Assembly (NCBI GenBank): GCA_002420005.1
Contig: DIHE01000157.1
Span: 18,296 to 82,295 of the forward strand
Direction of reading: 5' to 3'
DNA: 64,000 nucleotides
Source: Holophagales bacterium UBA5704
GTDB taxonomy: Bacteria; Acidobacteriota; Thermoanaerobaculia; Multivoradales; UBA5704
Part shown: piece by piece, positions 1-64,000 of the stretch
Numbering within the stretch: position 1 is the first letter of the stretch
Layout of the letters: each line of letters opens with the position of its first letter
Position numbers and translations under genes: made by a program
The notes under the pieces: generated by a model
Databases searched by the model: none
What the model was told of the DNA's origin: nothing
The model's input: the letters and a program-made list of their open reading frames with translations, nothing else

Positions 1-1
1 C

Positions 2-2029
2 GGCCATCCCGCGATCCGGGAGTGCGCCGTCCTGGCGCGCCGCGACGAAGGAGAGACCCGCCTGGTCGCCTACGTGGTCCTGCACCGGGCCGATGCGGCC
101 GGCACGGCGGAATCCTCCCTCCGCGAAGGGCTCCGGGAGCGCCTCCCCGACTTCATGGTCCCCTCGGCCTGGGTCTTCCTGGAGGCGCTGCCGCTCTCCG
201 CCAACGGCAAGCTGGACCGCCGAGCCCTGCCGGCGCCGGGGCGAAAGGCCGAGGACCCGGGGTATGTCGCACCGTCCGATCCGATCGAGGAAACGCTGGC
301 CGCCATCTGGGCCGAGGTGCTGGGGCTCGACCGGATCGGGGCGACCGACGACTTCTTCGCGCTGGGGGGGCACTCCCTGCTGGCCACCCAGGTGGTCACC
401 CGGGTGCGCGAGGTGCTGGGCGTGGAGCTGCCGCTGCGGCGTATTTTCGAGACGCCGACCCTGGCGGGCCTGGCGCGCGCGATCGCAACCGGCCTCTCGC
501 GCTCCACGGTGCAGGAGGTGCCGCCCTTGGAGGCGGTGCCGCGCGATCTGCCGCTGCCGCTCTCGTACTCCCAGCAACAGTTCTGGTTCCTCCAGCGGAT
601 GGATCCGGAAGGCAGCGCCTACACGATCTTTCTCCCCTTCCATCTCGCCGGGCGGCTCGACCCGGCGGTCCTCGCCTGGACGCTGGACGAGATCGTCCGG
701 CGCCACGAGGTGCTGCGCACGACGTTCGCCGACGTCGACGGTGCACCGGAGCTGCGCATCGCGGCCCGGGTTACGGTCGCGCTGCCCCAGGTCGATCTCG
801 GCGCGCTCGCGAAGGAGCGGCGCGAGGCCGAGCTGAGGCGCCTGGCGAGGGAGGAGAGGAGGCGTCCCTTCGATCTGGCAACCGGGCCGCTGCTGCGGGT
901 GCTCCTGGTGCGCCTCGCAGCGGCGGAGCACGCCGTGCTCGCCGCCCTGCACCACATCGCCGGCGACGGCTGGTCGCTGGGAGTCCTCACGCGCGAGATC
1001 GGCGAGATCTACGCCGCACGCTGTGAACGGCGCGCGGCGGCGCTGCCCGACCTGTCGATCCAGTACGCGGATTTCGCCCACTGGCAGCGGCGCTGGCTGT
1101 CCGGCGAGATCCTGGAGCAGCAGCTCGCCTACTGGCGGGAGCGGCTGGGGGGAGCCCGCGACGCGCTGCGCCTGCCCACCGAACGGCCGCGCCACGACGT
1201 GGTCGACACGCGCAGCTCCTTCCTCATCGTGGAGCTCTCGCGCGAGGTCTCGGCGGAGCTGGCCGGCCTGAGCCGGAGCGCGGATGCCACCCTGTTCATG
1301 ACCCTGCTGGCCGGTTACATGGTCTTGTTGCGCTGCCATGCGCAGCAGGACGACATCCTGGTCGGCACACCGATCGCCAACCGCCATCTCATCGAGACCG
1401 AAGACTTGATCGGCCTCTTCACGAACACGCTGGTCCTGCGGGCCGACCTGGCGGGCCAGCCGACCTTCCGGGAGGTGATCGCCCGCGTCCGGGAGGCCGC
1501 GCTGGGTGCCTACGCGCACCAGGACCTGCCCTTCGTCACGCTGGTCGAATCCCTGCGGCTGGAGCGCGACCCGAACCGGTCGCCTCTGTTCCAGGTCTGG
1601 TTCGCCCTCCAAAACACTCCGCGGGTGGCGCTGGATCTGCCCGACTTGACGCTGCGGCCGCTCGAGCTGTGGGAGGGGGAGGCGCGGCACGACCTGAAGC
1701 TCGACCTGACGGAAACGCCGGAGGGAATCCGGGGGTTCTTCGAGTACAAGACCGCTCTGTTCCGGCCCGCGGTGGTGGAGCGGATGGCGCGCGACCTGAA
1801 GGCGCTCCTCGAGCTGGTGGCGCGCGATCCGGACGTGCGCCTCGACCGCATCGAGAGCGAGCTCGCCGAGCTCGCGCGGCGGTCGCGGGAGCAGCGGGAA
1901 GACGAGCTCGAGCGCGCGATCTCCCAGGATCTTCGCGGCCTCAAGGGGAGGACCGGAGCGCGCACCCCGACGGTGGTCCGGAGGAGCCCGGGCGAGGGAT
2001 CGGAGCCCCTGGACGAGGAAAGGCGGTAG
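2..2029 (+). CDS. Non-ribosomal peptide synthetase, 5'-truncated by the window edge (end of A domain - T - C)
   Basis: The frame is open from nt 2 (GHPAIRECAVLARRDEGETRLVAYVV...). A10 motif LPLSANGKLDRRALP. Carrier motif FFALGGHSLLATQ (Ser codon 374-376). C-domain motifs LSYSQQQFWF, RHEVLRTTF and HHIAGDG (950-970). Stop at 2027-2029. Confidence 0.9.
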   Translation, partial: GHPAIRECAVLARRDEGETRLVAYVVLHRADAAGTAESSLREGLRERLPDFMVPSAWVFLEALPLSANGKLDRRALPAPGRKAEDPGYVAPSDPIEETLAAIWAEVLGLDRIGATDDFFALGGHSLLATQVVTRVREVLGVELPLRRIFETPTLAGLARAIATGLSRSTVQEVPPLEAVPRDLPLPLSYSQQQFWFLQRMDPEGSAYTIFLPFHLAGRLDPAVLAWTLDEIVRRHEVLRTTFADVDGAPELRIAARVTVALPQVDLGALAKERREAELRRLAREERRRPFDLATGPLLRVLLVRLAAAEHAVLAALHHIAGDGWSLGVLTREIGEIYAARCERRAAALPDLSIQYADFAHWQRRWLSGEILEQQLAYWRERLGGARDALRLPTERPRHDVVDTRSSFLIVELSREVSAELAGLSRSADATLFMTLLAGYMVLLRCHAQQDDILVGTPIANRHLIETEDLIGLFTNTLVLRADLAGQPTFREVIARVREAALGAYAHQDLPFVTLVESLRLERDPNRSPLFQVWFALQNTPRVALDLPDLTLRPLELWEGEARHDLKLDLTETPEGIRGFFEYKTALFRPAVVERMARDLKALLELVARDPDVRLDRIESELAELARRSREQREDELERAISQDLRGLKGRTGARTPTVVRRSPGEGSEPLDEERR

Positions 2030-2036
2030 ACGGCGG

Positions 2037-3360
2037 ATGGGTGAAGACGTCCTCGAAGGATTTCCCCTCTCTGCGCAGCAGCGGGCTGTGTGGACGTTGC
2101 AACAGACCGGTGGCGGCGCGTTCCGCTGCCAGTGCGCGGTCTGGCTCGATGGTCCGGTCGCCCCCGGGCTCCTGGAGGAGGCGCTCGCCGAGGTGGTCGC
2201 CCGCCACGAGATCCTGCGCACCCGGTTCGAGCACGCGGAAGAGCTGGCGGAGCCGTTCCAGGTCATCGGCGAGCCGGCGGGGCCGCCGCTCTCCAGAGTC
2301 GAAGGCGCGGCCGGGGAAGACGTCCGGTCTCTCCTCGCCGCACGCCGCCGCGCAGAGCGGCTGCTCCGCGATCCGCCGCCGGCCGCCTCCCTCGCACAGC
2401 CCATGCCGGGGAGGCATCTCTTGATCCTCGATCTGCCGGCGCTCTGCGCCGACGCGGTCACCCTGGGCAACCTGGTTCGCGAGATCGCCGGCTCGTACGC
2501 GGCCCGCGCAGAAGGGCGCACGGCCGACGCCGGGGAGACTCTCCAGTACGTCGACTTCGCAGAGTGGCAGCGGGCTCTGCTGAGCTCCGGGGACGCCGAG
2601 ATCGGCCGCGAGCACTGGGACCGTCACGACCTGCGCCGTCTCGGCGAGGCCCGCCTTCCGTTGGCCGCGGCCCCCGAGGCCCGCGGCGAGCTGCGGCCGG
2701 AGATCCTCGACGTTCCCTGCGCGCCCAGGGTCCTCTCGTCCCTGGAGGCCATGGATGCCTCGATCCGGGCGGTGCTCGCCGCGGCCTGGGCCGCCCTGGC
2801 CGGCAAGCTGCTCGGCGGCGCGGTGCTCCTGGGTGTGGCCGCCGCCGGGCGCAACTTCCAGGAGCTGAGCGACGCGCTGGGACTGTACGAGACCTTCCTG
2901 CCCGTGCGCCTGGAGCTCGACGCCGAGGAGCCTTTCGCCGCTCTCGCCGGACGGGTGGAGAAAGAGCTCGCCACGGCCGCCCGCTGGCAGCCGTTCTTCG
3001 GCTGGGGAGAGCTCGCCGGCCCCGCGGCCTTCTTCCCCGTCTGCTTCGCCTTCGAAGACCGTTCGGCGGTGCATCGGGCCGGCCCTCTCGAGCTCACCGT
3101 CGCCGATCAGTACACCTGTACCCATCGCTTCGAGGTGAAGCTCGTCGGCGTCCGCCGGCGCGACGGCCTGGCGCTGGAGCTCCACTACGACCCCGACCTC
3201 TTCCGGCGCGAGGACGTGGAGCGTCTCCGCGACAGCCTGCAGGCGGAGCTGGCGAGCCTCGCGGCCGATCCCCGGCGCCCGCTGGGCGACGTCGATCTGC
3301 TGGGGGCCGACGAGCGGGAACACCTCGCCAGGCATGCCGTGCCGCTGCCATTTCCATCGG
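2037..3360 (+). other. Condensation-like domain lacking the catalytic HHxxxDG motif (candidate interface/recruitment domain)
   Basis: About 440 aa ahead of the A domain. C-domain-like motifs flank DLPALCADAVTL at the position of HHxxxDG. It is paralogous to the N terminus of the 7710 gene (EVPALCADRRGL). Domain ends are approximate. Confidence 0.5.
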
Positions 3361-6300
3361 GAGACGAGGCCCCGGTCCATCTCCTGTTCGAGCGGTGGGT
3401 GGCCGAGCGATCCGCCGAGCCGGCGCTCGTTTTCGAGGACCGGGTGCTGTCCTGGGCCGAGCTCAACAGCCGGGCCAACCAGCTCGCGCATCGCCTGCGA
3501 AGGGAAGGGGTCGGGCCGGACGTCCCGGTGGCGATCTGCCTCCCGCGGTCCCCCCCCGTCGTCGTCTGCCTCCTGGGCATCCTCAAGGCCGGCGGCGCCT
3601 ATGTGCCTCTCGATCCGAGCCTGCCCTCCGAGCGGCTGGCCACCCTGCTGGAGGACTGCGCAGCGCGCGTGCTCCTCGCCGACCGGCGCACCGCGGTGCG
3701 CCTGCCGCAGGGGCCGGCCCGGCGGATCCTGGTGGATGTCGAGGCGGATCGCATCGCAAGCGAGAGCCGGGACAACCCGCGGCCGGCGGCGTGCGGCGCC
3801 AACCTGGCCTATGTCATCTTCACCTCGGGATCGACCGGGCGGCCCAAAGGCGTCGGCGTCGAGCATCGCCAGCTCCTGAGCTATCTCCAGGGCATCTTGC
3901 AGGTCCTGGATACCGCGCCGGGCGACGCGTTTGCGCTGGTCTCCACCTTCGCCGCCGATCTCGGGCACACCTGTCTGTTCCCGGCTCTCTGCGGCGGCGG
4001 CGTCCTCCATCTCCTCGCCGACGAGCGGGTCGCGGACGGCGACGCCCTGGCCGACTATGGCACGCGCCACCGCATCGACTTCCTGAAGATCGTACCCGGG
4101 CACCTGGCGGCCTTGCTGGAGGCCGAACGGCGCGAGTCGATCCTGCCGCGCCGCGGCCTCATTCTGGGCGGAGAGACGGCCGCCCGGACGTTGCTCGACC
4201 GGGTGCGCCGGCTCGCACCGCAGTGCCGGACGTTCAACCACTACGGCCCGACGGAGACGACGGTCGGCGCGATGATCTATGAGATGGGCCCGGACCTGGC
4301 GGCCTGGCCGGGGAGGGGGATGCCGCTGGCACGGCCGCTGGCAGGATCGGCGGTGGCCGTGCTCGATCCCCGCCTCACCCTCGTGCCGGCCTGGGCGGCG
4401 GGCGAGCTCTACATCGGCGGCTCCGGGGTCGCCCGCGGCTACGTCGGCCGCCCGGATCTCACCGCCGAGCGGTTCCTGCCCGATCCGTTCGCCGGTGCGC
4501 CGGGAGCGCGCCGGTATCGCACCGGCGACCTGGTGCGCCGGCTCGGCGCCGCGGGCCTGGAGGTCCTCGGCCGCGTCGACCATCAAGTGAAGATCCACGG
4601 CTTCCGCATCGAGCCCGGCGAGATCGAGGCGGCCCTCCGCCGTCACCCGGCGATCCGCGACGCCGTGGTGGTGGCACGGGAGGACGGAGGCGGCGAGAAG
4701 CGGCTGATCGCCTATGTCACCGCGGAAGGGGCCGGCGTCCCGGCCCGCAGCGAGCTGCGCATCTTCCTCGCCGCGCACCTCCCCGAGCCCATGATCCCGG
4801 CGGTCTTCGTCCCCTTGGAGTCTCTCCCCCGCACCGCCAACGGCAAGCTGGATCGCCGCGCCCTGCCACCGCCTCCTGCGGCCATGGAGCCGACCGGCGG
4901 CGACGGCGCGCCGCGCAGCCTCGCCGAGGAAGTCCTGGCTGAAATCTGGGCCGAGCTGCTCCGGCTCGACCGCATCGGCATTCACGACAACTTCTTCGAG
5001 CTGGGGGGCCATTCGCTGCTGCTCACCCAGATGGCATCGCGCGTCCGCAAGGTGTTCGGCGTGGAGCTCTCCCTGCGGACCCTGTTCGATCACCCGACCG
5101 TCGCCAAGCTCGCTCTGCAGGTGGCGCAGGGGGCGGACGGCGGGGAGGTGCTGCAGCTGCCCGCCATCGAGCCGGCCGAGCCGGCGGCGCGCCTGGGCGA
5201 CCAGCCGCTGTCGTCCGCCCAGCAACGCATCTGGTTCGTCGACCGGCTGGTCGCCGGCAGCTTCTTCAACATCCCCGCCGCCGTGCGCATCCGGGGGAGG
5301 CTGGACGAGGTCGCCCTGGAGAAGAGCCTCTCCGAAATCGTGCGCCGGCACGAGGTGCTGCGCGCGACCTTCCGGGTCGTGGGGCGGCAGCCGGTGCAGC
5401 GGATCGCTCCCCCGGCACCGCTGCCGCTGCCACGCATCGATCTCTGCGCCCTGGCGGTGGCGGTGCGCGACGCCTGTGCCGTGACCCTCGCCCGCGAGGA
5501 GGGGTCGCGGCCGTTCGACCTGTCGTGCGACCGGCCGCTGCGCGCCGCGCTCCTGCGCACGGGAGAGAACGAACGGGTCCTGCTGTTGACGCTGCACCAC
5601 ATGGTGAGCGACGCCTGGTCGATCGATCTTCTGGTGCGCGAGCTGGCCGCGCTCTACGAAGCCTTGGCGGCGGGCGCTCCTTCGCCGCTGCCCGAGCCCG
5701 CCCTCCAGTACACGGACTATGCCCGCTGGCAGCAGCGCCGGCTGCGGGGGGATGCCGAAGAGAAGCTCCTGGCCTTCTGGCGGCGCCAGCTCGCGGGAGC
5801 CCCTCTGGTGCTCGAGCTGCCGATGGACCACCCGCGGCCCACCGCAGGTGTGCCGCAGGCGGCGCGCCACCCGCTGGCGCTCTCGCAGGAGCTGGCGCAG
5901 GCGCTGCGGGCGCTCTCCCGGGGCGAAGGTGCGACGCTCTTCATGACGCTGCTCGCCGCCTTCAACGTCCTCCTGGGACACCTGGCCGGCCGGGACGACA
6001 TCCTGGTGGGCGCCAATGCAGCGAATCGCACCCCGCTGGAGACCGAAGGCTTGATCGGGTGCTTCATCAACCAGATCGTCCTGCGCACCGATCTTGCGGG
6101 CAACCCGACGTTTCGCGAGCTGCTGGCGCGGGTACGGCGGACGGCGCTGGACGCCTATGCCCACGAGCTCCTCCCGTTCGACCGCCTGGTCGAAGAGCTC
6201 GCTCCGCCGCGCGAGCCGGGGCGCCACCTGCTGTTCCAGGTCAAGCTCGAGCTGCAGAGCCGCCAAGGGCCGCGCGAGCTGGCGGGGCTCGTCCTCGAGC

Positions 6301-6659
6301 AGCTCGACACCGGGTATCAGATCCTCCGCTACGACCTGTACCTGGCTCTGCGCGAATCCCCCGAGGGGATCACCGGAGCGCTCGCGTACAACGCCGACCT
6401 GTTCGAGCCGGGGACCGTCGCGTGCATGGCGGACCAGCTCGCGGCGCTCCTGCAGAGCATCGCCGGACATCCCGAGGCCACCCTGGACGAGCTGCGGGCG
6501 GTGCTCGCCGAGACGGGACGCCGCCGGCGCCATCGGGAAACCGCGGAGCTGGAACAGGCGGCGCTGCGCCACCTGGGCCGGACCCGGCGACGAGCCGCCG
6601 AAACCATCCATGCCACCTCCACCAAAGGAGTCGAAGATGTCAGAGCGGGCAGCTGGTGA
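2037..6659 (+). CDS. Non-ribosomal peptide synthetase, one module: noncanonical C-like domain - A - T - C
   Basis: 1540 aa ORF. The N-terminal domain has C1/C2-like motifs (LSAQQRAVW, RHEILRTRF) but DLPALCAD (2430-2453) where HHxxxDG is expected. A-domain cores: LSWAELNSRANQLA, AYVIFTSGSTGRPKG, NHYGPTETT, YRTGDL, GRVDHQVKIHGFRIE, LPRTANGKLDRRALP. T domain FFELGGHSLL (Ser 5013-5015). C-terminal C domain LSSAQQRIWF and HHMVSDA (5595-5615). Confidence 0.9.
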   Translation: MGEDVLEGFPLSAQQRAVWTLQQTGGGAFRCQCAVWLDGPVAPGLLEEALAEVVARHEILRTRFEHAEELAEPFQVIGEPAGPPLSRVEGAAGEDVRSLLAARRRAERLLRDPPPAASLAQPMPGRHLLILDLPALCADAVTLGNLVREIAGSYAARAEGRTADAGETLQYVDFAEWQRALLSSGDAEIGREHWDRHDLRRLGEARLPLAAAPEARGELRPEILDVPCAPRVLSSLEAMDASIRAVLAAAWAALAGKLLGGAVLLGVAAAGRNFQELSDALGLYETFLPVRLELDAEEPFAALAGRVEKELATAARWQPFFGWGELAGPAAFFPVCFAFEDRSAVHRAGPLELTVADQYTCTHRFEVKLVGVRRRDGLALELHYDPDLFRREDVERLRDSLQAELASLAADPRRPLGDVDLLGADEREHLARHAVPLPFPSGDEAPVHLLFERWVAERSAEPALVFEDRVLSWAELNSRANQLAHRLRREGVGPDVPVAICLPRSPPVVVCLLGILKAGGAYVPLDPSLPSERLATLLEDCAARVLLADRRTAVRLPQGPARRILVDVEADRIASESRDNPRPAACGANLAYVIFTSGSTGRPKGVGVEHRQLLSYLQGILQVLDTAPGDAFALVSTFAADLGHTCLFPALCGGGVLHLLADERVADGDALADYGTRHRIDFLKIVPGHLAALLEAERRESILPRRGLILGGETAARTLLDRVRRLAPQCRTFNHYGPTETTVGAMIYEMGPDLAAWPGRGMPLARPLAGSAVAVLDPRLTLVPAWAAGELYIGGSGVARGYVGRPDLTAERFLPDPFAGAPGARRYRTGDLVRRLGAAGLEVLGRVDHQVKIHGFRIEPGEIEAALRRHPAIRDAVVVAREDGGGEKRLIAYVTAEGAGVPARSELRIFLAAHLPEPMIPAVFVPLESLPRTANGKLDRRALPPPPAAMEPTGGDGAPRSLAEEVLAEIWAELLRLDRIGIHDNFFELGGHSLLLTQMASRVRKVFGVELSLRTLFDHPTVAKLALQVAQGADGGEVLQLPAIEPAEPAARLGDQPLSSAQQRIWFVDRLVAGSFFNIPAAVRIRGRLDEVALEKSLSEIVRRHEVLRATFRVVGRQPVQRIAPPAPLPLPRIDLCALAVAVRDACAVTLAREEGSRPFDLSCDRPLRAALLRTGENERVLLLTLHHMVSDAWSIDLLVRELAALYEALAAGAPSPLPEPALQYTDYARWQQRRLRGDAEEKLLAFWRRQLAGAPLVLELPMDHPRPTAGVPQAARHPLALSQELAQALRALSRGEGATLFMTLLAAFNVLLGHLAGRDDILVGANAANRTPLETEGLIGCFINQIVLRTDLAGNPTFRELLARVRRTALDAYAHELLPFDRLVEELAPPREPGRHLLFQVKLELQSRQGPRELAGLVLEQLDTGYQILRYDLYLALRESPEGITGALAYNADLFEPGTVACMADQLAALLQSIAGHPEATLDELRAVLAETGRRRRHRETAELEQAALRHLGRTRRRAAETIHATSTKGVEDVRAGSW

Positions 6660-7686
6660 CCTTCCCAGCCTGGGGAGCCTGGGCCGGCCGGCGCGCCGCG
6701 CCGTCGTCGTGTCGCAGGAAAGCCTGGTGAACAGCAGCTCCCTGCTCCCCGGCAGCTCGCTTCCCCTCCTCATCGAGCCTGCGCTGGAGGACGTCGATCT
6801 CGTCGGCTGGGCGAAGAACCATCTCGACCAGATCGAGGCGTATCTGGACGAGCGTGGGGGCATCCTGTTCCGCGGTTTCAACCTGGGCGGGATCGATCGT
6901 TTCCAGGAGCTCAATCAGGCCACGTCGCGCACCGGCCTGCTGGAATATTCCTACCGCTCGACTCCGCGCACGCAGGTGCAAGGAAAGATCTATACATCCA
7001 CCGAGTACCCGGCGCAACAGCACATTCCGCTGCACAATGAGATGGCGTATTCCAGGAGCTGGCCGCTGCGGATCACTTTTTTCTGTGTGAAGAACGCCGA
7101 GCGGGGCGGCGAGACGCCGATCGCCGACAGCCGCCGCGTCCATGAACGGATTCCCCGCGAGATCCGCGAAGAATTCGCCGCCCGGCAGGTTCTGTACGTG
7201 CGCAACTATGGCCAGGGCCTCGATCTGCCCTGGCAGACCGTCTTCCAGACCGAGAGCCGCGAGGACGTCGAGCGTTTCTGCCGGGAGCATGGCATCGAGC
7301 TGGAATGGAAGGACGACGGAGGCCTGCGCACGAAGCAGCTCTGCCAGGCGGTCGCCGTGCATCCCCGGACCGGCGCGCCGGTCTGGTTCAATCAGGCGCA
7401 TCTCTTCCACTTTTCGAGCCTCGAGCCGGCTCTGCGCGAGTCTCTCCTGCGTTCGTTCGGCGAGGAGAACCTGCCGCGCAATGCGTGCTTCGGCGACGGC
7501 TCGCCGATCGACCCGGCGGCTCTGGCGGAGATCCGCCGGGCGTACCAGGAGGAGACGGTGGCGTTCCCCTGGCAGGAAGGGGACGTGCTTTTGCTCGACA
7601 ACATGTTGACGGCGCATGGACGCGCTCCCTTCGAGGGAGAACGCAAGATCCTCGTGGGGATGAGCGACGAGTCTTCCGCCGCTTAG
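6637..7686 (+). CDS. TauD/TfdA-family Fe(II)/2-oxoglutarate dioxygenase (SyrP-like amino-acid beta-hydroxylase candidate)
   Basis: ATG at 6637 is preceded by AAAGGAG (6624-6630) and overlaps the upstream NRPS stop by 23 nt. The sequence reads ...GGILFRGF...IPLHNEMAYS (H-x-E of the facial triad)...GDVLLLDNMLTAHGRAPF (distal His, Arg). Its ~349 aa length and position between NRPS genes are typical of SyrP/TauD-type tailoring enzymes. Confidence 0.85.
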   Translation: MSERAAGDLPSLGSLGRPARRAVVVSQESLVNSSSLLPGSSLPLLIEPALEDVDLVGWAKNHLDQIEAYLDERGGILFRGFNLGGIDRFQELNQATSRTGLLEYSYRSTPRTQVQGKIYTSTEYPAQQHIPLHNEMAYSRSWPLRITFFCVKNAERGGETPIADSRRVHERIPREIREEFAARQVLYVRNYGQGLDLPWQTVFQTESREDVERFCREHGIELEWKDDGGLRTKQLCQAVAVHPRTGAPVWFNQAHLFHFSSLEPALRESLLRSFGEENLPRNACFGDGSPIDPAALAEIRRAYQEETVAFPWQEGDVLLLDNMLTAHGRAPFEGERKILVGMSDESSAA

Positions 7687-7709
7687 CGGAAGGGGGCAGG
7701 AGCAGCAGC

Positions 7710-9090
7710 ATGGACGCGGCGATCACGGGCTTTGCTCTCTCTCCACAGCAGAAGCACCTCTGGCTTCTGGCGCAGGAAGGCGAGGCCGCCTTCCGCAGCC
7801 GGTGCACGGTCTTCCTGCGGGGCGACCTCGAGCCGGAAACTCTGAAGGCGGCCCTGGCGGACCTGGCGCAGCGCCACGAGGTGCTGCGCACGGTGTTCCA
7901 CCGCCCTCCCGGCCTGAGCCTGCCGCTGCAGGTGGTCGGGGAGCCCGGGTGGGACCTGCGGGAGGACAGCTTCGTCGATCTCCCCCCGGAGGAGCGGGCC
8001 GAGCGCCTCGGCCGGCTCCGCGCCCGCCTCGCCGCGGAGCCGATGGATCTGGCACGCGGGCCTTTGTGGCGCGCCGCTCTCGTGGCGCTGGCACCGCGAG
8101 AGCACGCCCTGCTTCTGGAAGTCCCGGCCCTGTGCGCCGACCGCCGCGGGCTCATCGCCCTGGTCCGGGAGATCGCCCGGTCCTGGACGGCGCTCGCCGC
8201 CGGCGGCGCGAGCGCCGGTGAGCCCGCCCAGTACATCGATCTGTCGGAGTGGCAGAACGAGCTGCTGAGCGCGGCGGACACCCGGCCGGGCCGGGAGCAC
8301 TGGCGCCGGCGCGGGACCACCGCACCGCCGCCTCCGGAGCTGCCGCTGCGCGCGGCGAGCCGTGCGGACGGTGCGAACGCTGCGCCGTTCCAGCCGCGCT
8401 CCGTGGCGGTGGCGCTCCCACCGGCTGCCTGGGGAGAGCTGCGCGCGCTCGCCGGGCGGGAGCAGACCGATCTGCGGAGCCTTCTGCTGGCCGCCTGGGC
8501 TCTCCTCCTGGCCCGGCTGACCGGCCGCGCGGAGCAGGAGGTCGGTCTGCTGGCCGATGGCCGCAACTTCAGCGAGCTGGTGGAGGCCGTGGGGCTGTTC
8601 GCGCGCTGCCTCCCGCTCTCCTTCACCGTGGCGCCGCACCGGCCGTTCACCTCGCTGCTGCGGGACGTCGCCGGTGAGGTGGGCGAGGCGGTGCAGCGAC
8701 AGCAGTTCTTCTCCTGGGAGGATTGGGAGGGCGGATCGCGCACCGCCACCGGGGTGCCCTGTCCGGAAGTCGCTTTCGAGCTCGCGGAGCTTCCGGAGCC
8801 GGTTGCGGCGCCGGGCGTGACGCTCTCCCTCGGCCACGCCGAGTCGACCAGCGAGCGCTTCGGCCTCAAGTTGCTGTGCTCGGCCGGGGACGAGGCCACC
8901 ACCGCGGAGATCGGCTTCGATGCCGCGCGCTTTCAGGAGGAAGACGTCCGCCGTCTGGCCGAGGGTCTCTCCGCCCTCCTGGCCGGCGTTCTCGCCTCCC
9001 CGGAGGGCGCCGTTGGAGACTTCGAGATCCTGGGTCCCGGGGAGAGAGCCCGCCGCCTGGTGGAGCTCAATCGGCCGGAGCCTCCGCTGC
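7710..9090 (+). other. Condensation-like domain lacking the catalytic HHxxxDG motif (second copy)
   Basis: N-terminal ~460 aa with LSPQQKHLWLL, RHEVLRTVF, LLLEVPALCADRRGLIALVREI and YIDLSEWQ. It has the same architecture as 2037-3360. Domain ends are approximate. Confidence 0.5.
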
Positions 9091-12000
9091 CGGCCGCTCC
9101 GGATCTCTGCGGCCTCTTCGATCGGCAGGCGGAGGCGCGCCCTGAGGCTCTCGCCGTGGTCGCGGGCGCGCAGAGCCTGACCTGGCGCGAGCTGGCGGAC
9201 CAGGCCAACCGCCTGGCCCATCATCTGCGGCGCCTCGGCGTCGGCCCCGAGGTCTGCGTCGCTCTCTGCCTCGACCGCTCGGTCGAGATGATCGTCTCCC
9301 TGCTGGCGGTGCTCAAGGCCGGCGGCGCCTACGTGCCGCTCGATCCGGGTCTGCCCCAGGAGCGGCTGGAGCTGATGCTCGCCGATGCCGGAGCCCGGGT
9401 GCTGGTGGTGCACGGGCCGACCTCTCTCCTGCTCCCGGCGGTGCCGGCGATCCGCCTCGACCTCGGTGCGGCCGGGGCGGCGCTCGCCGCGGAGAGCCCC
9501 GTGGCCCCGCCACCCGCCGCGGATGCGGACAACCTGGCCTATGTGATCTACACCTCCGGCTCGACCGGCCGGCCGAAGGGCGTCGCGATCTCGCGGGGCC
9601 AATTGGCGAGCTACACCCAGGCGGTGGCGCACCGGCTCGACCTGCCCGCGGGCGCCGGGTACGCGCTGATCTCGACCTTCGCTGCGGACCTCGGCAACAC
9701 CGTTCTCTTTCCCGCGCTCGCCGGCGGCGGCTGCCTGCACGTCCTGACGCAGGAGCATGCCTCCGACACGGCGGCGCTGGCGGACTACGCCGGACGCCAC
9801 GCGATCGACTGCCTGAAGATCGTCCCCTCGCACCTGCGCGCCCTCCTCGACGGCCCGCGGCCCGAGCGCGTGCTGCCGCGCAGGTGCCTGGTGCTCGGTG
9901 GAGAGGCGACCGACTGGGCCTTCCTGGCCCGCGTCCAGGAGCTGGCGCCCGGGTGCCGGGTGCTGAACCACTACGGCCCGACCGAAACCACGGTGGGCGC
10001 GCTGACCTGTGCCGTGCCGCACGGCTGGCGCGATCCCGACGCCGCGACCCTGCCGCTCGGGCGGCCCCTCCCCAACAGCCGGGTGTATGTCGTGGACGCC
10101 CGGTTGCAGGCGGTACCGGGTTGGGTGCCGGGTGAGGTGCTCATCGGCGGCGAGGGCGTGGCGCGCGGCTATGTGGGCCACCCCGCCCTGACCGCGGAGC
10201 GGTTCGTGCCCGATCCCTTCGCCGCGAGCCCCGGCCGGCGGGTCTACCGAAGCGGCGATCTGGCGCGCCATCTGCCGAGCGGCCTCCTCGAGTTCCTCGG
10301 CCGCAGCGACGACCAGGTGAAGATCCGCGGCTTCCGGGTCGAGCCCGGCGAGGTCGCGGCCCTGCTGCGCGGCCACCCGGCGGTGCGGGAAGCCGTGGTG
10401 CTGGCGCGCGAGGACGGGGGAGAGGGCAGGCGTCTGGTCGCCTATGTGGTGCCGGCCCGCGGCGGGCAGATCGCGCCGGACGAGCTGCGCTCCTGGCTGC
10501 GGCAGCGGCTTCCGGAGCACATGGTCCCCGCGGCTCTCGTCGTGCTCAAGGCCCTCCCGTTGACCTCCAACGGCAAGCTGGACCGCCGCGCCCTGCCGGC
10601 GCCGGAGCCGCCTCCCACCTCTCCGGCCGCGGGAGGCGCGCCACCGGACCCGGCCGAGGAGATCCTGCTCGGGATCTGGAGCGATCTGCTCGGCACGGCG
10701 CGGCGGATCGGCCGCCGCGACAGCTTCTTCGAGCTCGGCGGGCATTCGTTGCTGGCGATGCAGCTCATCTCGCGGGTGCGCGACGCCTTCCATGTGGAGA
10801 TCCCCCTCCCGGTGCTGTTCTCCACACCGACGGTGGCCGGCCTTGCGGAACGCATCGCGGCGGCCGGCCGGCCGGGCCGGGCGGTGGCGCCGCCGATCGA
10901 GCGTGTGCCGCGCGGGGGCGATCTGCCGCTTTCGTTCGCGCAGCAGCGCCTGTGGTTCCTCGACCGTCTCGAGCCGGGGAGCCCGTTCTACAACATCACC
11001 CGCGCCCTGCGGCTGCACGGCCACCTGGACGTCCGCTCGCTCGGCCGTGCCCTGGGCGAGATCGTCCGGCGGCATGAAGCACTGCGCACCACGTTCCCGT
11101 CGTCCGGCGGGTTCCCGGCCCAGGTGATCGCCGCCGCCGGAGACGCCTCCCTCTCCCTCGTCGACCTCGGCGGTCTCGGTACGGCCGGGCGCGAGGCGGT
11201 CGCGCTGGACCTGGCGACCCTCTGGGCACGGTCTCCCTTCGATCTGGCGCGCGGTCCTCTGCTGCGCCTCGGCCTGCTGCGGCTCGGCGAGCAGGAGCAC
11301 CTGCTGCTCGCGGCCGTCCACCACAGTGTCGCCGACGGCTGGTCCATGGGCGTGCTGGTGCGCGAGATCGGGGCGCTCTATGCGGCGTTCGTCCAGGGGG
11401 AGCCGTCCCCGCTGCCCGAGCTGCCCGTGCAGTACGCCGACTTCGCCGCCTGGCAGCGCAGTTGGCTGCAAGGCGAGGTCCTGGAGGAACAGATCGCCTT
11501 TTGGCGAGGCCGCCTCGCCGGAGCCCCCCGCGTGCTGGAGCTGCCGGCGGATCGGCCGCGCCCCCCGGTGCAGACCTTCCGGGGTGCCGTGCAGCCCCTG
11601 GTCCTGCCGCCCGCTCTTGCGCAGGCGGCTCGCGGCCTCGGCCGCCGGGAGAGCGCGACCCTCTTCATGACCCTGCTCGCCGCCTGGGCGGTTCTGCTCG
11701 GCCGCCACGCCGGGCAGGAGGACCTGCTGGTGGGGACGCCGATCGCCGGCCGCAACCGGCGCGAGATCGAGGACCTGGTCGGGTTCTTCGTCAACACCCT
11801 CGTCCTGCGCATCGAGCTGAGCGCAGGGGACAGTGGGACGGCGCCGGCGTTCCTGGAGGTCCTGGGGAGGGTGCGCGCCGGAGCCCTCACGGCTTTTGCC
11901 CACCAGGATCTCCCCTTCGAGCGCCTCGTCGAGGAGCTCGCCCCGGAGCGGGACCTCTCGCGCTCGCCGCTGTTCCAGGTCCTGTTCTCGCTGCAGAATG

Positions 12001-15000
12001 CGCCCGCCGGGGAGCTGCGGCTCCCCGGTCTCACCCTGGCCCCGGTGGAGACCGGGGCCGCGGTGGCGAAGTTCGATCTCTCGCTGTATCTCGTGGAGAC
12101 CGGCGCGGAGATCACGGGCGGGCTGGAGCACAATAGGGATCTGTTCGACGCGGGCACGGTGGAGCGGCTGGGAGCCCGCTTTGCAGCGCTCCTCGCAGCA
12201 GCCGTGGCGGACCCCGGTTGCCCGGTCGGGGACCTGCCGCTCCTGTCGCCGGCGGAGGTGGAGCAGCTCGTGACCGGCTGGAACGACACGGCCGAGCCGT
12301 TCCCGGCCGACCTCTGCGTCCATGAGCGGATCGCGGCGCAGGCGGCCCGGACACCGGAGGCCGTCGCCCTGTCCTTCGGCGGCGAGCCTCTCTTCTACCA
12401 GGAGCTCGTGGAGCGCGCCGGGCGGCTCGCCCGCCGGCTGGTCCGTCTGGGCGTCGGGCCGGACGTGCCGGTCGGCCTCTGTGCCGACCGCTCGCCCGCC
12501 CTGCTGGTGGGAGTGCTCGGGATTCTCCAGGCCGGCGGCGCTTACGTGCCGCTCGATCCGACCCATCCGCGGGAGCGTCTGGGGGCCATCCTGGCCGACT
12601 CCGGCCTCCGCGTCCTGGTCACCGAGAACGCTCTGCTCGGGACCTTGCCACACCACGGGGTGCCTCTCGTTCTCCTCGACGGCGAGACGGCCGGGGACGG
12701 GCGCGTGCCGTTGCCGCGGGTGCACCCCGAAAACCTGGCGTACGTCCTCTTCACCTCGGGCTCGACCGGCCGGTCCAAGGGGGTCGCGGTGAGCCACCGC
12801 GGCGTGATGAACTTTCTGACCACCTTGGCGGCACGGGCGGGGTTTTCCGCCGGCGACGTGGTGGTGGCCCTCACCACGCTCTCGTTCGACATCGCGGTCA
12901 CCGAGCTGCTCCTGCCGCTGACGATCGGAGCGCGGATCGAGCTGGTGCGCCGCGAGACGGCCGGCGACGCGCGGCTGCTGGCCGCGGCTCTGGAGTCGGC
13001 GGGCGCCACGGTGTTGCAGGCGACGCCGGCCACCTGGACCCTGCTGGTCGATGGGGGCTGGCAGGGCCGTCCCGGGCTCAAGGCGCTGTGCGGCGGTGAG
13101 GCCCTGCCGCGGGCTCTCGCCGATCGGCTGCTGCTCCGGGCCGCGGAGCTGTGGAACCTCTACGGCCCGACCGAGACCACGGTCTGGTCGACGCTTCACC
13201 GGATCACCGCAGACGAGCGCCGGGTGCCGATCGGACATCCCCTGGGCAACACCACGGTCCACCTCCTGGGGCGCTGGGGTGAGCTGGTGCCGGTCGGCGT
13301 GGTGGGCGAGCTGTGGATCGGCGGCGCCGGCCTGGCGCGCGGCTACCACGGCCGGCCCGACCTGACGGCCGAGCGGTTCCTCCCCGATCCCTTCGCAGCG
13401 CCCGGTGCGCGGCTCTACCGCACGGGCGACCTCGCCCGCCGCCTGCCCGACGGAGCGCTCGACTACCTGGGCCGCGCCGATTTCCAGGTGAAGGTGCGCG
13501 GTCACCGCATCGAGCTGGGGGAGATCGAGGCCGCGCTGCGCCGGCATCCGGATGTCCGCGACGCGGTGGCCGTGGTCCGCCAGGACGCACCCGACGAGAA
13601 GCGGCTGGCCGCCTACGTGGTGCCGGCGCAGGGAAAGGGGATCGGAGCCGCGGCACTGGCCGACTTCCTGCGTGGGATCCTGCCCGCCTCCATGATCCCT
13701 GCGGCCTTCTCCTTCCTGCCGGCGCTCCCCTTGACGCCCTCCGGCAAGGTCGACCGCCGCGCTCTGCCGGCGCCGGATCGCCGGGCCGCCGCTGCGGGCG
13801 CCGTGGAGCCGCGCGATCCGCTGGAGGAGCTGCTGGCCGGGGTCTGGGCGGAGGTCCTGCGGCTCGACCGGGTCGGCGTCCACGACGATTTCTTCCTCCT
13901 CGGAGGCCACTCCCTGCTGGCCACCCAGGTGATCTCGCGCCTGCACCAGGCGCTCGGGATGGAAGTGCCGCTGCGGTGGCTGTTCGAAGCTCCCACCGTG
14001 GCCGGGTTGGCGCGGAAGATTCTCGCCGGGCGGGCCGAGGGCGCGGCGACGCCGGCGCCTCCGCTCGTGCCGGTGCCGCGCGGCGGAGACCTCCCCCTCT
14101 CCTTCGCCCAGCAGAGGCTCTGGCTCATCGACCGTCTCGATCCCGGCAGCCCGGCCTACAACATGCCGCTGGCCCTGCGCCTGACCGGCGAGGTCACGCC
14201 CGCCCGGCTGGGGTGCATCTTCGCGGCCATCGTCCGGCGGCACGAGGTGCTGCGCACCACGTTCGTGGTCCGTGCGGGGGCGCCGGTGCAGGTGATCGCG
14301 CCCGCGGAGGATCGGACACCGCCCGTACCGGTCGTCGATCTGTCGTACCTGCCGGACGCGGCGGGCACGGCGGCGGCGCTCGCCCGCGACGAGGCACGCC
14401 GCCCCTTCGATCTGCGGCACGGCCCGCTGCTGCGCCTCGGCCTGCTCCGGCTGGGCACGGACGACCACGTCCTGCTTCTGACCCTGCATCACGTCGTCAC
14501 CGACGGCTGGTCTCAGGGAGTCCTGCTGCGCGAGATCGCCGAGCTCCACACCGCCTTCACCGAGGGGCGGCCTCCCGCCCTGCCGGAGCTCCCGGTGCAG
14601 TACGCCGATTTCGCCGTCTGGCAGAGGAGCTGGTTGCAGGGCGCCGTGCTGGCGGAACAGCTCGGCCACTGGCGGCGGCGCCTCGCCGGGGCACCGCGGC
14701 AGCTGGAGCTGCCCACGGATCGCCCGCGCCCGCCGTTGAAGACCCGCCGCGGTGCGAAGCGCCCGGTCGCCCTCCCGCCGGACCTGGCGGCGGGGATCCG
14801 GGAGCTGGGGCGGCGGGAGGGGGTCACCCCCTTCATGGTCCTCCTCGCCGCCTGGGCGCTCCTTCTCGGCCGTCACGCAGGCCAGGAGGACGTGGTGGTG
14901 GGCACGCCCATCGCCGGCCGCAACCGCCGCGAGCTCGAGGACCTCATCGGGTTCTTCGTCAACACCCTCGCCCTGCGCATCCGGCTCGACGGCTCCGGCT

Positions 15001-18000
15001 CCCCGCCCGCCTTCCGGGAGCTGCTCGGCCGCGTGCGCGAGAGCGCTCTGGATGCGTTCGCGCACCAGGACGTACCGTTCGAGCGCCTCGTCGAAGAGCT
15101 GGCTCCCGAGCGGGACCTCGCGCCCTCCCCGCTGTTCCAGGTCCTCTTCGTGCTGCAGAACCTGCCGGTCGCCGCACCGGCGGTGCCGGGGCTCTCTCTG
15201 GTGCCCCTCCCCATCGACAACGGAACGGCGAAGCTCGACCTGACGCTCTCCCTGAGCGAGGGGGCCGCCGGCTTTGCCGGCTCCCTGGAGCACGACCTCG
15301 ACCTGTTCGACGACGCGACGGTGGAGCGCCTGCCGGCCCGTTTCGCGGTGCTCCTCACGGGAGCCGTGGCGGCGCCCGGCCGGGCGCTGCCGGACCTGCC
15401 GCTGCTCCTCCCGGCGGAGCTGGAGCAGGTGGTGCACACCTGGAACGCCACGACCCGCGAGTACCCGCGGGACTCCTCCCTGCCCGAGCTGTTCGCCCGG
15501 GTGGCGCAGGAGCTGCCGGACGGCCCGGCGGTGATCGGCTCCGGAGAGGTCTGGAGCTACCGCCGGCTCGCCGCGGCATCCGACCGCCTCGCGCGGCGGC
15601 TGCGCGCCCTCGGGGTCGGGCCGGAAACCCCGGTCGGCCTCGCCATCGAGCGCTCGCCCGCGCTGGTCCTGGGCACCCTGGCCATCGTCAAGGCCGGCGG
15701 CGCCTACGTGCCGCTCGATGCCGGCCATCCCGACGAGCGCCTCGCCTTCCTCCTGGCGGACACCGGAGCGCGCATCGTGCTGGTGCACGGCGCCACGCGG
15801 GACCGGATGGCGGCGCTCGGCGCCTGCTGCGTGGACCTTGAAGACGCGCCGGACGAGAGCGCTGCGCCCCCGCCACCGCCACACCTTCCGGCCGACAGTC
15901 TCGCCTACGTCCTCTACACCTCGGGCTCGACCGGCCGGCCGAAGGGGGTGGCCGTGCCGCACCGGGCCGTCGTGCGGCTGGTGCGCCAGACCGACCACCT
16001 GCGCCTGGGACCCGGCGACCGCGTGGCCCACCTGTCGAATACGAGCTTCGACGCAGCCACCTACGAGATCTGGGGCGCCCTGCTCAACGGCGCCGCCGTG
16101 GCCGTGATCCCGCGCGACACCGTGCTTTCGTCCTCCGCCGGGCTCGCGGCGGCCCTGGCGGAGCAGCGGGTCACCTCGATGTTCCTCACCTCGGCGCTGT
16201 TCACCCGGATGGCGGCCGAGGTGCCGGACGCCTTCCACCACCTGCACGAGGTGCTCGTCGGCGGCGAGGCGGTGAGCCCCGCCGCCGCCCGCAGAGTGCT
16301 GGCCGGCCGGCCGCCGCGCCGCCTGCTCAACGCGTACGGCCCGACCGAGAGCACGACCTTCGCCGCCTGGTATCCGATCCGGGAGGTCCCGGCGGACGCG
16401 GTCTCGGTCCCCATCGGGTTTCCGCTGGCCAACACGACGCTCTACGTGCTGGACCGCCGGTGGTCTCCGGTCCCGCCCGGCTCGGTGGGAGAGCTCGCCA
16501 TCGGCGGCGACGGCCTCGCCCGCGGCTATCTGGGCCGTCCGGAGCTCTCCGCCGAACGCTTCGTTCCCCATCCCTGGGGCGACGGTGAGCGCTTGTACCG
16601 CACCGGGGACCTGGTGCGGCGGCGGCCTGATGGGGCGCTGGAGATCCTCGGCCGGCTCGACCACCAGATCAAGATCCGCGGCTTCCGGATCGAGCCGGGT
16701 GAGATCGAGACGGTCCTGGCGAGCCATCCGGCGATCCGCGAGTGTGTGGTCGTGGCGTGCGAGGGCCCGCCGGGATCGCATTTCCTGGCCGCCTATGTCG
16801 TGGGCTCCGCGGAGCCTCCCGAGGCGACGGGTCTCCGCACCTTCCTGAGCGAACGGCTGCCCGGCTACATGGTGCCGTCCGCGTTCGTGGTCCTGGAGGC
16901 CCTGCCGTTCTCGCCGAACGGCAAGGTGGACCGGAGGGCCCTGCCGGACCCGCAAGGCCACGGCTCACCGGAGCACGCCTTCGTGGCACCCTCCGATCCG
17001 GTGGAGGTGAAGCTGGCCGCGATCTGGAGCGAGGTGCTGCGGCGCGACCGGATCGGGGCCGAGGACGACTTCTTCGCGCTGGGCGGACACTCCCTGCTGG
17101 CCACCCAGGTGGTCACCCGGGTGGAGGAGGTGCTGGGCGTGGAGATCCCGCTGCGCGATGTCTTCGAAGCACCGACCCTGCGCCGCCTCGCCCGCCGTCT
17201 GCGCGAACAACACGGTGGAGAGACCGCCACACCGCCCCTCCTGCCCGCCACCGACCCGCCGCGGAGCGCTCCCTTGTCCTTCGCCCAGCAGCGGCTCTGG
17301 TTTCTGAACCAGCTCGAGCCGGGAAACCCGGCCTACAATGTCCCGCTGGCGGTTCGCCTCACCGGCGGGCTGTCGGTGGAAGCGCTGGAGAGGACCTTTG
17401 CCGAGGTCGTGCGCCGGCACGAGGCGCTGCGGACCTCGTTCCCGGTCGAAGCCGGACAGCCGGTGCAGAGGATCGCGGCGAGCGGGGACCTGCGGCTGGA
17501 GCTGCAGCCCGTCGATCTGTCGGACGCCCCGGAGGAGGCGCGCGAAGAATGGGTCCACAAACTGGTCCAGGAGGAGGCCGGGCATCCGTTCGATCTGGAG
17601 AACGGTGCGCTGCTGCGCTGCGGCCTGCTGCGCCTGGGTGAACGGGAGCACCTTCTGTTGGTGACCTTCCACCACATCGTCTCCGACGGCTGGTCCATGG
17701 GCGTCCTGCTGCGCGAGCTCGGCGCCTTGTATCCGGCCTTCCTCCGCGGCGAGCCTTCACCTCTTCCCGAGTTGAGGTCGCAATACGCCGATTTCGCGCG
17801 TTGGCAGCGGAGCCGGCTGCAGGGGGAGGTCCTGGAGCAGCTCCTCTCCCATTGGAAAGACGCGCTCGCCGGAGCTCCGACCCTGCTGGAGCTGCCCACG
17901 GATCGGCCACGGCCGGCGGTTCAGTCCTACCGCGGTGCCTTGGCCGGCCTGACCCTGGCACCCGGCTTGCCGGCGGCCCTCCGCGAGCTCTGCCGGAAGG

Positions 18001-20441
18001 CGGGGGTGACTCCTTTCATGCTTCTGCTGGCGTCCTGGGCGGTCGTGCTGGGGCGCTACGCCGGGCAGGAGGACGTGCTGCTGGGCTCGACCATCGCGGG
18101 GCGCAATCGCCGGGAGATCGAAGATCTGATCGGCTTCTTCGTGAACACCCTGGTGTTGCGCACGAACCTCGCGGGCTCCCAATCCTTCGCTCATCTGCTG
18201 GGGTGCGTGCGCGAGACGGCCCTGGACGCCTTTGCGCATCAGGACCTCCCTTTCGAGCTTCTGGTCGAGGAGCTCACGGTCGAACGCAATCTCGCACACT
18301 CCCCGCTGATCCAGGCGATGCTGACGTTCCAGAATACACCGGCCGCCGAGCTGCGGCTGGCGGACCTGACGTTCTCCCCGGTGGAGCGGCAGGCCACCAC
18401 GGCGAAATTCGACCTCGGTCTCGGGTTCCGCCAGACGGCCGAGGGCTTTGCCGGCTCTCTGGAGTATGCGACCGACCTCTTCGACCCCTCGACGGCCGAG
18501 CGCCTTCTCGGCCACCTGACCCAGGTTTTGACGCACGCCGCCGCGTCTCCCGCATGCCCTCTCTCGGAGCTCCGCTTCCTGAGCGCAGCGGAAGAGCGGT
18601 TGCTCCAGACCGACCTCAACCAGGCCCGGCGGAGCTGGGCGCTTCCCGGCACCGTCCAGGACCTGTTCACGCGGCAGGCGCGCCGGACACCCGACAAGAC
18701 CGGCGCCGTGGGTCCCCGGGGGGCGATGACCTACCGCGAGATCGCAGAGCGTTCCTCCGCTCTGGCGCAGCAGATCGGGTGGGCCGGGGCCGGTGCGCCG
18801 CTCGACCGGCGGATCGGCCTGCTGGCGGATCCCGATCCCGAGGTGTTGGTCGGGATGCTCGGTATTCTGAAGGCGGGCGGCGGATTCGTCCCGATGGACA
18901 CCCGCCATCCGGACGAGCGCCTGGCCTGGACTCTGCAAGACTGCGGGTGTGAGGTGCTGGTCACCCAGCGCCGGCACGTGGCGCGGGTGGCGGCGCTCGC
19001 CCCCGGTTTGCGCCGCGTGGTCTGCCTGGAAGACGCACTCCCCTCCGCCACGGAGACCGCTCTCCGGAGCGAGCCGCTCTCCCTCGCGTATGCCGTGTAT
19101 ACCTCGGGCTCGGCCGGCCGGCCCAAGGGAGTGCAGATTGCGCACGAGAGCCTCGTGCCGATGCTCCACTGGGGCTGCAGCCATCTGGGCCTCGGCGAGC
19201 ACACCCGGGTCCTCCAGAGCCTCGCCTTCTGCTTCGACTTCGGCATCTTCGAGATCCTCACGACCGTGGTCGCGGGAGGCACACTTCTCTTCCCCGGCGA
19301 GGCCGCGGGTGATCCGGAGGCCTTCGCGCAGGAGATCGCCCGGCACGGCGTCAACACCCTGCACACGACGCCGGCTTTTGCGCGTGAGCTCGCGAGGGCT
19401 GCCGAGGCGGGCCGGGCTCTGGAGAGTCTCGAGATCCTCCATCTCGGGGGTGAGGCGCTGCCGCGGGAGACCGCGGCGCGCCTTCGCGAAGCCGCGCCGC
19501 GCGCGGCTCTCTACAACGGCTATGGCCCGACCGAGGCGACGATCAACAGCTCGATCTACCGGATCGACGGCGGCGACGGCGAAGAGACGGCCTGGCCGGT
19601 GGTCCCGATCGGCCGGCGGTCGGCGGACAATGCGCTGTACGTCCTCGACCCCACGGGCCGGCTTGCGCCGCTCGGCGCGCGCGGGGAGCTCTGCGTCGGG
19701 GGGATCGGAGTGGCACGGGGCTACCTCGGACGACCCGGCTTGACCGCCGAGCGTTTCGTCCCGGACCCGTTCGGCACCGCACCCGGCGGGCGGCTCTACC
19801 GTACCGGCGACCTGGTTCGGTATCTGCCCGAGGGCGGCCGGCCCGGCAGGGATCTCGAATTCCTCGGCCGGATCGATCAGCAGGTCAAGCTGCGTGGCTT
19901 CCGGATCGAGCTGGGGGAGATCGAGTCCGCGCTGCAGAGCCATCCCGCGGTGAGCGCCTGCGTGGCTCTGCTGCGGACGGATGCCCCCGGAGATCCACGC
20001 CTCGTCGCCTACGTCGTCCTCGATCCGCCGGACGATCCGGAAGATCCGCGGCCGGCTCTCGCGGCCTGGCTGCGCGGAAAGCTGCCCGAGTACATGGTGC
20101 CCGCGCTCGTTCTCCTCGATGCGTTGCCGCTCACCACCAACGGCAAGGTGGACCGCCGGGCGCTGCCGGCACCGGAGCGCCGCGCGGAGGAGTCGGCCTA
20201 CGTGGCACCCGGCGATCCGCTCGAAGAAAAGCTGGCCGGGATCTATCAAGAGGTGCTCCAGCTCAACCGCGTGGGCATCCATGACAACTTCTTCTCCCTG
20301 GGCGGACATTCGTTGCTCGCCACCCAGGTGGTCACGCGAGTCCGGGAGACCTTGGGTCTCCAACTCCACCTGCGGCGTATCTTCGAGGCGCCGACCGTCC
20401 ATCAGCTCGCCAGGGGCTTGCGCGGCGGGCATCCCGCCTAA
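7710..20441 (+). CDS. Non-ribosomal peptide synthetase, four modules: C-like - A - T - C - A - T - C - A - T - C - A - T (no release domain)
   Basis: Track ORF 7305..20441. I moved the start to ATG 7710, the first ATG after the dioxygenase stop at 7684-7686. Motifs in order: EVPALCAD 8118-8141 instead of HHxxxDG; A1 (SGSTGRPKG, NHYGPTETT); T1 Ser 10747-10749; HHSVADG 11319-11339; A2 (SGSTGRSKG, NLYGPTETTVWS); T2 Ser 13911-13913; HHVVTDG 14487-14507; A3 (SGSTGRPKG, NAYGPTESTTFA); T3 Ser 17091-17093; HHIVSDG 17670-17690; A4 (SGSAGRPKG, NGYGPTEATINSS); T4 Ser 20310-20312. Only ~43 aa follow the last carrier Ser. Confidence 0.9.
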   Translation: MDAAITGFALSPQQKHLWLLAQEGEAAFRSRCTVFLRGDLEPETLKAALADLAQRHEVLRTVFHRPPGLSLPLQVVGEPGWDLREDSFVDLPPEERAERLGRLRARLAAEPMDLARGPLWRAALVALAPREHALLLEVPALCADRRGLIALVREIARSWTALAAGGASAGEPAQYIDLSEWQNELLSAADTRPGREHWRRRGTTAPPPPELPLRAASRADGANAAPFQPRSVAVALPPAAWGELRALAGREQTDLRSLLLAAWALLLARLTGRAEQEVGLLADGRNFSELVEAVGLFARCLPLSFTVAPHRPFTSLLRDVAGEVGEAVQRQQFFSWEDWEGGSRTATGVPCPEVAFELAELPEPVAAPGVTLSLGHAESTSERFGLKLLCSAGDEATTAEIGFDAARFQEEDVRRLAEGLSALLAGVLASPEGAVGDFEILGPGERARRLVELNRPEPPLPAAPDLCGLFDRQAEARPEALAVVAGAQSLTWRELADQANRLAHHLRRLGVGPEVCVALCLDRSVEMIVSLLAVLKAGGAYVPLDPGLPQERLELMLADAGARVLVVHGPTSLLLPAVPAIRLDLGAAGAALAAESPVAPPPAADADNLAYVIYTSGSTGRPKGVAISRGQLASYTQAVAHRLDLPAGAGYALISTFAADLGNTVLFPALAGGGCLHVLTQEHASDTAALADYAGRHAIDCLKIVPSHLRALLDGPRPERVLPRRCLVLGGEATDWAFLARVQELAPGCRVLNHYGPTETTVGALTCAVPHGWRDPDAATLPLGRPLPNSRVYVVDARLQAVPGWVPGEVLIGGEGVARGYVGHPALTAERFVPDPFAASPGRRVYRSGDLARHLPSGLLEFLGRSDDQVKIRGFRVEPGEVAALLRGHPAVREAVVLAREDGGEGRRLVAYVVPARGGQIAPDELRSWLRQRLPEHMVPAALVVLKALPLTSNGKLDRRALPAPEPPPTSPAAGGAPPDPAEEILLGIWSDLLGTARRIGRRDSFFELGGHSLLAMQLISRVRDAFHVEIPLPVLFSTPTVAGLAERIAAAGRPGRAVAPPIERVPRGGDLPLSFAQQRLWFLDRLEPGSPFYNITRALRLHGHLDVRSLGRALGEIVRRHEALRTTFPSSGGFPAQVIAAAGDASLSLVDLGGLGTAGREAVALDLATLWARSPFDLARGPLLRLGLLRLGEQEHLLLAAVHHSVADGWSMGVLVREIGALYAAFVQGEPSPLPELPVQYADFAAWQRSWLQGEVLEEQIAFWRGRLAGAPRVLELPADRPRPPVQTFRGAVQPLVLPPALAQAARGLGRRESATLFMTLLAAWAVLLGRHAGQEDLLVGTPIAGRNRREIEDLVGFFVNTLVLRIELSAGDSGTAPAFLEVLGRVRAGALTAFAHQDLPFERLVEELAPERDLSRSPLFQVLFSLQNAPAGELRLPGLTLAPVETGAAVAKFDLSLYLVETGAEITGGLEHNRDLFDAGTVERLGARFAALLAAAVADPGCPVGDLPLLSPAEVEQLVTGWNDTAEPFPADLCVHERIAAQAARTPEAVALSFGGEPLFYQELVERAGRLARRLVRLGVGPDVPVGLCADRSPALLVGVLGILQAGGAYVPLDPTHPRERLGAILADSGLRVLVTENALLGTLPHHGVPLVLLDGETAGDGRVPLPRVHPENLAYVLFTSGSTGRSKGVAVSHRGVMNFLTTLAARAGFSAGDVVVALTTLSFDIAVTELLLPLTIGARIELVRRETAGDARLLAAALESAGATVLQATPATWTLLVDGGWQGRPGLKALCGGEALPRALADRLLLRAAELWNLYGPTETTVWSTLHRITADERRVPIGHPLGNTTVHLLGRWGELVPVGVVGELWIGGAGLARGYHGRPDLTAERFLPDPFAAPGARLYRTGDLARRLPDGALDYLGRADFQVKVRGHRIELGEIEAALRRHPDVRDAVAVVRQDAPDEKRLAAYVVPAQGKGIGAAALADFLRGILPASMIPAAFSFLPALPLTPSGKVDRRALPAPDRRAAAAGAVEPRDPLEELLAGVWAEVLRLDRVGVHDDFFLLGGHSLLATQVISRLHQALGMEVPLRWLFEAPTVAGLARKILAGRAEGAATPAPPLVPVPRGGDLPLSFAQQRLWLIDRLDPGSPAYNMPLALRLTGEVTPARLGCIFAAIVRRHEVLRTTFVVRAGAPVQVIAPAEDRTPPVPVVDLSYLPDAAGTAAALARDEARRPFDLRHGPLLRLGLLRLGTDDHVLLLTLHHVVTDGWSQGVLLREIAELHTAFTEGRPPALPELPVQYADFAVWQRSWLQGAVLAEQLGHWRRRLAGAPRQLELPTDRPRPPLKTRRGAKRPVALPPDLAAGIRELGRREGVTPFMVLLAAWALLLGRHAGQEDVVVGTPIAGRNRRELEDLIGFFVNTLALRIRLDGSGSPPAFRELLGRVRESALDAFAHQDVPFERLVEELAPERDLAPSPLFQVLFVLQNLPVAAPAVPGLSLVPLPIDNGTAKLDLTLSLSEGAAGFAGSLEHDLDLFDDATVERLPARFAVLLTGAVAAPGRALPDLPLLLPAELEQVVHTWNATTREYPRDSSLPELFARVAQELPDGPAVIGSGEVWSYRRLAAASDRLARRLRALGVGPETPVGLAIERSPALVLGTLAIVKAGGAYVPLDAGHPDERLAFLLADTGARIVLVHGATRDRMAALGACCVDLEDAPDESAAPPPPPHLPADSLAYVLYTSGSTGRPKGVAVPHRAVVRLVRQTDHLRLGPGDRVAHLSNTSFDAATYEIWGALLNGAAVAVIPRDTVLSSSAGLAAALAEQRVTSMFLTSALFTRMAAEVPDAFHHLHEVLVGGEAVSPAAARRVLAGRPPRRLLNAYGPTESTTFAAWYPIREVPADAVSVPIGFPLANTTLYVLDRRWSPVPPGSVGELAIGGDGLARGYLGRPELSAERFVPHPWGDGERLYRTGDLVRRRPDGALEILGRLDHQIKIRGFRIEPGEIETVLASHPAIRECVVVACEGPPGSHFLAAYVVGSAEPPEATGLRTFLSERLPGYMVPSAFVVLEALPFSPNGKVDRRALPDPQGHGSPEHAFVAPSDPVEVKLAAIWSEVLRRDRIGAEDDFFALGGHSLLATQVVTRVEEVLGVEIPLRDVFEAPTLRRLARRLREQHGGETATPPLLPATDPPRSAPLSFAQQRLWFLNQLEPGNPAYNVPLAVRLTGGLSVEALERTFAEVVRRHEALRTSFPVEAGQPVQRIAASGDLRLELQPVDLSDAPEEAREEWVHKLVQEEAGHPFDLENGALLRCGLLRLGEREHLLLVTFHHIVSDGWSMGVLLRELGALYPAFLRGEPSPLPELRSQYADFARWQRSRLQGEVLEQLLSHWKDALAGAPTLLELPTDRPRPAVQSYRGALAGLTLAPGLPAALRELCRKAGVTPFMLLLASWAVVLGRYAGQEDVLLGSTIAGRNRREIEDLIGFFVNTLVLRTNLAGSQSFAHLLGCVRETALDAFAHQDLPFELLVEELTVERNLAHSPLIQAMLTFQNTPAAELRLADLTFSPVERQATTAKFDLGLGFRQTAEGFAGSLEYATDLFDPSTAERLLGHLTQVLTHAAASPACPLSELRFLSAAEERLLQTDLNQARRSWALPGTVQDLFTRQARRTPDKTGAVGPRGAMTYREIAERSSALAQQIGWAGAGAPLDRRIGLLADPDPEVLVGMLGILKAGGGFVPMDTRHPDERLAWTLQDCGCEVLVTQRRHVARVAALAPGLRRVVCLEDALPSATETALRSEPLSLAYAVYTSGSAGRPKGVQIAHESLVPMLHWGCSHLGLGEHTRVLQSLAFCFDFGIFEILTTVVAGGTLLFPGEAAGDPEAFAQEIARHGVNTLHTTPAFARELARAAEAGRALESLEILHLGGEALPRETAARLREAAPRAALYNGYGPTEATINSSIYRIDGGDGEETAWPVVPIGRRSADNALYVLDPTGRLAPLGARGELCVGGIGVARGYLGRPGLTAERFVPDPFGTAPGGRLYRTGDLVRYLPEGGRPGRDLEFLGRIDQQVKLRGFRIELGEIESALQSHPAVSACVALLRTDAPGDPRLVAYVVLDPPDDPEDPRPALAAWLRGKLPEYMVPALVLLDALPLTTNGKVDRRALPAPERRAEESAYVAPGDPLEEKLAGIYQEVLQLNRVGIHDNFFSLGGHSLLATQVVTRVRETLGLQLHLRRIFEAPTVHQLARGLRGGHPA

Positions 20442-20478
20442 GGTTTATCGGTTCAATTTGAAGAAAGGGGGCTCAACC

Positions 20479-22398
20479 ATGTACCGTGTCGCACTCGTCA
20501 ACATGCCGTTCGCCAACGCCGACATGCCATCGCTCGCCCTGACCCAGCTCAAAGCCGTCTTGCAGAGCGAGCTGGGCGATCAGGTGGAGTGTCAGGTGCT
20601 CTATCCCAACCTCGATTTCGTCGGCCATCTCGGTCCCCGCCTCTACGAGATCATCTCCAACACCACCCTGGCCAACACCGCGGGGCTGGGGGACTGGTTC
20701 TTCAGCCAGGAGGCGTTTCCCGAGAAACCCGACGATTCGGACGCCTACCTGGTCCGCCACTTCTCCGAGCACCGGTCGCAGCTCGATGCCTTCCGTGGCG
20801 AGCTGAAAGAAAAACGCCGGCAGGCGGGAGCCCTCCTCGACGATCTCATCGAGCGCTACCGGCTGGACAGCTACTCGCTGATCGGCTTCACCACCATGTT
20901 CTCGCAGAACATGGCGTGCATCGCCATGGCCAGGAAGCTCAAGGCCCTGCGCCCCGAGATCACCATCCTGATGGGCGGGGCCAACTGCGAGTCCCCGATG
21001 GGAGACGTGCTCGCCAGGAACGTGGCCGAGATCGATTACGTTTTTTCCGGGCCCAGCCTGGTCGCCTTTCCACGGCTCGTCCGCCATCTCCTGCAGGGAG
21101 AAATCGAGGAGTGCGACAAGATCAAGGGTGTCCTCACCAGCCGGAAGCTGGCGGCACAGGAGGCCGGCCACGACCGCGAGATCGGCGAAGAGCTGGACAT
21201 CGCGTTCGACGTACCGCTCGATTATGACGACTACTTCGCGGCGTTCGATGCGAAGGTGCCGAAGGATGCGGGCTTCGAGCCGAAGGTGATGTTCGAAACC
21301 TCGCGCGGCTGCTGGTGGGGCGAGCGGGCCCACTGCACCTTCTGCGGCCTGAACGGCGTCACCATGTCTTACCGCGCCTTGCCGGCGGACAAGGCCCTGA
21401 ACCTCCTGCACGGGCTGTTCGAGCGGTACGGCGCCCGGGCCCCGGAGTTCAAGTCGGTCGACAACATCCTGCCGCGGGAATACCTCACCGACGTCCTGCC
21501 GTATCTGGAGACACCGGAAGAAAACTTCCTGTTCTATGAGATCAAGGCCGATCTCAAGGAACGCGAGGTGGCGGTGCTGGCGCAGGCCCGGGTGACGCGG
21601 ATCCAGCCCGGCATCGAGTCGCTGGCGACCAGCTCCTTGAAACTGATGCGCAAGGGGACGACGTCGTTCCAGAACCTCAAGTTCCTCAAGCACTGCCAGC
21701 GGTACGGCATCTATTCGCTGTGGAACCTCCTGGTCGGCTTCCCCAACGAGCCCGAATCGGTCTACGCGAAGTATTACGAGGATCTGCCGCTGCTCATCCA
21801 TCTCGAGCCGCCGAGCGGCGCCCATCCGATCCGCTTCGACCGCTTCAGCCCCTATTTCGTGCGGGCCCAGGAGTACGGCCTCAAGCTGAAGCCGTTCAAG
21901 TGGTACGAGATGCTCTATCCCTTCCCGGCGGAAGAGCTCCACGACCTCGCCTACTACTTCGCGGACGAGGATTACAAGGCGACGCATGTCGCGAGCACCG
22001 CGCGCTGGCTCGGCAAGCTGCGCGAGCGCATCGCCCACTGGCAGGTTCGCTACTACCAGCGCGACCGGCGGCTCAAGCCGGAGCTGACCACCAAGGAGCG
22101 CCGCGGAGCCATGGTGGTCTACGACTCCCGCTCCGGCTCTGCCGTCGAGCACTCCCTCTCTCCGACCGTCTGGAAGATCCTCGATCTCCTGGAGGAGCCG
22201 CTCAAGATTCCGCGGCTGGTCGAGAAGCTCGCCGGCATCCCGGAGCAGGAGGTGACCGCGGGGGTCGCCTTCCTCAAGCAGCGCGGCCTCCTCTTCGAGG
22301 AGGACGGCGCCTACATGAGCCTGGTGCTGCGGCCCGAGAGACCGACCTTGCTCCGCGCACAACCGGCCGCAGCCGCGACCGAGGCGATCGCCTCGTGA
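20479..22398 (+). CDS. B12-binding-domain radical SAM enzyme, RiPP-maturase-like family
   Basis: ATG at 20479 lies 37 nt after the NRPS stop and is preceded by GAAAGGGGG. The N terminus MYRVALVNMPFANADMPSLALTQLKAVL is typical of the B12-binding rSAM family that I recall as TIGR03975-like. Cys cluster SRGCWWGERAHCTFCGLNG (Cys codons 21310, 21334, 21343). C-terminal stretch LSPTVWKILDLLEEPLKIPRLVEKLAGIPEQEVTAGVAFLKQRGLLFEEDG looks like a PqqD/RRE winged helix. Confidence 0.85.
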   Translation: MYRVALVNMPFANADMPSLALTQLKAVLQSELGDQVECQVLYPNLDFVGHLGPRLYEIISNTTLANTAGLGDWFFSQEAFPEKPDDSDAYLVRHFSEHRSQLDAFRGELKEKRRQAGALLDDLIERYRLDSYSLIGFTTMFSQNMACIAMARKLKALRPEITILMGGANCESPMGDVLARNVAEIDYVFSGPSLVAFPRLVRHLLQGEIEECDKIKGVLTSRKLAAQEAGHDREIGEELDIAFDVPLDYDDYFAAFDAKVPKDAGFEPKVMFETSRGCWWGERAHCTFCGLNGVTMSYRALPADKALNLLHGLFERYGARAPEFKSVDNILPREYLTDVLPYLETPEENFLFYEIKADLKEREVAVLAQARVTRIQPGIESLATSSLKLMRKGTTSFQNLKFLKHCQRYGIYSLWNLLVGFPNEPESVYAKYYEDLPLLIHLEPPSGAHPIRFDRFSPYFVRAQEYGLKLKPFKWYEMLYPFPAEELHDLAYYFADEDYKATHVASTARWLGKLRERIAHWQVRYYQRDRRLKPELTTKERRGAMVVYDSRSGSAVEHSLSPTVWKILDLLEEPLKIPRLVEKLAGIPEQEVTAGVAFLKQRGLLFEEDGAYMSLVLRPERPTLLRAQPAAAATEAIAS

Positions 22399-22476
22399 GT
22401 CTTTGAAAGATCGGGGGCGGCGAAACCCACCGCCGCACCCGATCCCGAGCCGCTCTGTCGCTCGATTGCTCTCTCC

Positions 22477-22499
22477 GGGGACGTGCCCCCCACGTCCCC
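22477..22499. terminator. Perfect 9-bp-stem hairpin between convergent genes (possible bidirectional terminator)
   Basis: GGGGACGTG-ccccc-CACGTCCCC sits in the 214 nt gap between the rSAM stop (22398) and the convergent ORF stop (22613). There is no clear U tract. Confidence 0.35.
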
Positions 22500-22612
22500 G
22501 CCTCGTCTCCCCCCGGGAACCGTGTCAAACCCGGCCACAGGCCGATGCAATGAACAGCCTTCCCAGGCTGCTCACGAGCCGGCTGCCTCGTGGGAACCGA
22601 GGGAAGCGGTGC

Positions 22613-23047
22613 TCACCGGAGCCTGTACTCGCGCATCTCAGCGTAGAGCGGGGTCAACGTGTCGATTTCGCACGAACGGTCGGTGAACCTGTAGGTCGTC
22701 GCGAAGTCCTCATAGCTGCGGGCCCGCCAGAGCCTCCCGGCGGGATCGACCACCAGAGAGTGCCCGACGCCCCCGCGGAAGATCGCCGAGCCGTCGGTGC
22801 CGGTGTACCCCCGGCACGTCCAAGGCCGTTCCTCGGGATGCGCGGCCATGAAAGCCTCGATCTCGCCGACGAGCTGCGCGAAGAGCTGCGCCCGTTCCGC
22901 CGCAGGTGCACGGAGAGTGCGCTCGATGGCCCGGCTGAGCATGGGCTCTGCCGGTGAAGAGAGGACCCCTGATTGGAGCGGCTCGGCCATGACCCAACCA
23001 TCATGCTGGCAGCCGACCTGAAACCCCAGGGGCTCCAGGAACCGCAA
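22613..23047 (-). CDS. Hypothetical protein
   Basis: 144 aa ORF with a protein-like composition (..GSAIFRGGVGHSLVVDPAGRLWRARSYEDFATTY..) and G/C-rich third positions. I recognise no family. The start is uncertain; internal Met codons are possible. Confidence 0.5.
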   Translation of the reverse strand: MRFLEPLGFQVGCQHDGWVMAEPLQSGVLSSPAEPMLSRAIERTLRAPAAERAQLFAQLVGEIEAFMAAHPEERPWTCRGYTGTDGSAIFRGGVGHSLVVDPAGRLWRARSYEDFATTYRFTDRSCEIDTLTPLYAEMREYRLR

Positions 23048-23106
23048 GAAACCACCGTGCCCTTGCCGTTCCTGAAGCCCTTGCCGTCCTGGGTCTTCCT
23101 GCTTTC

Positions 23107-24045
23107 CTAGATCTCCACCCCGCCCATCAGCCAGAGCAGGATCGCCTTCTGGATGTGCAGGCGGTTCTCCGCCTCGTCATAGATGCGGCTCTGCGGGCCG
23201 TCCGCGACTTCGGCGGTGACCTCTTCGCCGCGGTGGGCGGGGAGGCAGTGGAGGAAGACGGCCTCGGGCCGGGCGTGGGCCATCAGGGCGCTGTCGACCG
23301 TCCAGCCCTGGAAGGCGCGCAGGCGCTCCTGGGCTTCCTGCTCCTGACCCATGGAGGCCCAGACGTCGGTGTAGACGGCGGAGGCCCCGGCGACGGCTTC
23401 GCGCGGATCGTTGGTGACGATCACCTGGGTGCCGGCGGCGGCGGCGTCCTGGCGGGCCAGCTCGAGATACTTGCCCTGGACCTCATAGCCCTTGGGCGAG
23501 GCGATCGCCACGTCCATCCCCACCTTGGAGGCGCCGAACATCAGCGAGTGGGCCATGTTGTTGCCGTCCCCCACATAGGTGAGCTTGCGGCCGCGCAGCT
23601 TGTCGAGCCCGCCGAAGACCTCGGTCAGGGTGAAGTAGTCGCACAGGCTCTGGCACGGGTGCAGCTCGTCGGTCAGGCCGTTGATCACCGGGATGGAGCC
23701 GTACTTGGCGAGGTCGGTCACGGTCTGGTGGGCGAAGGTGCGGGCCATGATGCCGTCCAGGTAGCGCGACAGGACTTTCGCGGTGTCGGAGATCGGCTCG
23801 CCGCGGCCGAGCTGGATGTCGCGGCTGGAGAGGAAGAGGGCGTGGCCGCCCATCTGGGCCATGCCCACCTCGAAGCTCACCCGGGTGCGGGTGGAGGACT
23901 TCTCGAAGATCATCCCCAGAGTCTTCCTGTGCAGATGGTTGTGGAACTTGGCGGGCTCGGCCTTCACCTCGGCGGAGAGCCGGAAGAGGCCGGCGACTTC
24001 CGCCGCGGTCAAGTCGTGGATCGAGATCAGGTGACGCAGGGCCAT
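23107..24045 (-). CDS. arcB: Ornithine carbamoyltransferase
   Basis: Motifs SSTRTRVSFE, DELHPCQSLCD and FLHCLPAHRGEEV over 312 aa. It lies directly downstream of arginine deiminase on the same strand, which favours the catabolic name, but an anabolic argF role is not excluded. Confidence 0.92.
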   Translation of the reverse strand: MALRHLISIHDLTAAEVAGLFRLSAEVKAEPAKFHNHLHRKTLGMIFEKSSTRTRVSFEVGMAQMGGHALFLSSRDIQLGRGEPISDTAKVLSRYLDGIMARTFAHQTVTDLAKYGSIPVINGLTDELHPCQSLCDYFTLTEVFGGLDKLRGRKLTYVGDGNNMAHSLMFGASKVGMDVAIASPKGYEVQGKYLELARQDAAAAGTQVIVTNDPREAVAGASAVYTDVWASMGQEQEAQERLRAFQGWTVDSALMAHARPEAVFLHCLPAHRGEEVTAEVADGPQSRIYDEAENRLHIQKAILLWLMGGVEI

Positions 24046-24086
24046 CGGGTCTCCTCAGAACCGGAAAGATCCGGTGGAATCGGTGT

Positions 24087-25358
24087 CTACAGGGGATCCC
24101 GCTCCAGGGGCATGGTCATGCAGTGCGGACCGCCCCGGGCGCGGGAGAGCTCGTTGTCGTACAGGGTGATGACGGTGGGGCCGCCGCCGAGCAGATCGCA
24201 CTCCTCCGCCATGGCGTCCTCCACGGTCAGAACGCGCCAGCCGCGGCGCCGCAGCTCGTCGAGCGTGCGGCGGTTGCGGCGGTAGAGCAGGATGACGCCC
24301 GGCGCCAGGGCGAACGAGTTGGCGCCGTCGGTCCACTGCTCGCGCTCCTGGTCGACCGCCTCCGGCCCGCCGCACGGCACCACCTCCAGCTCCAGACCCA
24401 GCTCCCGCAGAACCTTGAGGAACGAGCTGCGCAGCGTAAACGTGAGGTGCTTCGCGTGCAGGTCGACCACGTAGACGTGCGCCGACTCGGCGCCGCCCGG
24501 CTGGATGATCGGCAGGTGCGCCAGGCAGGTGTTGCGGTCGATCAAGGTGAAGACGGTGTCCAGGTGCATGTAGGAGCGCTTGCGGGGCAGCTCGACCAGG
24601 ATCAGATGGCGGAAGGAGGACTCCTTCTTGCGCAGATACTCGGCGAGCACCTCGGCGCCGCGCCGGTTGGTGCGCTCGGAGAGCCCGACCAGGACGATCT
24701 CCGGCGAGGCGACCAGGATGTCGCCGCCCTCCAGATCGGGATAGGGGAAAAACGGGTTGTGCTCCGGCGCCCCCGAGGGCGGGGTGTCGATGTCCAGCAC
24801 CGGCAGGCCGGCGAAGTCCGGATGGTGCCGGACGATCGTGCGGGTCAGCAGCGGCTCGCGCTCGCGCGCCGCGGTCGCCATCGACGAGATGACCAGCCGG
24901 TCGCCGACCACCGCCATGGGATCGCGCTGGAAGAAGTAGTTGGGCACCGGCTGGACGTCGAAGAACCGCGGCCGGCCGGCACCTGTTGCCTCCTGGGAGG
25001 CGGCGACGCCGCCGATCACCGCGGCACCCAGCTCGGCCGGCGGCAGGTCGGCCAGCCGCCGGACCATGTCCGGCGCTACGCCATACTCCCGCTCCAGCTC
25101 ACCGAGGAGCTCGTGGCGCGTCGCATCCGCGGCGAGGACGGTGGTGAGCAGGCTCTGGGAGTCGACCACCTCCACTCCGGCGCGCCGCAACACGCCGCAG
25201 AAGCTGTCGTGCTCCTCGCGGGCGTCCTCGCCATAGAGGATGTCGTCGAACAGGAGCTGCTCCATCATGGAGGGGACCATCAGGTCGATCTCGCGACCTG
25301 GGCGGTGGACGAGGACGCGCCGCAGGCGTCCGATTTCTGAATCGACTCGAACAGGCAT
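24087..25358 (-). CDS. arcA: Arginine deiminase
   Basis: 423 aa. N terminus VDSEIGRLRRVLVHRPG and C-terminal catalytic motif GGPHCMTMPLERD. Confidence 0.9.
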   Translation of the reverse strand: MPVRVDSEIGRLRRVLVHRPGREIDLMVPSMMEQLLFDDILYGEDAREEHDSFCGVLRRAGVEVVDSQSLLTTVLAADATRHELLGELEREYGVAPDMVRRLADLPPAELGAAVIGGVAASQEATGAGRPRFFDVQPVPNYFFQRDPMAVVGDRLVISSMATAAREREPLLTRTIVRHHPDFAGLPVLDIDTPPSGAPEHNPFFPYPDLEGGDILVASPEIVLVGLSERTNRRGAEVLAEYLRKKESSFRHLILVELPRKRSYMHLDTVFTLIDRNTCLAHLPIIQPGGAESAHVYVVDLHAKHLTFTLRSSFLKVLRELGLELEVVPCGGPEAVDQEREQWTDGANSFALAPGVILLYRRNRRTLDELRRRGWRVLTVEDAMAEECDLLGGGPTVITLYDNELSRARGGPHCMTMPLERDPL

Positions 25359-25452
25359 GATGGGATCCGATCTTGGAACCGAAGGCAGGGGCGAGCCCCC
25401 GGCAGGCGCAGGGGGGGATTGTAGCAGAACCGGCCGCCCGGCTGCGCGCTCC

Positions 25453-26346
25453 TTACGGCCCGGCCCGGAGAACCGGCGGCCCGAGGGGGACCGGCGAGCC
25501 GGGGGCCGGCTCGAGGGTGATGACCACGGCGGAGATGCCGGCCGGCATCTGGTCGGAGGCCATCTGGATCTTCGCGCCGCCCTGGGCGACCAGGGAACCG
25601 GCGTCCTGCGGTCCCTCGGGCGTCACCCACCAGAGCTTGTAGACCCCTCCCTCGGGAGCCGGCTGCAGGCCTTCCACCGAGAGGTACCAGTGCTGATGAT
25701 CCGGCGCCACGAACAGCAGGCCGCGGGCGTTCGGCTGGGCGTTGCCGACGGCGCGCAGCGGGCGGACGTCCACGGCGGGCGAGGTGACCAGGGTGAACTG
25801 GGAGCGCATCCGGTCGATCTCGGTGCGCGCCTGCCGTCCATCCTGCTCTGCGCGCAGAGCGATCTGTTGCTGCGCCACCAGGTCCTGGCGCAGGCGGTTG
25901 ATCTCGTCTCCCTGGCTCTGCGTCACCTGCCAGAGCCAGGCAGAGGTCCCGGCGAAGGCGAACGCCAGCGTCGCCGCGAGAGCGAGAGGCCACCGGCTCT
26001 GCCGCCGGGGGATCGGGCCCGGGGCCGGGCGGGGGGCCGGGCGCGCCGGCTCGGCGGCCGGAGGCGCGGGCGCGGGAGCCGCCACCAGGACGGGCCGGGA
26101 GTCTCCCGCCCGCAGGCCCGGCCCCGGGCCGAGGGACGCCAGAAGGCGCTCCCGGGAACCCGGGCTCGGCGCCACCGGTTCGAGCTCGCAAGGGAGAAGA
26201 CCCAGGACCTCGGCGTACAGGCGCGCCAGGGTCTCGGTGGTCTCGTCACCCCGCGCCTCGGACGCCGCCATCGGGTCGGCACCCTGCGTGAGGCTCTCGA
26301 TCGCCGCGAGAATCGTGGTGTCTTCCGGGTTCTGTTCCTGGCTCAC
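25453..26346 (-). CDS. Anti-sigma factor, RskA-like C-terminal domain
   Basis: Overlaps the upstream ECF sigma gene by 4 nt. Has a central TM segment (WPLALAATLAFAFAGTSAWLW). The C-terminal region ..WYLSVEGLQPAPEGGVYKLWWVTPEG..ISAVVITLEP resembles the anti-sigma-K (RskA) domain. Confidence 0.7.
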   Translation of the reverse strand: MSQEQNPEDTTILAAIESLTQGADPMAASEARGDETTETLARLYAEVLGLLPCELEPVAPSPGSRERLLASLGPGPGLRAGDSRPVLVAAPAPAPPAAEPARPAPRPAPGPIPRRQSRWPLALAATLAFAFAGTSAWLWQVTQSQGDEINRLRQDLVAQQQIALRAEQDGRQARTEIDRMRSQFTLVTSPAVDVRPLRAVGNAQPNARGLLFVAPDHQHWYLSVEGLQPAPEGGVYKLWWVTPEGPQDAGSLVAQGGAKIQMASDQMPAGISAVVITLEPAPGSPVPLGPPVLRAGP

Positions 26347-26948
26347 AGCAATTGCCTGATCTCGGCGCGCAGTGCGCTCCGCAGCTTCTTCATGGCCAAC
26401 AAGGTGCGCGTCTTGACCGTCCCCAGGGGGAGGTCCGCGCGCGCGGCGATCTCGGTCTGACTGAGCCCGTCGTAGAACGCCATCTCGAGGACCTGCCTCT
26501 GCTCCGGCGGCAGGTTGTCGAGCTCGCGCCGGACGCGCTCTCTTCGTTCCCTGATGAATACGGACTCGACCCCTTCGGGAGATGCATGCCCGTCGCCCGG
26601 AGCCTGCCGATGGGCCGACTCATGCGCCCGGTCCACCACCCCGCGATGGCGCAAACGGTCGATGGCGCGGCTGCGCGTGAGGAGCACCAGCCAGGTGGAG
26701 ACCGACGACCGGGAGGGATCGTAGTGCGCGGCATGATGCCAGACGTGCAGGAAGGCATCCTGGACCGCATCCTCCGCCTCCCCTGCGGCGCTCAGAATGC
26801 GGCGGGCGAGGGCCAGGAGCTGCGGGGCGTGGCGGTCATGCAGCGCACCGAGCGCCTCTGGCCTCCGTTCGCCGATCAGGCGCAACAGGGCCGCATCCGT
26901 CAAGGGAGCAGCGCTGGTCTCGGTGGCGATGGGGCTCGTCTCCGGCAT
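26343..26948 (-). CDS. ECF-type RNA polymerase sigma factor
   Basis: Region 2 (DAVQDAFLHVWHHAAHYDP..STWLVLLTRSRAIDRLR) and region 4 (LPPEQRQVLEMAFYDGLSQTEIAARADLPLGTVKTRTLLAMKKLR). Confidence 0.88.
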   Translation of the reverse strand: MPETSPIATETSAAPLTDAALLRLIGERRPEALGALHDRHAPQLLALARRILSAAGEAEDAVQDAFLHVWHHAAHYDPSRSSVSTWLVLLTRSRAIDRLRHRGVVDRAHESAHRQAPGDGHASPEGVESVFIRERRERVRRELDNLPPEQRQVLEMAFYDGLSQTEIAARADLPLGTVKTRTLLAMKKLRSALRAEIRQLL

Positions 26949-26985
26949 GGTGTGGCGTACCGCCGCGGCGAGCGCCTAGGATAGC

Positions 26986-27399
26986 ATGGCGCCCATGAGC
27001 GAACCTTCTTTCAGCCCACCCACGGGACCGATGCAGCCGGCGATCCGCGTCCTCATGATGCCCAAGGACACCAATGCCCTGGGCACCATCTTCGGCGGCA
27101 TCATCCTTTCCTATATCGACCAGGCAGGCGCCGTGGAGGCCCACCGGCACACTCCGGGCCGCCTGGTGACCGTGGCGCTGCGCGAGGTGGTGTTCCACGC
27201 TCCGGTCTTCGTCGGCGATCTGGTGAGCTTTTTCACCGAGACGCTGCGCCTCGGCCGCACCTCGGTGAGCGTCAAGGTGACCGTCGAAGCCGAGCGCGGC
27301 TACCAGGGAACCGGCCGGGTCAAAGTGACGGAGGCGGAGATCGTCTACGTCCACGTCGACACCAACAACCAGCCGGTGCCGATCGCAGGCGGCGGCTGA
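26986..27399 (+). CDS. Acyl-CoA thioesterase, hotdog fold (YciA-like)
   Basis: 137 aa with MPKDTNALGTIFGGIILSYIDQAG...VVFHAPVFVGDLV. The start could be a downstream Met. Confidence 0.8.
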   Translation: MAPMSEPSFSPPTGPMQPAIRVLMMPKDTNALGTIFGGIILSYIDQAGAVEAHRHTPGRLVTVALREVVFHAPVFVGDLVSFFTETLRLGRTSVSVKVTVEAERGYQGTGRVKVTEAEIVYVHVDTNNQPVPIAGGG

Positions 27400-27442
27400 C
27401 CGAAAACGACCCGTCAGCTCCGATGGCGACCCCGCCCCCCCC

Positions 27443-28609
27443 ATGAAGCTCCTCCACGTCGTCCCCACCTACGTCCCGGCCTGGAAGCATGGCGGGCCGA
27501 TCCGGTCGGTGCATGGGCTGTGCAAGGCTCTCGCGGCGCGGGGGCATGAGGTGACCGTGTTCACCACGGACGTGGATACCGGCGGTGCCGTGCCGGTGGG
27601 AGAGGCCGTGGCGCTGGACGGCGTGGAGGTCTGGTACTTCCCGGTGACCACGCCGCGGCGGCTGTACCGGTCTCCTGCGATGGGCGAGGCCTTGCGGCGG
27701 CGGATGGCGGAGTGGGACGCGGTGCATCTCCACTCCGTCTTCCTGTGGCCGACCTCGGCTGCGGCGCGGGTCGCCGAACGGGCCGGGGTGCCGTATCTGG
27801 TCGCGCCGCGCGGGATGCTGGTGGCCGATCTGCTGCGGCGCCGCGGCCGGTGGCGCAAGGCCGCCTGGTTGCGCCTGGTCGAGCGGCGGACCCTCTCCCG
27901 CGCGGCGGGTCTGCACGTCACGGCCGAGCTGGAAGCCGCGGAAGCGCAGAAGCTCGGCCTCCCGCTCCCTCCTGTGTTCGTCGTCCCGAACGGCATCGAG
28001 CCCGAGCCGGTCCCGGCAGACGCCGCGCTCGCGGCGCCGGTGCGCGGTCTCCTCGACGGTGGCCCCTTCCTTTTATATATCGGCCGCCTGAGCTGGAAGA
28101 AGGGCCTCGACCGGCTGATCCCGGCCCTGGGCCACGTCCCCGGCGCGGTTCTCGCCGTGGCCGGCAATGACGAGGAGGGGATCCGCCCGCGCCTGGAGGC
28201 CCTGGCGCGCGAGGCGGGCGTCGCCGGCCGGGTGGTCTTCCTCGGGCCGGTGGACGGCGCCGACAAAGCCGCGCTCCTGCATGGATGCGCCGCCCTCGCC
28301 CTCTCCTCGTACTCGGAGAACTTCGGCAACGCCGTGCTCGAAGCCATGGCCGCCGGCCGGCCGGTGGTGGTGACCCCGGAGGTCGGCCTGGCCGACGTCG
28401 TCCGCGAAGAGCGGGCCGGTCTCGTGGCGGACGGTGACCCGGCGCTCCTCGGCGCGGCCCTCGGCGCGCTGCTCGCCGATCCGGAACGCGAAGCGATGGG
28501 GCGGCGCGGTGCCGAGGCGGCGCGCCGGCGGTTCGGGTGGGCGGCGGTGGCGGCGGAGATGGAGGCGGTGTATCGCGTGGTATCCTCGGGAACGATTTGC
28601 GCAAGATGA
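27443..28609 (+). CDS. Glycosyltransferase family 4
   Basis: MKLLHVVPTYVPAWKHGGPIRSV at the N terminus and an E-x7-E region SYSENFGNAVLEAMAAGRPVVVT. Confidence 0.85.
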   Translation: MKLLHVVPTYVPAWKHGGPIRSVHGLCKALAARGHEVTVFTTDVDTGGAVPVGEAVALDGVEVWYFPVTTPRRLYRSPAMGEALRRRMAEWDAVHLHSVFLWPTSAAARVAERAGVPYLVAPRGMLVADLLRRRGRWRKAAWLRLVERRTLSRAAGLHVTAELEAAEAQKLGLPLPPVFVVPNGIEPEPVPADAALAAPVRGLLDGGPFLLYIGRLSWKKGLDRLIPALGHVPGAVLAVAGNDEEGIRPRLEALAREAGVAGRVVFLGPVDGADKAALLHGCAALALSSYSENFGNAVLEAMAAGRPVVVTPEVGLADVVREERAGLVADGDPALLGAALGALLADPEREAMGRRGAEAARRRFGWAAVAAEMEAVYRVVSSGTICAR

Positions 28610-28645
28610 CTTCTTCGCCGGCACCTGGTTGCTGATCCGGATCGG

Positions 28646-29773
28646 GTGATGCGCATAACCTTCGTCGTCGAGCGGCCGACCCAGTTCGAGGTCCCGTTCT
28701 ATCGCTTCGCCGCGGCGGACCCCGTGCACCGGCTGCGCGTCCTCTACACCGATCCCCGCGGCGCCGAGCCGGTCTATGACCCCGAGCTCGGGCAGACCGT
28801 GTCCTGGGGGATGGACCTGCGGGCCGGTTATGAGCACGCCGTCTGCCCCGATGCCGGAGCCCTGCGGCGCGAGCTGCTCCGGGATCGGCCGGACCTGGTC
28901 CTGGTCAACGGGTACACCCAGCGGCTGTACGTGCTGGCCGCCGCGCTCGCCCGGAGCGCCGGGACGCCGGTCGGCCTGCGCCTCGATTCGGCCCTGTTCG
29001 CCACCCCGCCGCCGCGCGAGCGGGTGAAGCGGCTGCTCTTCGCGCTCTATCTGAAACCGATGTACCGCCTGTTCTTCGGCGTCGGCAGCCTGAGCCTCGA
29101 CTATCTGCGCCATTTCGGCGTTCCGGAGGAGCGGCTCGCCCTGTTTCCCTATGCGGTGGACGTGGACGCCTTCCGCCGGGCCTCCGCCCTCACGCCGGAC
29201 GGGCGCGCCGCGGCGCGGGCACGCCTTGGCATCCCGGCGGACGCCCGGGTGCTCCTCGCCGTGTCCAAGCTCAGCCCGCGCGAGGCGCCGTGGGACCTGC
29301 TGCGCGCCGCCCGCCCCGACGACGGCCGGTGGATCGTCCTCGCCGGAGACGGCCCGGAGCGCGGCGCCCTGGAGGCGCTGGCCCGGGAGCGCGGGCTCGA
29401 CCGGGTGCGCTTCCTCGGCTACGTCCCCTATCCCGAGCTGCCGGTCCTCTATGGCCTGGCGGACCTCTTCCTGCATCCGGCCCGCGAGGAGCGCTGGGGC
29501 GTTTCGGTGCAGGAGGCGCTCGCCTGTGGCCTGCCGGTCGTCACCTCGTCGCGGGTGGGCGCGGCGCGCGACCTGATCCGCCCGGGCGTGAATGGCGCCA
29601 CCTACACCGCCGGGGACGCGGACGCGCTGGCGCGGCGGATCGACGAGGTGCTGCACCTCGCTCCGGCCGCGGTCGCCGCGGTGAACCGGCGGATTCTAGA
29701 AGACTGGGACTATTCGGCCACCTGGCGCGGTATCCTTCAGGCGGCTTCCCGCATGACCGGAGAAAGAGCTTGA
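28646..29773 (+). CDS. Glycosyltransferase (GT4-like)
   Basis: E-x7-E region EERWGVSVQEALACGLPVVTS within a 375 aa GT-B-like layout. Confidence 0.75.
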   Translation: MMRITFVVERPTQFEVPFYRFAAADPVHRLRVLYTDPRGAEPVYDPELGQTVSWGMDLRAGYEHAVCPDAGALRRELLRDRPDLVLVNGYTQRLYVLAAALARSAGTPVGLRLDSALFATPPPRERVKRLLFALYLKPMYRLFFGVGSLSLDYLRHFGVPEERLALFPYAVDVDAFRRASALTPDGRAAARARLGIPADARVLLAVSKLSPREAPWDLLRAARPDDGRWIVLAGDGPERGALEALARERGLDRVRFLGYVPYPELPVLYGLADLFLHPAREERWGVSVQEALACGLPVVTSSRVGAARDLIRPGVNGATYTAGDADALARRIDEVLHLAPAAVAAVNRRILEDWDYSATWRGILQAASRMTGERA

Positions 29774-30633
29774 GTGGCAATGTCCCATTGACCGTGCTGG
29801 TCACGACCCGCAACGAGGAGCTCAACCTGGAGCGCACCCTGCAGAGCGTGCACGGCTTCGCCGACCAGATCCTGGTGATCGATTCGGAGAGCACCGACCG
29901 CACGCAGGAGATCGCCCGGCAATGGGCGGACGAGGTGCACAACCTCCCTTATGAGCACGGCCGGATCATCCCCTGGATCTTTCAGTGGGGCCTCGAGCAC
30001 CTGCCGATCCGCAACGAATGGATCCTGATCCTGGAGGCGGACCAGGCGGTGACACCGGCGCTCCGCGCGGAGATCGCGGCGCTCCTGGCGCGGCCGGAGA
30101 TCCGCGAGAACGGCTTCTACCTGCGGCGGCGCCAGATCTTCCGCGGCAAGCCGCTGCGCTTCGGCGGCTATGGCGGCAAGCATCTGATGAAGCTGTTCCG
30201 GCGCGGCCACGGAGCGCTCGATCCGGTCGAGCAGGACACCCGGGTGTACATCCAGGGCCCGGTGGGACGCCTGCGCGCGCCGCTCGAGGAGCACAACCGC
30301 AAGGAAGACTCGATCCTGTTCTACCTGGAGAAACACCTGCGCTACGCCGACGCCTTCGCGCGCGAAGAGGTGGAGCGCCGCCGCGGGCTTCCCTGGCGGA
30401 TCACGCCGCGCTTGTTCGGCGCTCCCGACGAGCGGGTGCTGTGGCTGAAGACGCTGTGGTACCGGATGCCGCTGTACGTGCGGCCGTTCCTCTATTTCAT
30501 CTACCGGTACTTCGTCCTGCTCGGCATCCTGGACGGCAAGAACGGGCTGATCTTCCACTTTCTGCAGGCATTCTGGTTCCGCTTCGTGGTGGACGTGCGG
30601 CTGGACGAGCTGCAACAGCGCCAGGATCCCTGA
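29770..30633 (+). CDS. Glycosyltransferase family 2
   Basis: LTVLVTTRNEELNLERTLQSV..ILVIDSESTDRT..ILILEADQ. I chose TTG at 29770 because it overlaps the upstream TGA (29771-29773). The start may instead be TTG 29788 or GTG 29794. Confidence 0.8.
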   Translation: MSGNVPLTVLVTTRNEELNLERTLQSVHGFADQILVIDSESTDRTQEIARQWADEVHNLPYEHGRIIPWIFQWGLEHLPIRNEWILILEADQAVTPALRAEIAALLARPEIRENGFYLRRRQIFRGKPLRFGGYGGKHLMKLFRRGHGALDPVEQDTRVYIQGPVGRLRAPLEEHNRKEDSILFYLEKHLRYADAFAREEVERRRGLPWRITPRLFGAPDERVLWLKTLWYRMPLYVRPFLYFIYRYFVLLGILDGKNGLIFHFLQAFWFRFVVDVRLDELQQRQDP

Positions 30634-31862
30634 TGCGCCGCAAGGAGGTGCTTCTCCGGTCTCTCCTCCTGGGGACGTCGCTCACCCTCGGCCTCGCGGC
30701 CGCCGAGCTGGTCGCCCGCAGGACCTATGGCCCCGGCTTCCTCTCGCTCGTCGACCCGTACGAGCACCATCCGTACCGGCCCTTCGCCCACTACAGGGAC
30801 GTGCGAAACGGCATCGAGATCTCCACCAACTCCCTCGGTTGGAAAGACGTGGAGCAGCGCGTCGTGGCGCAGCGCTTCGCAGGCCGGCGCATCGTCGTGC
30901 TGGGCGATTCCTTCGCCGAAGGGCTGGGCCTGCCGGCCGGCGACGCCATCCCTGCCCGGCTCGAAGCCTTGCTGCGCCGGCGCGGCCTTGCCGTGGAGGT
31001 GCTGAACGGCGGCCGGGTGTCGTATTCACCGCTCGTCGAATATCAGAGGCTGCGGCGCTTCTTTGCCGCCGGTTACCGCACGGACGTGGTCGTGGTGATG
31101 CCCGACCTCTCGGACCTGCAAGACGACCTGAGCTACGCGCAAGAATACGTGCTCGCCGCCGATGGCTCGCCGACGGTGCTGCGCAGTGGCGCCTACTCGC
31201 CGTTCGTGCGATGGATCTACAATCACTTCGCTCTCGCCCGGGCCGTCCGCCGTCTCCATCTGCGGCTGCGCGGGGAAGCGATCGCCCCCGGCGAGACCGC
31301 CCATGGGGCGCGGGAGATCGTCCTCACCGCCGAGGAGAAGGCGGCGCTCGCCGACCCGGCCCCGCTGACGCTCGAACGCTACGCCACGCTGCCCGGCCCG
31401 GTGCGGGCCGTCTTGCGCTCCAACTGGATCGATCATGCGCCGAGCCGTGAAGGCTGGGCGGGCGCCGGTCTGGGCCGCATGGAGGCCAACCTGGAGCGGA
31501 TCGCCCGCCTCGCCGCGGCGCACGGTGCGCAGACGTGGGTGGTTCTCTACCCCTATCCGCAAGGCCTCTACATGGACCGCCACCTGTACCGCCGGCTGGT
31601 CGAACGCTTCCCCCGCTGGTTTCGCGAACGGGCCGCCGTGGCCGGTCACGCGCCCGGCGACGGTGCCCGCGCCTGGAGGGAGCCGTTGCTGCGCTGGGGG
31701 CGGCTGCACAACGTCCCGGTCCTCGACCTGTGGCCGGTGTTCTTGCAGCAGAGCGACTGGCCCGGGCTCTTCCAGGCCGGCGACGTTCACTTCAATGCCG
31801 CCGGCTGCCGCCTGGTGGCCTATCATCTCGCCGAGGCCCTCGGCACAACCACGAAGCTTTAA
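30633..31862 (+). CDS. SGNH/GDSL-like hydrolase-fold protein with N-terminal membrane anchor
   Basis: ATG at 30633 overlaps the upstream TGA by 1 nt. Hydrophobic N terminus. Block I RIVVLGDSFAEGLG and block V-like GDVHFNAAG. Confidence 0.6.
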   Translation: MRRKEVLLRSLLLGTSLTLGLAAAELVARRTYGPGFLSLVDPYEHHPYRPFAHYRDVRNGIEISTNSLGWKDVEQRVVAQRFAGRRIVVLGDSFAEGLGLPAGDAIPARLEALLRRRGLAVEVLNGGRVSYSPLVEYQRLRRFFAAGYRTDVVVVMPDLSDLQDDLSYAQEYVLAADGSPTVLRSGAYSPFVRWIYNHFALARAVRRLHLRLRGEAIAPGETAHGAREIVLTAEEKAALADPAPLTLERYATLPGPVRAVLRSNWIDHAPSREGWAGAGLGRMEANLERIARLAAAHGAQTWVVLYPYPQGLYMDRHLYRRLVERFPRWFRERAAVAGHAPGDGARAWREPLLRWGRLHNVPVLDLWPVFLQQSDWPGLFQAGDVHFNAAGCRLVAYHLAEALGTTTKL

Positions 31863-31867
31863 GCACC

Positions 31868-33637
31868 ATGACGCAGCGCATCCTCGGTCTTTCCGCCTTC
31901 CACGCCGACGCCTCGGCCGCCGCGGTTCAGGACGGCCGCTTCCTCGCCGGAGTCGAGGAGGAGCGCTTCCGGCGGATCAAGCACTGGGCCGGGTTTCCGG
32001 AGCAGGCGCTGCGCTTCTGCCTGGCCGAGCTGGGGGTGGAGATGGCCGGGGTGGAGGCCCTGGCGGTGTCGCGCCAGCCGCGCGCCTATTTCCTGCGCAA
32101 GGCGCTGCTCGCCCTGACGCACCCCAGGAGCCTGCGGCGCGCCGCCGGGCGGGTGCGCAACCTGGCACAGATCCAGTCTCTGGAGGAGCGCATCGCCGCC
32201 GCCTTCGGCCGCTCGCCGCGCGTCCATCCGGTGGAGCACCACCTGGCGCACGTCGCCTCGGCCTTCTTCTGCTCGCCGTTCGAGGACGCCATGTGCCTCA
32301 CCGTCGACGGCTTCGGCGACTTCGTCTCGACGATGCTCGCGGTGGGCCGCGGCACCTCGGTCGAGGTGCTGCAGCGGGTGCATTTCCCGCACTCGCTCGG
32401 GCTGTTCTATTCGGCGATCACCCAATTCGCCGGCTTCCCCGGCTTCGGCGACGAGTACAAGGTGATGGGCCTCGCGGCCTACGGCGAGCCCACCTTCGTG
32501 CGCGAGCTGCGGCAGGTGGTCCCCGCCCGGCCCGACGGCACGTTCGTCCTCGACCTGCGCTACTTCCGCCACCTCTCCGAAGGCGTGGACATGACCTGGG
32601 AGGACGGCTCGCCCGAGATCGGCCGCATCTACACGCCGGCCCTGGAAGAGCTGCTCGGCCCGGCCCGCCGACCAGACGAGGAGCTGACCCAGCGCCACAA
32701 GGACCTCGCCGCTTCGCTCCAGGCGGTCTACGAGGAGCGCTTCTTCGCCCTGGTGCGGGCGCTGCAGCGCCGCACCGGCCTCCCCCGCCTCGCCCTGGCC
32801 GGCGGCTGTGCCATGAATTCGCTCGCCAACGGCAAGCTGTTCGACCGGACGGACGTCGAGGACGTCTACGTCCAGGCCGCGGCGGGGGACGCCGGAACGT
32901 CCCTCGGAGCCGCTCTCTGGGTGCAGCACGTCGAGCTGGGGGCGCCGCGCGGCTTCGTGATGGAGCACTGCTCGTGGGGTCCGCGCTACGGGGAGGCGGA
33001 GATCCGTGCCGCGCTCGCCGAGCGCCTGCCGGGCTCCGGCGGCCGGGACGGAGCCCATCCGCACGGAGGGGGAGAGATCCGGGTCACCGCCGAGCCGGAC
33101 GAGGACCTCCTGTGCGCCGCGACCGCCGCCGCCATCGCCCGCGGCGAGGTGGTCGGCTGGTACCAGGGCCGCTCCGAATGGGGACCGCGCGCGCTCGGCA
33201 ACCGCTCGATCGTCGGCGATCCACGGCGCGCCGACATGAAGGACATCCTCAATCTGAAGATCAAGCGGCGGGAGTCGTTCCGCCCGTTCGCCCCCTCGAT
33301 CCTGGAGGAGCGCACCGCGGAGTGGTTCACCTGCGCCTACCCCGACCCGTTCATGATCAAGGTCTATCCGATCCGCCCGGAGAAGCGCCCGCTGGTCCCC
33401 GCGGTGACCCACGTGGACGGCACCGGCCGGTTGCAGACCGTCTCGGCGCGCGCCAATCCGCGCTACTGGAAGCTGATCCGCGCCTTCGAGGTGGAGACCG
33501 GGGTGCCGATGGTGCTCAACACCTCGTTCAATGAGAACGAGCCGATCGTCAACACTCCCGGCGAGGCGCTCGACTGCTTCCTGCGCACCCGCATGGACCG
33601 GCTGGTGCTCGGCGACGTGGTGGTGTCGCGGACGTGA
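31868..33637 (+). CDS. Carbamoyltransferase (NodU/CmcH family)
   Basis: MTQRILGLSAFHADASAAAVQDGRFLAGVEEERFRRIKH...GWYQGRSEWGPRALGNRSI...VLNTSFNENEPIV. Confidence 0.9.
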   Translation: MTQRILGLSAFHADASAAAVQDGRFLAGVEEERFRRIKHWAGFPEQALRFCLAELGVEMAGVEALAVSRQPRAYFLRKALLALTHPRSLRRAAGRVRNLAQIQSLEERIAAAFGRSPRVHPVEHHLAHVASAFFCSPFEDAMCLTVDGFGDFVSTMLAVGRGTSVEVLQRVHFPHSLGLFYSAITQFAGFPGFGDEYKVMGLAAYGEPTFVRELRQVVPARPDGTFVLDLRYFRHLSEGVDMTWEDGSPEIGRIYTPALEELLGPARRPDEELTQRHKDLAASLQAVYEERFFALVRALQRRTGLPRLALAGGCAMNSLANGKLFDRTDVEDVYVQAAAGDAGTSLGAALWVQHVELGAPRGFVMEHCSWGPRYGEAEIRAALAERLPGSGGRDGAHPHGGGEIRVTAEPDEDLLCAATAAAIARGEVVGWYQGRSEWGPRALGNRSIVGDPRRADMKDILNLKIKRRESFRPFAPSILEERTAEWFTCAYPDPFMIKVYPIRPEKRPLVPAVTHVDGTGRLQTVSARANPRYWKLIRAFEVETGVPMVLNTSFNENEPIVNTPGEALDCFLRTRMDRLVLGDVVVSRT

Positions 33638-34695
33638 GCGAGCGGATCGAGCGCCTGATGCGGCGCCTGCGCCGTCTCTTCCTGGCCCTGCTCGTCTGCG
33701 CCGTCGCCGGTGAGGTGGCGGTGCGGATCCGAGACGCAGCTCTGGGCGGCACGGGCTCGCTCTACGACCATGTCGCCCCCGCGGGCTCCCGCTTCAAGAT
33801 GCGCCCGGGGGTCTCCGTGGTGGTGCCCGAGCGGTATGGCGACATCCGCTATCGCTTCAACCGGGCCGGCTACCGCGACGGCGAGCCGCAGCCGGGGCGC
33901 CGCATCGTCGTCCTCGGCGACTCGGTGAGCTTCGGCCTGGGGGTGGCCCAGGAGTCCATCTGGCCGGAGGTCCTCGAACGCAGCCTGGAGAGCGGCGGGC
34001 TCGTCCCCTCCCGGGTCGACAATCTCGCGATCTGGGCCTACCACACGGCGAACGAAGCCGACGCCCTGCGCGAGGACGGTCTCGCCCTGCGCCCCGACGT
34101 GGTTCTTCTCCAGTTTTACATGAACGATTTCTCCATTCCGCCGCCCGCCGTGCCCGGTACGCCGCCGGTGCCACCGTCTCTCGGGCAGCGCCTCACCGCT
34201 CTCAAGAACCGCGTGCTCTACAGCTCCGCCCTGTACCGCCGGCTTCACCAGGCGGGAGCCGGGCTCGCCTACGCGCTTTCTCACGACCTGCGGCGGCGGC
34301 GTTTCCCCGGCACCCTCAACGACGCCGAGCCGCGGGGGCAGAGCGCCATGCTGCGGGCCACCCCGGACGACGGGGACGTGGCGGCCTTCCGCGCGATCCG
34401 CGCGATCCGCGACCTCGCCCGGGACCGGGGCGCCCGCTTCCTCCTGATCCTGTCCCCGGATGAGACCCAGCTCTTCTCCGCCCGTTTCGACGCGATCAAC
34501 CGGCGGATCGCGGCGTTCTGCCGGCGCGAGGAGATCGCCCTGTTCGATCCCCTGCCGGTCTACCGCGCCTCGCCCGAGCGGCTGGATCTCTATTACGACG
34601 GCGTCCACTACAGCCCGCAAGGACATGCGCTCCTGGCGCGCCTCGTCGCGGCCGAGCTGCGGCGGCTCGGCTTCGTCCGCAAGGAGGAAGCATGA
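33634..34695 (+). CDS. SGNH/GDSL-like hydrolase-fold protein with N-terminal membrane anchor
   Basis: GTG start overlaps the upstream stop by 4 nt. Block I RIVVLGDSVSFGLG and block V DGVHYSPQGH. Confidence 0.65.
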   Translation: MSERIERLMRRLRRLFLALLVCAVAGEVAVRIRDAALGGTGSLYDHVAPAGSRFKMRPGVSVVVPERYGDIRYRFNRAGYRDGEPQPGRRIVVLGDSVSFGLGVAQESIWPEVLERSLESGGLVPSRVDNLAIWAYHTANEADALREDGLALRPDVVLLQFYMNDFSIPPPAVPGTPPVPPSLGQRLTALKNRVLYSSALYRRLHQAGAGLAYALSHDLRRRRFPGTLNDAEPRGQSAMLRATPDDGDVAAFRAIRAIRDLARDRGARFLLILSPDETQLFSARFDAINRRIAAFCRREEIALFDPLPVYRASPERLDLYYDGVHYSPQGHALLARLVAAELRRLGFVRKEEA

Positions 34696-35465
34696 TCCGC
34701 CCGTGGATCGAGAAGCTGAGCCGCGACCGGGTGGTGCGGCGCCGCCTGCCCGCAGAGGCCGGGGGCCACGCCCTTTTCGTCTCGCCCGATGCGGCCCTCA
34801 AGCTCTGGCGCCGCGACCTGCGCCAGGCCGATCCCGAGCTGTTCGACCTCGCCCGGGAGCTCGTCCAGCCGGGAGACACGGTGTGGGACGTGGGAGCCAA
34901 CGTCGGCCTCTTCGCCTTCGCCGCCGCGTTCGCCGCCGGAGCGTCCGGCCGTGTGCTGGCCGTCGAGGTGGACGACTGGCTGGCCGGCCTGTTGCGGCGC
35001 TCCGCCCAGACCGCCCCTCCGGCCTACGCTCCGGTGGCGGTGCTCGCCGCCGCGGTGGCCGACCGTTCTGCGATCGTCGAGCTGCACATCGCGAGCCGCG
35101 GCCGGGCCGGCAACCATCTGGCCGACGTGTCGGGCTCCACGCAGACCGGAGGCCACCGCGAGACCCGTCCCGTCGTCGCCGTCACCCTGGATGGTTTGCT
35201 GGACGCCTTCCCTCCACCCCGCCTGCTCAAGATCGACGTGGAGGGAGCCGAAGCGCTCTGCCTGCGCGGCGCCGGGCGCCTGCTCGCCGAGATCCGGCCG
35301 ACCCTCCTCTGCGAGGTGACCGCGGAGAACACCGCCGCGGTGGGAGAGATCCTCCACCGGCACGCCTATACCCTCTACGATGCCGCGCAGCCCGGCGCGC
35401 GCCGCCAACCCATCGACCGCCCGGTCTGGAACACCCTCGCCCGGCCGGAAGGGGCGCCGTCATGA
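34692..35465 (+). CDS. FkbM-family methyltransferase
   Basis: VWDVGANVGLFAFAAA...LLKIDVEGAEALCLRGA. 4 nt overlap with the upstream gene. Confidence 0.8.
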   Translation: MIRPWIEKLSRDRVVRRRLPAEAGGHALFVSPDAALKLWRRDLRQADPELFDLARELVQPGDTVWDVGANVGLFAFAAAFAAGASGRVLAVEVDDWLAGLLRRSAQTAPPAYAPVAVLAAAVADRSAIVELHIASRGRAGNHLADVSGSTQTGGHRETRPVVAVTLDGLLDAFPPPRLLKIDVEGAEALCLRGAGRLLAEIRPTLLCEVTAENTAAVGEILHRHAYTLYDAAQPGARRQPIDRPVWNTLARPEGAPS

Positions 35466-36550
35466 GGGTGCTCCTGGTGAGCCATCCGCCTCTCACCGCA
35501 ACCCTGGGCGCCGCCCAGATCGCGCTGCACCTCGCCGCCGGCCTGCGCGAGCTGGGCCACGATGCGGTCGCCCTGTCCCCCGCACCGCTGCCGCCCGGCC
35601 CGCACTGGTTTTCCTGGCTGCAGCAGCGCCGGGTCCTGGATCGCCTGGTCGCGGAGCAGGGTCCTTTCGACGTGATCGACACGCCGGCCATCTCGGCGAC
35701 CCCGGCGCTGGCCCGCGCCGGACGGCTGGTGGTGCGCAGCATTCAACCCGAGCTGTGCTACCTGCGCGACGACATCCTGGGGGAGCTGCGGCGGCGGCCG
35801 GTCCCCTCGCCGCGCGCGCTGGCCCATGCCACGCTGGCGGCCCCGCGGGCGGGCGCGATTCTCGCCGGCTGGCGGCGGGCCCGGAAGATCCTCTGCCTGG
35901 GCAGCCGGGAGCAGGCATGGATGCGCCGCCGCTTCCCCTCCTGGGCCGCCAAGACCGGGTTTTACGTCTGCGCTCCGGCGCAGGAGGAGCGGCCCGCCCT
36001 GGCCGCGGTGCGGCGCCGGCGGCCGGAGCAGCCGCCCGGCCCGGGTCTCCGCTTCCTCTGGCTCGGCCGCTGGGCCGGCCACAAGGGAACCGGCCGGCTG
36101 CTGCGCTTTCTGGCCGAGCGCCTCGCGGCCCACCCCGACGACGTCTGCACCGTGGCCGGATGCGGGCCGGCCGCCGAGCGCGCGCTGCCGGCCGCGTGGC
36201 TGCGCGCGGGACGGGTCCGCCTGATCCCCTCCTACGCCCGCGCCGAGCTGCCCGCGCTGCTCGCCGCGCACGACGCCGGGCTGTTCACCAGCACCGTGGA
36301 AGGGTGGGGGCTGTCGCTCAACGAGATGCTCGAATCCGGGCTCCCCGTCTTCGCCACCCCGGCCGGCGCGGTGGACGACCTGCGGCCGTACTTTCCCGCC
36401 TCCCTGCGGCCCTTCCCGCCGCCCGCCCGCATCGAGCCGGCGCCACGCGAGGACCTGGAGGCGAACGGCTACTTCGCACGCTTCGCGTGGAGCGCCATCG
36501 CCCGCGACTACGAGCGCCAGGCCCTGGCCCCCGGTGGAGGACCGCCGTGA
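35462..36550 (+). CDS. Glycosyltransferase (GT4-like)
   Basis: Internal ATG at 35462 (MRVLLVSHPP) overlaps the upstream TGA. E-x7-E region STVEGWGLSLNEMLESGLPVFAT. Confidence 0.7.
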   Translation: MRVLLVSHPPLTATLGAAQIALHLAAGLRELGHDAVALSPAPLPPGPHWFSWLQQRRVLDRLVAEQGPFDVIDTPAISATPALARAGRLVVRSIQPELCYLRDDILGELRRRPVPSPRALAHATLAAPRAGAILAGWRRARKILCLGSREQAWMRRRFPSWAAKTGFYVCAPAQEERPALAAVRRRRPEQPPGPGLRFLWLGRWAGHKGTGRLLRFLAERLAAHPDDVCTVAGCGPAAERALPAAWLRAGRVRLIPSYARAELPALLAAHDAGLFTSTVEGWGLSLNEMLESGLPVFATPAGAVDDLRPYFPASLRPFPPPARIEPAPREDLEANGYFARFAWSAIARDYERQALAPGGGPP

Positions 36551-37452
36551 GCCCCGCCTCGCCTCCGCCGGGAGCCTGGAGCGGCCGGCTGCGCGCCGCG
36601 CTCTGGCGCTTCCACACCCTCGCGCTCGCCCACCGGATCTTCGACGGCTTGCCGGTGCCGACCGTGCTCTCCCGCCCGTTCTGCGGCCGGAGGCTCTGGG
36701 TCGACGTGGCGCGGGCCAATCCGCAACGCCTCCTCTGGCTCGAAGGGGAACGTTTCGTGGCGGAGCGCCGGCTGCTGCGCCGCTTCCTGCGCACCGGCTG
36801 GAACGTGGCCGACGTCGGCGCCAACATCGGCTACTGTGCCCTCCTCTTCGCCGAAGCGGTGGGGCCGGCCGGCCGCATCGCCTGCATCGAGCCCGAACCG
36901 GACAACCTCGCCGAGCTGCAGCGCAACGTGGCGGAGAACCGGCTCACGCAGGTGGACGTCTTCCCGGTGGCGGCGGGCGCCGCCTCCGGGACGGTCTCGC
37001 TGCGCACCGGCCTCAACGGCACGGTGGCCGCCGACGGCTGCGGCGAGGTCCGGGTCCCCCTCCGGACCCTGGACGAGCTCCTGGCCGGCCGGCCGCCGGA
37101 TTTCGTCAAGATCGACGTCGAGGGGTACGAGGGGCACGTCCTCGACGGCGCCACCCGGATCCTCCACGAGCACCGCCCCACGCTCTTCCTGGAAATCCAC
37201 CCCGGCTTCCTGGCGCCGCCGCATACCGTGGACGGGCTCCTCGGCCGGCTGGAGGCGCTCTATCCCCACGTCGAGCTGTGGGAGATCGCGCCGCAGGCCA
37301 CCCTCGCGCAGAAGATCGCGGCGCGCTACCTGGGCGCCGGCGCCTGCCGGGTGCGCGACCGCCAAGCGCTCCTCGCCGCCTGCCGGGCCGGCCGGCGGGA
37401 GGAGCCGTTCTGGGCGGTGGCACCGTCGCCGCGAAAAGGGCGGGACGCATGA
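36547..37452 (+). CDS. FkbM-family methyltransferase
   Basis: GTG at 36547 overlaps the upstream TGA. VADVGANIGYCALLFA...FVKIDVEGYEGHVLDGA. Confidence 0.8.
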   Translation: MSPASPPPGAWSGRLRAALWRFHTLALAHRIFDGLPVPTVLSRPFCGRRLWVDVARANPQRLLWLEGERFVAERRLLRRFLRTGWNVADVGANIGYCALLFAEAVGPAGRIACIEPEPDNLAELQRNVAENRLTQVDVFPVAAGAASGTVSLRTGLNGTVAADGCGEVRVPLRTLDELLAGRPPDFVKIDVEGYEGHVLDGATRILHEHRPTLFLEIHPGFLAPPHTVDGLLGRLEALYPHVELWEIAPQATLAQKIAARYLGAGACRVRDRQALLAACRAGRREEPFWAVAPSPRKGRDA

Positions 37453-38588
37453 AGCTCCTGCGCCCCCTGCGCGCCCTGCGTGCCCTCCCCCGGCGGGCCG
37501 GCGCCGCGCTCCTGGAACGAGAGGTGCGCCGCGCCGCCGCCCGGGCACCGGCCCTCTCCGGGCCCCCGGAGGAACCGCGCTCGCTCTTCGTGCTGCGCAA
37601 CAACGACCTGGGGGATCTCCTGGTGGTCACCCCCTTGTTCGAAGCGCTCCGCCGGCGGTTCCCCGCGGCGTCCATCGCCGCCGGCGTGGGCGACTGGAGC
37701 CGCGACGTGCTGCGCCACAACCCCTGGATCTCCGAGGTTCTGCCGGTCAACGCCCCCTGGTTCAACAAGTACACGGCGGGGGCCGGGCCGCTCGGCCGCC
37801 GGGCCTATCTGCGCCGTTCTCCGGAGGTGCAGGAGGTGGCGCGCCGCCGCTTCGAGGTGGGGATCGACGTTCTGGGGAGCGCCTGGGGAGCCCTCTTCCT
37901 GCTGCAGGCGGGCATTCCCTGGCGCCTGGGGATCCGCGGCTACGCCGGCGGCTGCTCCGGCGCCCAGGCGACCGTCCCCTTCGATCCCGCCGAGCACGTG
38001 GGACGCACCGCCCTGCGCTTCGCCGAGCTGCTCGGCGCGACCGATCTCCCGGCGGTTCGGCCGCAGCTCTTCCTGTCTCCCGAGGAGGCACAGGCGGGCG
38101 AGCGCTGGTGGGCGGACGCGGAGCCGGGCGGACGCCGGCCGCGCCTGGTGATCGGCCCGGGGGCGGGGCTCCCCGGCAAACGCTGGCCCCTCGACCGCTT
38201 CGCGGACCTGCTCCGCGGCCTGGCGGGCGCCGGACACCGGGCGGACCTCCAGATCCTCGTCCTCGCCGGCCGTGGCGAAGAAGACCTCGTGCGTGCCCTC
38301 GCGCCCCTCCACCCGGGGGTGCGCACGTTCGCCGAGCCGCCGGACCTGCGCACCAACTTCGCGCTGGTCGCCGCCTGCGACGCCGTGGTCTGCCATTCGA
38401 GCCTGCTGCTGCACGTGTCCGCCGCCTTCGCCCGGCCGGCCTTGACCCTCCTCGGGCCGTCCTTTCCGTCCGCATCCCGGCATCAGGCACAGTGGGGGTA
38501 TCCCGGGCTCAGCCGCAGCCTGTCCCTCCCCTCCCCCGCGGCGGTCCTGAGCCTGCTCCAGGAGGAGCTCGCCCGATGCGCGCCCTGA
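37449..38588 (+). CDS. Glycosyltransferase family 9 (heptosyltransferase-like)
   Basis: ATG at 37449 overlaps the upstream TGA. LFVLRNNDLGDLLVVTPLFEALRRRFP...GKRWPLDRFADL...AACDAVVCHSSLLLHVSAA. Confidence 0.7.
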   Translation: MKLLRPLRALRALPRRAGAALLEREVRRAAARAPALSGPPEEPRSLFVLRNNDLGDLLVVTPLFEALRRRFPAASIAAGVGDWSRDVLRHNPWISEVLPVNAPWFNKYTAGAGPLGRRAYLRRSPEVQEVARRRFEVGIDVLGSAWGALFLLQAGIPWRLGIRGYAGGCSGAQATVPFDPAEHVGRTALRFAELLGATDLPAVRPQLFLSPEEAQAGERWWADAEPGGRRPRLVIGPGAGLPGKRWPLDRFADLLRGLAGAGHRADLQILVLAGRGEEDLVRALAPLHPGVRTFAEPPDLRTNFALVAACDAVVCHSSLLLHVSAAFARPALTLLGPSFPSASRHQAQWGYPGLSRSLSLPSPAAVLSLLQEELARCAP

Positions 38589-40093
38589 AGCGATCCCCCG
38601 TTCTCTGGCTCGCCCTCGGCCTCTGGCTGACCTACCTGTGGACCTCGTCCGGAGGCCTGGAGACGAGCGATGCCGTGCTGCGCTACCTGACCGCCCGGTC
38701 GTGGATCGAAGGGCACGGCGGCGTCCTGGCCGCCGAGCTCGGCTGGAACGGCGGCGCCGTCCTCCCCGACGGGAGGGTGTACGCCTTTTTCGGCCCGCTC
38801 CAGTCGGTGCTCATGGTGCCGTTCCTGCTCGCCGCCCGAGCCCTGCCCGCGCCGGGCATGGACACCGGCGTCGTCGAGACCTTCGCCATCTGCCTCGGCC
38901 TCTTCCCGCTCCTCTCGGCCGGCGTGATCGCCCTGCTCTACCGGTCCCTGGGCCATCTCGGGGTGGCTCCGCGCGTCCGCCTCCTCACCTGCCTCGGCAT
39001 CGGACTGGGCAGCCTGTTCTGGCACTATGCCCGGATGGGCCAGGAAGAGAGCCTGGTGGCCTTCGGCTTCGCCCTCTGGCTCCTCGGCGCCACCCGCCTG
39101 ATCGCCGGCCTCCGCTCGCCCGCGCTGCTGATGGCCGCGGGCGCCGCGATTCCGCTCGCCACCCGCTGGGCGGCGGCGCCCCAGCTCGCCGTTCTCTGCG
39201 CCGCGACGCTCGTCCTGCTCTGGCGCCACCGCCGGCAGGTGTCGTTCCGCGATGTGGCCGCCGGGGCCGCCCTGGTGGCCGGTGTGGCCTCCCTGGTCCT
39301 GCTCTACAACCACGCCCGCTTCGGCGATCCGCTGCAGACCGGCTACCCGATCTGGTACGCCCACCAGGGCTATTCCATGTTCACCTTCGACAACTACGGC
39401 CGGCACTTCGCAGCCCTCCTGGCCAGCCCGTACCGCGGCCTGCTCTTCTATTCACCCATCGCCGTGGCGGCCCTCGCCGGGTGCTTTCTCCTGCGCACCT
39501 CCGACGAACGCCTGCTGGGCTTCGCGGCGGCCGGAGTGCTGGTGGCCACGCTCCTGTTCATCGCCGCCTTCCGCTTCTGGGCCGGCGGCCATTCCTGGGG
39601 GCCCCGCTTCCTCACCGCGCCCCAGGTCCTGCTGGCCCCCGCGCTCGCCGCCCTCATCGCCCGGGCGCCGCGGCGCGCCGCCTGGGCGGTGGCCCTCTGC
39701 GCCTCCCTGCAGATCTTCTCCACCGTGCTCCCTGCGTCCACCGAGGAATACGTGTGGTTCAACATCGATCGCTCCCAGCCCGGAGCCTGCAACGAATGGA
39801 GCTTCGCATGCACCGCGGTCCCTTCGCGCATCCCGCGCGGTCTCGCCGCCTTGGCGAACACCGCCGCCAACCGGCCCGGCGTGGCCCTGTCCGACCGCGC
39901 CCTCGTGGCGCCGGAGGTGGTCCTCGCCACCTCGGACTACCGCACCCTCTACTGGTGGCCGGTGCGGATCGCCTTCCGGCTCGGCCGTTTCCCCGCCTGG
40001 CTCGCCCTGCTCGCCTGCGCCGCCGGTCTCGCCGCCGCTGCGGCCTGCCTGGCGCGCGCCTGGCGGCTCTGCGGTGCAGAAGAAGCGAGGTGA
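38576..40093 (+). CDS. Polytopic membrane protein, GT-C-like (ArnT/PMT-type glycosyltransferase candidate)
   Basis: 505 aa with roughly 10 or more hydrophobic segments. An acidic first loop (SGGLETSDAV) follows TM1, as in GT-C enzymes. Overlaps the upstream gene by 13 nt. The family assignment is by architecture only. Confidence 0.55.
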   Translation: MRALKRSPVLWLALGLWLTYLWTSSGGLETSDAVLRYLTARSWIEGHGGVLAAELGWNGGAVLPDGRVYAFFGPLQSVLMVPFLLAARALPAPGMDTGVVETFAICLGLFPLLSAGVIALLYRSLGHLGVAPRVRLLTCLGIGLGSLFWHYARMGQEESLVAFGFALWLLGATRLIAGLRSPALLMAAGAAIPLATRWAAAPQLAVLCAATLVLLWRHRRQVSFRDVAAGAALVAGVASLVLLYNHARFGDPLQTGYPIWYAHQGYSMFTFDNYGRHFAALLASPYRGLLFYSPIAVAALAGCFLLRTSDERLLGFAAAGVLVATLLFIAAFRFWAGGHSWGPRFLTAPQVLLAPALAALIARAPRRAAWAVALCASLQIFSTVLPASTEEYVWFNIDRSQPGACNEWSFACTAVPSRIPRGLAALANTAANRPGVALSDRALVAPEVVLATSDYRTLYWWPVRIAFRLGRFPAWLALLACAAGLAAAAACLARAWRLCGAEEAR

Positions 40094-40097
40094 CGCC

Positions 40098-41114
40098 ATG
40101 ATCCGTATCGCCATCCTCGGCGCGGGCCATTGGGGCCCGAACCTCATCCGCAACTTCCATACCCACCAGGCGAGCGAGGTCGTCTGGGTGATCGACCGCG
40201 ACCCCGGACGCCTGGAGCTCGCCCGCTCCCGCTACCCCGACGTGCGCGTCGGGGCCGACCCGGCGGCGGCGTTCGACGATCCCGCGGTCGATGCGGTGGT
40301 CCTCGCCACGCCGACGGTGACCCACCACCCGCTCGCCGCCGCGGCGCTGCGCGCCGGCAAGCACGTCCTGGTCGAGAAGCCTCTCGCCACCCGCACCGAG
40401 GAGGCCGAGGAGCTCTGTGCCCTCGCCGACCGGCTCGGACGCATCCTCATGGTGGGGCATGTGTTCCTGTTCAACGGCGCCGTCCGGCAGATCAAGGAAG
40501 ACCTCGACGCCGAGCGCGTCGGCAAGGTCTTCTACCTCTCCATGCTGCGCACCAACCTGGGCCCCATCCGCAGCGACGTCAACGCCGCCTGGGACCTGGC
40601 GGCGCACGACGTGGCGATCGCCAACTACTGGCTGGGCGGCCCGCCGCTCGCCGCCGCGGCCCAGGGAGGCTCCTGGATCAACCCCGGCATCGAAGATGCC
40701 GTCTTCGCCAACCTCTGGTATCCAAACGGGGTGATGGCTCACCTTCACGTCTCCTGGCTGAGCCCGCGCAAGGTGCGCGACATCACCCTCGTCGGGGAGA
40801 AAGGCATGTTGACCTTCGACGACATGAATCTGCAAGAACCGGTTCGCCACTATGACAAAGGCGTGAGCGAAAAGCGCTCGGCGGGCTTCGTGGACACCTT
40901 CGCCTTGTTCCGCACCAGCATCCGCGAAGGCGCGGTGACGATCCCCCGGGTGTCGACCGGCGAGCCGCTCAAAGCCGAGTGCGACCATTTTCTCGACTGC
41001 ATCCACCGCGGCGTCCGTCCCCTGGCCGATGGGCGCAGCGGCCTCGACGCCGTCCGCGTCCTCGCCGCCCTCGACCGTTCGCTGCACGAAGAAGGCCGCA
41101 GGGTGGACGTATGA
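40098..41114 (+). CDS. Gfo/Idh/MocA-family NAD-dependent sugar oxidoreductase
   Basis: MIRIAILGAGHWGPN...VLVEKPLA...MVGHVF; 338 aa. Confidence 0.88.
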   Translation: MIRIAILGAGHWGPNLIRNFHTHQASEVVWVIDRDPGRLELARSRYPDVRVGADPAAAFDDPAVDAVVLATPTVTHHPLAAAALRAGKHVLVEKPLATRTEEAEELCALADRLGRILMVGHVFLFNGAVRQIKEDLDAERVGKVFYLSMLRTNLGPIRSDVNAAWDLAAHDVAIANYWLGGPPLAAAAQGGSWINPGIEDAVFANLWYPNGVMAHLHVSWLSPRKVRDITLVGEKGMLTFDDMNLQEPVRHYDKGVSEKRSAGFVDTFALFRTSIREGAVTIPRVSTGEPLKAECDHFLDCIHRGVRPLADGRSGLDAVRVLAALDRSLHEEGRRVDV

Positions 41115-42223
41115 GCGCCGCCCCGGCTGCGATTCCCCTGGTCGACCTCAAGGCGCAGCACGCCGAGATCGCCGAGGAGGTGGCGCGCGGCATGGCCCGG
41201 GTGATGGACGAGACCTCGTTCATCCTCGGTCCCGCCGTCCGCGCGTTCGAAGAAGCCTTCGCCCGCTTCTGCCAGGTTCCCCACTGCATCGGTGTGGGCA
41301 ACGGCACCGACGCGCTCGAATTCATCGTCCGCGCCGCGGGCCTCGGCCCGGGCGACGAGGTGCTCGTCCCGGCCAACACCTTCATCGCCACGGCGCTCGG
41401 GGTGCTGCGGGCCGGCCCGTCACCGGTGCTGGTGGATTGCGACGCCTGGCACCTGATGGACCCGGAACGGATCGAGGCGAAGATCGGGCCGCGCACGCGG
41501 GCGATCCTGCCGGTCCACCTCTACGGCCAGCTCGCCGACATGGAGGCGATCGGCGCGCTCGCCGCGGCGCACGGCCTGCTGCTGCTGGAAGATGCGGCCC
41601 AGTGCCAGGGAGCGCGCCGCCACGGCCGCCCGGCCGGCACCTTCGGCGCCGCCGCGGCCACCAGCTTCTACCCCGGCAAGAACCTGGGAGCCTACGGCGA
41701 CGCCGGAGCCGTGCTCACCACCTCGGACGATCTCGCCGCCCGCGTTCGCAAGCTGCGCAACTGGGGCAGCGAGCAGAAGTACCACCACCCCGAGATCGGC
41801 TTCAACTCCCGGCTCGACACCCTCCAGGCCGTGGTCCTCTCCGCCAAGCTCGCCCGCCTCGACGCCTGGAATGAAGCGCGCCGCCGGGCCGCCGCGCGCT
41901 ACGACGAGCTGCTGGCGGACGTGCCCGGTGTCGAGACCCCGGGCACCCTCCCCGGCAACGAGCACGTCTGGCACCTCTACGTGGTGCGGGTCCCCCGCCG
42001 CGACGCCGTCCTGGAGCGGCTCCAGGCGGCGGGGATCGGAGCGGGCATCCATTATCCCGTGCCGCTGCACCTGCACGGCGCCCTCTCCCATCTCGGCCAC
42101 CGGCGCGGCGACTTCCCCGTCGCCGAGAAAGCCGCGGCGGAGATCCTCTCGCTCCCCATGGACCCACACCTCACCGAAGACCGGCAGGCGCGGGTGGTCG
42201 ACGCGCTGCGGAGAGCGCTATGA
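41111..42223 (+). CDS. DegT/DnrJ/EryC1/StrS-family sugar aminotransferase
   Basis: GVGNGTDALE...SFYPGKNLGAYGDAG (PLP Lys)...FNSRLDTLQA...IHYPVPLH. 4 nt overlap with the upstream gene. Confidence 0.92.
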   Translation: MSAAPAAIPLVDLKAQHAEIAEEVARGMARVMDETSFILGPAVRAFEEAFARFCQVPHCIGVGNGTDALEFIVRAAGLGPGDEVLVPANTFIATALGVLRAGPSPVLVDCDAWHLMDPERIEAKIGPRTRAILPVHLYGQLADMEAIGALAAAHGLLLLEDAAQCQGARRHGRPAGTFGAAAATSFYPGKNLGAYGDAGAVLTTSDDLAARVRKLRNWGSEQKYHHPEIGFNSRLDTLQAVVLSAKLARLDAWNEARRRAAARYDELLADVPGVETPGTLPGNEHVWHLYVVRVPRRDAVLERLQAAGIGAGIHYPVPLHLHGALSHLGHRRGDFPVAEKAAAEILSLPMDPHLTEDRQARVVDALRRAL

Positions 42224-43089
42224 GCCCGTCCGTCCTCTACATGGCCTATGGCGAGATCGGCCGCTTCTGCCTCACCGAGATGCTCGCCGCCGGCTTCGAC
42301 GTCGTCGGGGTGTTCTGCCGCGCCGCCGACCGTGCCGAGCGCGACGACATTCCGTCCGTCTACACCGCAGCCCGGCGCGCCGGGCTGCACGTCTTCGGCG
42401 CCGTCGATCCGAGCGATCCGGCGTTTCTGGAGGAGGCCCGCGGGCTCGCTCCGGACCTCCTCCTGTCGGTCCAGTACGACCGCATCCTGAAACCGCCTCT
42501 CCTCGCCATCCCACGCCACGGCGCGTACAACCTCCACTTCGGGCCGCTGCCGCGCCTGCGCGGCTGCTTCCCCACCAAGTGGGCGATCCTGGAGAACGAG
42601 CCGGGAGGCGTCGCGTTCCATTGCATCGATCCGGGGATCGACACCGGCGACGTGATCGCCCGCTCCCTCGTCGCGCTCGCTCCGGACGAGACCGACCAGA
42701 CCCTCTACGGCAAGCTCGTGGAGGCCGGCAAGGCCCTGTTCCTGCAGCAGCTCGGCTGGATGCACGCCCTCACGCCGCCGCCCGCCCTGCCGCAGGAGGA
42801 GTCCCGGGCGTCCTACCACCCCAAGCAGATCCCCTATGGGGGCATGATCGACTGGAGCCGCGACGCCGCCTGGATCGAGCGCTTCATCCGCGCCTTCACC
42901 TTCCCGCCCTACCCGGCCGCCAAGGCCCTGCTGGAGGGGCGGGAGGTGCAGATCCGCGCCCCCGTGGCCACCGGTCCCGACCTGCCCGGCCTGGCGGCGG
43001 GCGCCGCGCAGCGGCACGGCGACGGCTCGGTCACCATCCAGTGCGGCGCGGGCAGCCTGACCGTGCCGGCCGGCGGAGTCCTCGCGTGA
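42220..43089 (+). CDS. Formyltransferase-fold protein (sugar N-formyltransferase candidate)
   Basis: GAYNLHFGPLPRLRG (N-x-H...R-G formyltransferase core) and IDPGIDTGDVI (catalytic Asp), 289 aa. Translationally coupled to the aminotransferase. Confidence 0.78.
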   Translation: MSPSVLYMAYGEIGRFCLTEMLAAGFDVVGVFCRAADRAERDDIPSVYTAARRAGLHVFGAVDPSDPAFLEEARGLAPDLLLSVQYDRILKPPLLAIPRHGAYNLHFGPLPRLRGCFPTKWAILENEPGGVAFHCIDPGIDTGDVIARSLVALAPDETDQTLYGKLVEAGKALFLQQLGWMHALTPPPALPQEESRASYHPKQIPYGGMIDWSRDAAWIERFIRAFTFPPYPAAKALLEGREVQIRAPVATGPDLPGLAAGAAQRHGDGSVTIQCGAGSLTVPAGGVLA

Positions 43090-43880
43090 AAGACCTGCCA
43101 CGGGAGGAGATCCTCGCCCTGATCGACGCCGCACCGGCCCCACCGCCGGAGCAGCGGGTGCGCTACCGCGGTCTCACCCTCTGCGTGGTCATGGCCTCCT
43201 GGAACGAGGCCGGCAAGGTGGGGCCGGGAGTGGCCGCGGTGCCCCGCGACCTGGTGGACACCGTCTGCGTGGTGGACAACGGCTCGGTCGACGCCACCGC
43301 GGCGGAAGCCCGGGCGGCCGGTGCCGTGGTGATCTCCCACCCGCGCAACCTGGGGGCCGGCGGCGGCTACCGGTCGGGCTACGTCTACGGCCGCCGCAAG
43401 GGGTTCGACCTGATCGTCGAGCTGGCCGGCGACAACCAGGACGATCCGGCCGACATCCGGCACGTCGTGGACACTCTGATCGACGGCGGCTACGACTACG
43501 TCCACGGCTCGCGCTGGATGGCCGGGGGCACGCGGGTCAACATGACGGTCTCGCGCTCCTACCTCACCCGCCTCTACTCGTTCCTCTTCCGCACCTTGTT
43601 CGGCTTCCCGGCGACCGATGCCACCAACGGGTTCCGGGTGTTCAAGAGCTCGCTGCTGGATCATCCGCAGATCGATCTGTGGCAGGAGTGGCTCATCCAG
43701 TATGAGCTGGAGCCGTATTTCTTCATCCAGGTGGTGCGGCTGGGCCACCGCGTGGGCGAGGCGCCGGTGCGCAAGATCTACCACCGGGAGATGAAGAAGA
43801 ACACCAAGATGGTCCCCATCAAGAGCTGGTGGTCCATCCTGCGCCCGCTCTTCCTCCTGCGGCTGGGCCTCCGGAAGTGA
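43086..43880 (+). CDS. Glycosyltransferase family 2, polyprenyl-phosphate sugar transferase-like (DPM1/ArnC-type)
   Basis: GTG at 43086 overlaps the upstream TGA. LCVVMASWNEAGKV..VCVVDNGSVDAT..ELAGDNQDDP..TDATNGFRV. The C-terminal segment is hydrophobic. Confidence 0.78.
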   Translation: MKDLPREEILALIDAAPAPPPEQRVRYRGLTLCVVMASWNEAGKVGPGVAAVPRDLVDTVCVVDNGSVDATAAEARAAGAVVISHPRNLGAGGGYRSGYVYGRRKGFDLIVELAGDNQDDPADIRHVVDTLIDGGYDYVHGSRWMAGGTRVNMTVSRSYLTRLYSFLFRTLFGFPATDATNGFRVFKSSLLDHPQIDLWQEWLIQYELEPYFFIQVVRLGHRVGEAPVRKIYHREMKKNTKMVPIKSWWSILRPLFLLRLGLRK

Positions 43881-43941
43881 GCCACGCCGCCCCGGCCGAG
43901 GTCGGGACGGCGGGCAGGAACCCTGCATCGTGGGCAAGGAT

Positions 43942-43983
43942 GATCCGGTTTCGCGCATTTTCGAGTTGCGCGTCACGATCCGG
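43942..43983. promoter_or_regulatory. Inverted repeat flanked by direct GATCCGG repeats upstream of the HTH-TPR gene (candidate operator)
   Basis: GATCCGGtttCGCGCAttttcgagtTGCGCGtcacGATCCGG lies 50-90 nt upstream of ATG 44034 in a locally lower-GC spacer. Confidence 0.25.
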
Positions 43984-44033
43984 TCCCCGGGAGCACTTGT
44001 CCTTTTGAAGCGCTTCTTTCCTGGAGGACCCAC

Positions 44034-45503
44034 ATGCCCGAACCGAAACCAACCCCGGAAGGGGCCACCCTGCGATTTTTCCGCTTCGCGGAGGGGCTGG
44101 CCGAGAGCCAGCTGGGCAAACCGAACGGATTGGCGGAACAGACGATCGGCCGCCTCGAAAACGGCAAGGGACCCCTCCCGGTCGGCCGGATTGTGAAGCT
44201 GCTGTCCCCGTGGAAGGTTCCGCGCGAGGCGATCGAGACCGCCTTGCTCGCCCTCGAGATATCCCGTCCACCGGCCGATCCCGGGGCACCCACCGCGCCG
44301 ACGGCCGGCGAACGTCTGGCGCTCCAGGCGGCCGCCGTCGCAGCCGGCACGGCCTCCCTCCGGGCCACCCGCACCGTGCTGACCCGGGAGAGCCACCGCC
44401 GCCATGCCCGGCGGCACCGGCGCTGGGCGCAGAAGATCTGGGCGCGCCTCGCGCGTCTGCCGGAGAAACCCCAGGAAGCGGAGATCCAGGCGCTGCTCGG
44501 GGAGCCGAAGAGCTGGGCCTTGGCGGAACGGCTGGCCTGGGCCTCCGAGATCGCCGCGGCGGATCGCGCCAGCGAAGCCTTGCGCCTGGCTCGGCTCTCT
44601 CTGCGCGTGGTGGCGGCGAGCCCCGGGCCGGAGCTCTGGCTTCTGCGGCTGCGCGGCGCCCTGGAGCCTTTTCACGGCAACGCCCTGCGGGTCTCCGGCG
44701 ACCTGCCGGCCTCCGAAGCGTCGTTCGACCTCGCCGACGATTGCTGGAAACGCGGGGCCGGCGGTGACCCCGGCCAGCTCCTCGACGGCAGGCGGCCGCT
44801 CGACCTGAAGGCTTCTTTGCTCCGCCAGCGCGGAAGATTCGACGAAGCGATCCAGTTGCTCGACCGCGCCCTCGCCGCAAGCCCACCGAAAGCAGCGGCG
44901 CGCCTGTTGATCAAGAAGGCAGCCACCTACATTCGGGCCGGGGAGTACAAGCTGGCTCTCGAAGTTCTGGATCAAGCGGAGCCGAAGATCGACGAGTGGG
45001 GTGAGCGGCGGCTTTTGCTGGTGCATCGCTTCAGCCGCGCGAACAGCCTGTGCCACCTGGACCGTTATGCTGATGCCGAAGCATTGTTGCCATTGGTTGA
45101 CACGCTGACCGCAGAACTGGGAAATGAGCTGGACAAGCAGAGGACCCGCTGGCTACTAGGGCGAACCTGTCGGGGCCTCAACCGCTGGGTTGAAGCGCTC
45201 GCTGCGCTGAGTAAGGTGCGGGCGTATTTCCGCGACAAGCAGATCGCCTACGACTACGCCTTGGCCAGCCTGGAAGTGGCGGAGATCTACCTGGAGCAGG
45301 GCCAGACCCGGCTCGTCCAAGCGCTGGCCGAGGAGATGCTATGGCTCTTCAATGGGCAGAAGGTTCACAAAGAGGCCCTGGCGGCACTGACACTTTTCTG
45401 CCGTGCCGCCGAGGCGGACGTGCTCGAGCCGGAGTGGACCCGGCACCTGATCAAGTACCTCTACCGGGCGCAGTACAAGCCTGAGCTACGGTTCGAGCCG
45501 TGA
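44034..45503 (+). CDS. Transcriptional regulator: N-terminal XRE-like helix-turn-helix, C-terminal TPR-like helical repeats
   Basis: GGAGGA lies 6 nt upstream of the ATG. The N terminus LRFFRFAEGLAESQLGKPNGLAEQTIGRLENGKGPLPVGRIVKLL fits the XRE HTH pattern. The C-terminal ~250 aa is made of helical A/L-rich repeats (e.g. GRFDEAIQLLDRALA, GEYKLALEVLDQA, RYADAEALLPLV, WVEALAALSKV). Confidence 0.65.
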   Translation: MPEPKPTPEGATLRFFRFAEGLAESQLGKPNGLAEQTIGRLENGKGPLPVGRIVKLLSPWKVPREAIETALLALEISRPPADPGAPTAPTAGERLALQAAAVAAGTASLRATRTVLTRESHRRHARRHRRWAQKIWARLARLPEKPQEAEIQALLGEPKSWALAERLAWASEIAAADRASEALRLARLSLRVVAASPGPELWLLRLRGALEPFHGNALRVSGDLPASEASFDLADDCWKRGAGGDPGQLLDGRRPLDLKASLLRQRGRFDEAIQLLDRALAASPPKAAARLLIKKAATYIRAGEYKLALEVLDQAEPKIDEWGERRLLLVHRFSRANSLCHLDRYADAEALLPLVDTLTAELGNELDKQRTRWLLGRTCRGLNRWVEALAALSKVRAYFRDKQIAYDYALASLEVAEIYLEQGQTRLVQALAEEMLWLFNGQKVHKEALAALTLFCRAAEADVLEPEWTRHLIKYLYRAQYKPELRFEP

Positions 45504-45516
45504 AGGCAGTTGTGTC

Positions 45517-45831
45517 TTAGCCGCCGCAACGCCCACTGGGGTCCATTTCGCACCCGTTGTCGAGGGTCTCCGGGTAAGCTCTTGGCGCGCAACGCCCGCT
45601 GGGGTCAACCTCGCACCCGTTGTCGAGGGTCGCCGGAGCCTGCCGCGGCGCACAGCCGCCGTCAGGGTCAAACTCGCACCCGTTGTCGCCCCAGGCGGTG
45701 GTGAGGAAGGTCCAGAGGTCACCGAGGAAGCCCCAGGGCGCCGGGGTGGCGGGCTCGGCGGCGTGGAGGGGTGGGGCCGCGAGGAGCAGAGTGAGGACGA
45801 GGAGGCCGGTTTTCGTGAGAGGACGGACCAT
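45517..45831 (-). CDS. Small secreted peptide precursor (104 aa) with three tandem Cys-loop repeats
   Basis: ATG at 45831 with GGAG 6 nt upstream (minus strand ctGGAGcttgtcATG). Sec-type signal MVRPLTKTGLLVLTLLLAAPPLHA/AEP. Then an aromatic stretch WGFLGDLWTFLTTAWG, followed by DNGCEFDPDGGCAPRQAPATL, DNGCEVDPSGRCAPRAYPETL and DNGCEMDPSGRCGG-stop. I verified the translation codon by codon. The stop lies 13 nt from the convergent regulator stop. Confidence 0.6.
   Translation of the reverse strand: MVRPLTKTGLLVLTLLLAAPPLHAAEPATPAPWGFLGDLWTFLTTAWGDNGCEFDPDGGCAPRQAPATLDNGCEVDPSGRCAPRAYPETLDNGCEMDPSGRCGG
45520..45687 (-). repeat. 63-bp (21-codon) in-frame tandem repeat inside the peptide gene, 2.7 copies
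   Basis: Units at 45625-45687, 45562-45624 and 45520-45561 (truncated). Each encodes D-N-G-C-E-x-D-P-(D/S)-G-(G/R)-C. Confidence 0.85.
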
Positions 45832-45964
45832 GACAAGCTCCAGACGGGACGCGCTCCGCGGGAGCCTCCATGGCCGCCGGGACGCCTCCCGGCCTCCAGA
45901 TTGACAGGACCCGGCGCGGAAACCGGACGAAACGACCCCACAACGTAGGCTTTTCGAGCGGTGA

Positions 45965-46556
45965 CGGGCGGTTGGGGCAAGACCGGCAGGCGGGCTCCGC
46001 CCGAGGTCTGAGAGACTCAGACGTCGGGCGGAGTGGCCCGGATCGCGGGCGGAGAGGTCTGGACGTCGGGCGGGGGTACCCCCGCCCACGGGCGGAGTGG
46101 CCCGGATGTCGGGCGGAGGGGCTCCGCCCGCGAGCGGAGGGACCCGGACCTCGGGCGGAGGGTCCCGGATCGCGGGCGGAGGGACCCCTCCCCGCGGGCG
46201 GAGCAGCCCGGATCTCGGGCGGAGCCTCTCCGCCCGCGGGCGGAGGGACCCCGGCTCTCGGGCGGGGAGACTCGGATCGAGAGCGGGGAGGCCCGGATCG
46301 AGAGCGGGGAGGCGTGGACCGAGAGCGGAGAGGCGTGGACCGAGGGCGGAGAGGCCCGGGCCGAGAGCCGGCCGACCCGGGCCGAGACCCCGGAGGCCCC
46401 TCCCGAGAGCGGCGAGGCGCGCACCGAGAGCCGGGAGACCGGCACCGAGGGCGGAGCGGCGAGGATCGGGAGCGGGGAGGCCCGGACCTGGAGCCGGGAG
46501 GCTCGGATCGCGGGCGGATGGGCCACGGCCGAGGGCGGAGTGGCCCGGATCGAGGG
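45965..46556. repeat. Degenerate tandem array, ~28 units of 21-22 bp (core CGGGCGGAG / GAGAGCGGNGAGGCCCGGATC)
   Basis: The GCGG/GCCG anchor recurs at 46028, 46049, 46070, 46092, 46113, 46134, 46155, 46176, 46198, 46219, 46240 and 46262. From 46262 to 46535 it recurs every 21 nt exactly. Three units are 22 nt. All six frames are open across the array. Confidence 0.85.
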
Positions 46557-46584
46557 AAAGTACGACGACGGTCCCTCCCTGCCG

Positions 46585-46779
46585 TCAATCGCCCGTGCCC
46601 TCCCACCCACGGTCAGCGGTCCACCAGACCCCTTCGCCGGCACCGGGCGCAATCAGGTCCGCTGCATCGGCGGGGAGGCCTTCGGCCCAAGCGGCGAAAC
46701 CGGCGTCGGCCACCTCGAGGCTCTCCGGATGGGGCTGCCGGAGCGATTGCCGAAGCTGGTCGGTGCGGGCATTCGGCAT
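46585..46779 (-). CDS. Hypothetical small protein (64 aa); coding status uncertain
   Basis: ATG at 46779 is preceded on the minus strand by AGGAGAcggagccATG, a strong SD. It lies 52 nt downstream of the GT-A-like gene on the same strand and stops ~30 nt before the repeat array. An overlapping plus-strand frame has similar third-position GC, so this is a weak call. Confidence 0.3.
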   Translation of the reverse strand: MPNARTDQLRQSLRQPHPESLEVADAGFAAWAEGLPADAADLIAPGAGEGVWWTADRGWEGTGD

Positions 46780-46831
46780 GGCTCCGTCTCCTGACCGATC
46801 ATCCTCTGAATCCTTCTGAGTATACCTGCTT

Positions 46832-47695
46832 TCACGACCCCAGCCGCCGCTTCAGCTCGGCAGCCGCCAGGCTCCACCAGGGGCAGCCCGGCGCCGGCAC
46901 CGTCGTGAGCGCCACCGGCTCGGCTCCGGCCGCAGCGCGGGCCCACCCGGCGTAGAGCGGCAGCAGGGCACGCCGGGGGGTGACGAAATGCAGGGCGACG
47001 AGACCCTCCGGCGGCGTGAACCGCTCGCCCGGCAGCCGCACCCGGGACGGATCGACGAACCGGCAGCCGTGCCGCGCACCGAGGAGAGCCCAGGCGGTCT
47101 GCTCCACCCAGACCGGCGTCCGGTGGTACGCGGGATGCGCCAGGAACCACTCCAGCAGATCCGCGTCATACGCCGCGCGGGGAAACCCTACGATCCCGGT
47201 GTTGACGAACCCCGCGAGACGCAGGCGCGGCTCGCGCAGCACCTGCCACGAACGCACGGAGTAGGCGTGCTGGGTGTCGTGCAGGAACACCGTCTCGCCC
47301 TCGGCCCCCCACAAGCCGGAGAACGGCCGGAAGAAGAGGACGTCGGTGTCGCAGAACAGCAGGCGTTCCTCGGCACCGAGCACCGCCGCATCGACCAGCT
47401 TGAGCCCGAGCGGGTTCGTGCGCCGAAGCTCCCGCGTGGCCGGGCGGGCGGCCAGATGCTCCGCCAGACGCTCCTCGGCGTCGCCCCGCGCCACGATCTC
47501 CGGCTCCGCCAGACCCTCCGCCAACCGCGCCCGGTCCTCCCCGGTCAACGTCCCGTCGTCATGCAGCCGCAAGCGCACCGGCTCGGCCGCATGGGCCAGC
47601 AGGCTCCCCAGACAGAGCAGCGCCATGTCCACGTGAGAGTGGCCGAGGAGGGAGGTCACGACCAGCGGTGCCTGCACCCTCGGACCATACCACAT
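46832..47695 (-). CDS. GT-A-fold glycosyltransferase-like protein (GT8-like DxD)
   Basis: N-terminal strand PLVVTSLLGH, LLFCDTDVLFFRPF (DxD) and FVNTGIVGFPR. 287 aa from ATG 47695, and that ATG lies inside direct repeat R1. Confidence 0.55.
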   Translation of the reverse strand: MWYGPRVQAPLVVTSLLGHSHVDMALLCLGSLLAHAAEPVRLRLHDDGTLTGEDRARLAEGLAEPEIVARGDAEERLAEHLAARPATRELRRTNPLGLKLVDAAVLGAEERLLFCDTDVLFFRPFSGLWGAEGETVFLHDTQHAYSVRSWQVLREPRLRLAGFVNTGIVGFPRAAYDADLLEWFLAHPAYHRTPVWVEQTAWALLGARHGCRFVDPSRVRLPGERFTPPEGLVALHFVTPRRALLPLYAGWARAAAGAEPVALTTVPAPGCPWWSLAAAELKRRLGS

Positions 47696-47723
47696 ATACT
47701 CGCACGTATAAGGAGACCAACCG
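47638..47723. repeat. 86-bp direct repeat, copy R1
   Basis: Matches 48208-48293 with 6 mismatches (counted by eye). The offset is exactly 570 nt at both ends. It contains the 5' end of the GT-A-like gene and a degraded copy of the vapBC promoter, operator and SD. Confidence 0.9.
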
Positions 47724-47838
47724 AGCCGCGGAGCATAACCGGAGCTGCCTTGACTTCGAAGAGCCGGCAGGTGATACTTTTCATGGAGGCTCGGCCCAGG
47801 GGCTGCTGTTTGGTGGCTCCGAAGGCATTGCCTCCTTT

Positions 47839-48105
47839 TTATTCTCCAGCCTTCCTGGCCTCGTATGGATCCGGCACGAAAACGATGCCGTAGGAGTTGT
47901 AGCTGGCTCCTTCGCGGTACCCCTCAATTCGGAACTGAAGCTGAGTGAGCCAACTACCGTAGTTGTCGGTGATCTCCGGCCGGCCAGGCGCGTCCATCCC
48001 TCGACGCGGCAGACGAAAACCCCAGTTCACACAATAGATTGCCAGGTCTGCGGCTTGGATCGGGTAGGCCATGTCAGACGAAACGAAAAACGGAGCTGGA
48101 ACGAT
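47839..48105 (-). pseudogene. C-terminal fragment of a DUF3800-family gene
   Basis: ..FFVSSDMAYPIQAADLAIYCVNWGF.. resembles the C-terminal Q-x-ADL motif region of DUF3800. There is no N-terminal DESG-type region, and the upstream part of ORF 47839..48207 looks like non-coding read-through. The segment is visibly lower in GC than its surroundings. Confidence 0.4.
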
Positions 48106-48207
48106 CCAGGTCGACCGGAAACGCCCCCGCGAACTTCGTAAGGCATGGTTCGATGGTCGTGGCCGCTCTCGTCCAGAAACAGCAGATAGCTCATACCGAA
48201 ACCTCAA

Positions 48208-48293
48208 AGTGGCCGGCGAGGGAGGTCACGACCTGCGGTGCTTGCACCCTCGAACCATACCACATATACTCGCACGTATAAGGAGGCCAACCG
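48208..48293. repeat. 86-bp direct repeat, copy R2
   Basis: See R1. This copy carries the intact promoter/SD of vapB and a 24-codon dead-end duplicate of the GT-A-like N terminus (MWYGSRVQAPQVVTSLAGH...stop). Confidence 0.9.
48242..48270 (+). promoter_or_regulatory. Sigma-70-type promoter of vapBC with overlapping palindromic operator
   Basis: TTGCAC (48242-48247) - 17 nt - TATACT (48265-48270). Palindrome TATAC-tcgcac-GTATA at 48265-48280. SD AGGAGG at 48281-48286 lies 7 nt before TTG 48294. Confidence 0.5.
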
Positions 48294-48524
48294 TTGAGCC
48301 AGCTCACCCTCTACCTGGATGCAGAGACCGAGAGCCGCATGAAGGCGGCAGCCAAGGCGTCCGGCGTCTCCCTCAGCCGCTGGGTGGCGGGCCTGATCCG
48401 CGAGAAGACGGCGAACCGGTGGCCCGATTCGGTCGCGCAGCTGGCGGGCGCCTGGGCCGATTTTCCGACTGCGGAAGAGATCCGCGCCGGCCTGGGCGAG
48501 GACGCGCCGCGCGAGCCCCTCTGA
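48294..48524 (+). CDS. vapB: Ribbon-helix-helix antitoxin (VapB-type)
   Basis: 76 aa with a TTG start. LTLYLDAETESRMKAAAKASGVSLSRWVAGLIREK is a CopG/RHH pattern. The stop overlaps the ATG of the PIN toxin gene. Confidence 0.75.
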   Translation: MSQLTLYLDAETESRMKAAAKASGVSLSRWVAGLIREKTANRWPDSVAQLAGAWADFPTAEEIRAGLGEDAPREPL

Positions 48525-48916
48525 TGTATGCACTCGACACCAACATCCTGAGCTACTTCTTCAAGGGGATCGGACAGGTGGCAGAGCGCCTGCTGGCGAC
48601 GCCGCCTTCCGAGATCGCCATTCCCTCGGTCGTCCTCTTCGAGCTGGAATTCGGGCTGGAACGGTCGAGCCGCGCCGCCCAGCGGCGCGAACAGCTTCAG
48701 GAGCTGCTGTCCCTTCTGACGATTCTACCCTTCGGATCGGCAGAGGCCCGGGCGGTGGCGGTGATCCGCGCGGATCTGGAGCGCGCCGGGACCCCGATCG
48801 GCCCTTATGATCTGTTGATCGCCGGGACCGCCCTCCATCATGGAGCCGTCCTGGTCACCCACAACACGAAGGAGCTCGGGCGCGTGCGTGGGTTGAAGCT
48901 GGAAGACTGGACCTGA
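48524..48916 (+). CDS. vapC: PIN-domain toxin (VapC-type ribonuclease)
   Basis: MYALDTNILSYFFKG (first acidic residue)...FELEFG...YDLLIAGTALHHGAVLVTHNTKE; 130 aa. ATG at 48524 overlaps TGA 48522-48524. Confidence 0.88.
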   Translation: MYALDTNILSYFFKGIGQVAERLLATPPSEIAIPSVVLFELEFGLERSSRAAQRREQLQELLSLLTILPFGSAEARAVAVIRADLERAGTPIGPYDLLIAGTALHHGAVLVTHNTKELGRVRGLKLEDWT

Positions 48917-48934
48917 CACGGAACGAGGAAACGC

Positions 48935-49954
48935 ATGGATTGGAATCAAAAGAAAGTCCTGGTCACCGGGGGCGCGTCGTTCATCAGCTCCCACCTGATC
49001 GACCTGTTGGTGGCCAAAGGGGTCCGGGACGTCCGGGTGGTCGATGACCTGACGAGCGGCAAGCTCGCCAACATCCAGGGCCACATCGACGCCGGGGTGG
49101 TCGAATTCCGCCGCGAGGACCTGCTGGCCCCGGGGGCGGCCCAGAGGGCGGTCGAGGGCGTCCACGTCGTCTTCCACCTCGCCGCCATCCACGGCGGGCG
49201 CGGCTACGTCGACCTGCACCAGGCCGCCTGCGCGCAGAACCTGGCGATGGACGGGATGCTGATCAAGGCCGCCCACGAGGCCGGCGTCGAGAAGTTCGTC
49301 TTCGCCTCCTCCGGCTGCGTCTATCCCAACTTCCTCCAGGGTGACGTGACGAAGGAGCTGTACCTCACCGAGGAGATGGTCGGGCCGCCCTACGACGCCG
49401 ACAACATGTACGGCTGGGCGAAGCTGATGACCGAGATGACGCTCCAGGCCTACCACCGGGATTTCGGGCTCAAGGCGGCCTCCTGCCGGTTCTTCACCGT
49501 GTACGGCGAGCGCGGCGTCGAGAACCATGCGGTGATCGCGATGATCGCCCGCGCCTTCGTGCGCCAGAACCCGTTCGAGGTGTGGGGGGACGGCACCCAG
49601 ATCCGCAACTGGACCTACGTCGGCGACATCGTCTCCGGCATGGTGCTCTGCGCCGAGAAGATCGACGACGGCACCGCGGTCAACCTCGGCACCGAGGAGC
49701 GCACACGGGTGATCGACGCGGTGCACGAGGTGCTGCGCTACACCGGCCAGGAGGCCGAGATCAAGCTCCTCCCGCACATGCCCACCGGGCCGCTCAACCG
49801 GGTGGCGAGCAACCGCCTGGCGCGCGAGCTCCTGGGCTGGGAGCCGCAGATGAAGTTCATCGACGGCCTGCACCGCACCATCGACTGGTACTTCGCCTCG
49901 CGGCAGCGCGAGGTGGTGAGCGGCTACCTGCAGGAGATGCTCACCGAACGGTAG
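48935..49954 (+). CDS. NAD-dependent epimerase/dehydratase (extended SDR)
   Basis: VLVTGGASFISSHLIDLL (Rossmann fold) and YGWAKLMTE (YxxxK); 339 aa. Confidence 0.88.
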   Translation: MDWNQKKVLVTGGASFISSHLIDLLVAKGVRDVRVVDDLTSGKLANIQGHIDAGVVEFRREDLLAPGAAQRAVEGVHVVFHLAAIHGGRGYVDLHQAACAQNLAMDGMLIKAAHEAGVEKFVFASSGCVYPNFLQGDVTKELYLTEEMVGPPYDADNMYGWAKLMTEMTLQAYHRDFGLKAASCRFFTVYGERGVENHAVIAMIARAFVRQNPFEVWGDGTQIRNWTYVGDIVSGMVLCAEKIDDGTAVNLGTEERTRVIDAVHEVLRYTGQEAEIKLLPHMPTGPLNRVASNRLARELLGWEPQMKFIDGLHRTIDWYFASRQREVVSGYLQEMLTER

Positions 49955-49968
49955 GTGGGCCCGCGCCG

Positions 49969-51138
49969 ATGGGTGGACCCACCGCGGCGACGGCCGGCGG
50001 CACGGAGACGACGCATTTTCCGGGGCTCGACAGCCTCCGGTTCTACGCCGCCTTCTGCGTGCTGATCGGCCACATTCCGCTCAACCAGCAGAGCCGGGGC
50101 CTGCCCGATCCGCACAGCGGCGCCATCTTCTTCCGCGGCGCTCCGGCCGTCTCCTTCTTCTTCACCCTGAGCGGCTTCCTCATCACCTGGCTCCTGCTGC
50201 GCGAGATCCGCAAGACCGGCGGCGTGCGCGTGCGCAGCTTCTACCTGCGCCGCATCTGCCGCATCTGGCCGCTCTATTTCCTCATCGTCTTCTTCGGTCT
50301 CGCCTTCTACAACGTGCTCCTGCCCCGCCTCGGCATCGCCTATCCGGTCGAGTACGGCATCCCGTTCGCCCTGCTCCTCTACACCTTCCTCCTGCCCAAC
50401 CTGATGAACAGCCTGTACACCGTGGGCGGCATCCTGAACCCGCTCTGGTCGATCGGGGTGGAGGAACAGTTCTATCTCGCCTGGGCGCCCACGGTGAAGC
50501 GGTTCCACCGCGCCCTGCCGCGGATCTGCTGGGGAATCCTCGCGGTCTCGTTGACCGTGTTCTGCCTGAGCTCCCTGGGCTTCTTCGGCCGCGCGGCGAT
50601 GCAGAAATTCACCGGCCAGCTGGAGGTGCACTTCATGGCTGCGGGAGCGCTCGCCGCCTGGGCGCTCTTCCACCACCGCGAGCGGCTGCTCGCCCTGCCC
50701 GTCTTCGCCCACCGGGCGGTCCAGGTCCTCCTCGCGGCCCTGCTCCTCGACTACTACTTCACCACCTTCATCCGCTGGGGCTGGTTCGGCACCGAGATCG
50801 TCCAGCTCGTCCTCTACACCTGGCTCATCGTCAACGTCGCCGCCAACCCGCAGAACGTGCTGCCGGTCGAGAACCGGGTCACCGACTACCTGGGCACGAT
50901 CTCCTACGGCTTCTACATGGTCCATATGATCGCGGTGTACGCCACCTCGTACGCCTTCCTGCGCTGGCGCTGGTGGGAAGGCGGGTCGCTCGCGGTCTAC
51001 GTCCTCGCCTACTACGGCCTGGCGATCGGCCTCACGGTCGCGCTCGCCTCCGCCTCGTACTTCTTGTTCGAGAAGCCGTTCCTGCGCCTCAAGGACCGCC
51101 GCTTCACCGTCGTCGCGAGCGCGCCGGGGGCCGGGTGA
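49969..51138 (+). CDS. Acyltransferase family 3 membrane protein (O-acyltransferase)
   Basis: Internal ATG at 49969. FPGLDSLRFYAAFCVLIGH...FFFTLSGFLIT...RRICRIWPLYF, and multiple TM segments. Confidence 0.85.
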   Translation: MGGPTAATAGGTETTHFPGLDSLRFYAAFCVLIGHIPLNQQSRGLPDPHSGAIFFRGAPAVSFFFTLSGFLITWLLLREIRKTGGVRVRSFYLRRICRIWPLYFLIVFFGLAFYNVLLPRLGIAYPVEYGIPFALLLYTFLLPNLMNSLYTVGGILNPLWSIGVEEQFYLAWAPTVKRFHRALPRICWGILAVSLTVFCLSSLGFFGRAAMQKFTGQLEVHFMAAGALAAWALFHHRERLLALPVFAHRAVQVLLAALLLDYYFTTFIRWGWFGTEIVQLVLYTWLIVNVAANPQNVLPVENRVTDYLGTISYGFYMVHMIAVYATSYAFLRWRWWEGGSLAVYVLAYYGLAIGLTVALASASYFLFEKPFLRLKDRRFTVVASAPGAG

Positions 51139-52244
51139 GATCGCTCGTCTACCTGTGCGACTGGCTGCCGCCGGACTTCGGCGCCGTCGGCCAATACAGC
51201 CTCCTGTTCGCCCGCGAACGGGCCGCGGCGGGCGAGGACGTCGTGCTCGCCGGCCTCTCCTCCACCGCCGGCTCGATCGCCGAGGAAGCGGTCGGAAGCG
51301 GCCGGCTGCGCATCGTCCGCCTGCAGGCGCCGGTCTATGACAAGGCGGACTTCCGGCGCCGGGCCTGGTGGACGCTGCGCACCAACGGCGCCCTCCTCCT
51401 CGCCCTGCGCCGCGAGATCCGCCGCGCCGACGAGGTGCTGTTCACCGGCAGCCCGCCGTTTCTCATCCATCTGCTCGCGCCGCTCAATCTCCTGCTGCGC
51501 CGGCGCCTGACCTACCGGATCACCGATTTCCACCCCGAGTGCCTGATGGCGGAGCTGGAGCGGGTTCCGCTGCCCCTGCGCCTTTTCCACCGCTGGACCG
51601 TCTTCCTGCGCCGCCGGATCGACCGCTTCGAGGTGCTCGGGGAGGACCAGCGGGAGCGCCTCCTTGCCCTCGGCATCGAAGCCGGGCGGATCGTCCTCAA
51701 GCGCGATCCCTCGCCGGTCGCGATTCCGGCGGGCACCGAGCCCTTGCCGGTCCCCGAGGAGCTCGCCGGCCGCACCGTCCTCCTCTACTCCGGCAACTTC
51801 GGCGTCGCCCACGACCATGAGACCTTCGTCGAAGGCTACCGGCGCCACCACCGGGAAGGCTCCGGCCGCGTCGGGCTGTGGCTCAACGCCACCGGCGCCA
51901 AGGCCGACCGGGTGGAAGAGATCCTGCGGAGGGAGAACCTGCCGGTGCACCGCAGCCGGCCGGTCCCCCTGGAGCTGCTGCCGCGCCTGCTGGTGACTCC
52001 GCACGCCCACCTGATCACGCTGCGCGACGCCTTCGTCGGCTACGTGCTGCCGTCCAAGGTGCATGGCTGCATCCAGTCCGGCCGCACCGTCCTCTACGTG
52101 GGGAGCGACCGCTCCGACGTCCACCTTCTGTGCCGCCAGGGGCTCCCGCCCGGCCGCTACCACCGTGCCGCGGTGGGCGATCCGGCGGCGGTGGCCACGG
52201 CCCTGGAGGCTCTGGGGGCTTGCGCTTCGCCCGGTTTCGGCTAA
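51135..52244 (+). CDS. Glycosyltransferase (GT4, WcaI-like)
   Basis: GTG at 51135 overlaps the upstream TGA. VYLCDWLPPDFGAVGQYS...LLYSGNFGVAHD...VLPSKVHGCIQSGRTVLYVG. Confidence 0.7.
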   Translation: MRSLVYLCDWLPPDFGAVGQYSLLFARERAAAGEDVVLAGLSSTAGSIAEEAVGSGRLRIVRLQAPVYDKADFRRRAWWTLRTNGALLLALRREIRRADEVLFTGSPPFLIHLLAPLNLLLRRRLTYRITDFHPECLMAELERVPLPLRLFHRWTVFLRRRIDRFEVLGEDQRERLLALGIEAGRIVLKRDPSPVAIPAGTEPLPVPEELAGRTVLLYSGNFGVAHDHETFVEGYRRHHREGSGRVGLWLNATGAKADRVEEILRRENLPVHRSRPVPLELLPRLLVTPHAHLITLRDAFVGYVLPSKVHGCIQSGRTVLYVGSDRSDVHLLCRQGLPPGRYHRAAVGDPAAVATALEALGACASPGFG

Positions 52245-52259
52245 CATACACACAAGTCG

Positions 52260-53447
52260 ATGAACCACATCCTGTTGTATGCCCTGGGCGCGGCCGTGGT
52301 CGCGGCCTTGCTGACCAGCCTGCTGGTGCCGCCGGTCACCCGTCTGGCCATCGCTCTGCGGGCGCTCGACCATCCGGACGCCCGCAAGCTGCAAGAGACC
52401 GCCGTGCCCCGGCTGGGCGGCGTGGCCATCTCGGTGGGCCTCGCCTTGGGCGCCGGCATCGCGGGGGTTTCCCGCTGGGGGCAGTGGGATACGCTCCAGC
52501 GCGGCGAGATGCTGGTGCTCGTCCTGGCGACCGGCCTCGTCTTTCTCGTCGGTGTCGCCGACGACCTGACCGGCGTCTCGGTGGCCAAGAAGTTTCTCTG
52601 CCAGATTCTCGCCGCCTGGCTGCTCATCGAAATGGGCTGGTCGTTCGAGGTCCTGCGGCTGCCGCTGGTGGGCGAGATCCAGCTCGGCTGGCTCGGCCCG
52701 GCGCTGTCACTGGTCTGGATCGTCGGAGTCACCAACGCGGTCAATCTGATCGACGGCCTCGACGGCCTGGCGAGCGGCATCGTGGCGATCATCGCGACCA
52801 GCGTGCTCGCCTATTCCGTCGTCCAGGGCAACGCGGGCACCGTCCTGTTGATGGCCGCGACCGCCGGCTCCTGCCTCGGCTTCCTGCGCCACAACTGGCA
52901 GCCGGCGAAGATCTTCATGGGGGACTCCGGCTCGCTGACCCTGGGGTTTCTGCTGGCGGCGGCCACCGTCCACTCGTCGCTCAAGGCGCCCGCGGCGGTG
53001 GCGATCCTGGTGCCCCTCCTGGCGCTCGGCCTGCCGGTCATCGACACCCTGCTGGTGATGACCGTGCGTTTCCTCGACCGCCCGCACAGTCCGCTCGGCG
53101 AGCGCTTCCTGCGCATGTTCCACGCCGACCGGCAGCACCTGCACCACCTGCTCGCCCATTTCGGCGGCGGGAGCAAGCCGACCGTCAAGGTTCTCTACCT
53201 GGTGGCGGTCAGCTTCTGCGCCATGGCGCTGCTGGTGGCCTTCACCGGGGAAACGGCCCTGGGGGTCGCCCTCGTGGTCCTGGAGTTCGCCGTCGTCTTC
53301 ACCATGCGCCGCCTGGGGATGTCCCGCTCCGCCCAGAACCTGGTTGCGACACAGCGTGAAGGACTGCGGGCCGGGGCTCGCAGCGACGGCGACGGCGAGC
53401 CGCCGGCCGACGAGCGCAACGTGCTGCCGTTCATCCGCCGCCCGTAG
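52260..53447 (+). CDS. Polyprenyl-phosphate N-acetylhexosamine-1-phosphate transferase (MraY/WecA family)
   Basis: PRLGGVAI...VGVADD...VTNAVNLIDGLDGLASG...FMGDSGSLTLGF, and about 10-11 TM segments. Confidence 0.9.
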   Translation: MNHILLYALGAAVVAALLTSLLVPPVTRLAIALRALDHPDARKLQETAVPRLGGVAISVGLALGAGIAGVSRWGQWDTLQRGEMLVLVLATGLVFLVGVADDLTGVSVAKKFLCQILAAWLLIEMGWSFEVLRLPLVGEIQLGWLGPALSLVWIVGVTNAVNLIDGLDGLASGIVAIIATSVLAYSVVQGNAGTVLLMAATAGSCLGFLRHNWQPAKIFMGDSGSLTLGFLLAAATVHSSLKAPAAVAILVPLLALGLPVIDTLLVMTVRFLDRPHSPLGERFLRMFHADRQHLHHLLAHFGGGSKPTVKVLYLVAVSFCAMALLVAFTGETALGVALVVLEFAVVFTMRRLGMSRSAQNLVATQREGLRAGARSDGDGEPPADERNVLPFIRRP

Positions 53448-53491
53448 TACGTCCGGGTTTTCCCGGAGCCGGTCACGGTCATAATGGTGCC

Positions 53492-55087
53492 ATGCCGACC
53501 GGAACCTCACCGCCCTCAGGCCGCTCGTACCATCAACTGCTGCATGCCATGAACGAGATCCTCGCCGTCCTGTCGAGCGACGGCGACCCGGAGGCGGCCC
53601 TGTGCGCCTCCTTCACGGCGGCCTCCCAGGGGTTCGGTGCCCAGAAGGCCCTGCTTCTTCGGGTGGAAGAGCAGGCGCCGCTGCGGCTGCGTGCCATCCA
53701 TACCCACGGCAAGCTCGCGCCGGAGCAGGTGCGGGCCTGCGAGCGGGGGGAGTCGGTGCGCGGGGTGAGCCCGTCGGTCATCTACCGGGTGATCGAGACC
53801 GGCGTACCGGAGCTGATCGAAGATCCGCGGCTGCACGCCGATGCGTCCCGCACTCCGTCCCTCGAAGGCTTCCACTTCAGCGTGCTCTGTGCGCCGATCC
53901 GCGATCCCCTGCGCGACGCGGTGCTCGCGGTGATCTACCTGCAGAACAGTGGATTGCTCGAAGCCTATGGCGAGGACGACCGGGCCTGGCTCGCGGCCTA
54001 TGCCACCGCGGTGGGGCGCGTCTTCGGGTTCCACTTCCGCCAGGAACGCCAGGAGCGCGAGCTGCGCGACCGTCTCGAAGCCGCAGCGGCGCAGGACGAC
54101 GCGCCGGAGATCCTGGGCGACTCCGCCCATACCCAGGCCCTGCGCCGCGCCCTGCACGCCACCTTCCTCCCCGCGCTCGACGTCGAGCATCCCGAGCCGA
54201 TCCTGCTCCTCGGCGAACGCGGCACCGGCAAGGACCTGATCGCCCGCTATCTCCACGCCTTCAGCGCCCGGCACAAAAAACCCCTGGTCGTCGTCAACTG
54301 TGCCGAGATCACCGACGAGCTCGCCGCCGCCCGCTTCTTCGGCCACAAGAAGGGCTCGTTCACCGGTGCTCTCTCGGATGAGCCCGGCTTCTTTCGCGCC
54401 GCGCATGGCGGCGTGCTCTTCCTGGACGAGATCGGCGAGCTCTCCCTGCGCGCCCAGGCGCATCTGCTCCGCGTGCTCGAAAACCACACCGTCGTGCCGG
54501 TGGGGCAGACGCGCGAGCACCCGGTCGACGTGGCGGTGCTGCTCGCCACCAACCACGATCTCCCGGAAGCAGTGCAGGCCGGCACCCTGCGGGCGGACTT
54601 CCATGACCGCTTCCGCACCCTCGCCATCCACCTCAGCCCGCTGCGCGAGCGGCCGGCGGACATCCCGATTCTCCTGGAGCACTTCCGCCGCCATCACGAG
54701 CGCAAGCACAAGAAGCGGACCCTCGGCTTCACCCCGGAAGCCCTGCGCGCCCTCACCTCCGCCGCCTGGCCCGGCAACGTGCGGGACCTGGCGCGGGCCT
54801 GCGCCCTCTTCGTGATCCACGCCCAGGCGGGAGCCCCGATCGACCTCGCGCTCCTCGAACGCTGCCTGCCGGAGGTCCTCCAGGGAACGCCCAACCCCAA
54901 AGCCGGCCCGCTCCTCTGGGACGGCGTCTCGCTGCGCGACGCCGTCCGCGGCTTCGAGCGCGAGCTGATCCTCGCCCGCCTCGAGCGCCACGGCGGCAGC
55001 CTCAAAGGGGCGAGGGAGAGCCTGGGGGTCAGCAAGGCGACGTTCTTCCGGTATCTGCGGGGGCTGGGGATCGGCGGAGGCGATTGA
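53492..55087 (+). CDS. Sigma-54-dependent transcriptional activator (GAF - AAA+ - Fis-type HTH)
   Basis: Walker A GERGTGKDLIARYLH, sigma-54 contact loop variant KKGSFTGAL, Walker B GGVLFLDEIGEL, FHDRFRTLAIHLSPLRERPADI, and C-terminal HTH ESLGVSKATFFRYLRGLG. The N-terminal ~170 aa is GAF-like. Confidence 0.9.
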   Translation: MPTGTSPPSGRSYHQLLHAMNEILAVLSSDGDPEAALCASFTAASQGFGAQKALLLRVEEQAPLRLRAIHTHGKLAPEQVRACERGESVRGVSPSVIYRVIETGVPELIEDPRLHADASRTPSLEGFHFSVLCAPIRDPLRDAVLAVIYLQNSGLLEAYGEDDRAWLAAYATAVGRVFGFHFRQERQERELRDRLEAAAAQDDAPEILGDSAHTQALRRALHATFLPALDVEHPEPILLLGERGTGKDLIARYLHAFSARHKKPLVVVNCAEITDELAAARFFGHKKGSFTGALSDEPGFFRAAHGGVLFLDEIGELSLRAQAHLLRVLENHTVVPVGQTREHPVDVAVLLATNHDLPEAVQAGTLRADFHDRFRTLAIHLSPLRERPADIPILLEHFRRHHERKHKKRTLGFTPEALRALTSAAWPGNVRDLARACALFVIHAQAGAPIDLALLERCLPEVLQGTPNPKAGPLLWDGVSLRDAVRGFERELILARLERHGGSLKGARESLGVSKATFFRYLRGLGIGGGD

Positions 55088-55237
55088 CGCCCCCTTTCCT
55101 TTCGAGCGCGCTGTACCACCACCCGGTCTCAAACCTGAGCCCTGCACACCTCGCGGCAGGCTCAATCCTGAACCTTGCGTGGCGGGTGTCTCACCGTAAG
55201 CTCTTTTGAATCTGCGCCTTTGTGCCTTCCGTTCGAC

Positions 55238-55252
55238 GGGCGCGCGGTTTGC
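55238..55252 (+). promoter_or_regulatory. Candidate sigma-54 (-24/-12) promoter
   Basis: gGGCGC-gcggt-TTGC, with GG at 55239-55240 and GC at 55251-55252 (canonical spacing). It lies ~75 nt upstream of ATG 55328 and downstream of the adjacent enhancer-binding protein gene. Confidence 0.35.
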
Positions 55253-55327
55253 CTCTTCCCTCCGAGGTGACCGAGCAGCTCTCCGTTCGCACCGTCGCGA
55301 TTCGGAGGTTCCAGAAAGGATCAACGT

Positions 55328-55867
55328 ATGAGGCACGTCAGTTGGAAAGCCGCCTTGGCCTTCGCCCTCGCCATGGCCATCCTCCCGGCCGTCGCAGCGG
55401 CCCAATCGAGCTGTACCGGATGCACCATCACCGGCACCGCCGGAAACGACATCATCTATGGCACGGCCGGCGCCGACACCATCTGCGCCCTCGGCGGAGA
55501 CGATACGGTCTACGGCCTGGGCGGAGACGACCACCTCTGCGGCTACACCGGGAATGATCAGCTGTACGGCGGGTCCGAGGCCGACTTGTGCGAAGGCCAT
55601 GAGGGGGTCGACTATCTGGTCGGCGACACGGAGAATGACCAACTCATCGGTTGGCGGGACGGAGACACTCTTGACGGCTGGACCGGCAACGACGATCTCT
55701 TCGGCTCCCGCAACAACGATTTCCTCCTGGGCTACAGTGGCAACGACAACCTTTATGGAGAGAACGACAACGACACGCTCGACGGCGAGGCCGGCACCGA
55801 CTACCTGGACGGGGGAGCCGGGACGGACTCTTGTGTCAATGGCGAGACGTACGTGAGTTGCCCCTGA
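55328..55867 (+). CDS. Small secreted calcium-binding repeat protein (RTX/hemolysin-type GGxGxD-like repeats)
   Basis: Signal peptide MRHVSWKAALAFALAMAILPAVAAAQS. Then about 12 tandem 9-residue-type units (GTAGNDIIYGTAGADTICALGGDDTVYGLGGDDHLCGYTGNDQLYGG...). 8 Cys. Confidence 0.75.
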   Translation: MRHVSWKAALAFALAMAILPAVAAAQSSCTGCTITGTAGNDIIYGTAGADTICALGGDDTVYGLGGDDHLCGYTGNDQLYGGSEADLCEGHEGVDYLVGDTENDQLIGWRDGDTLDGWTGNDDLFGSRNNDFLLGYSGNDNLYGENDNDTLDGEAGTDYLDGGAGTDSCVNGETYVSCP

Positions 55868-55950
55868 CTCCGGGCTCTCCCCCGACACGCGAGGGCGCGA
55901 GGGGGAGGGTTCCCCTTTTTCAAAACCCTACGGAACGGGAGGATCGCGTC

Positions 55951-58900
55951 ATGCCCCGGAGTCGGCTTCTTCTCGCCGAGCTGTTGCTTCTCTTTACCTT
56001 GGAGATTCGGGCCGAGGAAGTGGCGGTCACCGCCGCCGGAACGGTTCGAAACCCGGCCGGCCGGCCGCTGGCAGGGGCCGAGGTGGAGCTCCAACGGATC
56101 TCCACCGGCTACGAAGCCGGCATCCGGCTGCTCGACCGTATGGCCGATCCGGCACCGGCAGCCCGGAGCCTCACCGACCGCCAGGGCCGCTTTACACTGA
56201 GCGGTCAAGAGCGGGGCCTGTATCGCGTGGTGGTCCGCGCACCGGGTCTCGTGGCGATGGAGATGGCGCCGCTCGCCCTGGTCGAGCCGGTCGAGCTGGA
56301 ACCGCTGGAGCTGTCTCCAGACGCCGGTCTGACCGTACGCGTCGCCGACGCCGAAGGCCGGCCCCTTCCGGGGCTCTGGGTCTTCGCCTCCGCCGAGCAG
56401 GAGGCCGGGCACGCCGGTGGCTGGCGCGTCGCGCCCCGCAAAAGCCTCACCGATCCGGCAGGCACGGCTCGGCTCCCGTTACGCGCAGGAGAAAGCCTCA
56501 GAGTGTCCGTGTTCGCCGCCGACTTTGCCGAGATCGTGCGTTCCGGAGTCCAAGCCGATCTGTCGGTCGAGCTGGGACCCGCCGGACGCGGACGGGAAGC
56601 CCTCCTCCGTGCCGTCGATTCCGCCGGGCAGCCGATCGAGGGCGCCCTCGTGCGGGTCGGCGCTCTCGCCTGGCCCGTCGGACGAACCGATACCCGAGGC
56701 GGTGTCCGCTTCCGCGTCCCTGCCGGGGCCTCGACAAAGCTTCGCGTCTCCACCTCGGACGGCCGCGGCGCTGTCCTCGATCTCGCCAGCGGAGCTTCAG
56801 AGGCCGAGATCCGCCTGCCGGCGGAGCCGCTCCTCCTGACCGGCCGGGTCCGCGATGCGGTCACACGGGAGCCCCTCGCGGGTGCGCTCGTCTGGTCCGC
56901 AGCCGAGCCGGGCGCCGCCTTGCTGACAAGAGGAGATGGCTCCTATCGGCTCCTGGCCCCCGATCGCCTCGCTTTGGCGCTGCGCGTAGAGGCTGCTGGC
57001 CACCTGGGCCTTTCTGCGCGAGTGGCCGAGGCAGAGATCCGCACCCGCCGCCTGCCGGCCGTCGCCCTCCTCCCCACGGTTCCAGTACCAGGCAGTGTCG
57101 TGAATGCCGACGGTCAGCCGTTGGCCGGTGCTCTGGTCGAGGCTCTGGCCCTTGGCAATACCGAAGCCTCTCTCGCAGAATGGCGGCGGAGCTCCCCACA
57201 GGGGCGTTTCGAGCTGCGCCGCCTGGCCGGCGGCAGATTCTACGAGATCCGCGCCACCCATCCGGGTTTCCTTTCGGCCCACCTGGAGATGTCCACTCCG
57301 GAGACTGCGCGGCTCCTGCCTCCTCTTCGCCTGGTGCTCGTTCCGGCCCGGCCGGCCAAGGGAAGCGTGATCGACGACAAGGGCCAGCCCCTCGCGGGCG
57401 TCCGCGTCGTCGTCCGCCGCGCAGCCGGAGCCGGCGTGCGGGACCCCTTCCAGCTCCCGGCCGCCTGGGAGCGCGGCGTGAATGAAGCCACGACCGATGC
57501 CCGTGGCCGGTTCACACTCGCCGAGCCACCCGCGGCCGAGGTCGACCTGCTGGCGGTACACCCGGGGTTCGTTCCGACGCTGCAGCGCCGTCGTCAGATG
57601 CCGCCCGGGACAGCTCCCTGGGAGCTTGGAAAGATCGTTCTGCGGCCGGGCGTCACGCTTTCCGGCCGGGTCGTCGACGCGGCGAACCGGCCCGTGGAAG
57701 GAGCCGGGATCCACCGGCTCACGGAAGTGGTGCCGGTCGAGCGCCTGGAGACCGTCCTCCGCCGCGAAGAGCCGGCGACGAAGAGCGGAGCGGACGGCCG
57801 CTTCACTCTGAGCGACTTGCCCGCCGGCAAGCCGGTCCACCTCGCCGTCGCCGCGGAGAGCTACCTGCCGGCCGCGGTCCAAGGCCTCCGCCCGCCGGTC
57901 GATCATCCGGTCATCCGCCTGCAAACAGGCTCCCGTGTGGCCGGCCGGGTGCTGGACGCAACCGGAGACCCGGTCGCCGGGGCCAAGGTGCGGCTCACCT
58001 GGCAAGGCACGGTGGGGGGGCTTCCCGCCGGGGGCGCCGTCTACCGGGACACCGGCACCGACTCCGCAGGACACTTCGAGATCCGGGATTCGCCGGCAGG
58101 CACGGTCCAGATCGCCGCAAGCGCCCCTGGCTTTGTCGAGTCTTCCCCTGTCGAATGGACGGTCCCGGCTCCACCCGGAACCGAGCTCGCGATCCGCCTC
58201 CGGCGTGGCCTCGCCCTGCAAGGACTGATCAGGACGACCGACGGAGAGCCGGTCGCGGGCGCCCGGGTGACGGTCGGCAATGCCGGTGGCAGGTCCGATG
58301 CGGAGGGCTTCTATCATCTTGAGGGTGCGAAGCCCGGATCGGTCTTGGCCGAGCTGTTCCATCCCGCCTACGGGCGGCAGCAGCGCCGGGTCACCTTGGA
58401 GACCGAAACCACGACTCTGGATTTCGAGCTTGAAGCAGGGCGGCGGATCTCCGGGCGCGTCGTCGATGAGGACGGCCGCCCCGTCTCGGCAGCGCAGGTG
58501 ACCCTGGAGACGCCGCAGCGGAACCGGTCCTACCGTATCTACCAGGTCTGGAGCGCCCTTGATGGCCGCTTCGAGATCTCTTCGGTCGCTCCCGGCGAGT
58601 ACCAGGCCGGCGCCGAAGCCGAGGGTTTCGCGCCAGCGCCCGCCAGTCCCCTGCTCATGGGAGAGAGCGAGATCGAGGACCTCGAGCTGGTTCTCGGCCG
58701 GAGCGGTTCGGTGGTCGGGCAGATCCTGGGCCTGGACCCCGAGCAGCTCGCACGGGTCCAGGTCGCGGCGGACGACGACCGGATGGGCCGCCCCGGCCAG
58801 ATCGACGCGCAGGGGCGCTTCGCGATTCGCGACCTGCCCGCCAGCACCTGGGAGCTGACCGCCCGGCTCTCCGGCGAACAACGCCAGGTCCAGGCTCGGG

Positions 58901-59973
58901 TCGTCCTCGCAGCCGGCGAGACCGTGGTGCGCGACCTCGAGTTCGGCAATCGGCTGACGCTCTCCGGCCACGTCGAGTACAACGGTGGACCTCTCTCCGG
59001 GGCCGCAGTGGCCATCCGTGCCTCGCATTTCACCCTCGAACGGAACGTGACCACCGGTTTCGATGGCGGTTTCCGCATTGAGGACCTGGAGCCCGACACC
59101 TACTGGCTGGGCGTGAGTCACAGCCGCGAGATCCTGACCCACAACGAAACGCTCACCCTCTCGGCTGACCGAGACGTTGTGATCCGCCTGGACGCCGGCT
59201 CGCTCAGCGGCCGGGTCCGCGACGACGCCACGGGAGAGCCCGTGGCCGGGACCCTGGTTCAGCTGCATCCGGAGGACGGGCCGGATTTCCTGATCGCCGG
59301 AAGCGCCGACGCTGCAGGGCATTTCCATCTGCCGCGCGTGCCGGCCGGCCGTTATACGTTGCTGGCCAAGGCCGACGGCTATTCCCCGGCCCAACTCGGC
59401 GTCGAAGTCCCGGGAAATCAACCGGGAGACGAGGTCGAGGTCGCCCTGGAAGCCGTGCAGGGACTCGAGATCCATGTGCGGCTCGCCTCCGGCTCCATCC
59501 CCGGCTGGATCGATGTCCGGGCGGAGAGCCTCCCTGGCGGTCCAGCCTTCACCGAGCGGCGGCAGGTCGCCAAAGACGGCAGCGTCCGCCTCCCAACGCT
59601 TGCGGCAGGGACCTGGGCGCTGTTCCTCGGAACGGCTGGAGGCGGGCTGGTCGAGCTCACCGCCACCGTCCCGGGACCTCCAGTCGGCGTCACCTTTCCA
59701 AACGCAGCTCCGCTCCAGATCCAGGTTCCTGCCCTCGCCGAGTCAAGCCTGGTGGGGACCGCCCGCCTGGTAGGGGGAACCGGCACCGTGCTGGCGACCC
59801 TCTCCTCAACGGGCCAGCTCGCGACGGAGACGCCCGTGACCGGCGGGATCGCCATCGTCGACAACGTACCCGCCGGCGTGTGGAAGATACAGGTCGACGC
59901 TCCCGACGGCCGCCGGTGGAACGCCGTCGCCTCCACCGACGGGCACAGCGGTATCTCGGTGCAACTGGAATAA
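55951..59973 (+). CDS. Large secreted protein made of tandem carboxypeptidase-regulatory-like (CarboxypepD_reg) beta-sandwich domains
   Basis: ATG at 55951 with GGGAGG 9 nt upstream. Signal-like N terminus MPRSRLLLAELLLLFTLEIRA. About 14 repeats of the pattern G-R-V-x-D-x-x-G-x-P-(V/L)-x-G-A-x-V...TD..G.F.L..LP.G.Y. No TonB-receptor plug or barrel motifs are seen. Confidence 0.75.
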   Translation: MPRSRLLLAELLLLFTLEIRAEEVAVTAAGTVRNPAGRPLAGAEVELQRISTGYEAGIRLLDRMADPAPAARSLTDRQGRFTLSGQERGLYRVVVRAPGLVAMEMAPLALVEPVELEPLELSPDAGLTVRVADAEGRPLPGLWVFASAEQEAGHAGGWRVAPRKSLTDPAGTARLPLRAGESLRVSVFAADFAEIVRSGVQADLSVELGPAGRGREALLRAVDSAGQPIEGALVRVGALAWPVGRTDTRGGVRFRVPAGASTKLRVSTSDGRGAVLDLASGASEAEIRLPAEPLLLTGRVRDAVTREPLAGALVWSAAEPGAALLTRGDGSYRLLAPDRLALALRVEAAGHLGLSARVAEAEIRTRRLPAVALLPTVPVPGSVVNADGQPLAGALVEALALGNTEASLAEWRRSSPQGRFELRRLAGGRFYEIRATHPGFLSAHLEMSTPETARLLPPLRLVLVPARPAKGSVIDDKGQPLAGVRVVVRRAAGAGVRDPFQLPAAWERGVNEATTDARGRFTLAEPPAAEVDLLAVHPGFVPTLQRRRQMPPGTAPWELGKIVLRPGVTLSGRVVDAANRPVEGAGIHRLTEVVPVERLETVLRREEPATKSGADGRFTLSDLPAGKPVHLAVAAESYLPAAVQGLRPPVDHPVIRLQTGSRVAGRVLDATGDPVAGAKVRLTWQGTVGGLPAGGAVYRDTGTDSAGHFEIRDSPAGTVQIAASAPGFVESSPVEWTVPAPPGTELAIRLRRGLALQGLIRTTDGEPVAGARVTVGNAGGRSDAEGFYHLEGAKPGSVLAELFHPAYGRQQRRVTLETETTTLDFELEAGRRISGRVVDEDGRPVSAAQVTLETPQRNRSYRIYQVWSALDGRFEISSVAPGEYQAGAEAEGFAPAPASPLLMGESEIEDLELVLGRSGSVVGQILGLDPEQLARVQVAADDDRMGRPGQIDAQGRFAIRDLPASTWELTARLSGEQRQVQARVVLAAGETVVRDLEFGNRLTLSGHVEYNGGPLSGAAVAIRASHFTLERNVTTGFDGGFRIEDLEPDTYWLGVSHSREILTHNETLTLSADRDVVIRLDAGSLSGRVRDDATGEPVAGTLVQLHPEDGPDFLIAGSADAAGHFHLPRVPAGRYTLLAKADGYSPAQLGVEVPGNQPGDEVEVALEAVQGLEIHVRLASGSIPGWIDVRAESLPGGPAFTERRQVAKDGSVRLPTLAAGTWALFLGTAGGGLVELTATVPGPPVGVTFPNAAPLQIQVPALAESSLVGTARLVGGTGTVLATLSSTGQLATETPVTGGIAIVDNVPAGVWKIQVDAPDGRRWNAVASTDGHSGISVQLE

Positions 59974-59993
59974 TCCGTCGTCTCTCAACCGTC

Positions 59994-62900
59994 CTATCTC
60001 CCATCCCCGCTGAGCTGAAACGCAGCCCAGTGGTACGGATGGGAAAGCCTGCCCGAGCGGATGAGCTCGACCTGGGCCGCCTGGAGCGCCTCGGTTTTCG
60101 GCCGGCCGATCCGCAGATGGCCGTAGAAGCGCTGCATGAGATCGGCCGTCGAGGTGTCGGAGACGCTCCACAACGTGGCGAGAACCGAGCGGGCGCCTGC
60201 GTACTGGAAAGCTCGGGTGAGGCCGATGAGGCCTTCACCGCCCATTTCCTTTCCCAGCGCGGTGCCACAGGCCGACAAGGTCACCAGGTCGGCATCCAGC
60301 CGCAGGCTCTCGAAGATCTCCCAGGCTTGGAGCAGGCCGTTGCCCTGCCCGTCTCCGGGGCTCTCGGGGAGGGTCAGGGCGAGAGCCGAGTTGAGCGGAA
60401 AGCGCTCGTCGAGCAAGCCGTGGCAGGCGAAGTGGATGAGGCGCGGCTCCTTCCCCAGCGACTTGGCCCTCTCTTCGGTCGCATCGCGGCCGAGGTAGGC
60501 CTCGGCCTGGGGGAAGAGAGCCACAATCGCTTCCACCTCCCGGCGCGTCGAGGGGAGCGGCGAGAGCGTGGCCCCGCGCCGGAGGGCATCGCGGATCTCG
60601 GGATCGGCCGGGCTTCCAGGTGCCACGGAAGGATAGACGGGATCCCCGAAGGCGGCGAGCCGATCTGCCCCAGGCTCTCGCGAGGTGCGCCGCGACCGGG
60701 CCAGCTCGGCGTAAACCGTGGCCGAAAGCACGAAATGGAGCGGTTTCCACTCGATCAGATGGCGCTCCCGGCGGAGCAATGCGGCAAAGGGAAGGGTATG
60801 CAAGGGCCCGTCCGCGGAGAGGAGGAGGCGCCGGGCCCCGGCGATCCGGGGCTCGGCGGGCTGAACCAGCAGCCGGTAGAGCCGCCGTGCACGATCCCGC
60901 AGGGCCGCGCGATCCGAGCCGGCATGGCCGAGGAGCCGGCGGAAGGACTCCACCTCGTCGCGCAGAGCTTTGGCTCCGGCCGCGATCCGGAAGACCGAGA
61001 CCGCGGGTCCGGTGGCATCCACGGGCTGCACGACGAACAGCCAGGTCGCCTCCGATCCGACGGCATATTCGAGCAGGACGGTTCCCGGATCGAGAATCGC
61101 CCGGACAGCCGGAAGATCGAGGGGCTGGGGAGCTTCCATGGCGGCCGTGCGCGGGGATTCCCTGCGGAGCCTTGTGACGATCTCCTCCTGGCGGCGGCGC
61201 AGCTCTCCCAGCTCGCCCGAGAGGCGCTCGATCTCGGTGGCGGAGCGGCCGGCGTCCAGATGGGCGAGCTGCGCCTGCACCCGGTCGTAGGCGAGGTCGA
61301 CCTGCCGGCGCTCGGCGGCGAGACCGGGCGGCAGGTCCGCGAGGCGGAGGTCCCGCTCCGCGAGGAGGGCGAGAAACGAACGGGCACGCCCCCTCTCCAG
61401 GGCATGGAAGGCCTCGGTGGTCCGGCCGAGCCCGATCAACCCGTCCAGGCAGGCAAAGTAGTGCTCGCCGATGGAGGCTTCAAAGAAGCTCCTCCCTTCC
61501 TGCGTTCCGCCGAGCCGGGTGCGCTGGTGATCGAGGACGATCGTGGCGCGGCAGAAGTGCTCCGTCGCTTCCGCATCGTGCCCGGCCAGACGCTCGGTGC
61601 GACCGAGAAGATGGAGCGCCACCGCCTCATCCGTCGCCCCCGGGGCGAGCTTCTGCTGGAGTTCCAGGCTCCTGCGGAGCAGGGCGAGAGCCTCCGCAAA
61701 CCCGCCGCGGAGTGCGACGGCCTCTCCCAGGTCGCGCAGGATCTCCGCATGGTTCAGGCTGACCGGCGCCTTGTCCTCATAGATGGCCAGAGCCTGGCGC
61801 AGGAGCCTCTCCGCCCGGACAAGATCGCCGCGGCTGTCGATCTCCAGCCGGCCGACCCGTTCGGCGCTTTCCGCCTCGTCGAGACTGCCGGGCGCCACTT
61901 TCGCCGCCAGCTCCAACGAGGTCTGCAGGTGCATCCGGGCGGCGGCGAAGTCGCCGCGCGCCGCCGCCAGGAGCCCGAAAGCGACGGCCGCTCGGCCTGC
62001 GTCTACCGGAGAGAGCTTCTCGCAGAGCCCACGCGCCCGCTCGTAATGCCGGCCGGCCGCGTCCAGGTCACCGCGACGCACCTCCAGATTGCCCAGGTCG
62101 ATCAGAAAGTCCGCGAGCACCAGCGCATCCGGCGCGCTTTGTTCCTGGATGGCCAGAGCCTTCCGGAACCGGTCTTCGGCCGTCGCGAGGTCACCCCGGA
62201 AAAGGGAAATCCGGCCGAGCAGAGCCAGACTGTCGGCCACACCTTGGCCGCCCGGGCTGTTCTTCTCGAAGAGGGTGAGCGCTTGGCGGAAGAAGCCTTC
62301 GGCTCTGTCCAGGTCGCCACGGTCCCGGGCGACGTTTCCGAGGTTCTGGAAGAGCATGGCATGATCCCTGTTGCCGGGAGCCAGCCGCCGTTGCAGCTCC
62401 TCGCCCCGCGTCAGGTACTCCTCCGCGGCCGAAAGATCACCGCGGCGGCGCGCCAGGATTCCCAGGTTGTTGAAGCTCGCCATCATCTCGGTCGTCCCCG
62501 GCGCCAGCTCCTCCCGGATCGCCAGGGATTCCCGGAACCGCGACTCGGCGGACGCAAGGTCCCCTTTCTCGGCAAACACGATCCCCAGCTGGTCGAGCGT
62601 TCGCGCGGCGCCAAGGCTCGGCGATCCCTGTCTTTGATGAAAGGTGAGCGCCTCCGCGGAACGCGCCGCAGCCGATTCCCAGTCGGCGCGCCGCATGTAG
62701 GTATCTCCCCAGCGCCGGAGAAGCTGCGCCGCCGCGAGAGCCTGTGCCTCGCTCTTCAAGGCTTCCAGAGCTTCGCCATGCGCGGCATCGGCCTCGTCCC
62801 AGGCCCGTGCCGCAGCAAGCGCCTCCGCCCATCGGTCGAGAAACCAGGCGGCGAGGCGGCCGTCCCCGGCGGCGCGCGCAGTGTCCGCAGCGGCCCGCCA

Positions 62901-64000
62901 GCTTCGCCCGGCCGCGACGAGGTCGCCGGCGGCGATCTGCGATGCCCCCTGGTCGTAAAGCCGGACGATGCCTTCCGGAACCTCCGGACGCCCGCGGAGC
63001 CCCCACTCCCCGCGGTTCAAGACCCAGGTCTTCTTCTCGGCCCCACGCCACCCGGACAACACGACAGGGCGCCGGGGAGCTTCCTCGCCTTCAGGTAGCA
63101 GCAGGTCATAAGGGGAAGAGACGCGACCACCCGCCGGCGAGGGAAGGCCGGGAGGCGTGGCTGCGCAGGACCAGGAAAAGATTCGGTCGCCCGGTTGCAA
63201 TCCGGCCTCCTCGCCGGGAGAGCCCGGAGCGACGCTCTCGATCACGGCGCCGACCGCCACCTCGCCGGCCGCCAGACGGAGCGCGTGATCCACGGCGGTG
63301 AGGAGAGCCCGCAGCCCGGCGTCCCCGGGCGAAGCCTCAACCGCCTGGAGCAACCGATCGCGTGCCTCCTCCGCCTGCCGGGAGAGCGTGGCGAAGCCGG
63401 CCTCCCCCGACGCCACCGGTCCCGGCCGGTCCAGCGTCTTCACGGTCCAGTGATAGCGGATTCCCGGGGTGAGAGTCCCGGCAGCAACCGCGACGACGGG
63501 CGACCGGGTCTCCACCTGGAAGATCACCGCCCCGCGGGTGTCCTCGATCGCCACCCGGTACGTCCCGCCTCCGGCGACCGGATCGAAACGCAGGACCGTC
63601 TCGGCGGCGAGCGTTGCGGCGCCACAGCAAGGGGACAGTCCACCGATGCGCTCCCCGCGGATGCGCACGGCACCCGAAGCCGACCCGGCCTTCTCCTCGT
63701 CCGCAATCGGCAGAAGGAGCAGGAGAGCGGGCACCGCGGGGAGAGAGCGCACGGAGCCGGAGCGCTGCGCGAGGTCCGCGGCGCTGAAAGTCGCCCGGGA
63801 ATCCGGGCCCAGCTCGTAGCGTCGCCCGTTGACGAAGGCCAGGGAGAGGCGCCCATCCGCCCCGGTCGTCACCACCGCACCCTTCGCAAGGCGATCGTAG
63901 AGGCGGATCGGCCGTTGGACCCGGTTCGGCCCAGCTTGCGTGGCCTCCCCTTCGATCGCATAGACGAGAGCCACCGGCCTGTTACGAGCCGGGAGGCCCG
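59994..64000 (-). CDS. FecR-like / PDZ / TPR-repeat / CHAT-domain protein (5' end may lie beyond the window)
   Basis: C-terminal CHAT region ..LIHFACHGLLDE..LVTLSACGTALG..ARSVLATLWSVSD..HPYHWAAFQLSGD. More than 10 TPR units (e.g. NLGNVARDRGDLDRAEGFFRQALTLFEK). PDZ-like GAVIESVAPGSPGEEAGLQPGDRIFSW. FecR-like N terminus. The track start at 63974 is a GTG, and the frame stays open to nt 63998. Confidence 0.85.
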   Translation of the reverse strand, partial: GLPARNRPVALVYAIEGEATQAGPNRVQRPIRLYDRLAKGAVVTTGADGRLSLAFVNGRRYELGPDSRATFSAADLAQRSGSVRSLPAVPALLLLLPIADEEKAGSASGAVRIRGERIGGLSPCCGAATLAAETVLRFDPVAGGGTYRVAIEDTRGAVIFQVETRSPVVAVAAGTLTPGIRYHWTVKTLDRPGPVASGEAGFATLSRQAEEARDRLLQAVEASPGDAGLRALLTAVDHALRLAAGEVAVGAVIESVAPGSPGEEAGLQPGDRIFSWSCAATPPGLPSPAGGRVSSPYDLLLPEGEEAPRRPVVLSGWRGAEKKTWVLNRGEWGLRGRPEVPEGIVRLYDQGASQIAAGDLVAAGRSWRAAADTARAAGDGRLAAWFLDRWAEALAAARAWDEADAAHGEALEALKSEAQALAAAQLLRRWGDTYMRRADWESAAARSAEALTFHQRQGSPSLGAARTLDQLGIVFAEKGDLASAESRFRESLAIREELAPGTTEMMASFNNLGILARRRGDLSAAEEYLTRGEELQRRLAPGNRDHAMLFQNLGNVARDRGDLDRAEGFFRQALTLFEKNSPGGQGVADSLALLGRISLFRGDLATAEDRFRKALAIQEQSAPDALVLADFLIDLGNLEVRRGDLDAAGRHYERARGLCEKLSPVDAGRAAVAFGLLAAARGDFAAARMHLQTSLELAAKVAPGSLDEAESAERVGRLEIDSRGDLVRAERLLRQALAIYEDKAPVSLNHAEILRDLGEAVALRGGFAEALALLRRSLELQQKLAPGATDEAVALHLLGRTERLAGHDAEATEHFCRATIVLDHQRTRLGGTQEGRSFFEASIGEHYFACLDGLIGLGRTTEAFHALERGRARSFLALLAERDLRLADLPPGLAAERRQVDLAYDRVQAQLAHLDAGRSATEIERLSGELGELRRRQEEIVTRLRRESPRTAAMEAPQPLDLPAVRAILDPGTVLLEYAVGSEATWLFVVQPVDATGPAVSVFRIAAGAKALRDEVESFRRLLGHAGSDRAALRDRARRLYRLLVQPAEPRIAGARRLLLSADGPLHTLPFAALLRRERHLIEWKPLHFVLSATVYAELARSRRTSREPGADRLAAFGDPVYPSVAPGSPADPEIRDALRRGATLSPLPSTRREVEAIVALFPQAEAYLGRDATEERAKSLGKEPRLIHFACHGLLDERFPLNSALALTLPESPGDGQGNGLLQAWEIFESLRLDADLVTLSACGTALGKEMGGEGLIGLTRAFQYAGARSVLATLWSVSDTSTADLMQRFYGHLRIGRPKTEALQAAQVELIRSGRLSHPYHWAAFQLSGDGR

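Follow-up and report, generated by a model that had tools for sequence, protein, structure and literature searches.

Introduction

Among the described systems closest to the locus studied here is discodermin biosynthesis in 'Candidatus Entotheonella monilis', a sponge symbiont, in which the gene for the radical SAM (rSAM) methyltransferase DscE (693 aa) immediately follows that for DscD, an NRPS protein that ends in a thioesterase (TE). In vitro, DscE methylates Val5 of released discodermin D, a leaderless non-ribosomal peptide, and so converts Val to tert-Leu (PMC12858407, Nat Chem Biol 2025). A second group comprises the C-methyltransferases PoyB and PoyC of the proteusin polytheonamide and other RiPP-linked members of the same NCBIfam family, TIGR03975. 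PoyB/PoyC-type enzymes carry out radical C-methylation of unactivated side-chain carbons (PMC12858407).

More distant are further class B rSAM enzymes. CysS of cystobactamid biosynthesis, which lies outside TIGR03975, is a B12-rSAM methylase of an NRPS pathway, and TokK/ThnK, TsrM, and OxsB likewise combine a B12 Rossmann domain with a radical SAM barrel. The methyl acceptor of CysS is an aryl methoxy group of a pantetheinyl-linked building block rather than a peptide side chain (cf. the title of structure 9n1c). The substrates of TokK/ThnK, TsrM, and OxsB are small molecules or Trp. The cluster motif of these enzymes is the canonical CxxxCxxC, as against Cx7Cx2C in the rSAM protein described here.

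Results

An rSAM gene follows the last NRPS gene of an operon

We analysed a stretch of 64,000 nucleotides (the window) from a soil-type Thermoanaerobaculia MAG, Holophagales bacterium UBA5704. Its NRPS genes, and the dioxygenase gene among them, are:

74..2029, + strand: C-terminal part (..A-T-C) of a 5036-aa NRPS (Pfam AMP-binding_C, PP-binding, and Condensation)
2037..6659, + strand: 1540-aa NRPS with C-like (PALCAD), A, T, and C domains (Pfam, A-domain code, C-domain alignment)
6637..7686, + strand: stand-alone TauD/TfdA-family Fe(II)/2OG dioxygenase, 349 aa (Pfam TauD, 168 bits; called gene)
7710..20441, + strand: 4243-aa NRPS, C-like(PALCAD)-A(Asp)-T-C-A-T-C-A-T-C-A-T (Pfam, motifs, A-domain codes)

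The 5036-aa protein starts ~13 kb upstream of the window; its size and domain string were taken from contig DAIMFI010000015.1. In the 1540-aa protein, the C-like domain lacks the catalytic His (PALCAD in the C-domain alignment) and the A domain has the Asp code DLTKIGHVGK. The 4243-aa protein contains four C, four A, and four T domains (Pfam), and its A-domain codes are DLTKVGHVGK, DITA-GLVWK, DAYFLGATFK, and DFFHHGGINK. Three modules are of the Val/Ile type (DAFFMGVTFK, DAWFLGGTFK, and DAYFLGATFK). The dioxygenase matches no NCBIfam equivalog and is a probable Asp beta-hydroxylase partner of both His-less C-like domains. An earlier note on this DNA had found no terminal C domain in the window. 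However, both upstream NRPS proteins (74-2029 and 2037-6659) end in C domains, and these are internal to the assembly line.

The end of the operon is laid out as follows:

20214..20432, + strand: last carrier (T) domain of the 4243-aa NRPS (classified by TE-HMM versus C-HMM score)
20442..20478, + strand: 37-nt spacer with a Shine-Dalgarno-like GAAAGGGGG (promoter/terminator scan)
20479..22398, + strand: cobalamin-dependent (class B) rSAM enzyme, 639 aa, TIGR03975 (NCBIfam, AF2 model, Foldseek)
22476..22500, + strand: G+C-rich hairpin with a 10-bp stem, 78 nt past the rSAM stop codon (fold energy)

The rSAM gene begins 37 nt after the NRPS gene with its own Shine-Dalgarno sequence, as had been noted before: GAAAGGGGG lies ~8 nt ahead of the ATG. 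A scan of the spacer found no promoter-like or terminator-like site between the two genes. The hairpin, which the earlier note took to close the operon, is real (-24.7 kcal/mol over 61 nt, z = -2.8). As it has no U tract, it does not qualify as a canonical intrinsic terminator, and the terminator scan returned no match to it; it possibly marks the operon end. The genes that come next are convergent. We also found no precursor-like gene next to the rSAM gene, in line with the earlier reading. The sole small ORF nearby (109 aa, 22613-22942, minus strand) matches no family and is confined to this species.

The protein is a class B rSAM enzyme with a C-terminal winged helix

We ran the HMM search against NCBIfam, which bore out the assignment to TIGR03975 proposed in the earlier note with a score of 563.9 bits (cut-off 281.85). 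The match runs over positions 1-606 of the 606-position model and aa 4-617 of the protein. The family is named for ribosomal peptides. An AF2 model of the protein (pLDDT 88) matched OxsB, TokK, TsrM, CysS, and MgmA in Foldseek with E values of 1e-12 to 1e-8, OxsB being the top match, and AprD4 was among the matches too. Sequence identity to these enzymes is low, at ~13% for CysS (E 3.5e-9, TM ~0.46) and 13-15% for TokK/ThnK, TsrM, and OxsB. Three regions can be delimited:

20479..21093, + strand: N-terminal Rossmann-like cobalamin-binding domain, ~aa 1-205 (Pfam, strand-helix pattern, structural matches)
21310..21345, + strand: cluster-binding motif C278-x7-C286-x2-C289 in GCWWGERAHCTFCGLNG (ORF translation, homologue alignment)
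22078..22323, + strand: winged-helix domain, aa 534-615 (models, Foldseek, profile versus PDB sequences, Pfam scan)

The Pfam B12-binding match is below threshold (24.0 versus 32.1 bits, aa 121-200); the alternating strand-helix pattern and the predicted structural likeness to B12-rSAM enzymes support a putative cobalamin-binding domain. The Cx7Cx2C cluster reads as previously described, with GCWWGERAHCTFCGLNG lying in the 639-aa ORF at 20479-22398. Across 36 homologues, C278 and C289 do not vary, and the conservation of C286 is 90% or more. The low pLDDT over aa 280-296 is in keeping with a loop that was modelled in the absence of its cluster.

The C-terminal domain is modelled as b1-b2-b3-a1-a2-a3-b4-b5 (pLDDT 94), an RRE-like topology. 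The RRE-like tail of the earlier note stands as a winged helix, although the complete domain spans ~82 aa, not ~60. Neither Foldseek, nor a profile run against PDB sequences, nor a Pfam scan of 27 members gave a statistically significant RRE match. No winged helix of TokK/ThnK, TsrM, or OxsB was seen to align with this domain. It is family-wide, and RiPP-linked TIGR03975 members share the same domain order, including the winged helix, and the D-S/T-R-x-G motif.

NRPS linkage is conserved among relatives

In 56 of 80 species-representative loci, NRPS A or C domains lie no more than 10 kb from the rSAM gene. Both flanks are longer than 5 kb in 44 loci (43-81% identity); 38 of these have such NRPS domains, and these NRPS-linked relatives span several phyla. 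At 86%, 78%, and 72% identity, the rSAM gene stands directly after a giant NRPS gene and the downstream genes are unrelated; a relative at 66% is 2.6 kb from an NRPS. The protein is a member of an NRPS-associated clade (43-86% identity) of TIGR03975. In contrast to this clade, which is without a precursor gene, the RiPP-linked members that we inspected are ~33% identical and adjoin annotated precursors, namely CefA and a precursor of the pheganomycin family. The recruitment of a RiPP-family B12-rSAM enzyme to an NRPS pathway, suggested earlier, is therefore supported, whereas the view that such a pairing is unusual is not: it is the rule in this clade, and DscE provides a biochemical precedent.

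The layouts TE|rSAM, T|rSAM, and T|rSAM|C are all common, and the gene often lies between T-ending and C-starting NRPS genes. T|rSAM without an NRPS downstream occurs in the window and at loci L012, L027, L043, and L062. While the rSAM proteins are 72-86% identical between loci, their NRPS modules share only ~50%. The A-domain specificity of the module just upstream varies among loci, so gene position is uninformative about the target. At locus L054, the Val code DAFWLGGTFK occurs five times around the rSAM gene; the DscB modules whose Val residue is methylated by DscE have the same code.

The last carrier domain resembles an internal one

In the last T domain, the Ser of LGGHSL is encoded by TCG at 20310-20312, in the reading frame of the 4243-aa NRPS. 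From this Ser the protein runs on for 42 aa to the TAA stop at 20439-20441, close to the ~43 aa given before. We scored T domains with a classifier built on 19 domains of the T-to-TE and 55 of the T-to-C kind, which in cross-validation misclassified 21% of true T-to-TE domains. For the last T domain, the TE-HMM score minus the C-HMM score is -15.2, within the range of -12.7 to -22.4 seen for the window's five internal T domains; in the closest relatives, T-to-TE domains gave values of +21.6 to +25.5. By its sequence signature, this domain resembles an internal carrier, one that would pass the chain to a C domain rather than to a TE. The bare-carrier ending described in the earlier note is a matter of gene order; by type, the domain appears to be an internal one.

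Pfam and tblastn searches of the window plus 8 kb upstream (72 kb) found no PF00975-type TE and no NRPS reductase, in agreement with the earlier note. Together with the T-to-C signature, this fits its alternative of a release enzyme outside the window. A hotdog YciA-like thioesterase is encoded at 27031-27399, in a separate transcription unit.

No NRPS gene of the operon comes after that of the 4243-aa protein, yet the assembly line probably does not end with this enzyme. One more protein, starting with a C domain and carrying the TE, would be expected elsewhere, possibly in the first 4.6 kb of the source contig. The missing TE looks like a matter of gene order and not a novel release mechanism.

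Discussion

We consider it reasonably probable that this gene encodes an NRPS-associated, co-transcribed class B rSAM methyltransferase that tailors the NRPS peptide, likeliest after release, and is not the release catalyst, with the NRPS line continuing elsewhere. A part for the enzyme in peptide release from the TE-less final carrier would account for the absence of a TE from the 72 kb and for the recurrence of T|rSAM without a downstream NRPS. We regard it as very unlikely: the last T domain resembles a carrier that feeds a C domain, and we know of no B12-rSAM enzyme that cleaves a thioester. The NRPSs preceding the rSAM gene in L011, L013, and L015 end in T-TE, as is seen for the relatives at 86%, 81%, and 72% identity. 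As three of four close relatives (72-86%) have this standard ending, the rSAM protein is not a TE substitute, and the coupling to release raised by the earlier note is not upheld. Equally hard to credit is a separate RiPP pathway with its precursor gene elsewhere and a chance NRPS neighbour. The family name, the family-wide RRE-like domain, and the precursors beside distant members speak for such a pathway; the linkage in 38 of 44 well-flanked relatives, the shared strand and 37-nt spacer without a promoter match, and a sole small neighbour that is species-specific and not precursor-like speak against it.

The timing of the reaction leaves more room for an alternative. Methylation during assembly, of an aminoacyl or peptidyl intermediate still bound to its carrier or of a free amino-acid precursor, is rather unlikely but the strongest competitor. 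The gene often sits right at the junction between a T-ending and a C-starting protein, the structural relative CysS was crystallised with a pantetheinylated substrate (9n1c), and the conserved, modelled winged helix could dock a carrier domain. However, NRPS genes normally split at T|C anyway, the code of the module ahead of the rSAM gene is not conserved, and DscE takes a free, released peptide (PMC12858407). Another radical reaction on the non-ribosomal peptide (C-C or C-S crosslinking, rearrangement, or epimerisation) seems improbable, even though the best Foldseek match, OxsB, does not methylate, AprD4 matches too, and the Cx7Cx2C motif departs from the canonical form. Methylases make up most of the structural matches (TokK, TsrM, CysS, and MgmA), the NCBI family takes its name from characterised C-methyltransferases, and DscE is a methyltransferase (PMC12858407). 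Class B rSAM folds also run non-methylation reactions, such as ring contraction by OxsB.

DscE offers the nearest model for a tailoring methyltransferase. In both systems, a B12-dependent rSAM gene comes immediately behind the final NRPS gene of a large cluster with Val-type modules, and the closest database homologue of DscE is named as TIGR03975, a kinship at the level of annotation. They differ in protein length (693 versus 639 aa), in host, and in the end of the preceding NRPS, a TE in DscD and a T domain here. By analogy with DscE, the rSAM enzyme most likely methylates unactivated carbons of the released peptide. In line with the known chemistry of class B enzymes, reductive cleavage of SAM by the [4Fe-4S] cluster bound at Cx7Cx2C would yield a 5'-deoxyadenosyl radical, which would abstract H from an aliphatic side chain at an unactivated sp3 carbon. 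A methyl group would then pass from methylcobalamin to the resulting substrate radical, and a second SAM would re-methylate the cobalamin. We suggest that the likeliest targets would be residues of the three Val/Ile-type modules, for example by conversion of Val to tert-Leu.

A radical SAM gene closes an NRPS operon

The first 22.4 kb of the window form a single operon on the + strand, in which a gene for a radical SAM (rSAM) protein comes last, after the genes of a non-ribosomal peptide synthetase (NRPS).

Genes of the operon (A, adenylation; C, condensation; T, carrier; TE, thioesterase domain)
74-2029, +, NRPS tail (..A-T-C by Pfam), gene beginning upstream of the window
2037-6659, +, NRPS, 1540 aa
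6637-7686, +, stand-alone TauD-family dioxygenase
7710-20441, +, NRPS, 4243 aa, four modules with a carrier domain at its end
20479-22398, +, rSAM protein, 639 aa, starting 37 nt past the NRPS stop codon on the same strand

The called start of the 4243-aa NRPS is 7710 (MDAAITGF...); the start of the longest ORF, at 7305, was rejected because the 135 codons that it would add run across the TauD gene and look non-coding. The Ser codon of the last carrier domain lies at 20310-20312, with 42 aa from there to the stop codon, and a scan of the gap between this NRPS gene and the rSAM gene gave no promoter-like or terminator-like match. The identical rSAM sequence is present on eight contigs from several assemblies, and the junction from T domain through stop codon to rSAM gene is the same in all six contigs among the matches listed (of eight). 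Since contigs of several assemblies share this junction, it is no assembly artefact. The earlier note's reading of the sequence (carrier end, 37-nt gap, and TIGR03975-like rSAM) was largely correct.

The operon also extends upstream of the window. The 5036-aa NRPS encoded there has a methyltransferase domain inside an A domain, at L008 1-1900 (L008 being the locus that includes this upstream part). The host A domain carries the Cys code DLYDLSLVWK and is split ahead of its A3 motif; it is an interrupted A domain of the TioN/KtzH type, which suggests an S-methyl-Cys or similar residue.

Downstream of the rSAM gene, a hairpin at 22476-22500 is real and lacks a U tract. It is followed by convergent genes (an orphan 109-aa ORF, ornithine carbamoyltransferase, and arginine deiminase), then by an ECF sigma/anti-sigma pair and a long glycan-biosynthesis region. 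The latter (27443-53447) is a cell-envelope glycan cluster unrelated to the NRPS-rSAM finding; it encodes GT4 and GT2 glycosyltransferases, GDSL hydrolases, a carbamoyltransferase, two FkbM methyltransferases, a DegT aminotransferase, a formyltransferase, an epimerase, an acyltransferase_3, and a GT4 WecA-like protein. Further on, a 1380-aa protein with about ten CarboxypepD_reg repeats (55831-59973) lies beside a 1326-aa protein with PDZ, TPR, and CHAT domains (59994-63974, -).

The protein is a TIGR03975 member with a predicted cobalamin-dependent rSAM fold

The 639-aa protein scored 563.9 bits with the NCBIfam model TIGR03975 (cut-off 281.85), and model positions 1-606 of 606 aligned to aa 4-617; this full-length match above the curated cut-off bears out the family assignment. 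The Pfam Radical_SAM core was also matched (40.1 bits versus 29.5), while the B12-binding model stayed below threshold (24.0 versus 32.1 bits). The cluster motif is a variant, Cx7Cx2C instead of CxxxCxxC; across 36 homologues C278 and C289 do not vary, and C286 shows at least 90% conservation. An AlphaFold model built with the homologue alignment as input reached a pLDDT of 88, and its best structural matches in the PDB were OxsB, TokK, TsrM, CysS, MgmA, and AprD4 (E 1e-12 to 1e-8), all of them cobalamin-dependent radical SAM enzymes. The full-length model aligned with OxsB, TokK, TsrM, and CysS over 530-670 columns (E 1e-12 to 1e-9); a sequence search against solved structures returned OxsB as the sole match (E 0.04), and none is a close relative by sequence. 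As modeled, the protein has the make-up of a class B enzyme, that is, a radical SAM core with a three-Cys motif and a predicted N-terminal cobalamin-binding Rossmann domain.

The C-terminal tail had been described as a PqqD/RRE-like peptide-recognition domain. In the model, aa 534-615 form a separate domain (pLDDT 92-98) of the order β1-β2-β3-α1-α2-α3-β4-β5, with strands at aa 536-541, 544-549, and 556-558, helices at 562-570, 577-583, and 589-601, and an extra (wing) hairpin at 605-614. The predicted order of strands and helices agrees with that of an RRE, a three-stranded sheet and then a three-helix bundle, plus the added wing. Generic winged-helix proteins match the domain equally well or better. 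In a Foldseek search they came first (MecI best, E 0.02), with the RRE of the lasso-peptide protein TfuB1 (6jx3_B) at rank 7 (E 0.044, TM 0.50/0.54). A profile of the domain searched against PDB sequences hit TfuB1, CteB, and LynD (E 0.045, 0.17, and 0.44), each inside the RRE region, and ArsR/MarR-type regulators as well as or better than these three. Pfam PqqD matched 3 of 27 clade members (best E 0.026) and HTH_20 matched 7 of 27; the Pfam scan of the window protein itself gave no PqqD match. Hence, the similarity to known RREs is weak and does not single them out. The domain, together with an invariant D-S/T-R-x-G motif, is found in RiPP-linked family members too, which makes it a feature of the whole family and not an NRPS-specific adaptation.

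Most relatives of the rSAM gene lie close to NRPS genes

A TIGR03975 enzyme acting as a RiPP maturase would be expected to adjoin its precursor gene, and the window locus has no such neighbor: near the rSAM gene we found no precursor-like ORF of the NHLP, Nif11, or other RiPP type, as the earlier note had reported, and the locus provides no leader peptide for an RRE to bind. The 109-aa ORF (22613-22942, -) between the rSAM gene and the arginine deiminase operon was considered as a precursor or partner and rejected; it has no Pfam or NCBIfam match, adjoins no other rSAM gene, and is species-specific, being seen only in assemblies of the same species.

The syntenic NRPS-rSAM pairs that the earlier note proposed to look for are present. 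Homologues at 86%, 78%, and 72% identity each directly follow a giant NRPS gene, with mutually unrelated genes downstream, and a 66% homologue has an NRPS 2.6 kb away; the flanking NRPS modules are only ~50% identical between loci. We then scanned one genome per species (GTDB representatives, other than the window's own genome) and obtained 80 loci with rSAM genes at 43-81% identity, the majority from Acidobacteriota and others from Gemmatimonadota, Planctomycetota, Polyangium, Nitrospirales, and Binatia. NRPS A or C domains were encoded within 10 kb of the rSAM gene at 56 of the 80 loci. When only the 44 loci flanked by over 5 kb on each side are counted, the figure is 38. The view that a RiPP-family enzyme has been recruited to an NRPS was right. 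Among the layouts, the rSAM gene follows a TE at five loci and a T domain at six, and lies between a T end and a C start at six more, with three near variants. One locus with the rSAM gene between NRPS genes (L066) belongs to an isolate-named genome, Polyangium sp. 15x6 (NZ_JASBQE010000059.1), which could serve as an experimentally tractable example.

Loci without an NRPS are few and encode either MacB/FtsX exporters or a LanB-N/PALP/OCD set. At one of them (L033, 4685-12958), a 46%-identical rSAM gene lies between genes for a PLP-dependent (PALP) enzyme and ornithine cyclodeaminase, with a Lant_dehydr_N (small LanB-like) gene further upstream; in its make-up this cluster recalls pearlin-type pathways, which are built on a carrier peptide. 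More distant, plasmid-borne family members (~33% identity) adjoin annotated RiPP precursors, namely CefA with a TIGR04463 maturase and a pheganomycin-family precursor. From these contexts and those of the 80 loci, TIGR03975 splits in two: RiPP-linked members and a large NRPS-linked clade, to which the window rSAM belongs. The data indicate that a whole clade of enzymes annotated as "RiPP maturation" forms part of NRPS operons; its members occur in Acidobacteriota, Gemmatimonadota, Planctomycetota, Myxococcota, and Nitrospirales.

The end of the assembly line

A search of the window and of 8 kb of sequence ahead of it found neither a PF00975 thioesterase nor an NRPS reductase. The sole thioesterase of any kind in the window is a hotdog-fold, YciA-like acyl-CoA thioesterase (27031-27399, +), 4.6 kb downstream beside the ECF sigma/RskA pair and in a transcription unit separate from the NRPS. 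An MbtH-like gene, one of which adjoins dscE, the gene for a related enzyme discussed below, is likewise absent from the window and present at some related loci. Terminal C-type domains of the upstream NRPS proteins were considered as epimerization domains and rejected, as they lack E-domain motifs.

As one of its options, the earlier note had the rSAM reaction possibly coupled to release of the peptide. The idea that the rSAM makes up for the missing thioesterase is unsupported: the NRPS encoded beside the 86%, 81%, and 72% homologues finishes with T-TE, and that of the window, like that beside the 78% homologue, finishes with T. To compare carrier domains, we used two HMMs from related loci (19 T-to-TE and 55 T-to-C domains), with the window and L012, another TE-less locus, excluded from training. 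Cross-validation gave mean scores of +15 for T-to-TE domains (79% positive) and -17 for T-to-C domains (5% positive). With the same HMM pair, values of +21.6 to +25.5 were obtained for T-to-TE domains from the closest relatives, and -15.2 for the last T domain of the window, in line with its five internal T domains. The bare carrier end stands as gene order, and the carrier itself looks internal. This score suggests that the 4243-aa NRPS passes its chain to a further protein starting with a C domain, and in several other genomes a C-starting NRPS protein is encoded right after the rSAM gene. The acceptor of the window line must be encoded elsewhere; on the source contig DAIMFI010000015.1, 4.6 kb precede the 5036-aa NRPS gene.

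An alternative is that in the TE-less arrangements (the window, L012, L027, L043, and L062) the substrate of the rSAM is a peptide not yet freed from the final carrier, with the conserved RRE-like winged helix repurposed to dock the carrier or nascent peptide and the modification coupled to hand-over or release. We regard this as highly improbable. If it were true, a RiPP recognition module would be re-used inside an assembly line. The rSAM finding does not open a new chain-release mechanism.

A likely radical C-methyltransferase

It was not until late 2025 that a non-ribosomal peptide was shown to undergo radical C-methylation, by a single sponge-symbiont enzyme, DscE of discodermin biosynthesis in 'Candidatus Entotheonella monilis' (PMC12858407, Nat Chem Biol, November 2025). 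DscE is a 693-aa B12-dependent rSAM methyltransferase whose gene directly follows that of the TE-ending NRPS DscD; in vitro it methylates Val5 of released discodermin D to give discodermin B, and then yields discodermin A in small amounts. Its authors call the pairing of NRPS and rSAM "an unusual enzyme combination", and our literature search found NRPS-linked TIGR03975 enzymes reported nowhere beyond this paper (PMC12858407). Like dscE, the window rSAM gene lies directly after an NRPS gene, and relatives keep the linkage; the tie between the two enzymes runs solely through the TIGR03975 product name of DscE's best BLAST match (52% identity). By this analogy, the window rSAM most likely works as DscE does, adding methyl groups by radical chemistry to carbons of aliphatic residues in the NRPS peptide, either free or still tethered.

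Three modules of the assembly line have Val/Ile-like Stachelhaus-type codes (DAFFMGVTFK, DAWFLGGTFK, and DAYFLGATFK); by code, further modules are two Asp, one Gly-like, and one without assignment. At another locus (L054), a mid-NRPS rSAM gene is surrounded by five copies of the Val code DAFWLGGTFK, also the code of the DscB modules whose Val is methylated by DscE (PMC12858407). The module encoded immediately ahead of the rSAM gene has no fixed specificity, its codes varying between loci; gene position therefore does not reveal the target residue.

Both Asp-code A domains are preceded by an N-terminal C-like domain (2037-3390 and 7710-9060) in which PALCAD replaces HHxxxDG, each following a protein that ends in a normal C domain. 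The two are 37% identical to each other and ~30% to the other seven C domains, and the stand-alone TauD gene (6637-7686) lies between the NRPSs that bear them. Together they resemble the "interface domain plus Asp beta-hydroxylase" set known from beta-hydroxyaspartate siderophores (Reitz et al. 2019, cited in PMC12230676), a likeness that predicts two putative beta-hydroxyaspartate residues in the product.

Implications

The combination of NRPS and rSAM is a kind already known since 2025; what is added here is its wide occurrence and the point that, for the NRPS-linked clade, the family name misleads. Genome-mining tools that label NRPS-linked rSAM loci as RiPP clusters mislabel them, and one survey threw out antiSMASH TIGR03975 matches as false-positive RiPP clusters. 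Product predictions for these NRPSs should permit extra C-methyl groups, for example tert-Leu, and the clade would be a source of leader-independent peptide C-methylases for engineering.

Follow-up and report, generated by a model that had tools for sequence, protein, structure and literature searches.

A recurrent HTH-TPR regulator and Cys-loop prepeptide cassette in Thermoanaerobaculia and Holophagales that looks like a peptide-sensing circuit

Does peptide sensing of the kind performed by cytoplasmic TPR receptors and small secreted propeptides also occur outside the Firmicutes? Quorum sensing of this type is described as a trait of Gram-positive Bacillota and of their phages and plasmids (PMC10075063, PMC9765709), and the signature of the RRNPP systems comprises a propeptide of 10 to 100 amino acids with a Sec signal and a receptor of 250 to 500 amino acids with TPRs, encoded by adjacent genes (PMC10075063). 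The question is raised here by a locus of Holophagales bacterium UBA5704, which belongs to the Acidobacteriota, a diderm phylum. Within the window, by which we mean the whole 64,000-nucleotide stretch of contig DIHE01000157.1 that was analyzed, the ORF call places a regulator gene tail to tail with a small ORF on the opposite strand (Table 1). A first-pass annotation had described an HTH-TPR regulator ending 13 nt from a convergent 104-aa ORF and had suggested a receptor/propeptide-like pair outside the Firmicutes; the ORF coordinates bear out the arrangement, and the host bears out the taxonomic placement. No consensus sigma-70 promoter and no intrinsic terminator relating to the pair was found between positions 43700 and 46700. 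The DNA of the window is very GC-rich and has long ORFs in all frames.

Table 1. Positions in the window of the regulator-prepeptide cassette and its flanking elements
Feature	Position	Strand	Description
Regulator upstream region	43942..44033	+	Candidate operator; partly conserved blocks GCGTCAcGATCCGGtcc and GCACTTGTcc; Shine-Dalgarno sequence GGAGGA at 44023-44028
Regulator gene	44034..45503	+	489 aa; XRE-type HTH (aa 8-77), long helix (aa 91-139), TPR-like superhelix (aa 144-479)
Regulator HTH DNA-binding domain	44055..44264	+	aa 8-77; homologues carry PF01381/PF13560
Regulator TPR sensor-like domain	44463..45470	+	aa 144-479; from Pfam, AF2 model, and Foldseek
Intergenic gap	45504..45516	.	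13 nt between the two convergent stop codons; no terminator-like hairpin
Prepeptide gene	45517..45831	-	104 aa from ATG; signal peptide, Trp-rich helix, three Cys-loop repeats
Cys-loop unit 3	45526..45561	-	DNGCEMDPSGRC, aa 91-102
Cys-loop unit 2	45589..45624	-	DNGCEVDPSGRC, aa 70-81
Cys-loop unit 1	45652..45687	-	DNGCEFDPDGGC, aa 49-60
Trp-rich amphipathic helix	45688..45735	-	aa 33-48, WGFLGDLWTFLTTAWG; conserved in alignments A1 and A4; AF2 helix 33-48
Predicted Sec-type signal peptide	45760..45831	-	aa 1-24; cleavage LHA-AEP, read by eye; AF2 helix 3-18
Shine-Dalgarno sequence of prepeptide gene	45838..45841	-	GGAG, 6 nt before ATG; (A)AAGGAG conserved in alignment A3
GC-rich leader RNA hairpin	45845..45890	-	Apex GCGGCC-AUGGA-GGCYSC; MFE -36.6 kcal/mol
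Degenerate palindromic box	45934..45951	-	AGCCTAC-gtt-GTGGGGTC; remnant of the box upstream of other peptide genes
21-nt tandem-repeat array	46025..46556	.	About 25 copies; occupies the slot of the divergent second HTH gene of most related loci

Since long ORFs arise in all frames of GC-rich DNA, the small ORF could have been a chance open frame that lies beside the regulator by accident. This reading is refuted by the conservation of the protein, the synteny, and the number of clusters, and we give it practically no weight. A search with the single sequence recovered 57 homologues and a profile search recovered 325, and the family amounts to 1,761 clusters at 50% identity. Conservation at the protein level extends down to about 30 to 40% identity with an invariant motif, the synteny is near perfect, and the Shine-Dalgarno sequence and a leader hairpin are conserved as well, all of which indicates that the small ORF is a real gene. 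Its product begins with MVRPLTKTGLLVLTLLLAAPPLHA followed by AEP, in which the n, h, and c regions of a Sec/SPase I signal can be recognized by eye and in which AF2 places a helix at residues 3 to 18. The predicted signal has a positively charged n-region and a hydrophobic core of 15 residues, a layout that is kept in alignments A1 and A4, and the A-x-A-type cleavage site is kept in alignment A1. Toward the C terminus, 63-nt repeats (TRF: period 63, 2.6 copies, 80% matches) encode the three loop units, each of the form DNGCExDPxGxC with a C-x7-C spacing. The earlier description of an ORF with a good Shine-Dalgarno sequence, a Sec signal, and a repetitive Cys-containing C terminus thus holds.

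Across the family, which ranges from 72 to 144 aa with a mean of 109, two to six tandem copies of the loop consensus [DK][NAE]GCx[ILVA]DPxGxC follow the Trp-rich helix. The linkers between the loops are rich in P, S, T, and A and very variable in length, and AF2 predicts the repeats to be disordered, resembling beads on a string rather than a folded domain. No model of Pfam, NCBIfam, or PADLOC was matched at a passing score, and the family is unannotated. Membership in DUF6799 (PF20606) was considered and rejected, as the scores lie below the gathering cut-off of 26.8 bits: the window peptide scores 11.8 bits, 11 of 33 family members give weak partial matches (best E value, 3.1e-5), and the best score in one of the searches, 18.7 bits, covers profile positions 25 to 41 only. 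At the four variable loop positions, the similarity between loops is 0.42 within a precursor versus 0.20 between precursors, a difference reached in none of 1,000 permutations; tandem duplication of recent date could by itself explain this similarity within precursors.

The loop core GC..DP.G.C and the Trp helix change very little from paralogue to paralogue, as would be expected of a structural or binding module, and the TPR domain of the regulator is highly conserved too. It is conceivable, in light of this, that the Cys-loop protein is itself a periplasmic or secreted effector without any feedback, which the HTH-TPR proteins switch on upon binding another ligand. Such an effector could be a multi-headed binder, for example, a protease inhibitor whose nine-residue loops are closed by disulfides; it could also bind metal or Ca2+ or belong to the envelope or matrix. 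The C-x7-C loop may resemble the inhibitory loops of the Bowman-Birk type, variable numbers of tandem modules are typical of binding proteins, and the precursor exceeds known pheromone precursors in size. However, this explanation leaves unaccounted for the one or two dedicated regulators adjacent to each paralogue, the many copies per genome, and the coordination of the variable loop positions within a precursor; moreover, the repeats are predicted to be unfolded and joined by linkers of very variable length, and no Pfam or NCBIfam domain was matched. We consider an effector without feedback a serious contender, albeit less likely than not.

The pairing of the two genes was assessed from both sides. 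The peptide-seeded set consisted of the 53 metagenome loci with enough flanking sequence for the regulator to be judged, and the regulator-seeded set consisted of 69 genome loci whose regulators are 34 to 61% identical to that of the window. A convergent regulator was present at 53/53 peptide-seeded loci, and a peptide gene was present at at least 59 of the 69 regulator-seeded loci (53 convergent and 6 divergent), with degenerate loops at 5 further loci. The pairing is far beyond chance. The two objections against which the first-pass annotation had wanted its reading checked, namely, that the small ORF might not be kept beside regulator homologues and that regulator paralogues might be common without peptide genes, are answered by these counts: the ORF is kept, and the paralogues, which are indeed common, come with peptide genes of their own. 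More than 241 regulator homologues were found, and 318 loci were counted in species-representative genomes. The best 79 genome loci are spread over 43 assemblies, with a maximum of 5 of these loci per assembly and some tandem arrays, and their hosts are all Thermoanaerobaculia, Holophagales, or Acidobacteriota MAGs; no relatives of the cassette were found in plasmid and phage collections. In 52 of 59 peptide-seeded loci, the peptide gene is accompanied by a divergently oriented second HTH gene, which encodes either a full HTH-TPR protein or an HTH only. The window copy has no such gene, and tblastn gave no signal of a remnant of it upstream of the peptide; by sequence comparison, the window carries a derived two-gene version in which the second HTH gene and the upstream palindrome were lost or have decayed. 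The usual second HTH gene, its loss in the window, and the leader hairpin discussed below are three features that the first-pass annotation does not contain.

The remaining gene neighborhood differs from locus to locus. Clustering of the ORFs across 100 loci revealed no linked transporter, protease, modifying enzyme, dedicated exporter, or immunity gene; apart from the regulator family, the only recurrent ORFs were antisense ORFs and those of a generic PAS histidine kinase, which was present at 22 loci without a fixed position. Since no other gene family recurs, only the general export and processing machinery would be needed, as in RRNPP systems. Judged by these comparisons, the cassette is a self-contained, multicopy, chromosomal unit that is specific to Thermoanaerobaculia and Holophagales. 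The same neighborhoods bear on the possibility that the locus directs the synthesis of a bacteriocin or RiPP-like antimicrobial peptide, together with its transcriptional regulators. The product is small, predicted to be secreted, Cys-containing, and repetitive, its layout resembles that of a multicore precursor, and there are many diversified paralogues. However, the 100 loci share no recurrent gene for modification, dedicated export, or immunity, a Sec signal takes the place of a leader peptide, and PADLOC, Pfam, and NCBIfam gave no match, making an antimicrobial locus highly improbable.

The regulator consists of an HTH domain and a TPR domain. The HTH of the window copy is weak when taken alone (TIGR03070, E = 0.0018 over residues 10 to 58; below the Pfam cut-off), but the family profile matches the structures of C.BclI, ClgR, and HipB over residues 4 to 76 with E values of 1e-6 to 1e-5, as well as that of the P22 C2 repressor, and the AF2 model (pLDDT 89.2, pTM 0.75) has five helices at residues 8 to 77. 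Profile and model thus identify the N terminus as a Cro/C1-type five-helix XRE HTH, and the claim made earlier for an XRE-type HTH, weak in the window copy, is clear from the family. For the C terminus, the Pfam scores exceed their cut-offs (TPR_12, 39.8 bits versus 30.1; TPR_19, 39.3 versus 25; TPR_2, 37.5 versus 27), and the model contains about eight TPR hairpins; scores and predicted fold agree that the domain is a TPR domain, which removes the earlier concern that it might be of another type. An Ala-rich segment between the HTH and TPR domains (residues 93 to 108) was considered as a transmembrane segment and rejected, as it is charged, variable in homologues, and modeled within a long soluble helix; the regulator is therefore treated as cytoplasmic. 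Across 112 paralogues, conservation of the TPR domain exceeds that of the HTH (0.57 to 0.63 versus 0.46), and the polar TPR residues N216, R219, R370, D407, and E447 are conserved. The regulator matched no PADLOC defense model and no RRNPP-specific model of NCBIfam or Pfam, and a fold search of BFVD gave no AimR-like or specific match; the short HTH of a locus near-identical to the window copy (L003) showed only generic HTH similarity to PADLOC models.

In Foldseek searches with the model, the TPR domain of LGN/Pins ranked at the top (E = 2e-6), MalT domain III was also found, and Rap with bound pheromone (E about 5e-4, TMt about 0.6) ranked below both. Like LGN/Pins and MalT domain III, the regulator is predicted to form a right-handed superhelix of about eight TPR-like hairpins (E values of 2e-6 to 5e-4, TMt 0.44 to 0.65), a likeness that, at 13 to 16% identity, concerns the fold class only. 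LGN functions in eukaryotic polarity and takes up extended peptides in its inner groove; MalT belongs to the STAND ATPase regulators. A profile search against the PDB listed no RRNPP TPR domain among the best 60 of 131 matches at E <= 1, and Rgg (5w4m, 4yv6) was matched via the HTH only, at an E value of about 1e-3. Apart from a generic HTH and generic TPRs, no homology of the regulator to Rap, Rgg, NprR, PlcR, PrgX, or AimR was detectable by sequence or model.

The resemblance to RRNPP(A) systems (PlcR-PapR, NprR-NprX, Rap-Phr, Rgg-SHP, PrgX, and AimR-AimP) is one of architecture. A TPR receptor gene adjoins a small propeptide gene with a Sec signal, the receptor has an XRE-type HTH, as do PlcR, NprR, Rgg, and PrgX, there are no dedicated export or import genes, and many paralogous pairs occur per genome. 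The window cassette conforms to four of the five elements of the RRNPP signature, having a predicted Sec signal, a receptor of 489 aa, TPRs in that receptor, and directly neighboring genes, and departs from the fifth by 4 aa (104 versus 100). It differs in that its host is a diderm acidobacterium rather than a member of the Bacillota or one of their mobile elements, in that its genes are convergent and are usually flanked by a second HTH gene, and in that a leader RNA hairpin is conserved; furthermore, RRNPP pheromones are short, linear, and unmodified, whereas the cassette propeptide is longer and has disulfide-type C-x7-C loops. Secreted precursors that contain several similar putative mature units, which extracellular proteases would release, have precedents in the Rap-Phr systems, where tandemly duplicated pheromones are known (PMC11343458; PMC9765709), as in phi3T and phi105 (PMC11343458). 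Rap-Phr units are C-terminal linear peptides of 5 to 7 residues, and their receptor is a Rap phosphatase or antiactivator, whereas the cassette encodes two to six 12-residue Cys-loop units separated by linkers, and its receptor is an HTH regulator. The Alo peptide-receptor systems of Paenibacillus (PMC7425212), a member of the Bacillota, are set apart by their description, which concerns a different receptor and peptide family. Yeast prepro-alpha-factor, with its signal peptide, pro-region, and tandem pheromone copies with spacers, is similar in layout only; it is eukaryotic, processed by Kex2, and its pheromone is sensed by a GPCR.

Turning to the control regions, the first-pass annotation had proposed an operator at 43942-43983, upstream of the regulator. 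The letters are there, with GATCCGGT occurring twice, 35 nt apart, along with CGCGCA-N9-TGCGCG, but at least one such inverted repeat was present in 46 of 100 shuffles, and neither the right arm nor the first direct repeat is kept in the closest orthologue. The segment was therefore rejected as a specific operator, which leaves a loosely conserved promoter-like block. Upstream of the peptide gene, L003 has a perfect box, AGCCCCC-gtt-GGGGGCT, and its homology with the window ends at position 45957. Palindromes upstream of peptide genes are modestly enriched in general (best arm, 5.3 nt versus 4.4 nt in shuffles) and differ by subfamily, with GCCGC-N3-5-GCGGC in some and GGTGAA-N4-6-TTCACC in others; as a shared operator they are only a lead. 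A sigma-54 promoter of the peptide gene was rejected as well: CTGGCAC is present in many paralogues, but most of them lack the expected -12 GC, and in the window copy TGTCAA takes the place of CTGGCAC.

A leader hairpin lies ahead of every peptide gene. Its structure was drawn by hand, a covariance model was built, and base pairs were counted, which indicated that the stem covaries. All 38 matches of the covariance model in 1.18 Mb lie directly upstream of a peptide gene, and the window hairpin (55.2 bits) is the joint top match. RNAalifold on plain MAFFT alignments recovered only the innermost 4 to 9 pairs, as the outer stem is put out of register by bulges. Searches of Rfam 15 gave nothing at E <= 10 within 45400-46700 and nothing at the gathering score in the whole window. 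The hairpin probably adds, for all paralogues alike, a layer of control that acts post-transcriptionally or on stability. Publicly annotated in the same region is a 361-aa ORF (45870-46955) that begins within the CCATGG apex of the hairpin and crosses the 21-nt repeats; it has no Pfam match, its call differs in a sister contig, and we consider it probably spurious. The 21-nt repeat was seen only in loci of the UBA5704 genome itself, and the array probably plays no part in the working cassette.

We tentatively propose, with a confidence that stops a little short of even, that the cassette is an autoregulatory receptor/propeptide circuit that works in the manner of RRNPP quorum sensing with a different peptide family and in a diderm phylum. 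Sec would export the prepeptide, and disulfide formation in the periplasm would close the loops; housekeeping proteases would then cut the flexible linkers and release several similar small loop peptides. One or both adjacent regulators would sense one of these peptides, or possibly the Trp helix or the C-terminal tail, by means of the concave TPR groove, and binding would alter how the regulator binds DNA at two promoters, its own and that of the peptide gene. The pairing, the paralogy, the diversification of the loops, the bead-like peptide, a TPR fold of the peptide-binding type, the RRNPP architecture, and the precedent of tandem pheromones are what suggests such a circuit. Against it, the conserved loop core, Trp helix, and TPR domain agree no less with one shared structural or binding role than with pherotype diversification. 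Also arguing against the circuit are the lack of a sequence relationship to RRNPP families beyond a generic HTH, the predicted TPR fold, which is nearer to that of eukaryotic LGN than to that of Rap, the size of the precursor, which is larger than typical RRNPP propeptides, and the convergent genes. The outer membrane of Acidobacteriota also counts against it, as a cell-to-cell signal would have to cross this barrier on the way out and again on the way in, with no transporter gene linked to the cassette. A further objection is that the cytoplasm would reduce any disulfide made in the periplasm. Of the peptide-sensing reading put forward in the first-pass annotation, the pairing, the TPR fold, and the non-Firmicutes host stand; the operator that it proposed is not supported.

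Transit across the outer membrane and re-import would be unnecessary if the TPR domain bound the unexported prepeptide in the cytoplasm, via the signal peptide or the Trp-rich helix; what the cassette reported would then be export capacity or its own output, not cell density. Such secretion-coupled intracellular sensing would be akin to that of TPR secretion chaperones with a second role as coregulators. The most conserved nonrepeat segment of the peptide is an amphipathic Trp-rich helix, a typical ligand of TPR grooves, and both this helix and the TPR surface are conserved across paralogues. However, the tandem Cys loops and their diversification would be unexplained, and the Trp helix follows the predicted signal peptidase site and would hence be part of the exported product; moreover, we know of no earlier case of an HTH-TPR fusion that works like this. 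Sensing of this kind is, in our estimation, improbable. If instead the circuit proposed above operates between cells, Thermoanaerobaculia and Holophagales would have a native form of cell-cell signaling with a secreted propeptide and a cytoplasmic TPR receptor, in which each precursor would release two to six copies of a pheromone in the form of a disulfide-closed nine-residue loop, dozens of diversified cassettes per community serve as private channels, and the shared leader hairpin provides a common post-transcriptional layer. This wider proposal is, as we see it, doubtful.

In summary, one group of soil Acidobacteria carries hundreds of copies of a cassette that has the look of a hitherto undescribed circuit for peptide sensing in bacteria of the Gram-negative type. 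This work defines a secreted peptide family (about 1,760 clusters at 50% identity, unannotated) with its cognate regulator family and an unreported covarying leader RNA element, and the cassette offers testable reagents, namely, 12-residue loops that lend themselves to synthesis, a TPR domain in soluble form, and a control region of 130 nt. An RRNPP-like architecture in a diderm, mostly uncultured soil phylum would imply either an independent origin or a far greater age of the design principle; alternatively, TPR-HTH regulators would be coupled to small secreted proteins in a second, new way. If the design principle is shared, the Acidobacteria, which are abundant in soil and poorly understood in their social behavior, may talk with peptides.

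The first-pass annotation had described an HTH-TPR regulator gene that is convergent with a gene for a small secreted peptide, and this description was correct as written for the ORFs, the 13 nt between the two stop codons, the domains, the Shine-Dalgarno (SD) sequence (GGAG, 6 nt ahead of the peptide ATG) and the repeats (63 nt long in the DNA encoding the peptide units). More than 241 regulator homologues were found, and one-genome-per-species collections contained 318 regulator loci, the best 79 of which, spread over 43 assemblies with no more than five in any one, all belong to Thermoanaerobaculia, Holophagales or Acidobacteriota MAGs. Among 80 metagenome loci fetched by the peptide alone, a regulator homologue was convergent with the peptide gene in all 53 having at least 700 nt of downstream sequence, and 52 of the 59 with enough upstream sequence carried an HTH gene divergent from the peptide gene. 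When loci were fetched by the regulator alone, at 34-61% identity to the window protein, a Cys-loop peptide gene was convergent with it in 53 of 69 (stop-to-stop distance typically 10-100 nt) and divergent in another 6, while degenerate, partly Cys-less loops were seen in 5 of the 10 remaining loci. The peptide gene is thus conserved beside regulator homologues in metagenomes and genomes (53/53 and at least 59/69 loci), the pairing is beyond chance by a wide margin, and the notion that the peptide ORF is a chance ORF is excluded for practical purposes.

The genes flanking these loci otherwise vary, and no other recurrent family was found among 1,858 clustered flank ORFs from 100 loci; the conserved unit is the cassette itself, consisting of regulator, peptide gene and usually the divergent HTH gene. 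A bacteriocin or RiPP locus is very improbable, as no modifying enzyme, exporter or immunity gene recurred among these flank ORFs. The divergent gene encodes an N-terminal HTH of a distinct subtype and occurs as full-length HTH-TPR (~480-540 aa) or HTH-only (~128-170 aa) forms and as intermediates that are possibly decaying. Cassettes also form tandem arrays, in the fetched locus L084 (~9480-14900, with three identical leader hairpins at 2.5-kb spacing) and in L022, L066 and L103, where a single regulator gene faces one peptide gene in convergent orientation and diverges from the following one. No relatives were found in plasmid and phage collections.

The assignment of a TPR-like C terminus to the regulator was borne out both by matches to TPR_12, TPR_19 and TPR_2 above the Pfam cut-offs (residues ~256-318) and by hairpins in a confident, all-helical AlphaFold2 model built on the family alignment (pLDDT 89.2, pTM 0.75). 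The N terminus of the window copy alone gives a weak HTH match (TIGR03070, E=0.0018); a 32-member family profile matches the solved XRE-type HTH proteins C.BclI, ClgR, HipB and P22 C2 over residues 4-76, and PF01381/PF13560 are present in many homologues. Since the regulator has no transmembrane segment, it is treated as cytoplasmic. The TPR model resembles LGN/Pins (E 2e-6), Rap with bound pheromone (E ~5e-4, TMt ~0.6) and MalT domain III, and its predicted fold is of the peptide-groove type. Across 112 regulators (median identity, 38%), mean column conservation is 0.57-0.63 in the TPR part versus 0.46 in the HTH, with N216, R219, R370, D407 and E447 as invariant polar residues.

Features of the window gene pair and of the regulator model
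Feature	Position	Strand	Size or basis
Regulator ORF	44034-45503	+	489 aa
Peptide ORF, from ATG	45517-45831	-	104 aa
Leader hairpin	45845-45890	-	covariance model, 55.2 bits, joint top score
Regulator five-helix HTH	residues 8-77		AlphaFold2 model
Regulator long helix	residues 91-139		AlphaFold2 model
Regulator TPR-like hairpins, ~8	residues 144-479		AlphaFold2 model

The window prepeptide reads MVRPLTKTGLLVLTLLLAAPPLHA and, after the predicted cleavage site, AEP..WGFLGDLWTFLTTAWG, and then the three units DNGCEFDPDGGC, DNGCEVDPSGRC and DNGCEMDPSGRC. A single-sequence search found 57 homologues, a profile search 325 and an exhaustive HMM search 1,761 clusters at 50% identity; there is no curated model for the family, and all named members are labelled "hypothetical protein". 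In a set of 139 distinct sequences of 72-144 aa, a signal peptide of the Sec type is followed by a spacer that varies, by an amphipathic helix that is conserved (consensus LWSFLTxxW; the Trp helix) and by 2 to 6 loop units of consensus [DK][NAE]-G-C-x-[ILVA]-D-P-x-G-x-C (42, 69, 25, 2 and 1 sequences with 2, 3, 4, 5 and 6 units, respectively), joined by P/S/T/A-rich linkers of 3 to ~20 residues. The second Cys is kept in 332 of 399 units. For the window peptide, AlphaFold2 predicted only the signal and Trp helices and left the repeats unstructured (pLDDT below 50), which fits loops on a flexible string and not a compact domain. Each repeat unit in the window (45526-45687, minus strand) includes Asn-Gly as well as Asp-Pro, the two peptide bonds of greatest chemical lability, and the IDPHG of many paralogues recalls the autocatalytic GD/PH cleavage motif; it is conceivable that the loops are processed without an enzyme.

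The four variable loop positions are more similar within a precursor (0.42) than between precursors (0.20), with none of 1,000 permutations reaching the observed value. This coordinated variation, together with the strict rule that one cassette has one regulator pair, speaks against a secreted effector that is regulated without feedback, an explanation that we consider possible but doubtful and in favour of which stand the Trp helix and the conservation of the loop core and the TPR surface. If an unexported precursor were instead sensed in the cytoplasm via its Trp helix, the problem of the outer membrane would be avoided, but the loops would be left unexplained, and we regard this as improbable. 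Our tentative preference, held at slightly under an even chance, is for a receptor/propeptide autoregulatory circuit that would work by analogy with RRNPP signalling, a peptide quorum-sensing mode described in Bacillota. The data at hand concern cassette architecture and its conservation only; in such a circuit, the peptide would be exported, its loops closed by disulfides and the precursor cleaved, and the product would then be sensed by the regulator, with an output at the DNA level.

Nearly all Cys-loop peptide genes (the window and fetched loci L003-L165) have an imperfect, GC-rich hairpin of ~46 nt in their 5' leader, preceded by a GGCAC(C)ATAC-like motif and followed by the SD AAAGGAG; its apex reads GCGGCC-AUGGA-GGCCGC. 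A covariance model of 24 copies, searched against both strands of 1.18 Mb (E<=0.01), gave 38 matches, each of them immediately ahead of a Cys-loop peptide gene and on the same strand as it. In the alignment, 79.9% of cells pair versus 40-49% with partners slid, the covariation score is 0.228 versus 0.180 in shuffles (0 of 500 reached 0.228), and compensatory changes occur in 11 of 18 pairs. On the sense strand, G.U and U.G pairs are common, which argues for an RNA structure over a DNA palindrome. In a subfamily of 11 loci (L013, L014, L015, L018, L106, L112, L114, L120, L126, L132 and L138), the 130-nt leader upstream of the peptide ATG is on average 94% identical, above the peptide ORF (81-82%) and the regulator (79%), so the control region is more tightly constrained than the proteins. 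The leader has no match in Rfam and no curated model. One candidate role is a translational switch, given that GGAGG and CCUCC occur in the stem beside the real SD; the others are transcript stability and a protein-binding site.

The operator proposed earlier upstream of the regulator, an inverted repeat flanked by direct GATCCGG repeats (43942-43983), did not hold up: its letters are present, but such an inverted repeat occurred in 46 of 100 shuffles, and the right arm and first GATCCGG copy are not kept in the closest orthologues. All that the orthologous upstream regions have in common is a loose promoter-like block (GTGTC[CA], ~20 nt, GGCAAC(T)TATA; GCGTCA..GCACTTGTCC in the window). The better operator candidates are palindromes ahead of the peptide promoter, which read GCCGC-N3-5-GCGGC in one group of subfamilies and GGTGAA-N4-6-TTCACC in another; these are modestly enriched.

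The copy in the window is itself derived. Upstream of its peptide gene there is neither a second regulator nor a remnant, and the slot of the divergent HTH gene holds ~25 copies of a 21-nt GC-rich tandem repeat (CGGGCGGAGAGGCCCGGACCG; 46025-46556) seen only in loci of this genome; every frame of the array is open, with no Pfam match. L003, a near-identical cassette from another sample, shares 98.6% nucleotide identity (window 44720-45957, L003 9875-11112) over a stretch that starts 126 nt ahead of the peptide ATG and runs, inside the regulator, to the end of its contig. Its upstream context is unlike that of the window, with an HTH_31 gene and the perfect palindrome AGCCCCC-gtt-GGGGGCT, the window counterpart of which is degenerate (AGCCTAC-gtt-GTGGGGTC, 45934-45951). 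A near-identical cassette in a second context points to recombination, cassette mobility or two copies within one population. The L003 cassette adjoins nSTAND/NACHT-type ATPase genes. The publicly annotated 361-aa ORF at 45870-46955(+) takes as its start codon the ATG within the CCATGG palindrome of the hairpin apex, and it crosses the 21-nt repeats; it is probably a spurious, GC-driven call, and a different ORF is called there on a sister contig. The 287-aa ORF of the public record beside the array (46832-47695, minus strand) has no Pfam match. The window cassette lies inside a cell-envelope polysaccharide cluster (~36000-55000; GT2, formyltransferase, DegT aminotransferase, GT9, GT4/WecA-like, acyltransferase_3 and epimerase genes), beside a sigma-54 activator gene, a context absent at other cassettes. 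Between cassette and polysaccharide biosynthesis genes sits a VapBC-like toxin-antitoxin pair, in which a small gene precedes a PIN-domain gene (~48294-48916, plus strand; 6916-7538 in the fetched locus L001).

Of the five features in the RRNPP architectural signature that Bernard et al. define (PMC10075063), the cassette shows four: the Sec signal, the gene adjacency, the receptor length (250-500 aa) and the TPRs. The window peptide exceeds the propeptide range of 10-100 aa by 4 aa. Also common to both are paralogue expansion, the lack of dedicated machinery and mature units present in several copies, which the literature reports for Rap-Phr propeptides (PMC11343458; PMC9765709). Among the best 60 of 131 profile matches to PDB sequences (E<=1), and in a BFVD fold search, no TPR-level homology of the regulator to Rap, Rgg, NprR, PlcR, PrgX or AimR came up, and we do not claim RRNPP membership. 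The hosts are diderm Acidobacteriota, and no paper in the literature searched connects RRNPP-type systems with Acidobacteria or with any diderm bacterium. The phylum, the peptide chemistry, the three-gene layout and the leader RNA are all new relative to known circuits of this kind. Should the signalling reading prove true, an outcome we rate as rather unlikely, cytoplasmic-receptor peptide quorum sensing would be extended to Gram-negative-type bacteria.

Follow-up and report, generated by a model that had tools for sequence, protein, structure and literature searches.

What is the use of a small exported protein that ends in three near-identical repeats, each bracketed by cysteines, and is it the protein or its repeats that matter? 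The question is raised by a gene on the minus strand of the window analysed here, a stretch of 64,000 nt from Holophagales bacterium UBA5704 (GCA_002420005.1, DIHE01000157.1 positions 18,296 to 82,295, forward strand). The original prediction for this locus offered two answers, namely (i) a multi-core precursor cut into cyclised loops of the RiPP or pheromone kind, and (ii) a single mini-protein with three Ca2+-binding loops. The answer preferred here, which is given somewhat better than an even chance, is that the gene encodes an exported multi-unit signal precursor that is sensed by neighbouring TPR regulators in an RRNPP-like manner.

The repeat peptide and its family

The gene (P0001; 45517-45831, minus strand) encodes an exported repeat peptide of 104 aa, MVRPLTKTGLLVLTLLLAAPPLHAAEPATPAPWGFLGDLWTFLTTAWG DNGCEFDPDGGCAPRQAPATL DNGCEVDPSGRCAPRAYPETL DNGCEMDPSGRCGG, an assignment that draws on its translation, homologs, dN/dS and a GGAG. 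Translation begins at an ATG (45829-45831) with the GGAG (45838-45841) 6 nt upstream and ends at a stop codon (45517-45519), and GC3 is 0.82; a longer, GTG-started ORF in the mechanical ORF list (45517-46089) was discarded as being without support from homologs. Comparison of the gene with its in-genome paralog C51 gives a dN/dS of 0.40, indicative of purifying selection, and diversifying selection in the loops was rejected on the basis of a loop value of 0.27, again purifying, between the two closest peptide paralogs. The conserved upstream region of about 130 nt (45832-45960, minus strand) is near-identical to that of C51 over its last ~95 nt in the alignment and contains an inverted repeat, I2 (45871-45898), which makes it a possible operator or 5'-UTR hairpin. 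A scan for sigma-70 promoters and terminators around the peptide and its neighbouring regulator gave no useful signal, and no terminator-like hairpin was found in the 13-nt gap (45504-45516) that separates their two convergent stop codons.

The protein starts with a Sec-type signal peptide, which is followed by an aromatic amphipathic helix, three DNGCExDPxGxC units and a short C-terminus. The signal peptide, residues 1-24/25 (45760-45831, minus strand), was read from the sequence and from the family-wide layout, and comprises an n-region with R3 and K7, the h-region GLLVLTLLLAAPPL and a c-region reading LHA/AEP; A24 is near-invariant and the n-, h- and c-region layout is kept throughout the family. 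It is probably of the Sec/SPase I type, with cleavage predicted between LHA and AEP. Between the signal peptide and the first unit lies the aromatic amphipathic stretch W33-W47 (WGFLGDLWTFLTTAW; 45691-45735, minus strand), delimited by family conservation and AF2, whose pattern throughout the family is W/L-x2-L-x3-W-x2-L-T, with conservation of at least 90% at W40. The units follow on the same strand: unit 1, D49-L69 (DNGCEFDPDGGC plus the spacer APRQAPATL; 45625-45687), unit 2, D70-L90 (DNGCEVDPSGRC plus the spacer APRAYPETL; 45562-45624), and the C-terminal unit 3, D91-G104 (DNGCEMDPSGRC plus GG; 45520-45561). Together they occupy exactly 56 codons (45520-45687), and Tandem Repeats Finder finds 2.6 copies of a 63-bp period, with 80% matches, at 45525-45688. 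The signal-like N-terminus, the aromatic stretch and the three tandem units in 63-bp repeats that had been predicted are therefore all present. AF2 places helices at residues 4-18 and 33-48 (pLDDT ~70 for the latter) followed by three hairpins, in a model of low overall confidence (pLDDT 59).

The peptide belongs to a real gene family, whose size and restricted distribution are established. Searches found 57 homologs, a metagenome profile search returned 1552 representative clusters (E<=1e-3), and each genome holds about 20 copies of the Cys-type peptide; the source names of the homologs read Thermoanaerobaculia bacterium, and the family is restricted to one family within the Thermoanaerobaculia. 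The unit pattern is not a product of chance, since N, G, C, D, P and G are invariant in every unit of 33 aligned homologs. The number of units varies from 2 to 6 per homolog, and the last unit forms the end of the protein throughout the family, the last Cys being followed by exactly 2 residues in 64 of 74 members and the last DPxG by 4 residues in 146 of 201. Units within one precursor resemble one another more (similarity 0.48) than they do the units of other paralogs (0.33; 0/2000 permutations). The view that the motif belongs to no described family was also upheld, in that single-sequence and profile searches of Pfam, NCBIfam, PHROGs, PADLOC and PDB sequences matched no family to the peptide. 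Weak matches to DUF6799 (PF20606), itself without known function, span two consecutive units in 20 of 33 members; membership was rejected with the best member at 24.1 and P0001 at 11.8 against a gathering threshold of 26.8 bits. A six-frame search of the genome itself did not find DUF6799, a weak negative given that no named control genome matched either.

How, then, are the cysteines likely to be used? Their number is even in 187 of 201 members (93%) and the genome encodes two VKOR homologs over cut-off, while DsbB was not found in it. The closure of the loops is deduced from this even parity together with VKOR, so that the peptide is probably disulfide-bonded in the envelope, and the predicted disulfide loops thereby receive indirect support. 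The staple is not essential, since a few members are without the closing cysteines.

Such tandem, near-identical cores, with Cys and Asp invariant and with many paralogous precursors in each genome, would also suit a multi-core RiPP in which the C-x-x-D or N-G-C units are cross-linked by maturases encoded elsewhere, for instance by a ranthipeptide-like Cys-Asp thioether, and then excised. What the N-terminus carries, however, is a classical Sec signal peptide and no leader, and the DPxG motif is kept in relatives that have no cysteines at all. Beside this locus and three others (L009, L011 and L013), genes for radical-SAM, YcaO and lanthionine-synthetase enzymes, peptidases and ABC exporters are absent, and because no maturase lies nearby the reading is unsupported and is considered very improbable indeed. 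The RiPP part of the multi-core suggestion thus falls away with the signal peptide and with the lack of a maturase, protease or exporter near the four loci, whereas its pheromone-like part gains from the variable unit number, the terminal position of the last unit and the pairing with a TPR protein.

Regulators adjoining the peptide genes

The key point about this locus is one of which the original prediction made no use, namely that a regulator lies next door and that the pair recurs as roughly 20 paralogs. The gene at 44034-45503 on the plus strand encodes an HTH-TPR regulator of 489 aa, with an XRE-type HTH at residues ~8-77 and a TPR-like superhelix at ~130-480, and this is the proposed receptor for the peptide. 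NCBIfam matches the HTH with TIGR03070 at residues 10-58 (E 0.0018), homologs of the regulator carry PF01381 HTH_3 and PF13560, and Pfam adds TPR_12, TPR_19 and TPR_2. The protein has neither a TM segment nor a signal peptide, which makes it cytoplasmic; the idea of a membrane anchor and a TPR in the periplasm was rejected with a maximum 19-residue hydropathy of <=1.65 across seven regulators. The AF2 model (pLDDT 91) is an all-helical superhelix with five short N-terminal helices, and its Foldseek matches include LGN, RapJ-PhrC (4gyo), PlcR-PapR7-DNA (3u3w), RapI and phi3T Rap, the top ones being generic TPR scaffolds (LGN) and not RRNPP receptors specifically. At the level of sequence the regulator has no match to Rap, Rgg, NprR, PlcR, PrgX or AimR, with Pfam and NCBIfam giving generic TPR families and phmmer against the PDB returning designed TPRs, MamA and STI1 only.

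The peptides and TPR regulators are near-obligate neighbours and have diverged together. All 15 strong peptide paralogs in the genome lie stop-to-stop, at 3-62 bp, with a full-length convergent HTH-TPR gene, and 10 of the 15 have a second, divergent regulator; in three further genomes from the same bacterial family a convergent regulator adjoins 33 of 37 peptide matches and a divergent one is additionally present for 26. The same regulator/peptide/regulator layout recurs at all three metagenome loci (L009, L011 and L013, on MAG and metagenome contigs). Peptide and regulator divergence are correlated (Mantel r 0.84, p<0.001), which does not prove binding because co-duplication yields the same signal, and both genes are under purifying selection. 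The wider neighbourhood of the window's pair encodes a DegT aminotransferase, a formyltransferase, a GT2, a PIN toxin with a small upstream partner, an epimerase and a GT4.

A cytoplasmic TPR protein with an exported and tightly coupled genetic partner could also work without any cell-to-cell signalling, if the TPR domain were to bind the unexported precursor and export were to free the regulator, much as in the TPR chaperone/co-activator pairs of T3SS. This would avoid the problem of crossing the outer membrane and of re-import in a diderm. Against it, Sec substrates normally leave quickly, the sensing of one shared Sec pathway hardly calls for diverged paralog pairs by the dozen in each genome, and neither the repeated units nor their conserved C-terminal placement would be needed, all of which leaves a secretion-coupled partner switch improbable.

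A stronger competitor, if still rather unlikely, is that the mature protein of ~80 aa is itself the effector, an intact disulfide-stapled mini-protein of the periplasm or surface with, for example, a Ca2+- or metal-binding, structural or antimicrobial role, in which case the HTH-TPR flanks would only control transcription and the regulators would sense something else. Local regulators commonly adjoin their own targets, an inverted repeat lies in the conserved upstream region, the parity of the cysteines is even, the amphipathic helix is conserved and modelled by AF2 together with the three hairpins, and each unit holds 3-4 acidic or amide side chains per 12 residues. The low confidence of that model tells against the idea, as does the outcome for the predicted Ca2+-binding loops, which found no support: no metal-binding model matched, whether EF-hand, TSP3, Excalibur or another, Pfam gave the peptide no Ca2+-binding family at E<=1, and EF-hand_9 gets no further than E 0.024, in 2 of 33 members and well short of its cut-off. 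The units share with EF-hand, thrombospondin type 3 and Excalibur (DxDxDGxxCE) loops a short, secreted, Asp/Asn/Gly-rich character, flanked in some by Cys, but their D-N-G-C-E-x-D-P-x-G spacing is not D-x-D/N-x-D-G and their Cys-free relatives retain just the hydrophobic-D-P-x-G part.

Cys-free sister cassettes

These relatives show which part of the unit is fundamental. Genome-wide, 35 signal-peptide-like small ORFs have at least two DP.G motifs, and 24 of them are no more than 700 bp from a regulator-family domain, a proximity shared by only 2.2% of the genome. Nine of the remaining 11 sit just upstream, and on the same strand, of genes for proteins of 425-520 aa, of which six have a clear H-x3-C-x2-C N-terminus and three are matched weakly by the regulator profile (scores 54-66). 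In a by-eye scan H-x3-C-x2-C was present in 6 of 7 N-termini, the remaining one having Q in place of H, and zf-HC2 (PF13490), the domain that would mark the non-XRE partners as possible ZAS-type anti-sigma factors, reaches only E 0.17-0.8 on them (cut-off 22.2 bits). The peptides of these cassettes are mostly Cys-free, for example GLWIDPNG...GLWIDPDG followed by the stop, and the Cys-free ones terminate exactly at DPxG.

The two kinds of cassette share a signal peptide, an amphipathic W/L helix, 2-3 terminal hydrophobic-D-P-x-G repeats and a partner with a homologous C-terminal TPR region and a conserved N-x-x-R motif; they differ in that the sister peptide has no Cys bracket and lies upstream on the same strand as its partner, whose N-terminal head is zinc-finger-like and not an HTH. 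Because Cys-free DPxG peptides adjoin homologous TPR proteins with a different head, it is DPxG that forms the conserved core, with the Cys staple a feature of one subfamily, and the arrangement is one of a constant sensor and peptide pair with a variable output head. The sister cassettes, of which there are about 15 per genome to give ~35 DPxG-peptide pairs in total, are undescribed in the literature. An effector under simple transcriptional control leaves unexplained why DPxG peptides should also accompany, in another gene order, TPR proteins with a non-DNA-binding H-x3-C-x2-C head, why there should be ~35 pairs per genome, and why Cys-free members should end exactly at DPxG.

Proposed signalling and comparison with known systems

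On the preferred reading, as a signal precursor, the pre-protein would be exported via Sec and lose its signal peptide, and each G-C-x-x-D-P-x-G-x-C unit, once in the oxidising envelope, would form a disulfide loop of 9 residues enclosing a D-P-x-G turn. Cleavage within the Pro-rich spacers may then free the three near-identical units, each precursor thereby supplying several copies of the signal, and re-import might employ the Opp-type binding proteins encoded in the genome, where there are two SBP_bac_5 peptide-binding proteins. The TPR domain of the regulator next door has the family-wide hydrophobic-D-P-x-G core as its putative ligand and, in most cassettes, a second, divergent regulator paralog is also present. 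Across 51 regulator paralogs, XRE-type and non-XRE alike, conservation of polar residues is confined to N216, R219, S261 and W373, and these four are candidates for contacting the invariant D-P-x-G. Ligand binding would switch DNA binding by the regulator, following the logic of PlcR-PapR, NprR-NprX and Rap-Phr. Several points count against this scheme: (i) the host is a diderm, in which a 1-2 kDa loop must cross the outer membrane twice, (ii) the disulfide of the loop would be reduced in the cytoplasm and the staple is in any case dispensable, (iii) the best folds are of the generic TPR kind with no match to RRNPP-specific sequence families, (iv) simple co-duplication also predicts the co-divergence, and (v) the conserved amphipathic helix and a mature size of 75-80 aa fit a folded mini-protein equally well.

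Gram-negative bacteria are thought to depend on small-molecule autoinducers, and the Acidobacteriota are abundant and hardly cultured. The use of cytoplasmic TPR receptors to read genetically encoded peptide signals is considered a speciality of the Bacillota and their phages, with RRNPPA systems described for Bacillota only (PMC9765709, PMC10075063); searches of the full-text literature found no paper on peptide signalling in Acidobacteriota, and neither an RRNPP-like system in diderms nor a DPxG/Cys motif. It is possible, though doubtful, that this diderm Thermoanaerobaculia family has independently evolved a large RRNPP-like network of disulfide-cyclised DPxG signals, several of them set free from each Sec-exported precursor and each with its own pair of XRE-HTH/TPR receptors. 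If so, the disulfide could protect the signal from proteases outside and open when reduced as the signal re-enters the cell, which would put recognition under redox control, and the ~20 Cys-type and ~15 Cys-free cassettes per genome could provide a combinatorial kin or population code. The dozens of diverged cassettes per genome, and hundreds to thousands of metagenome clusters, would then represent a major unannotated regulatory layer and a source of orthogonal peptide/receptor pairs, to which the Cys-bracketed version would add a natural disulfide-cyclised, multi-copy signal design. Even without signalling, the family would be a large, lineage-specific and unannotated class of exported mini-proteins with unusually strict regulator linkage.

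What does the cassette share with the systems that it brings to mind? It looks like Gram-positive peptide-pheromone signalling, yet it is found in a Gram-negative Acidobacteriota lineage. Among phage systems, Phr-phi3T and Phr-phi105 of Bacillus phages have several near-identical, slightly differing units beside a TPR receptor (PMC11343458); the Phr units, however, are linear 5-7-mers without Cys, their Rap receptors have no HTH, and extracellular protease processing has been shown for Phr where it is only predicted here. With the RRNPP(A) systems as a whole (PlcR-PapR, NprR-NprX, Rap-Phr, Rgg-SHP, PrgX-PrgQ and AimR-AimP), the likeness extends to a small Sec-exported pro-peptide gene adjoining its receptor, and to an active unit at the pro-peptide C-terminus, tandem or pseudorepeated in some (PMC9765709, PMC11343458). 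It also takes in a cytoplasmic receptor that combines an N-terminal XRE-type HTH with a TPR-type peptide-binding domain, an Opp-type importer, folds like those of RapJ, RapI, phi3T Rap and PlcR and, as in Rap-Phr, many diverged paralogous cassettes per genome. At prgQ/prgX the peptide and receptor genes are also transcribed convergently. The cassette differs in its diderm Acidobacteriota (Thermoanaerobaculia) host and its lack of sequence-family membership, in a larger peptide with an amphipathic helix and 2-6 predicted disulfide-bracketed DPxG loops, in the two receptor paralogs that usually flank one opposite-strand peptide gene, and in sister cassettes that bear an H-x3-C-x2-C head in place of the HTH.

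A repeated Cys-loop peptide and its family

The peptide gene lies on the minus strand at 45517-45831 and its translation gives 104 residues, read from an ATG at 45829-45831 that has GGAG 6 bases to its 5' side, with the last 56 codons coinciding exactly with bases 45520-45687. The N-terminus reads as Sec-type, with R3 and K7, a 14-residue hydrophobic core and an LHA/AEP junction, and is followed by the aromatic stretch WGFLGDLWTFLTTAW and by three D-N-G-C-E-x-D-P-x-G-x-C units, which are separated by Pro-rich spacers of 9 residues. The protein ends 2 residues past the final Cys, and the units are encoded by a DNA repeat of 63-bp period (2.6 copies, 80% identity). The original prediction had described the repeats, spacers, aromatic stretch and signal-like N-terminus, and translation and repeat analysis found it right in all details. 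The gene is 85% identical to an in-genome paralog, against which dN/dS is 0.40 overall and 0.27 for the repeats. About 130 nt 5' of the gene, containing a 12-nt inverted repeat, are nearly identical in the two closest paralogs.

A word-indexed search with the peptide found 57 homologs. Searched against 1.84 billion representatives, the family profile matched 1552 clusters with E<=1e-3, of which 680 had E<=1e-10; among the 150 best matches nearly all are 77-170 aa and 3 are longer. An alignment of 33 members shows N, G, C, D, P and G to be invariant in every unit. The ring is C-x7-C in 172 of 201 units examined, with position +1 mostly E, +2 hydrophobic, +5 S/N/D and +7 R/G, and a few members (homologs P0024, P0026 and P0031) lack the closing Cys from units. 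Variation in unit number among homologs, proposed as a check on the motif, was found, with 2 to 6 units per member. An even number of Cys past the signal peptide is seen in 187/201 members, and the protein ends exactly 4 residues past the last DPxG, the core motif of the unit, in 146/201. At seven variable positions, similarity is 0.48 within one precursor versus 0.33 between paralogs, a difference matched by none of 2000 label shuffles.

The motif had not been recognised as a described family, and this holds, in that the peptide has no match in Pfam, NCBIfam, PHROGs, PADLOC or PDB sequences. Scanning the 33 members separately gave DUF6799 at best (24.1 bits, below the threshold of 26.8) and stray EF-hand_9 matches (E 0.024). 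An AF2 model built with the family alignment, of low pLDDT (59), has a signal helix, a helix at 33-48 and three hairpins. The family is lineage-restricted. There are 8-21 copies in all five sampled genomes of the same GTDB family and 1-4 in three genomes that belong to the order but to other families, with single weak matches in 7 of the remaining genomes of a 201-genome class sample and none in the rest. An even sample of the phylum gave matches in 2 of 301 genomes, the window's own and one of the same family, and the source names on homologs are Thermoanaerobaculia.

The peptide gene and the adjoining HTH-TPR regulator

Genomic context is the key evidence. A gene for a 489-aa HTH-TPR protein (44034-45503, plus strand) ends 13 bases downstream of the peptide gene on the opposite strand. 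In the 8-Mb own genome, where regulators were sought by tblastn and an HMM from 44 homologs, a convergent regulator lies beside 15/15 strong peptide paralogs, with stop-to-stop gaps of 3-62 bp, and 10 of these also have a second, divergent regulator paralog upstream. Three other genomes of the family have the convergent regulator beside 33/37 peptide matches and the divergent one too in 26; genes in the paralog loci were called only crudely, and adjacency was instead scored from the coordinates of HMM and tblastn matches. The order regulator (minus), peptide (plus), regulator (minus) recurs at three loci from other assemblies amid unrelated neighbours, and the cassette is thus self-contained. 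Identities of the peptide co-vary with those of the convergent (Mantel r 0.84, 13 pairs) and divergent regulators (r 0.89, 8 triples), which co-duplication would be expected to give as well.

The divergent regulator is shorter in several cassettes, at ~270 aa, and there covers only the HTH and the first ~250 profile positions, the C-terminal TPR half being absent (for instance L011:4039-4860, from another assembly, and G041:C10:17668-18435 and G153:C101:93437-94201, from other genomes). Three near-identical cassettes, with peptides reading GCYIDPYGGC, lie at contig ends of the own genome (C11:34170-34662, C62:22239-22731, C183:2-676); recent duplicates therefore interrupt the assembly, and the genome may contain more copies than were counted. 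The convergent stops in the window are 13 nt apart (45504-45516) with no terminator-like hairpin between them, so that the two transcripts probably overlap and antisense interference is possible.

The window copy has no divergent regulator upstream. In that position is a degenerate 21-bp tandem array of ~25 CGGGCGGAGRGGCCCGGAYCG-like copies (46025-46556), whose period equals 7 codons, a putative ORF (46033-46794, plus strand) reading SGEARIE-like heptads. The whole array of ~500 bp is repeated at 74-83% identity at no fewer than 10 other loci of the genome, one of which (C100:195044-195553) directly adjoins another cassette. The surroundings are a plus-strand sugar-modification/polysaccharide cluster (40979-43877 and 48935-53444) of DegT-family aminotransferase, formyltransferase, GT2, NAD-epimerase and GT4 genes. 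It is interrupted by the cassette, the array, a 287-aa ORF with no Pfam match (46835-47695, minus strand) and a likely toxin-antitoxin pair (48294-48913, plus strand), in which a 76-aa DUF6364-like ORF (24.8 bits, below the cut-off of 27.3) overlaps a PIN-domain gene. Near the cassette there are no genes for peptide-modifying enzymes, and a RiPP would have to be modified by unlinked ones, which we regard as very improbable.

Residues 10-58 of the regulator form an XRE-type HTH (PF01381 in homologs), and TPR repeats are also present. The protein contains no hydrophobic segment suited to a membrane span and is thus cytoplasmic; that the pair forms a cytoplasmic, secretion-coupled partner switch is a reading we consider improbable. 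In its confident AF2 model (pLDDT 91, pTM 0.80), five short helices at the N-terminus are followed by a long connector helix and ~9 helical hairpins. Foldseek against the PDB returned peptide-binding TPR superhelices, with LGN/Pins on top (E 2e-6) and further matches to RapJ-PhrC (4gyo, TM 0.62), MalT domain III, PlcR-PapR7-DNA (3u3w), RapI and phage phi3T Rap with pheromone. The modelled fold fits a peptide-binding sensor, RRNPP receptors (those of peptide/TPR-receptor quorum-sensing pairs in Bacillota) not being singled out. Pfam, NCBIfam and PDB sequences give no RRNPP family membership. Across 51 XRE-type and non-XRE paralogs, good conservation among polar residues is confined to N216, R219, S261 and W373, the N-x-x-R pair being a candidate for holding a peptide backbone and the invariant Asp.

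DPxG peptides and TPR proteins across the genome

The regulator profile is matched by 74 ORFs of the own genome. Many of those with no detected Cys-loop peptide have beside them a small ORF of the same design, with a signal peptide, an amphipathic W/L helix and 2-3 hydrophobic-D-P-x-G repeats to the C-terminus. Most are Cys-free, as in QGLWIDPNGGDSTTADQGLWIDPDG, SSFIDPNG with SSFIDPLGNP and GFVRDPDGG with GFVRDPNG, each running to the stop. On this comparison the hydrophobic-D-P-x-G motif is the conserved core and the Cys bracket a trait of the window subfamily. Scanned as a whole, the genome has 35 small, signal-peptide-like ORFs carrying two or more DP.G motifs; 24 lie <700 bp from a regulator-family domain, as does 2.2% of the genome. 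For nine of the remaining 11, the gene that comes next on that strand encodes a 425-520-aa protein; six of these nine proteins have a clear N-terminal H-x3-C-x2-C, and three match the regulator profile only weakly (scores 54-66). The same motif, whose zf-HC2 match is weak (E 0.17-0.8), also heads stronger-matching non-XRE members of the regulator family.

Cys-free peptides (GWDPWG and, at the stop, GHFDPNG, GLWIDPDG and SSFIDPLGNP) lie directly 5' of 430-520-aa H-x3-C-x2-C/TPR proteins, on the same strand, for example at C155:7654-9342, C125:31034-32875, C177:50104-51820, C25:11737-13563 and C114:24046-25761; the TPR region of these proteins is homologous to that of the window regulator. At C158:16420-22910 three peptide and TPR-protein pairs stand in tandem, interspersed with one further small peptide ORF; all lie on one strand, and the peptides have single Cys-bracketed units (for example GSCIDPMGGGC and GSCIDPLGGC).

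Across the paired ORFs surveyed, what stays constant is the combination of TPR region and DPxG peptide, and what changes is the order of the genes and the output head, which is either XRE-HTH or zinc-finger-like. Such a pattern is predicted for a ligand and its sensor but not for a regulator and its target. The main rival is that the mini-protein stays intact in the periplasm, stapled by disulfides and possibly binding metal, and that its neighbours do no more than regulate it; it does not predict the pattern, and we hold this reading to be rather unlikely. We modestly favour the peptide being an exported signal precursor that is recognised by the adjoining TPR regulator(s) through its DPxG units.

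A proposed mechanism and the closest known systems

From the gene architecture and linkage, which are observed directly, we infer every biochemical step of the signal-precursor reading. The peptide would be exported by Sec and its signal peptide removed, after which each unit would be oxidised to a 9-residue disulfide loop around the DPxG turn. VKOR homologs can stand in for DsbB, and the genome has two of them and no DsbB. The spacers might then be cut by proteolysis, and a DPxG unit would be recognised in the TPR groove of the adjoining regulator(s), changing DNA binding, probably with autoregulation of the cassette. Two Opp/Dpp-type binding proteins are encoded in the genome.

Among known systems the nearest are the RRNPP(A) pairs of Bacillota (PlcR-PapR and Rap-Phr, for instance), in which Sec export, a C-terminal pheromone, Opp import and, in some cases, pseudorepeated pro-peptides are found (PMC9765709, PMC11343458, PMC10075063). 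Full-text literature searches turned up no such systems described for Acidobacteriota or other diderms. As in RRNPP(A), a pro-peptide gene adjoins that of a cytoplasmic HTH-TPR protein, here a proposed receptor; the peptide would be exported by Sec and imported by Opp; and the proposed active unit is C-terminal, with repeated units in one precursor and many paralogs per genome. The window system differs in belonging to another phylum with another cell envelope, in having no sequence homology to known receptor families, in its larger peptide, which has an amphipathic helix and loops bracketed by Cys, in the two putative receptors that flank the peptide gene on the opposite strand, and in having sister cassettes whose head is zinc-finger-like. 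By analogy it would work like an RRNPP system, without being a member of that family.
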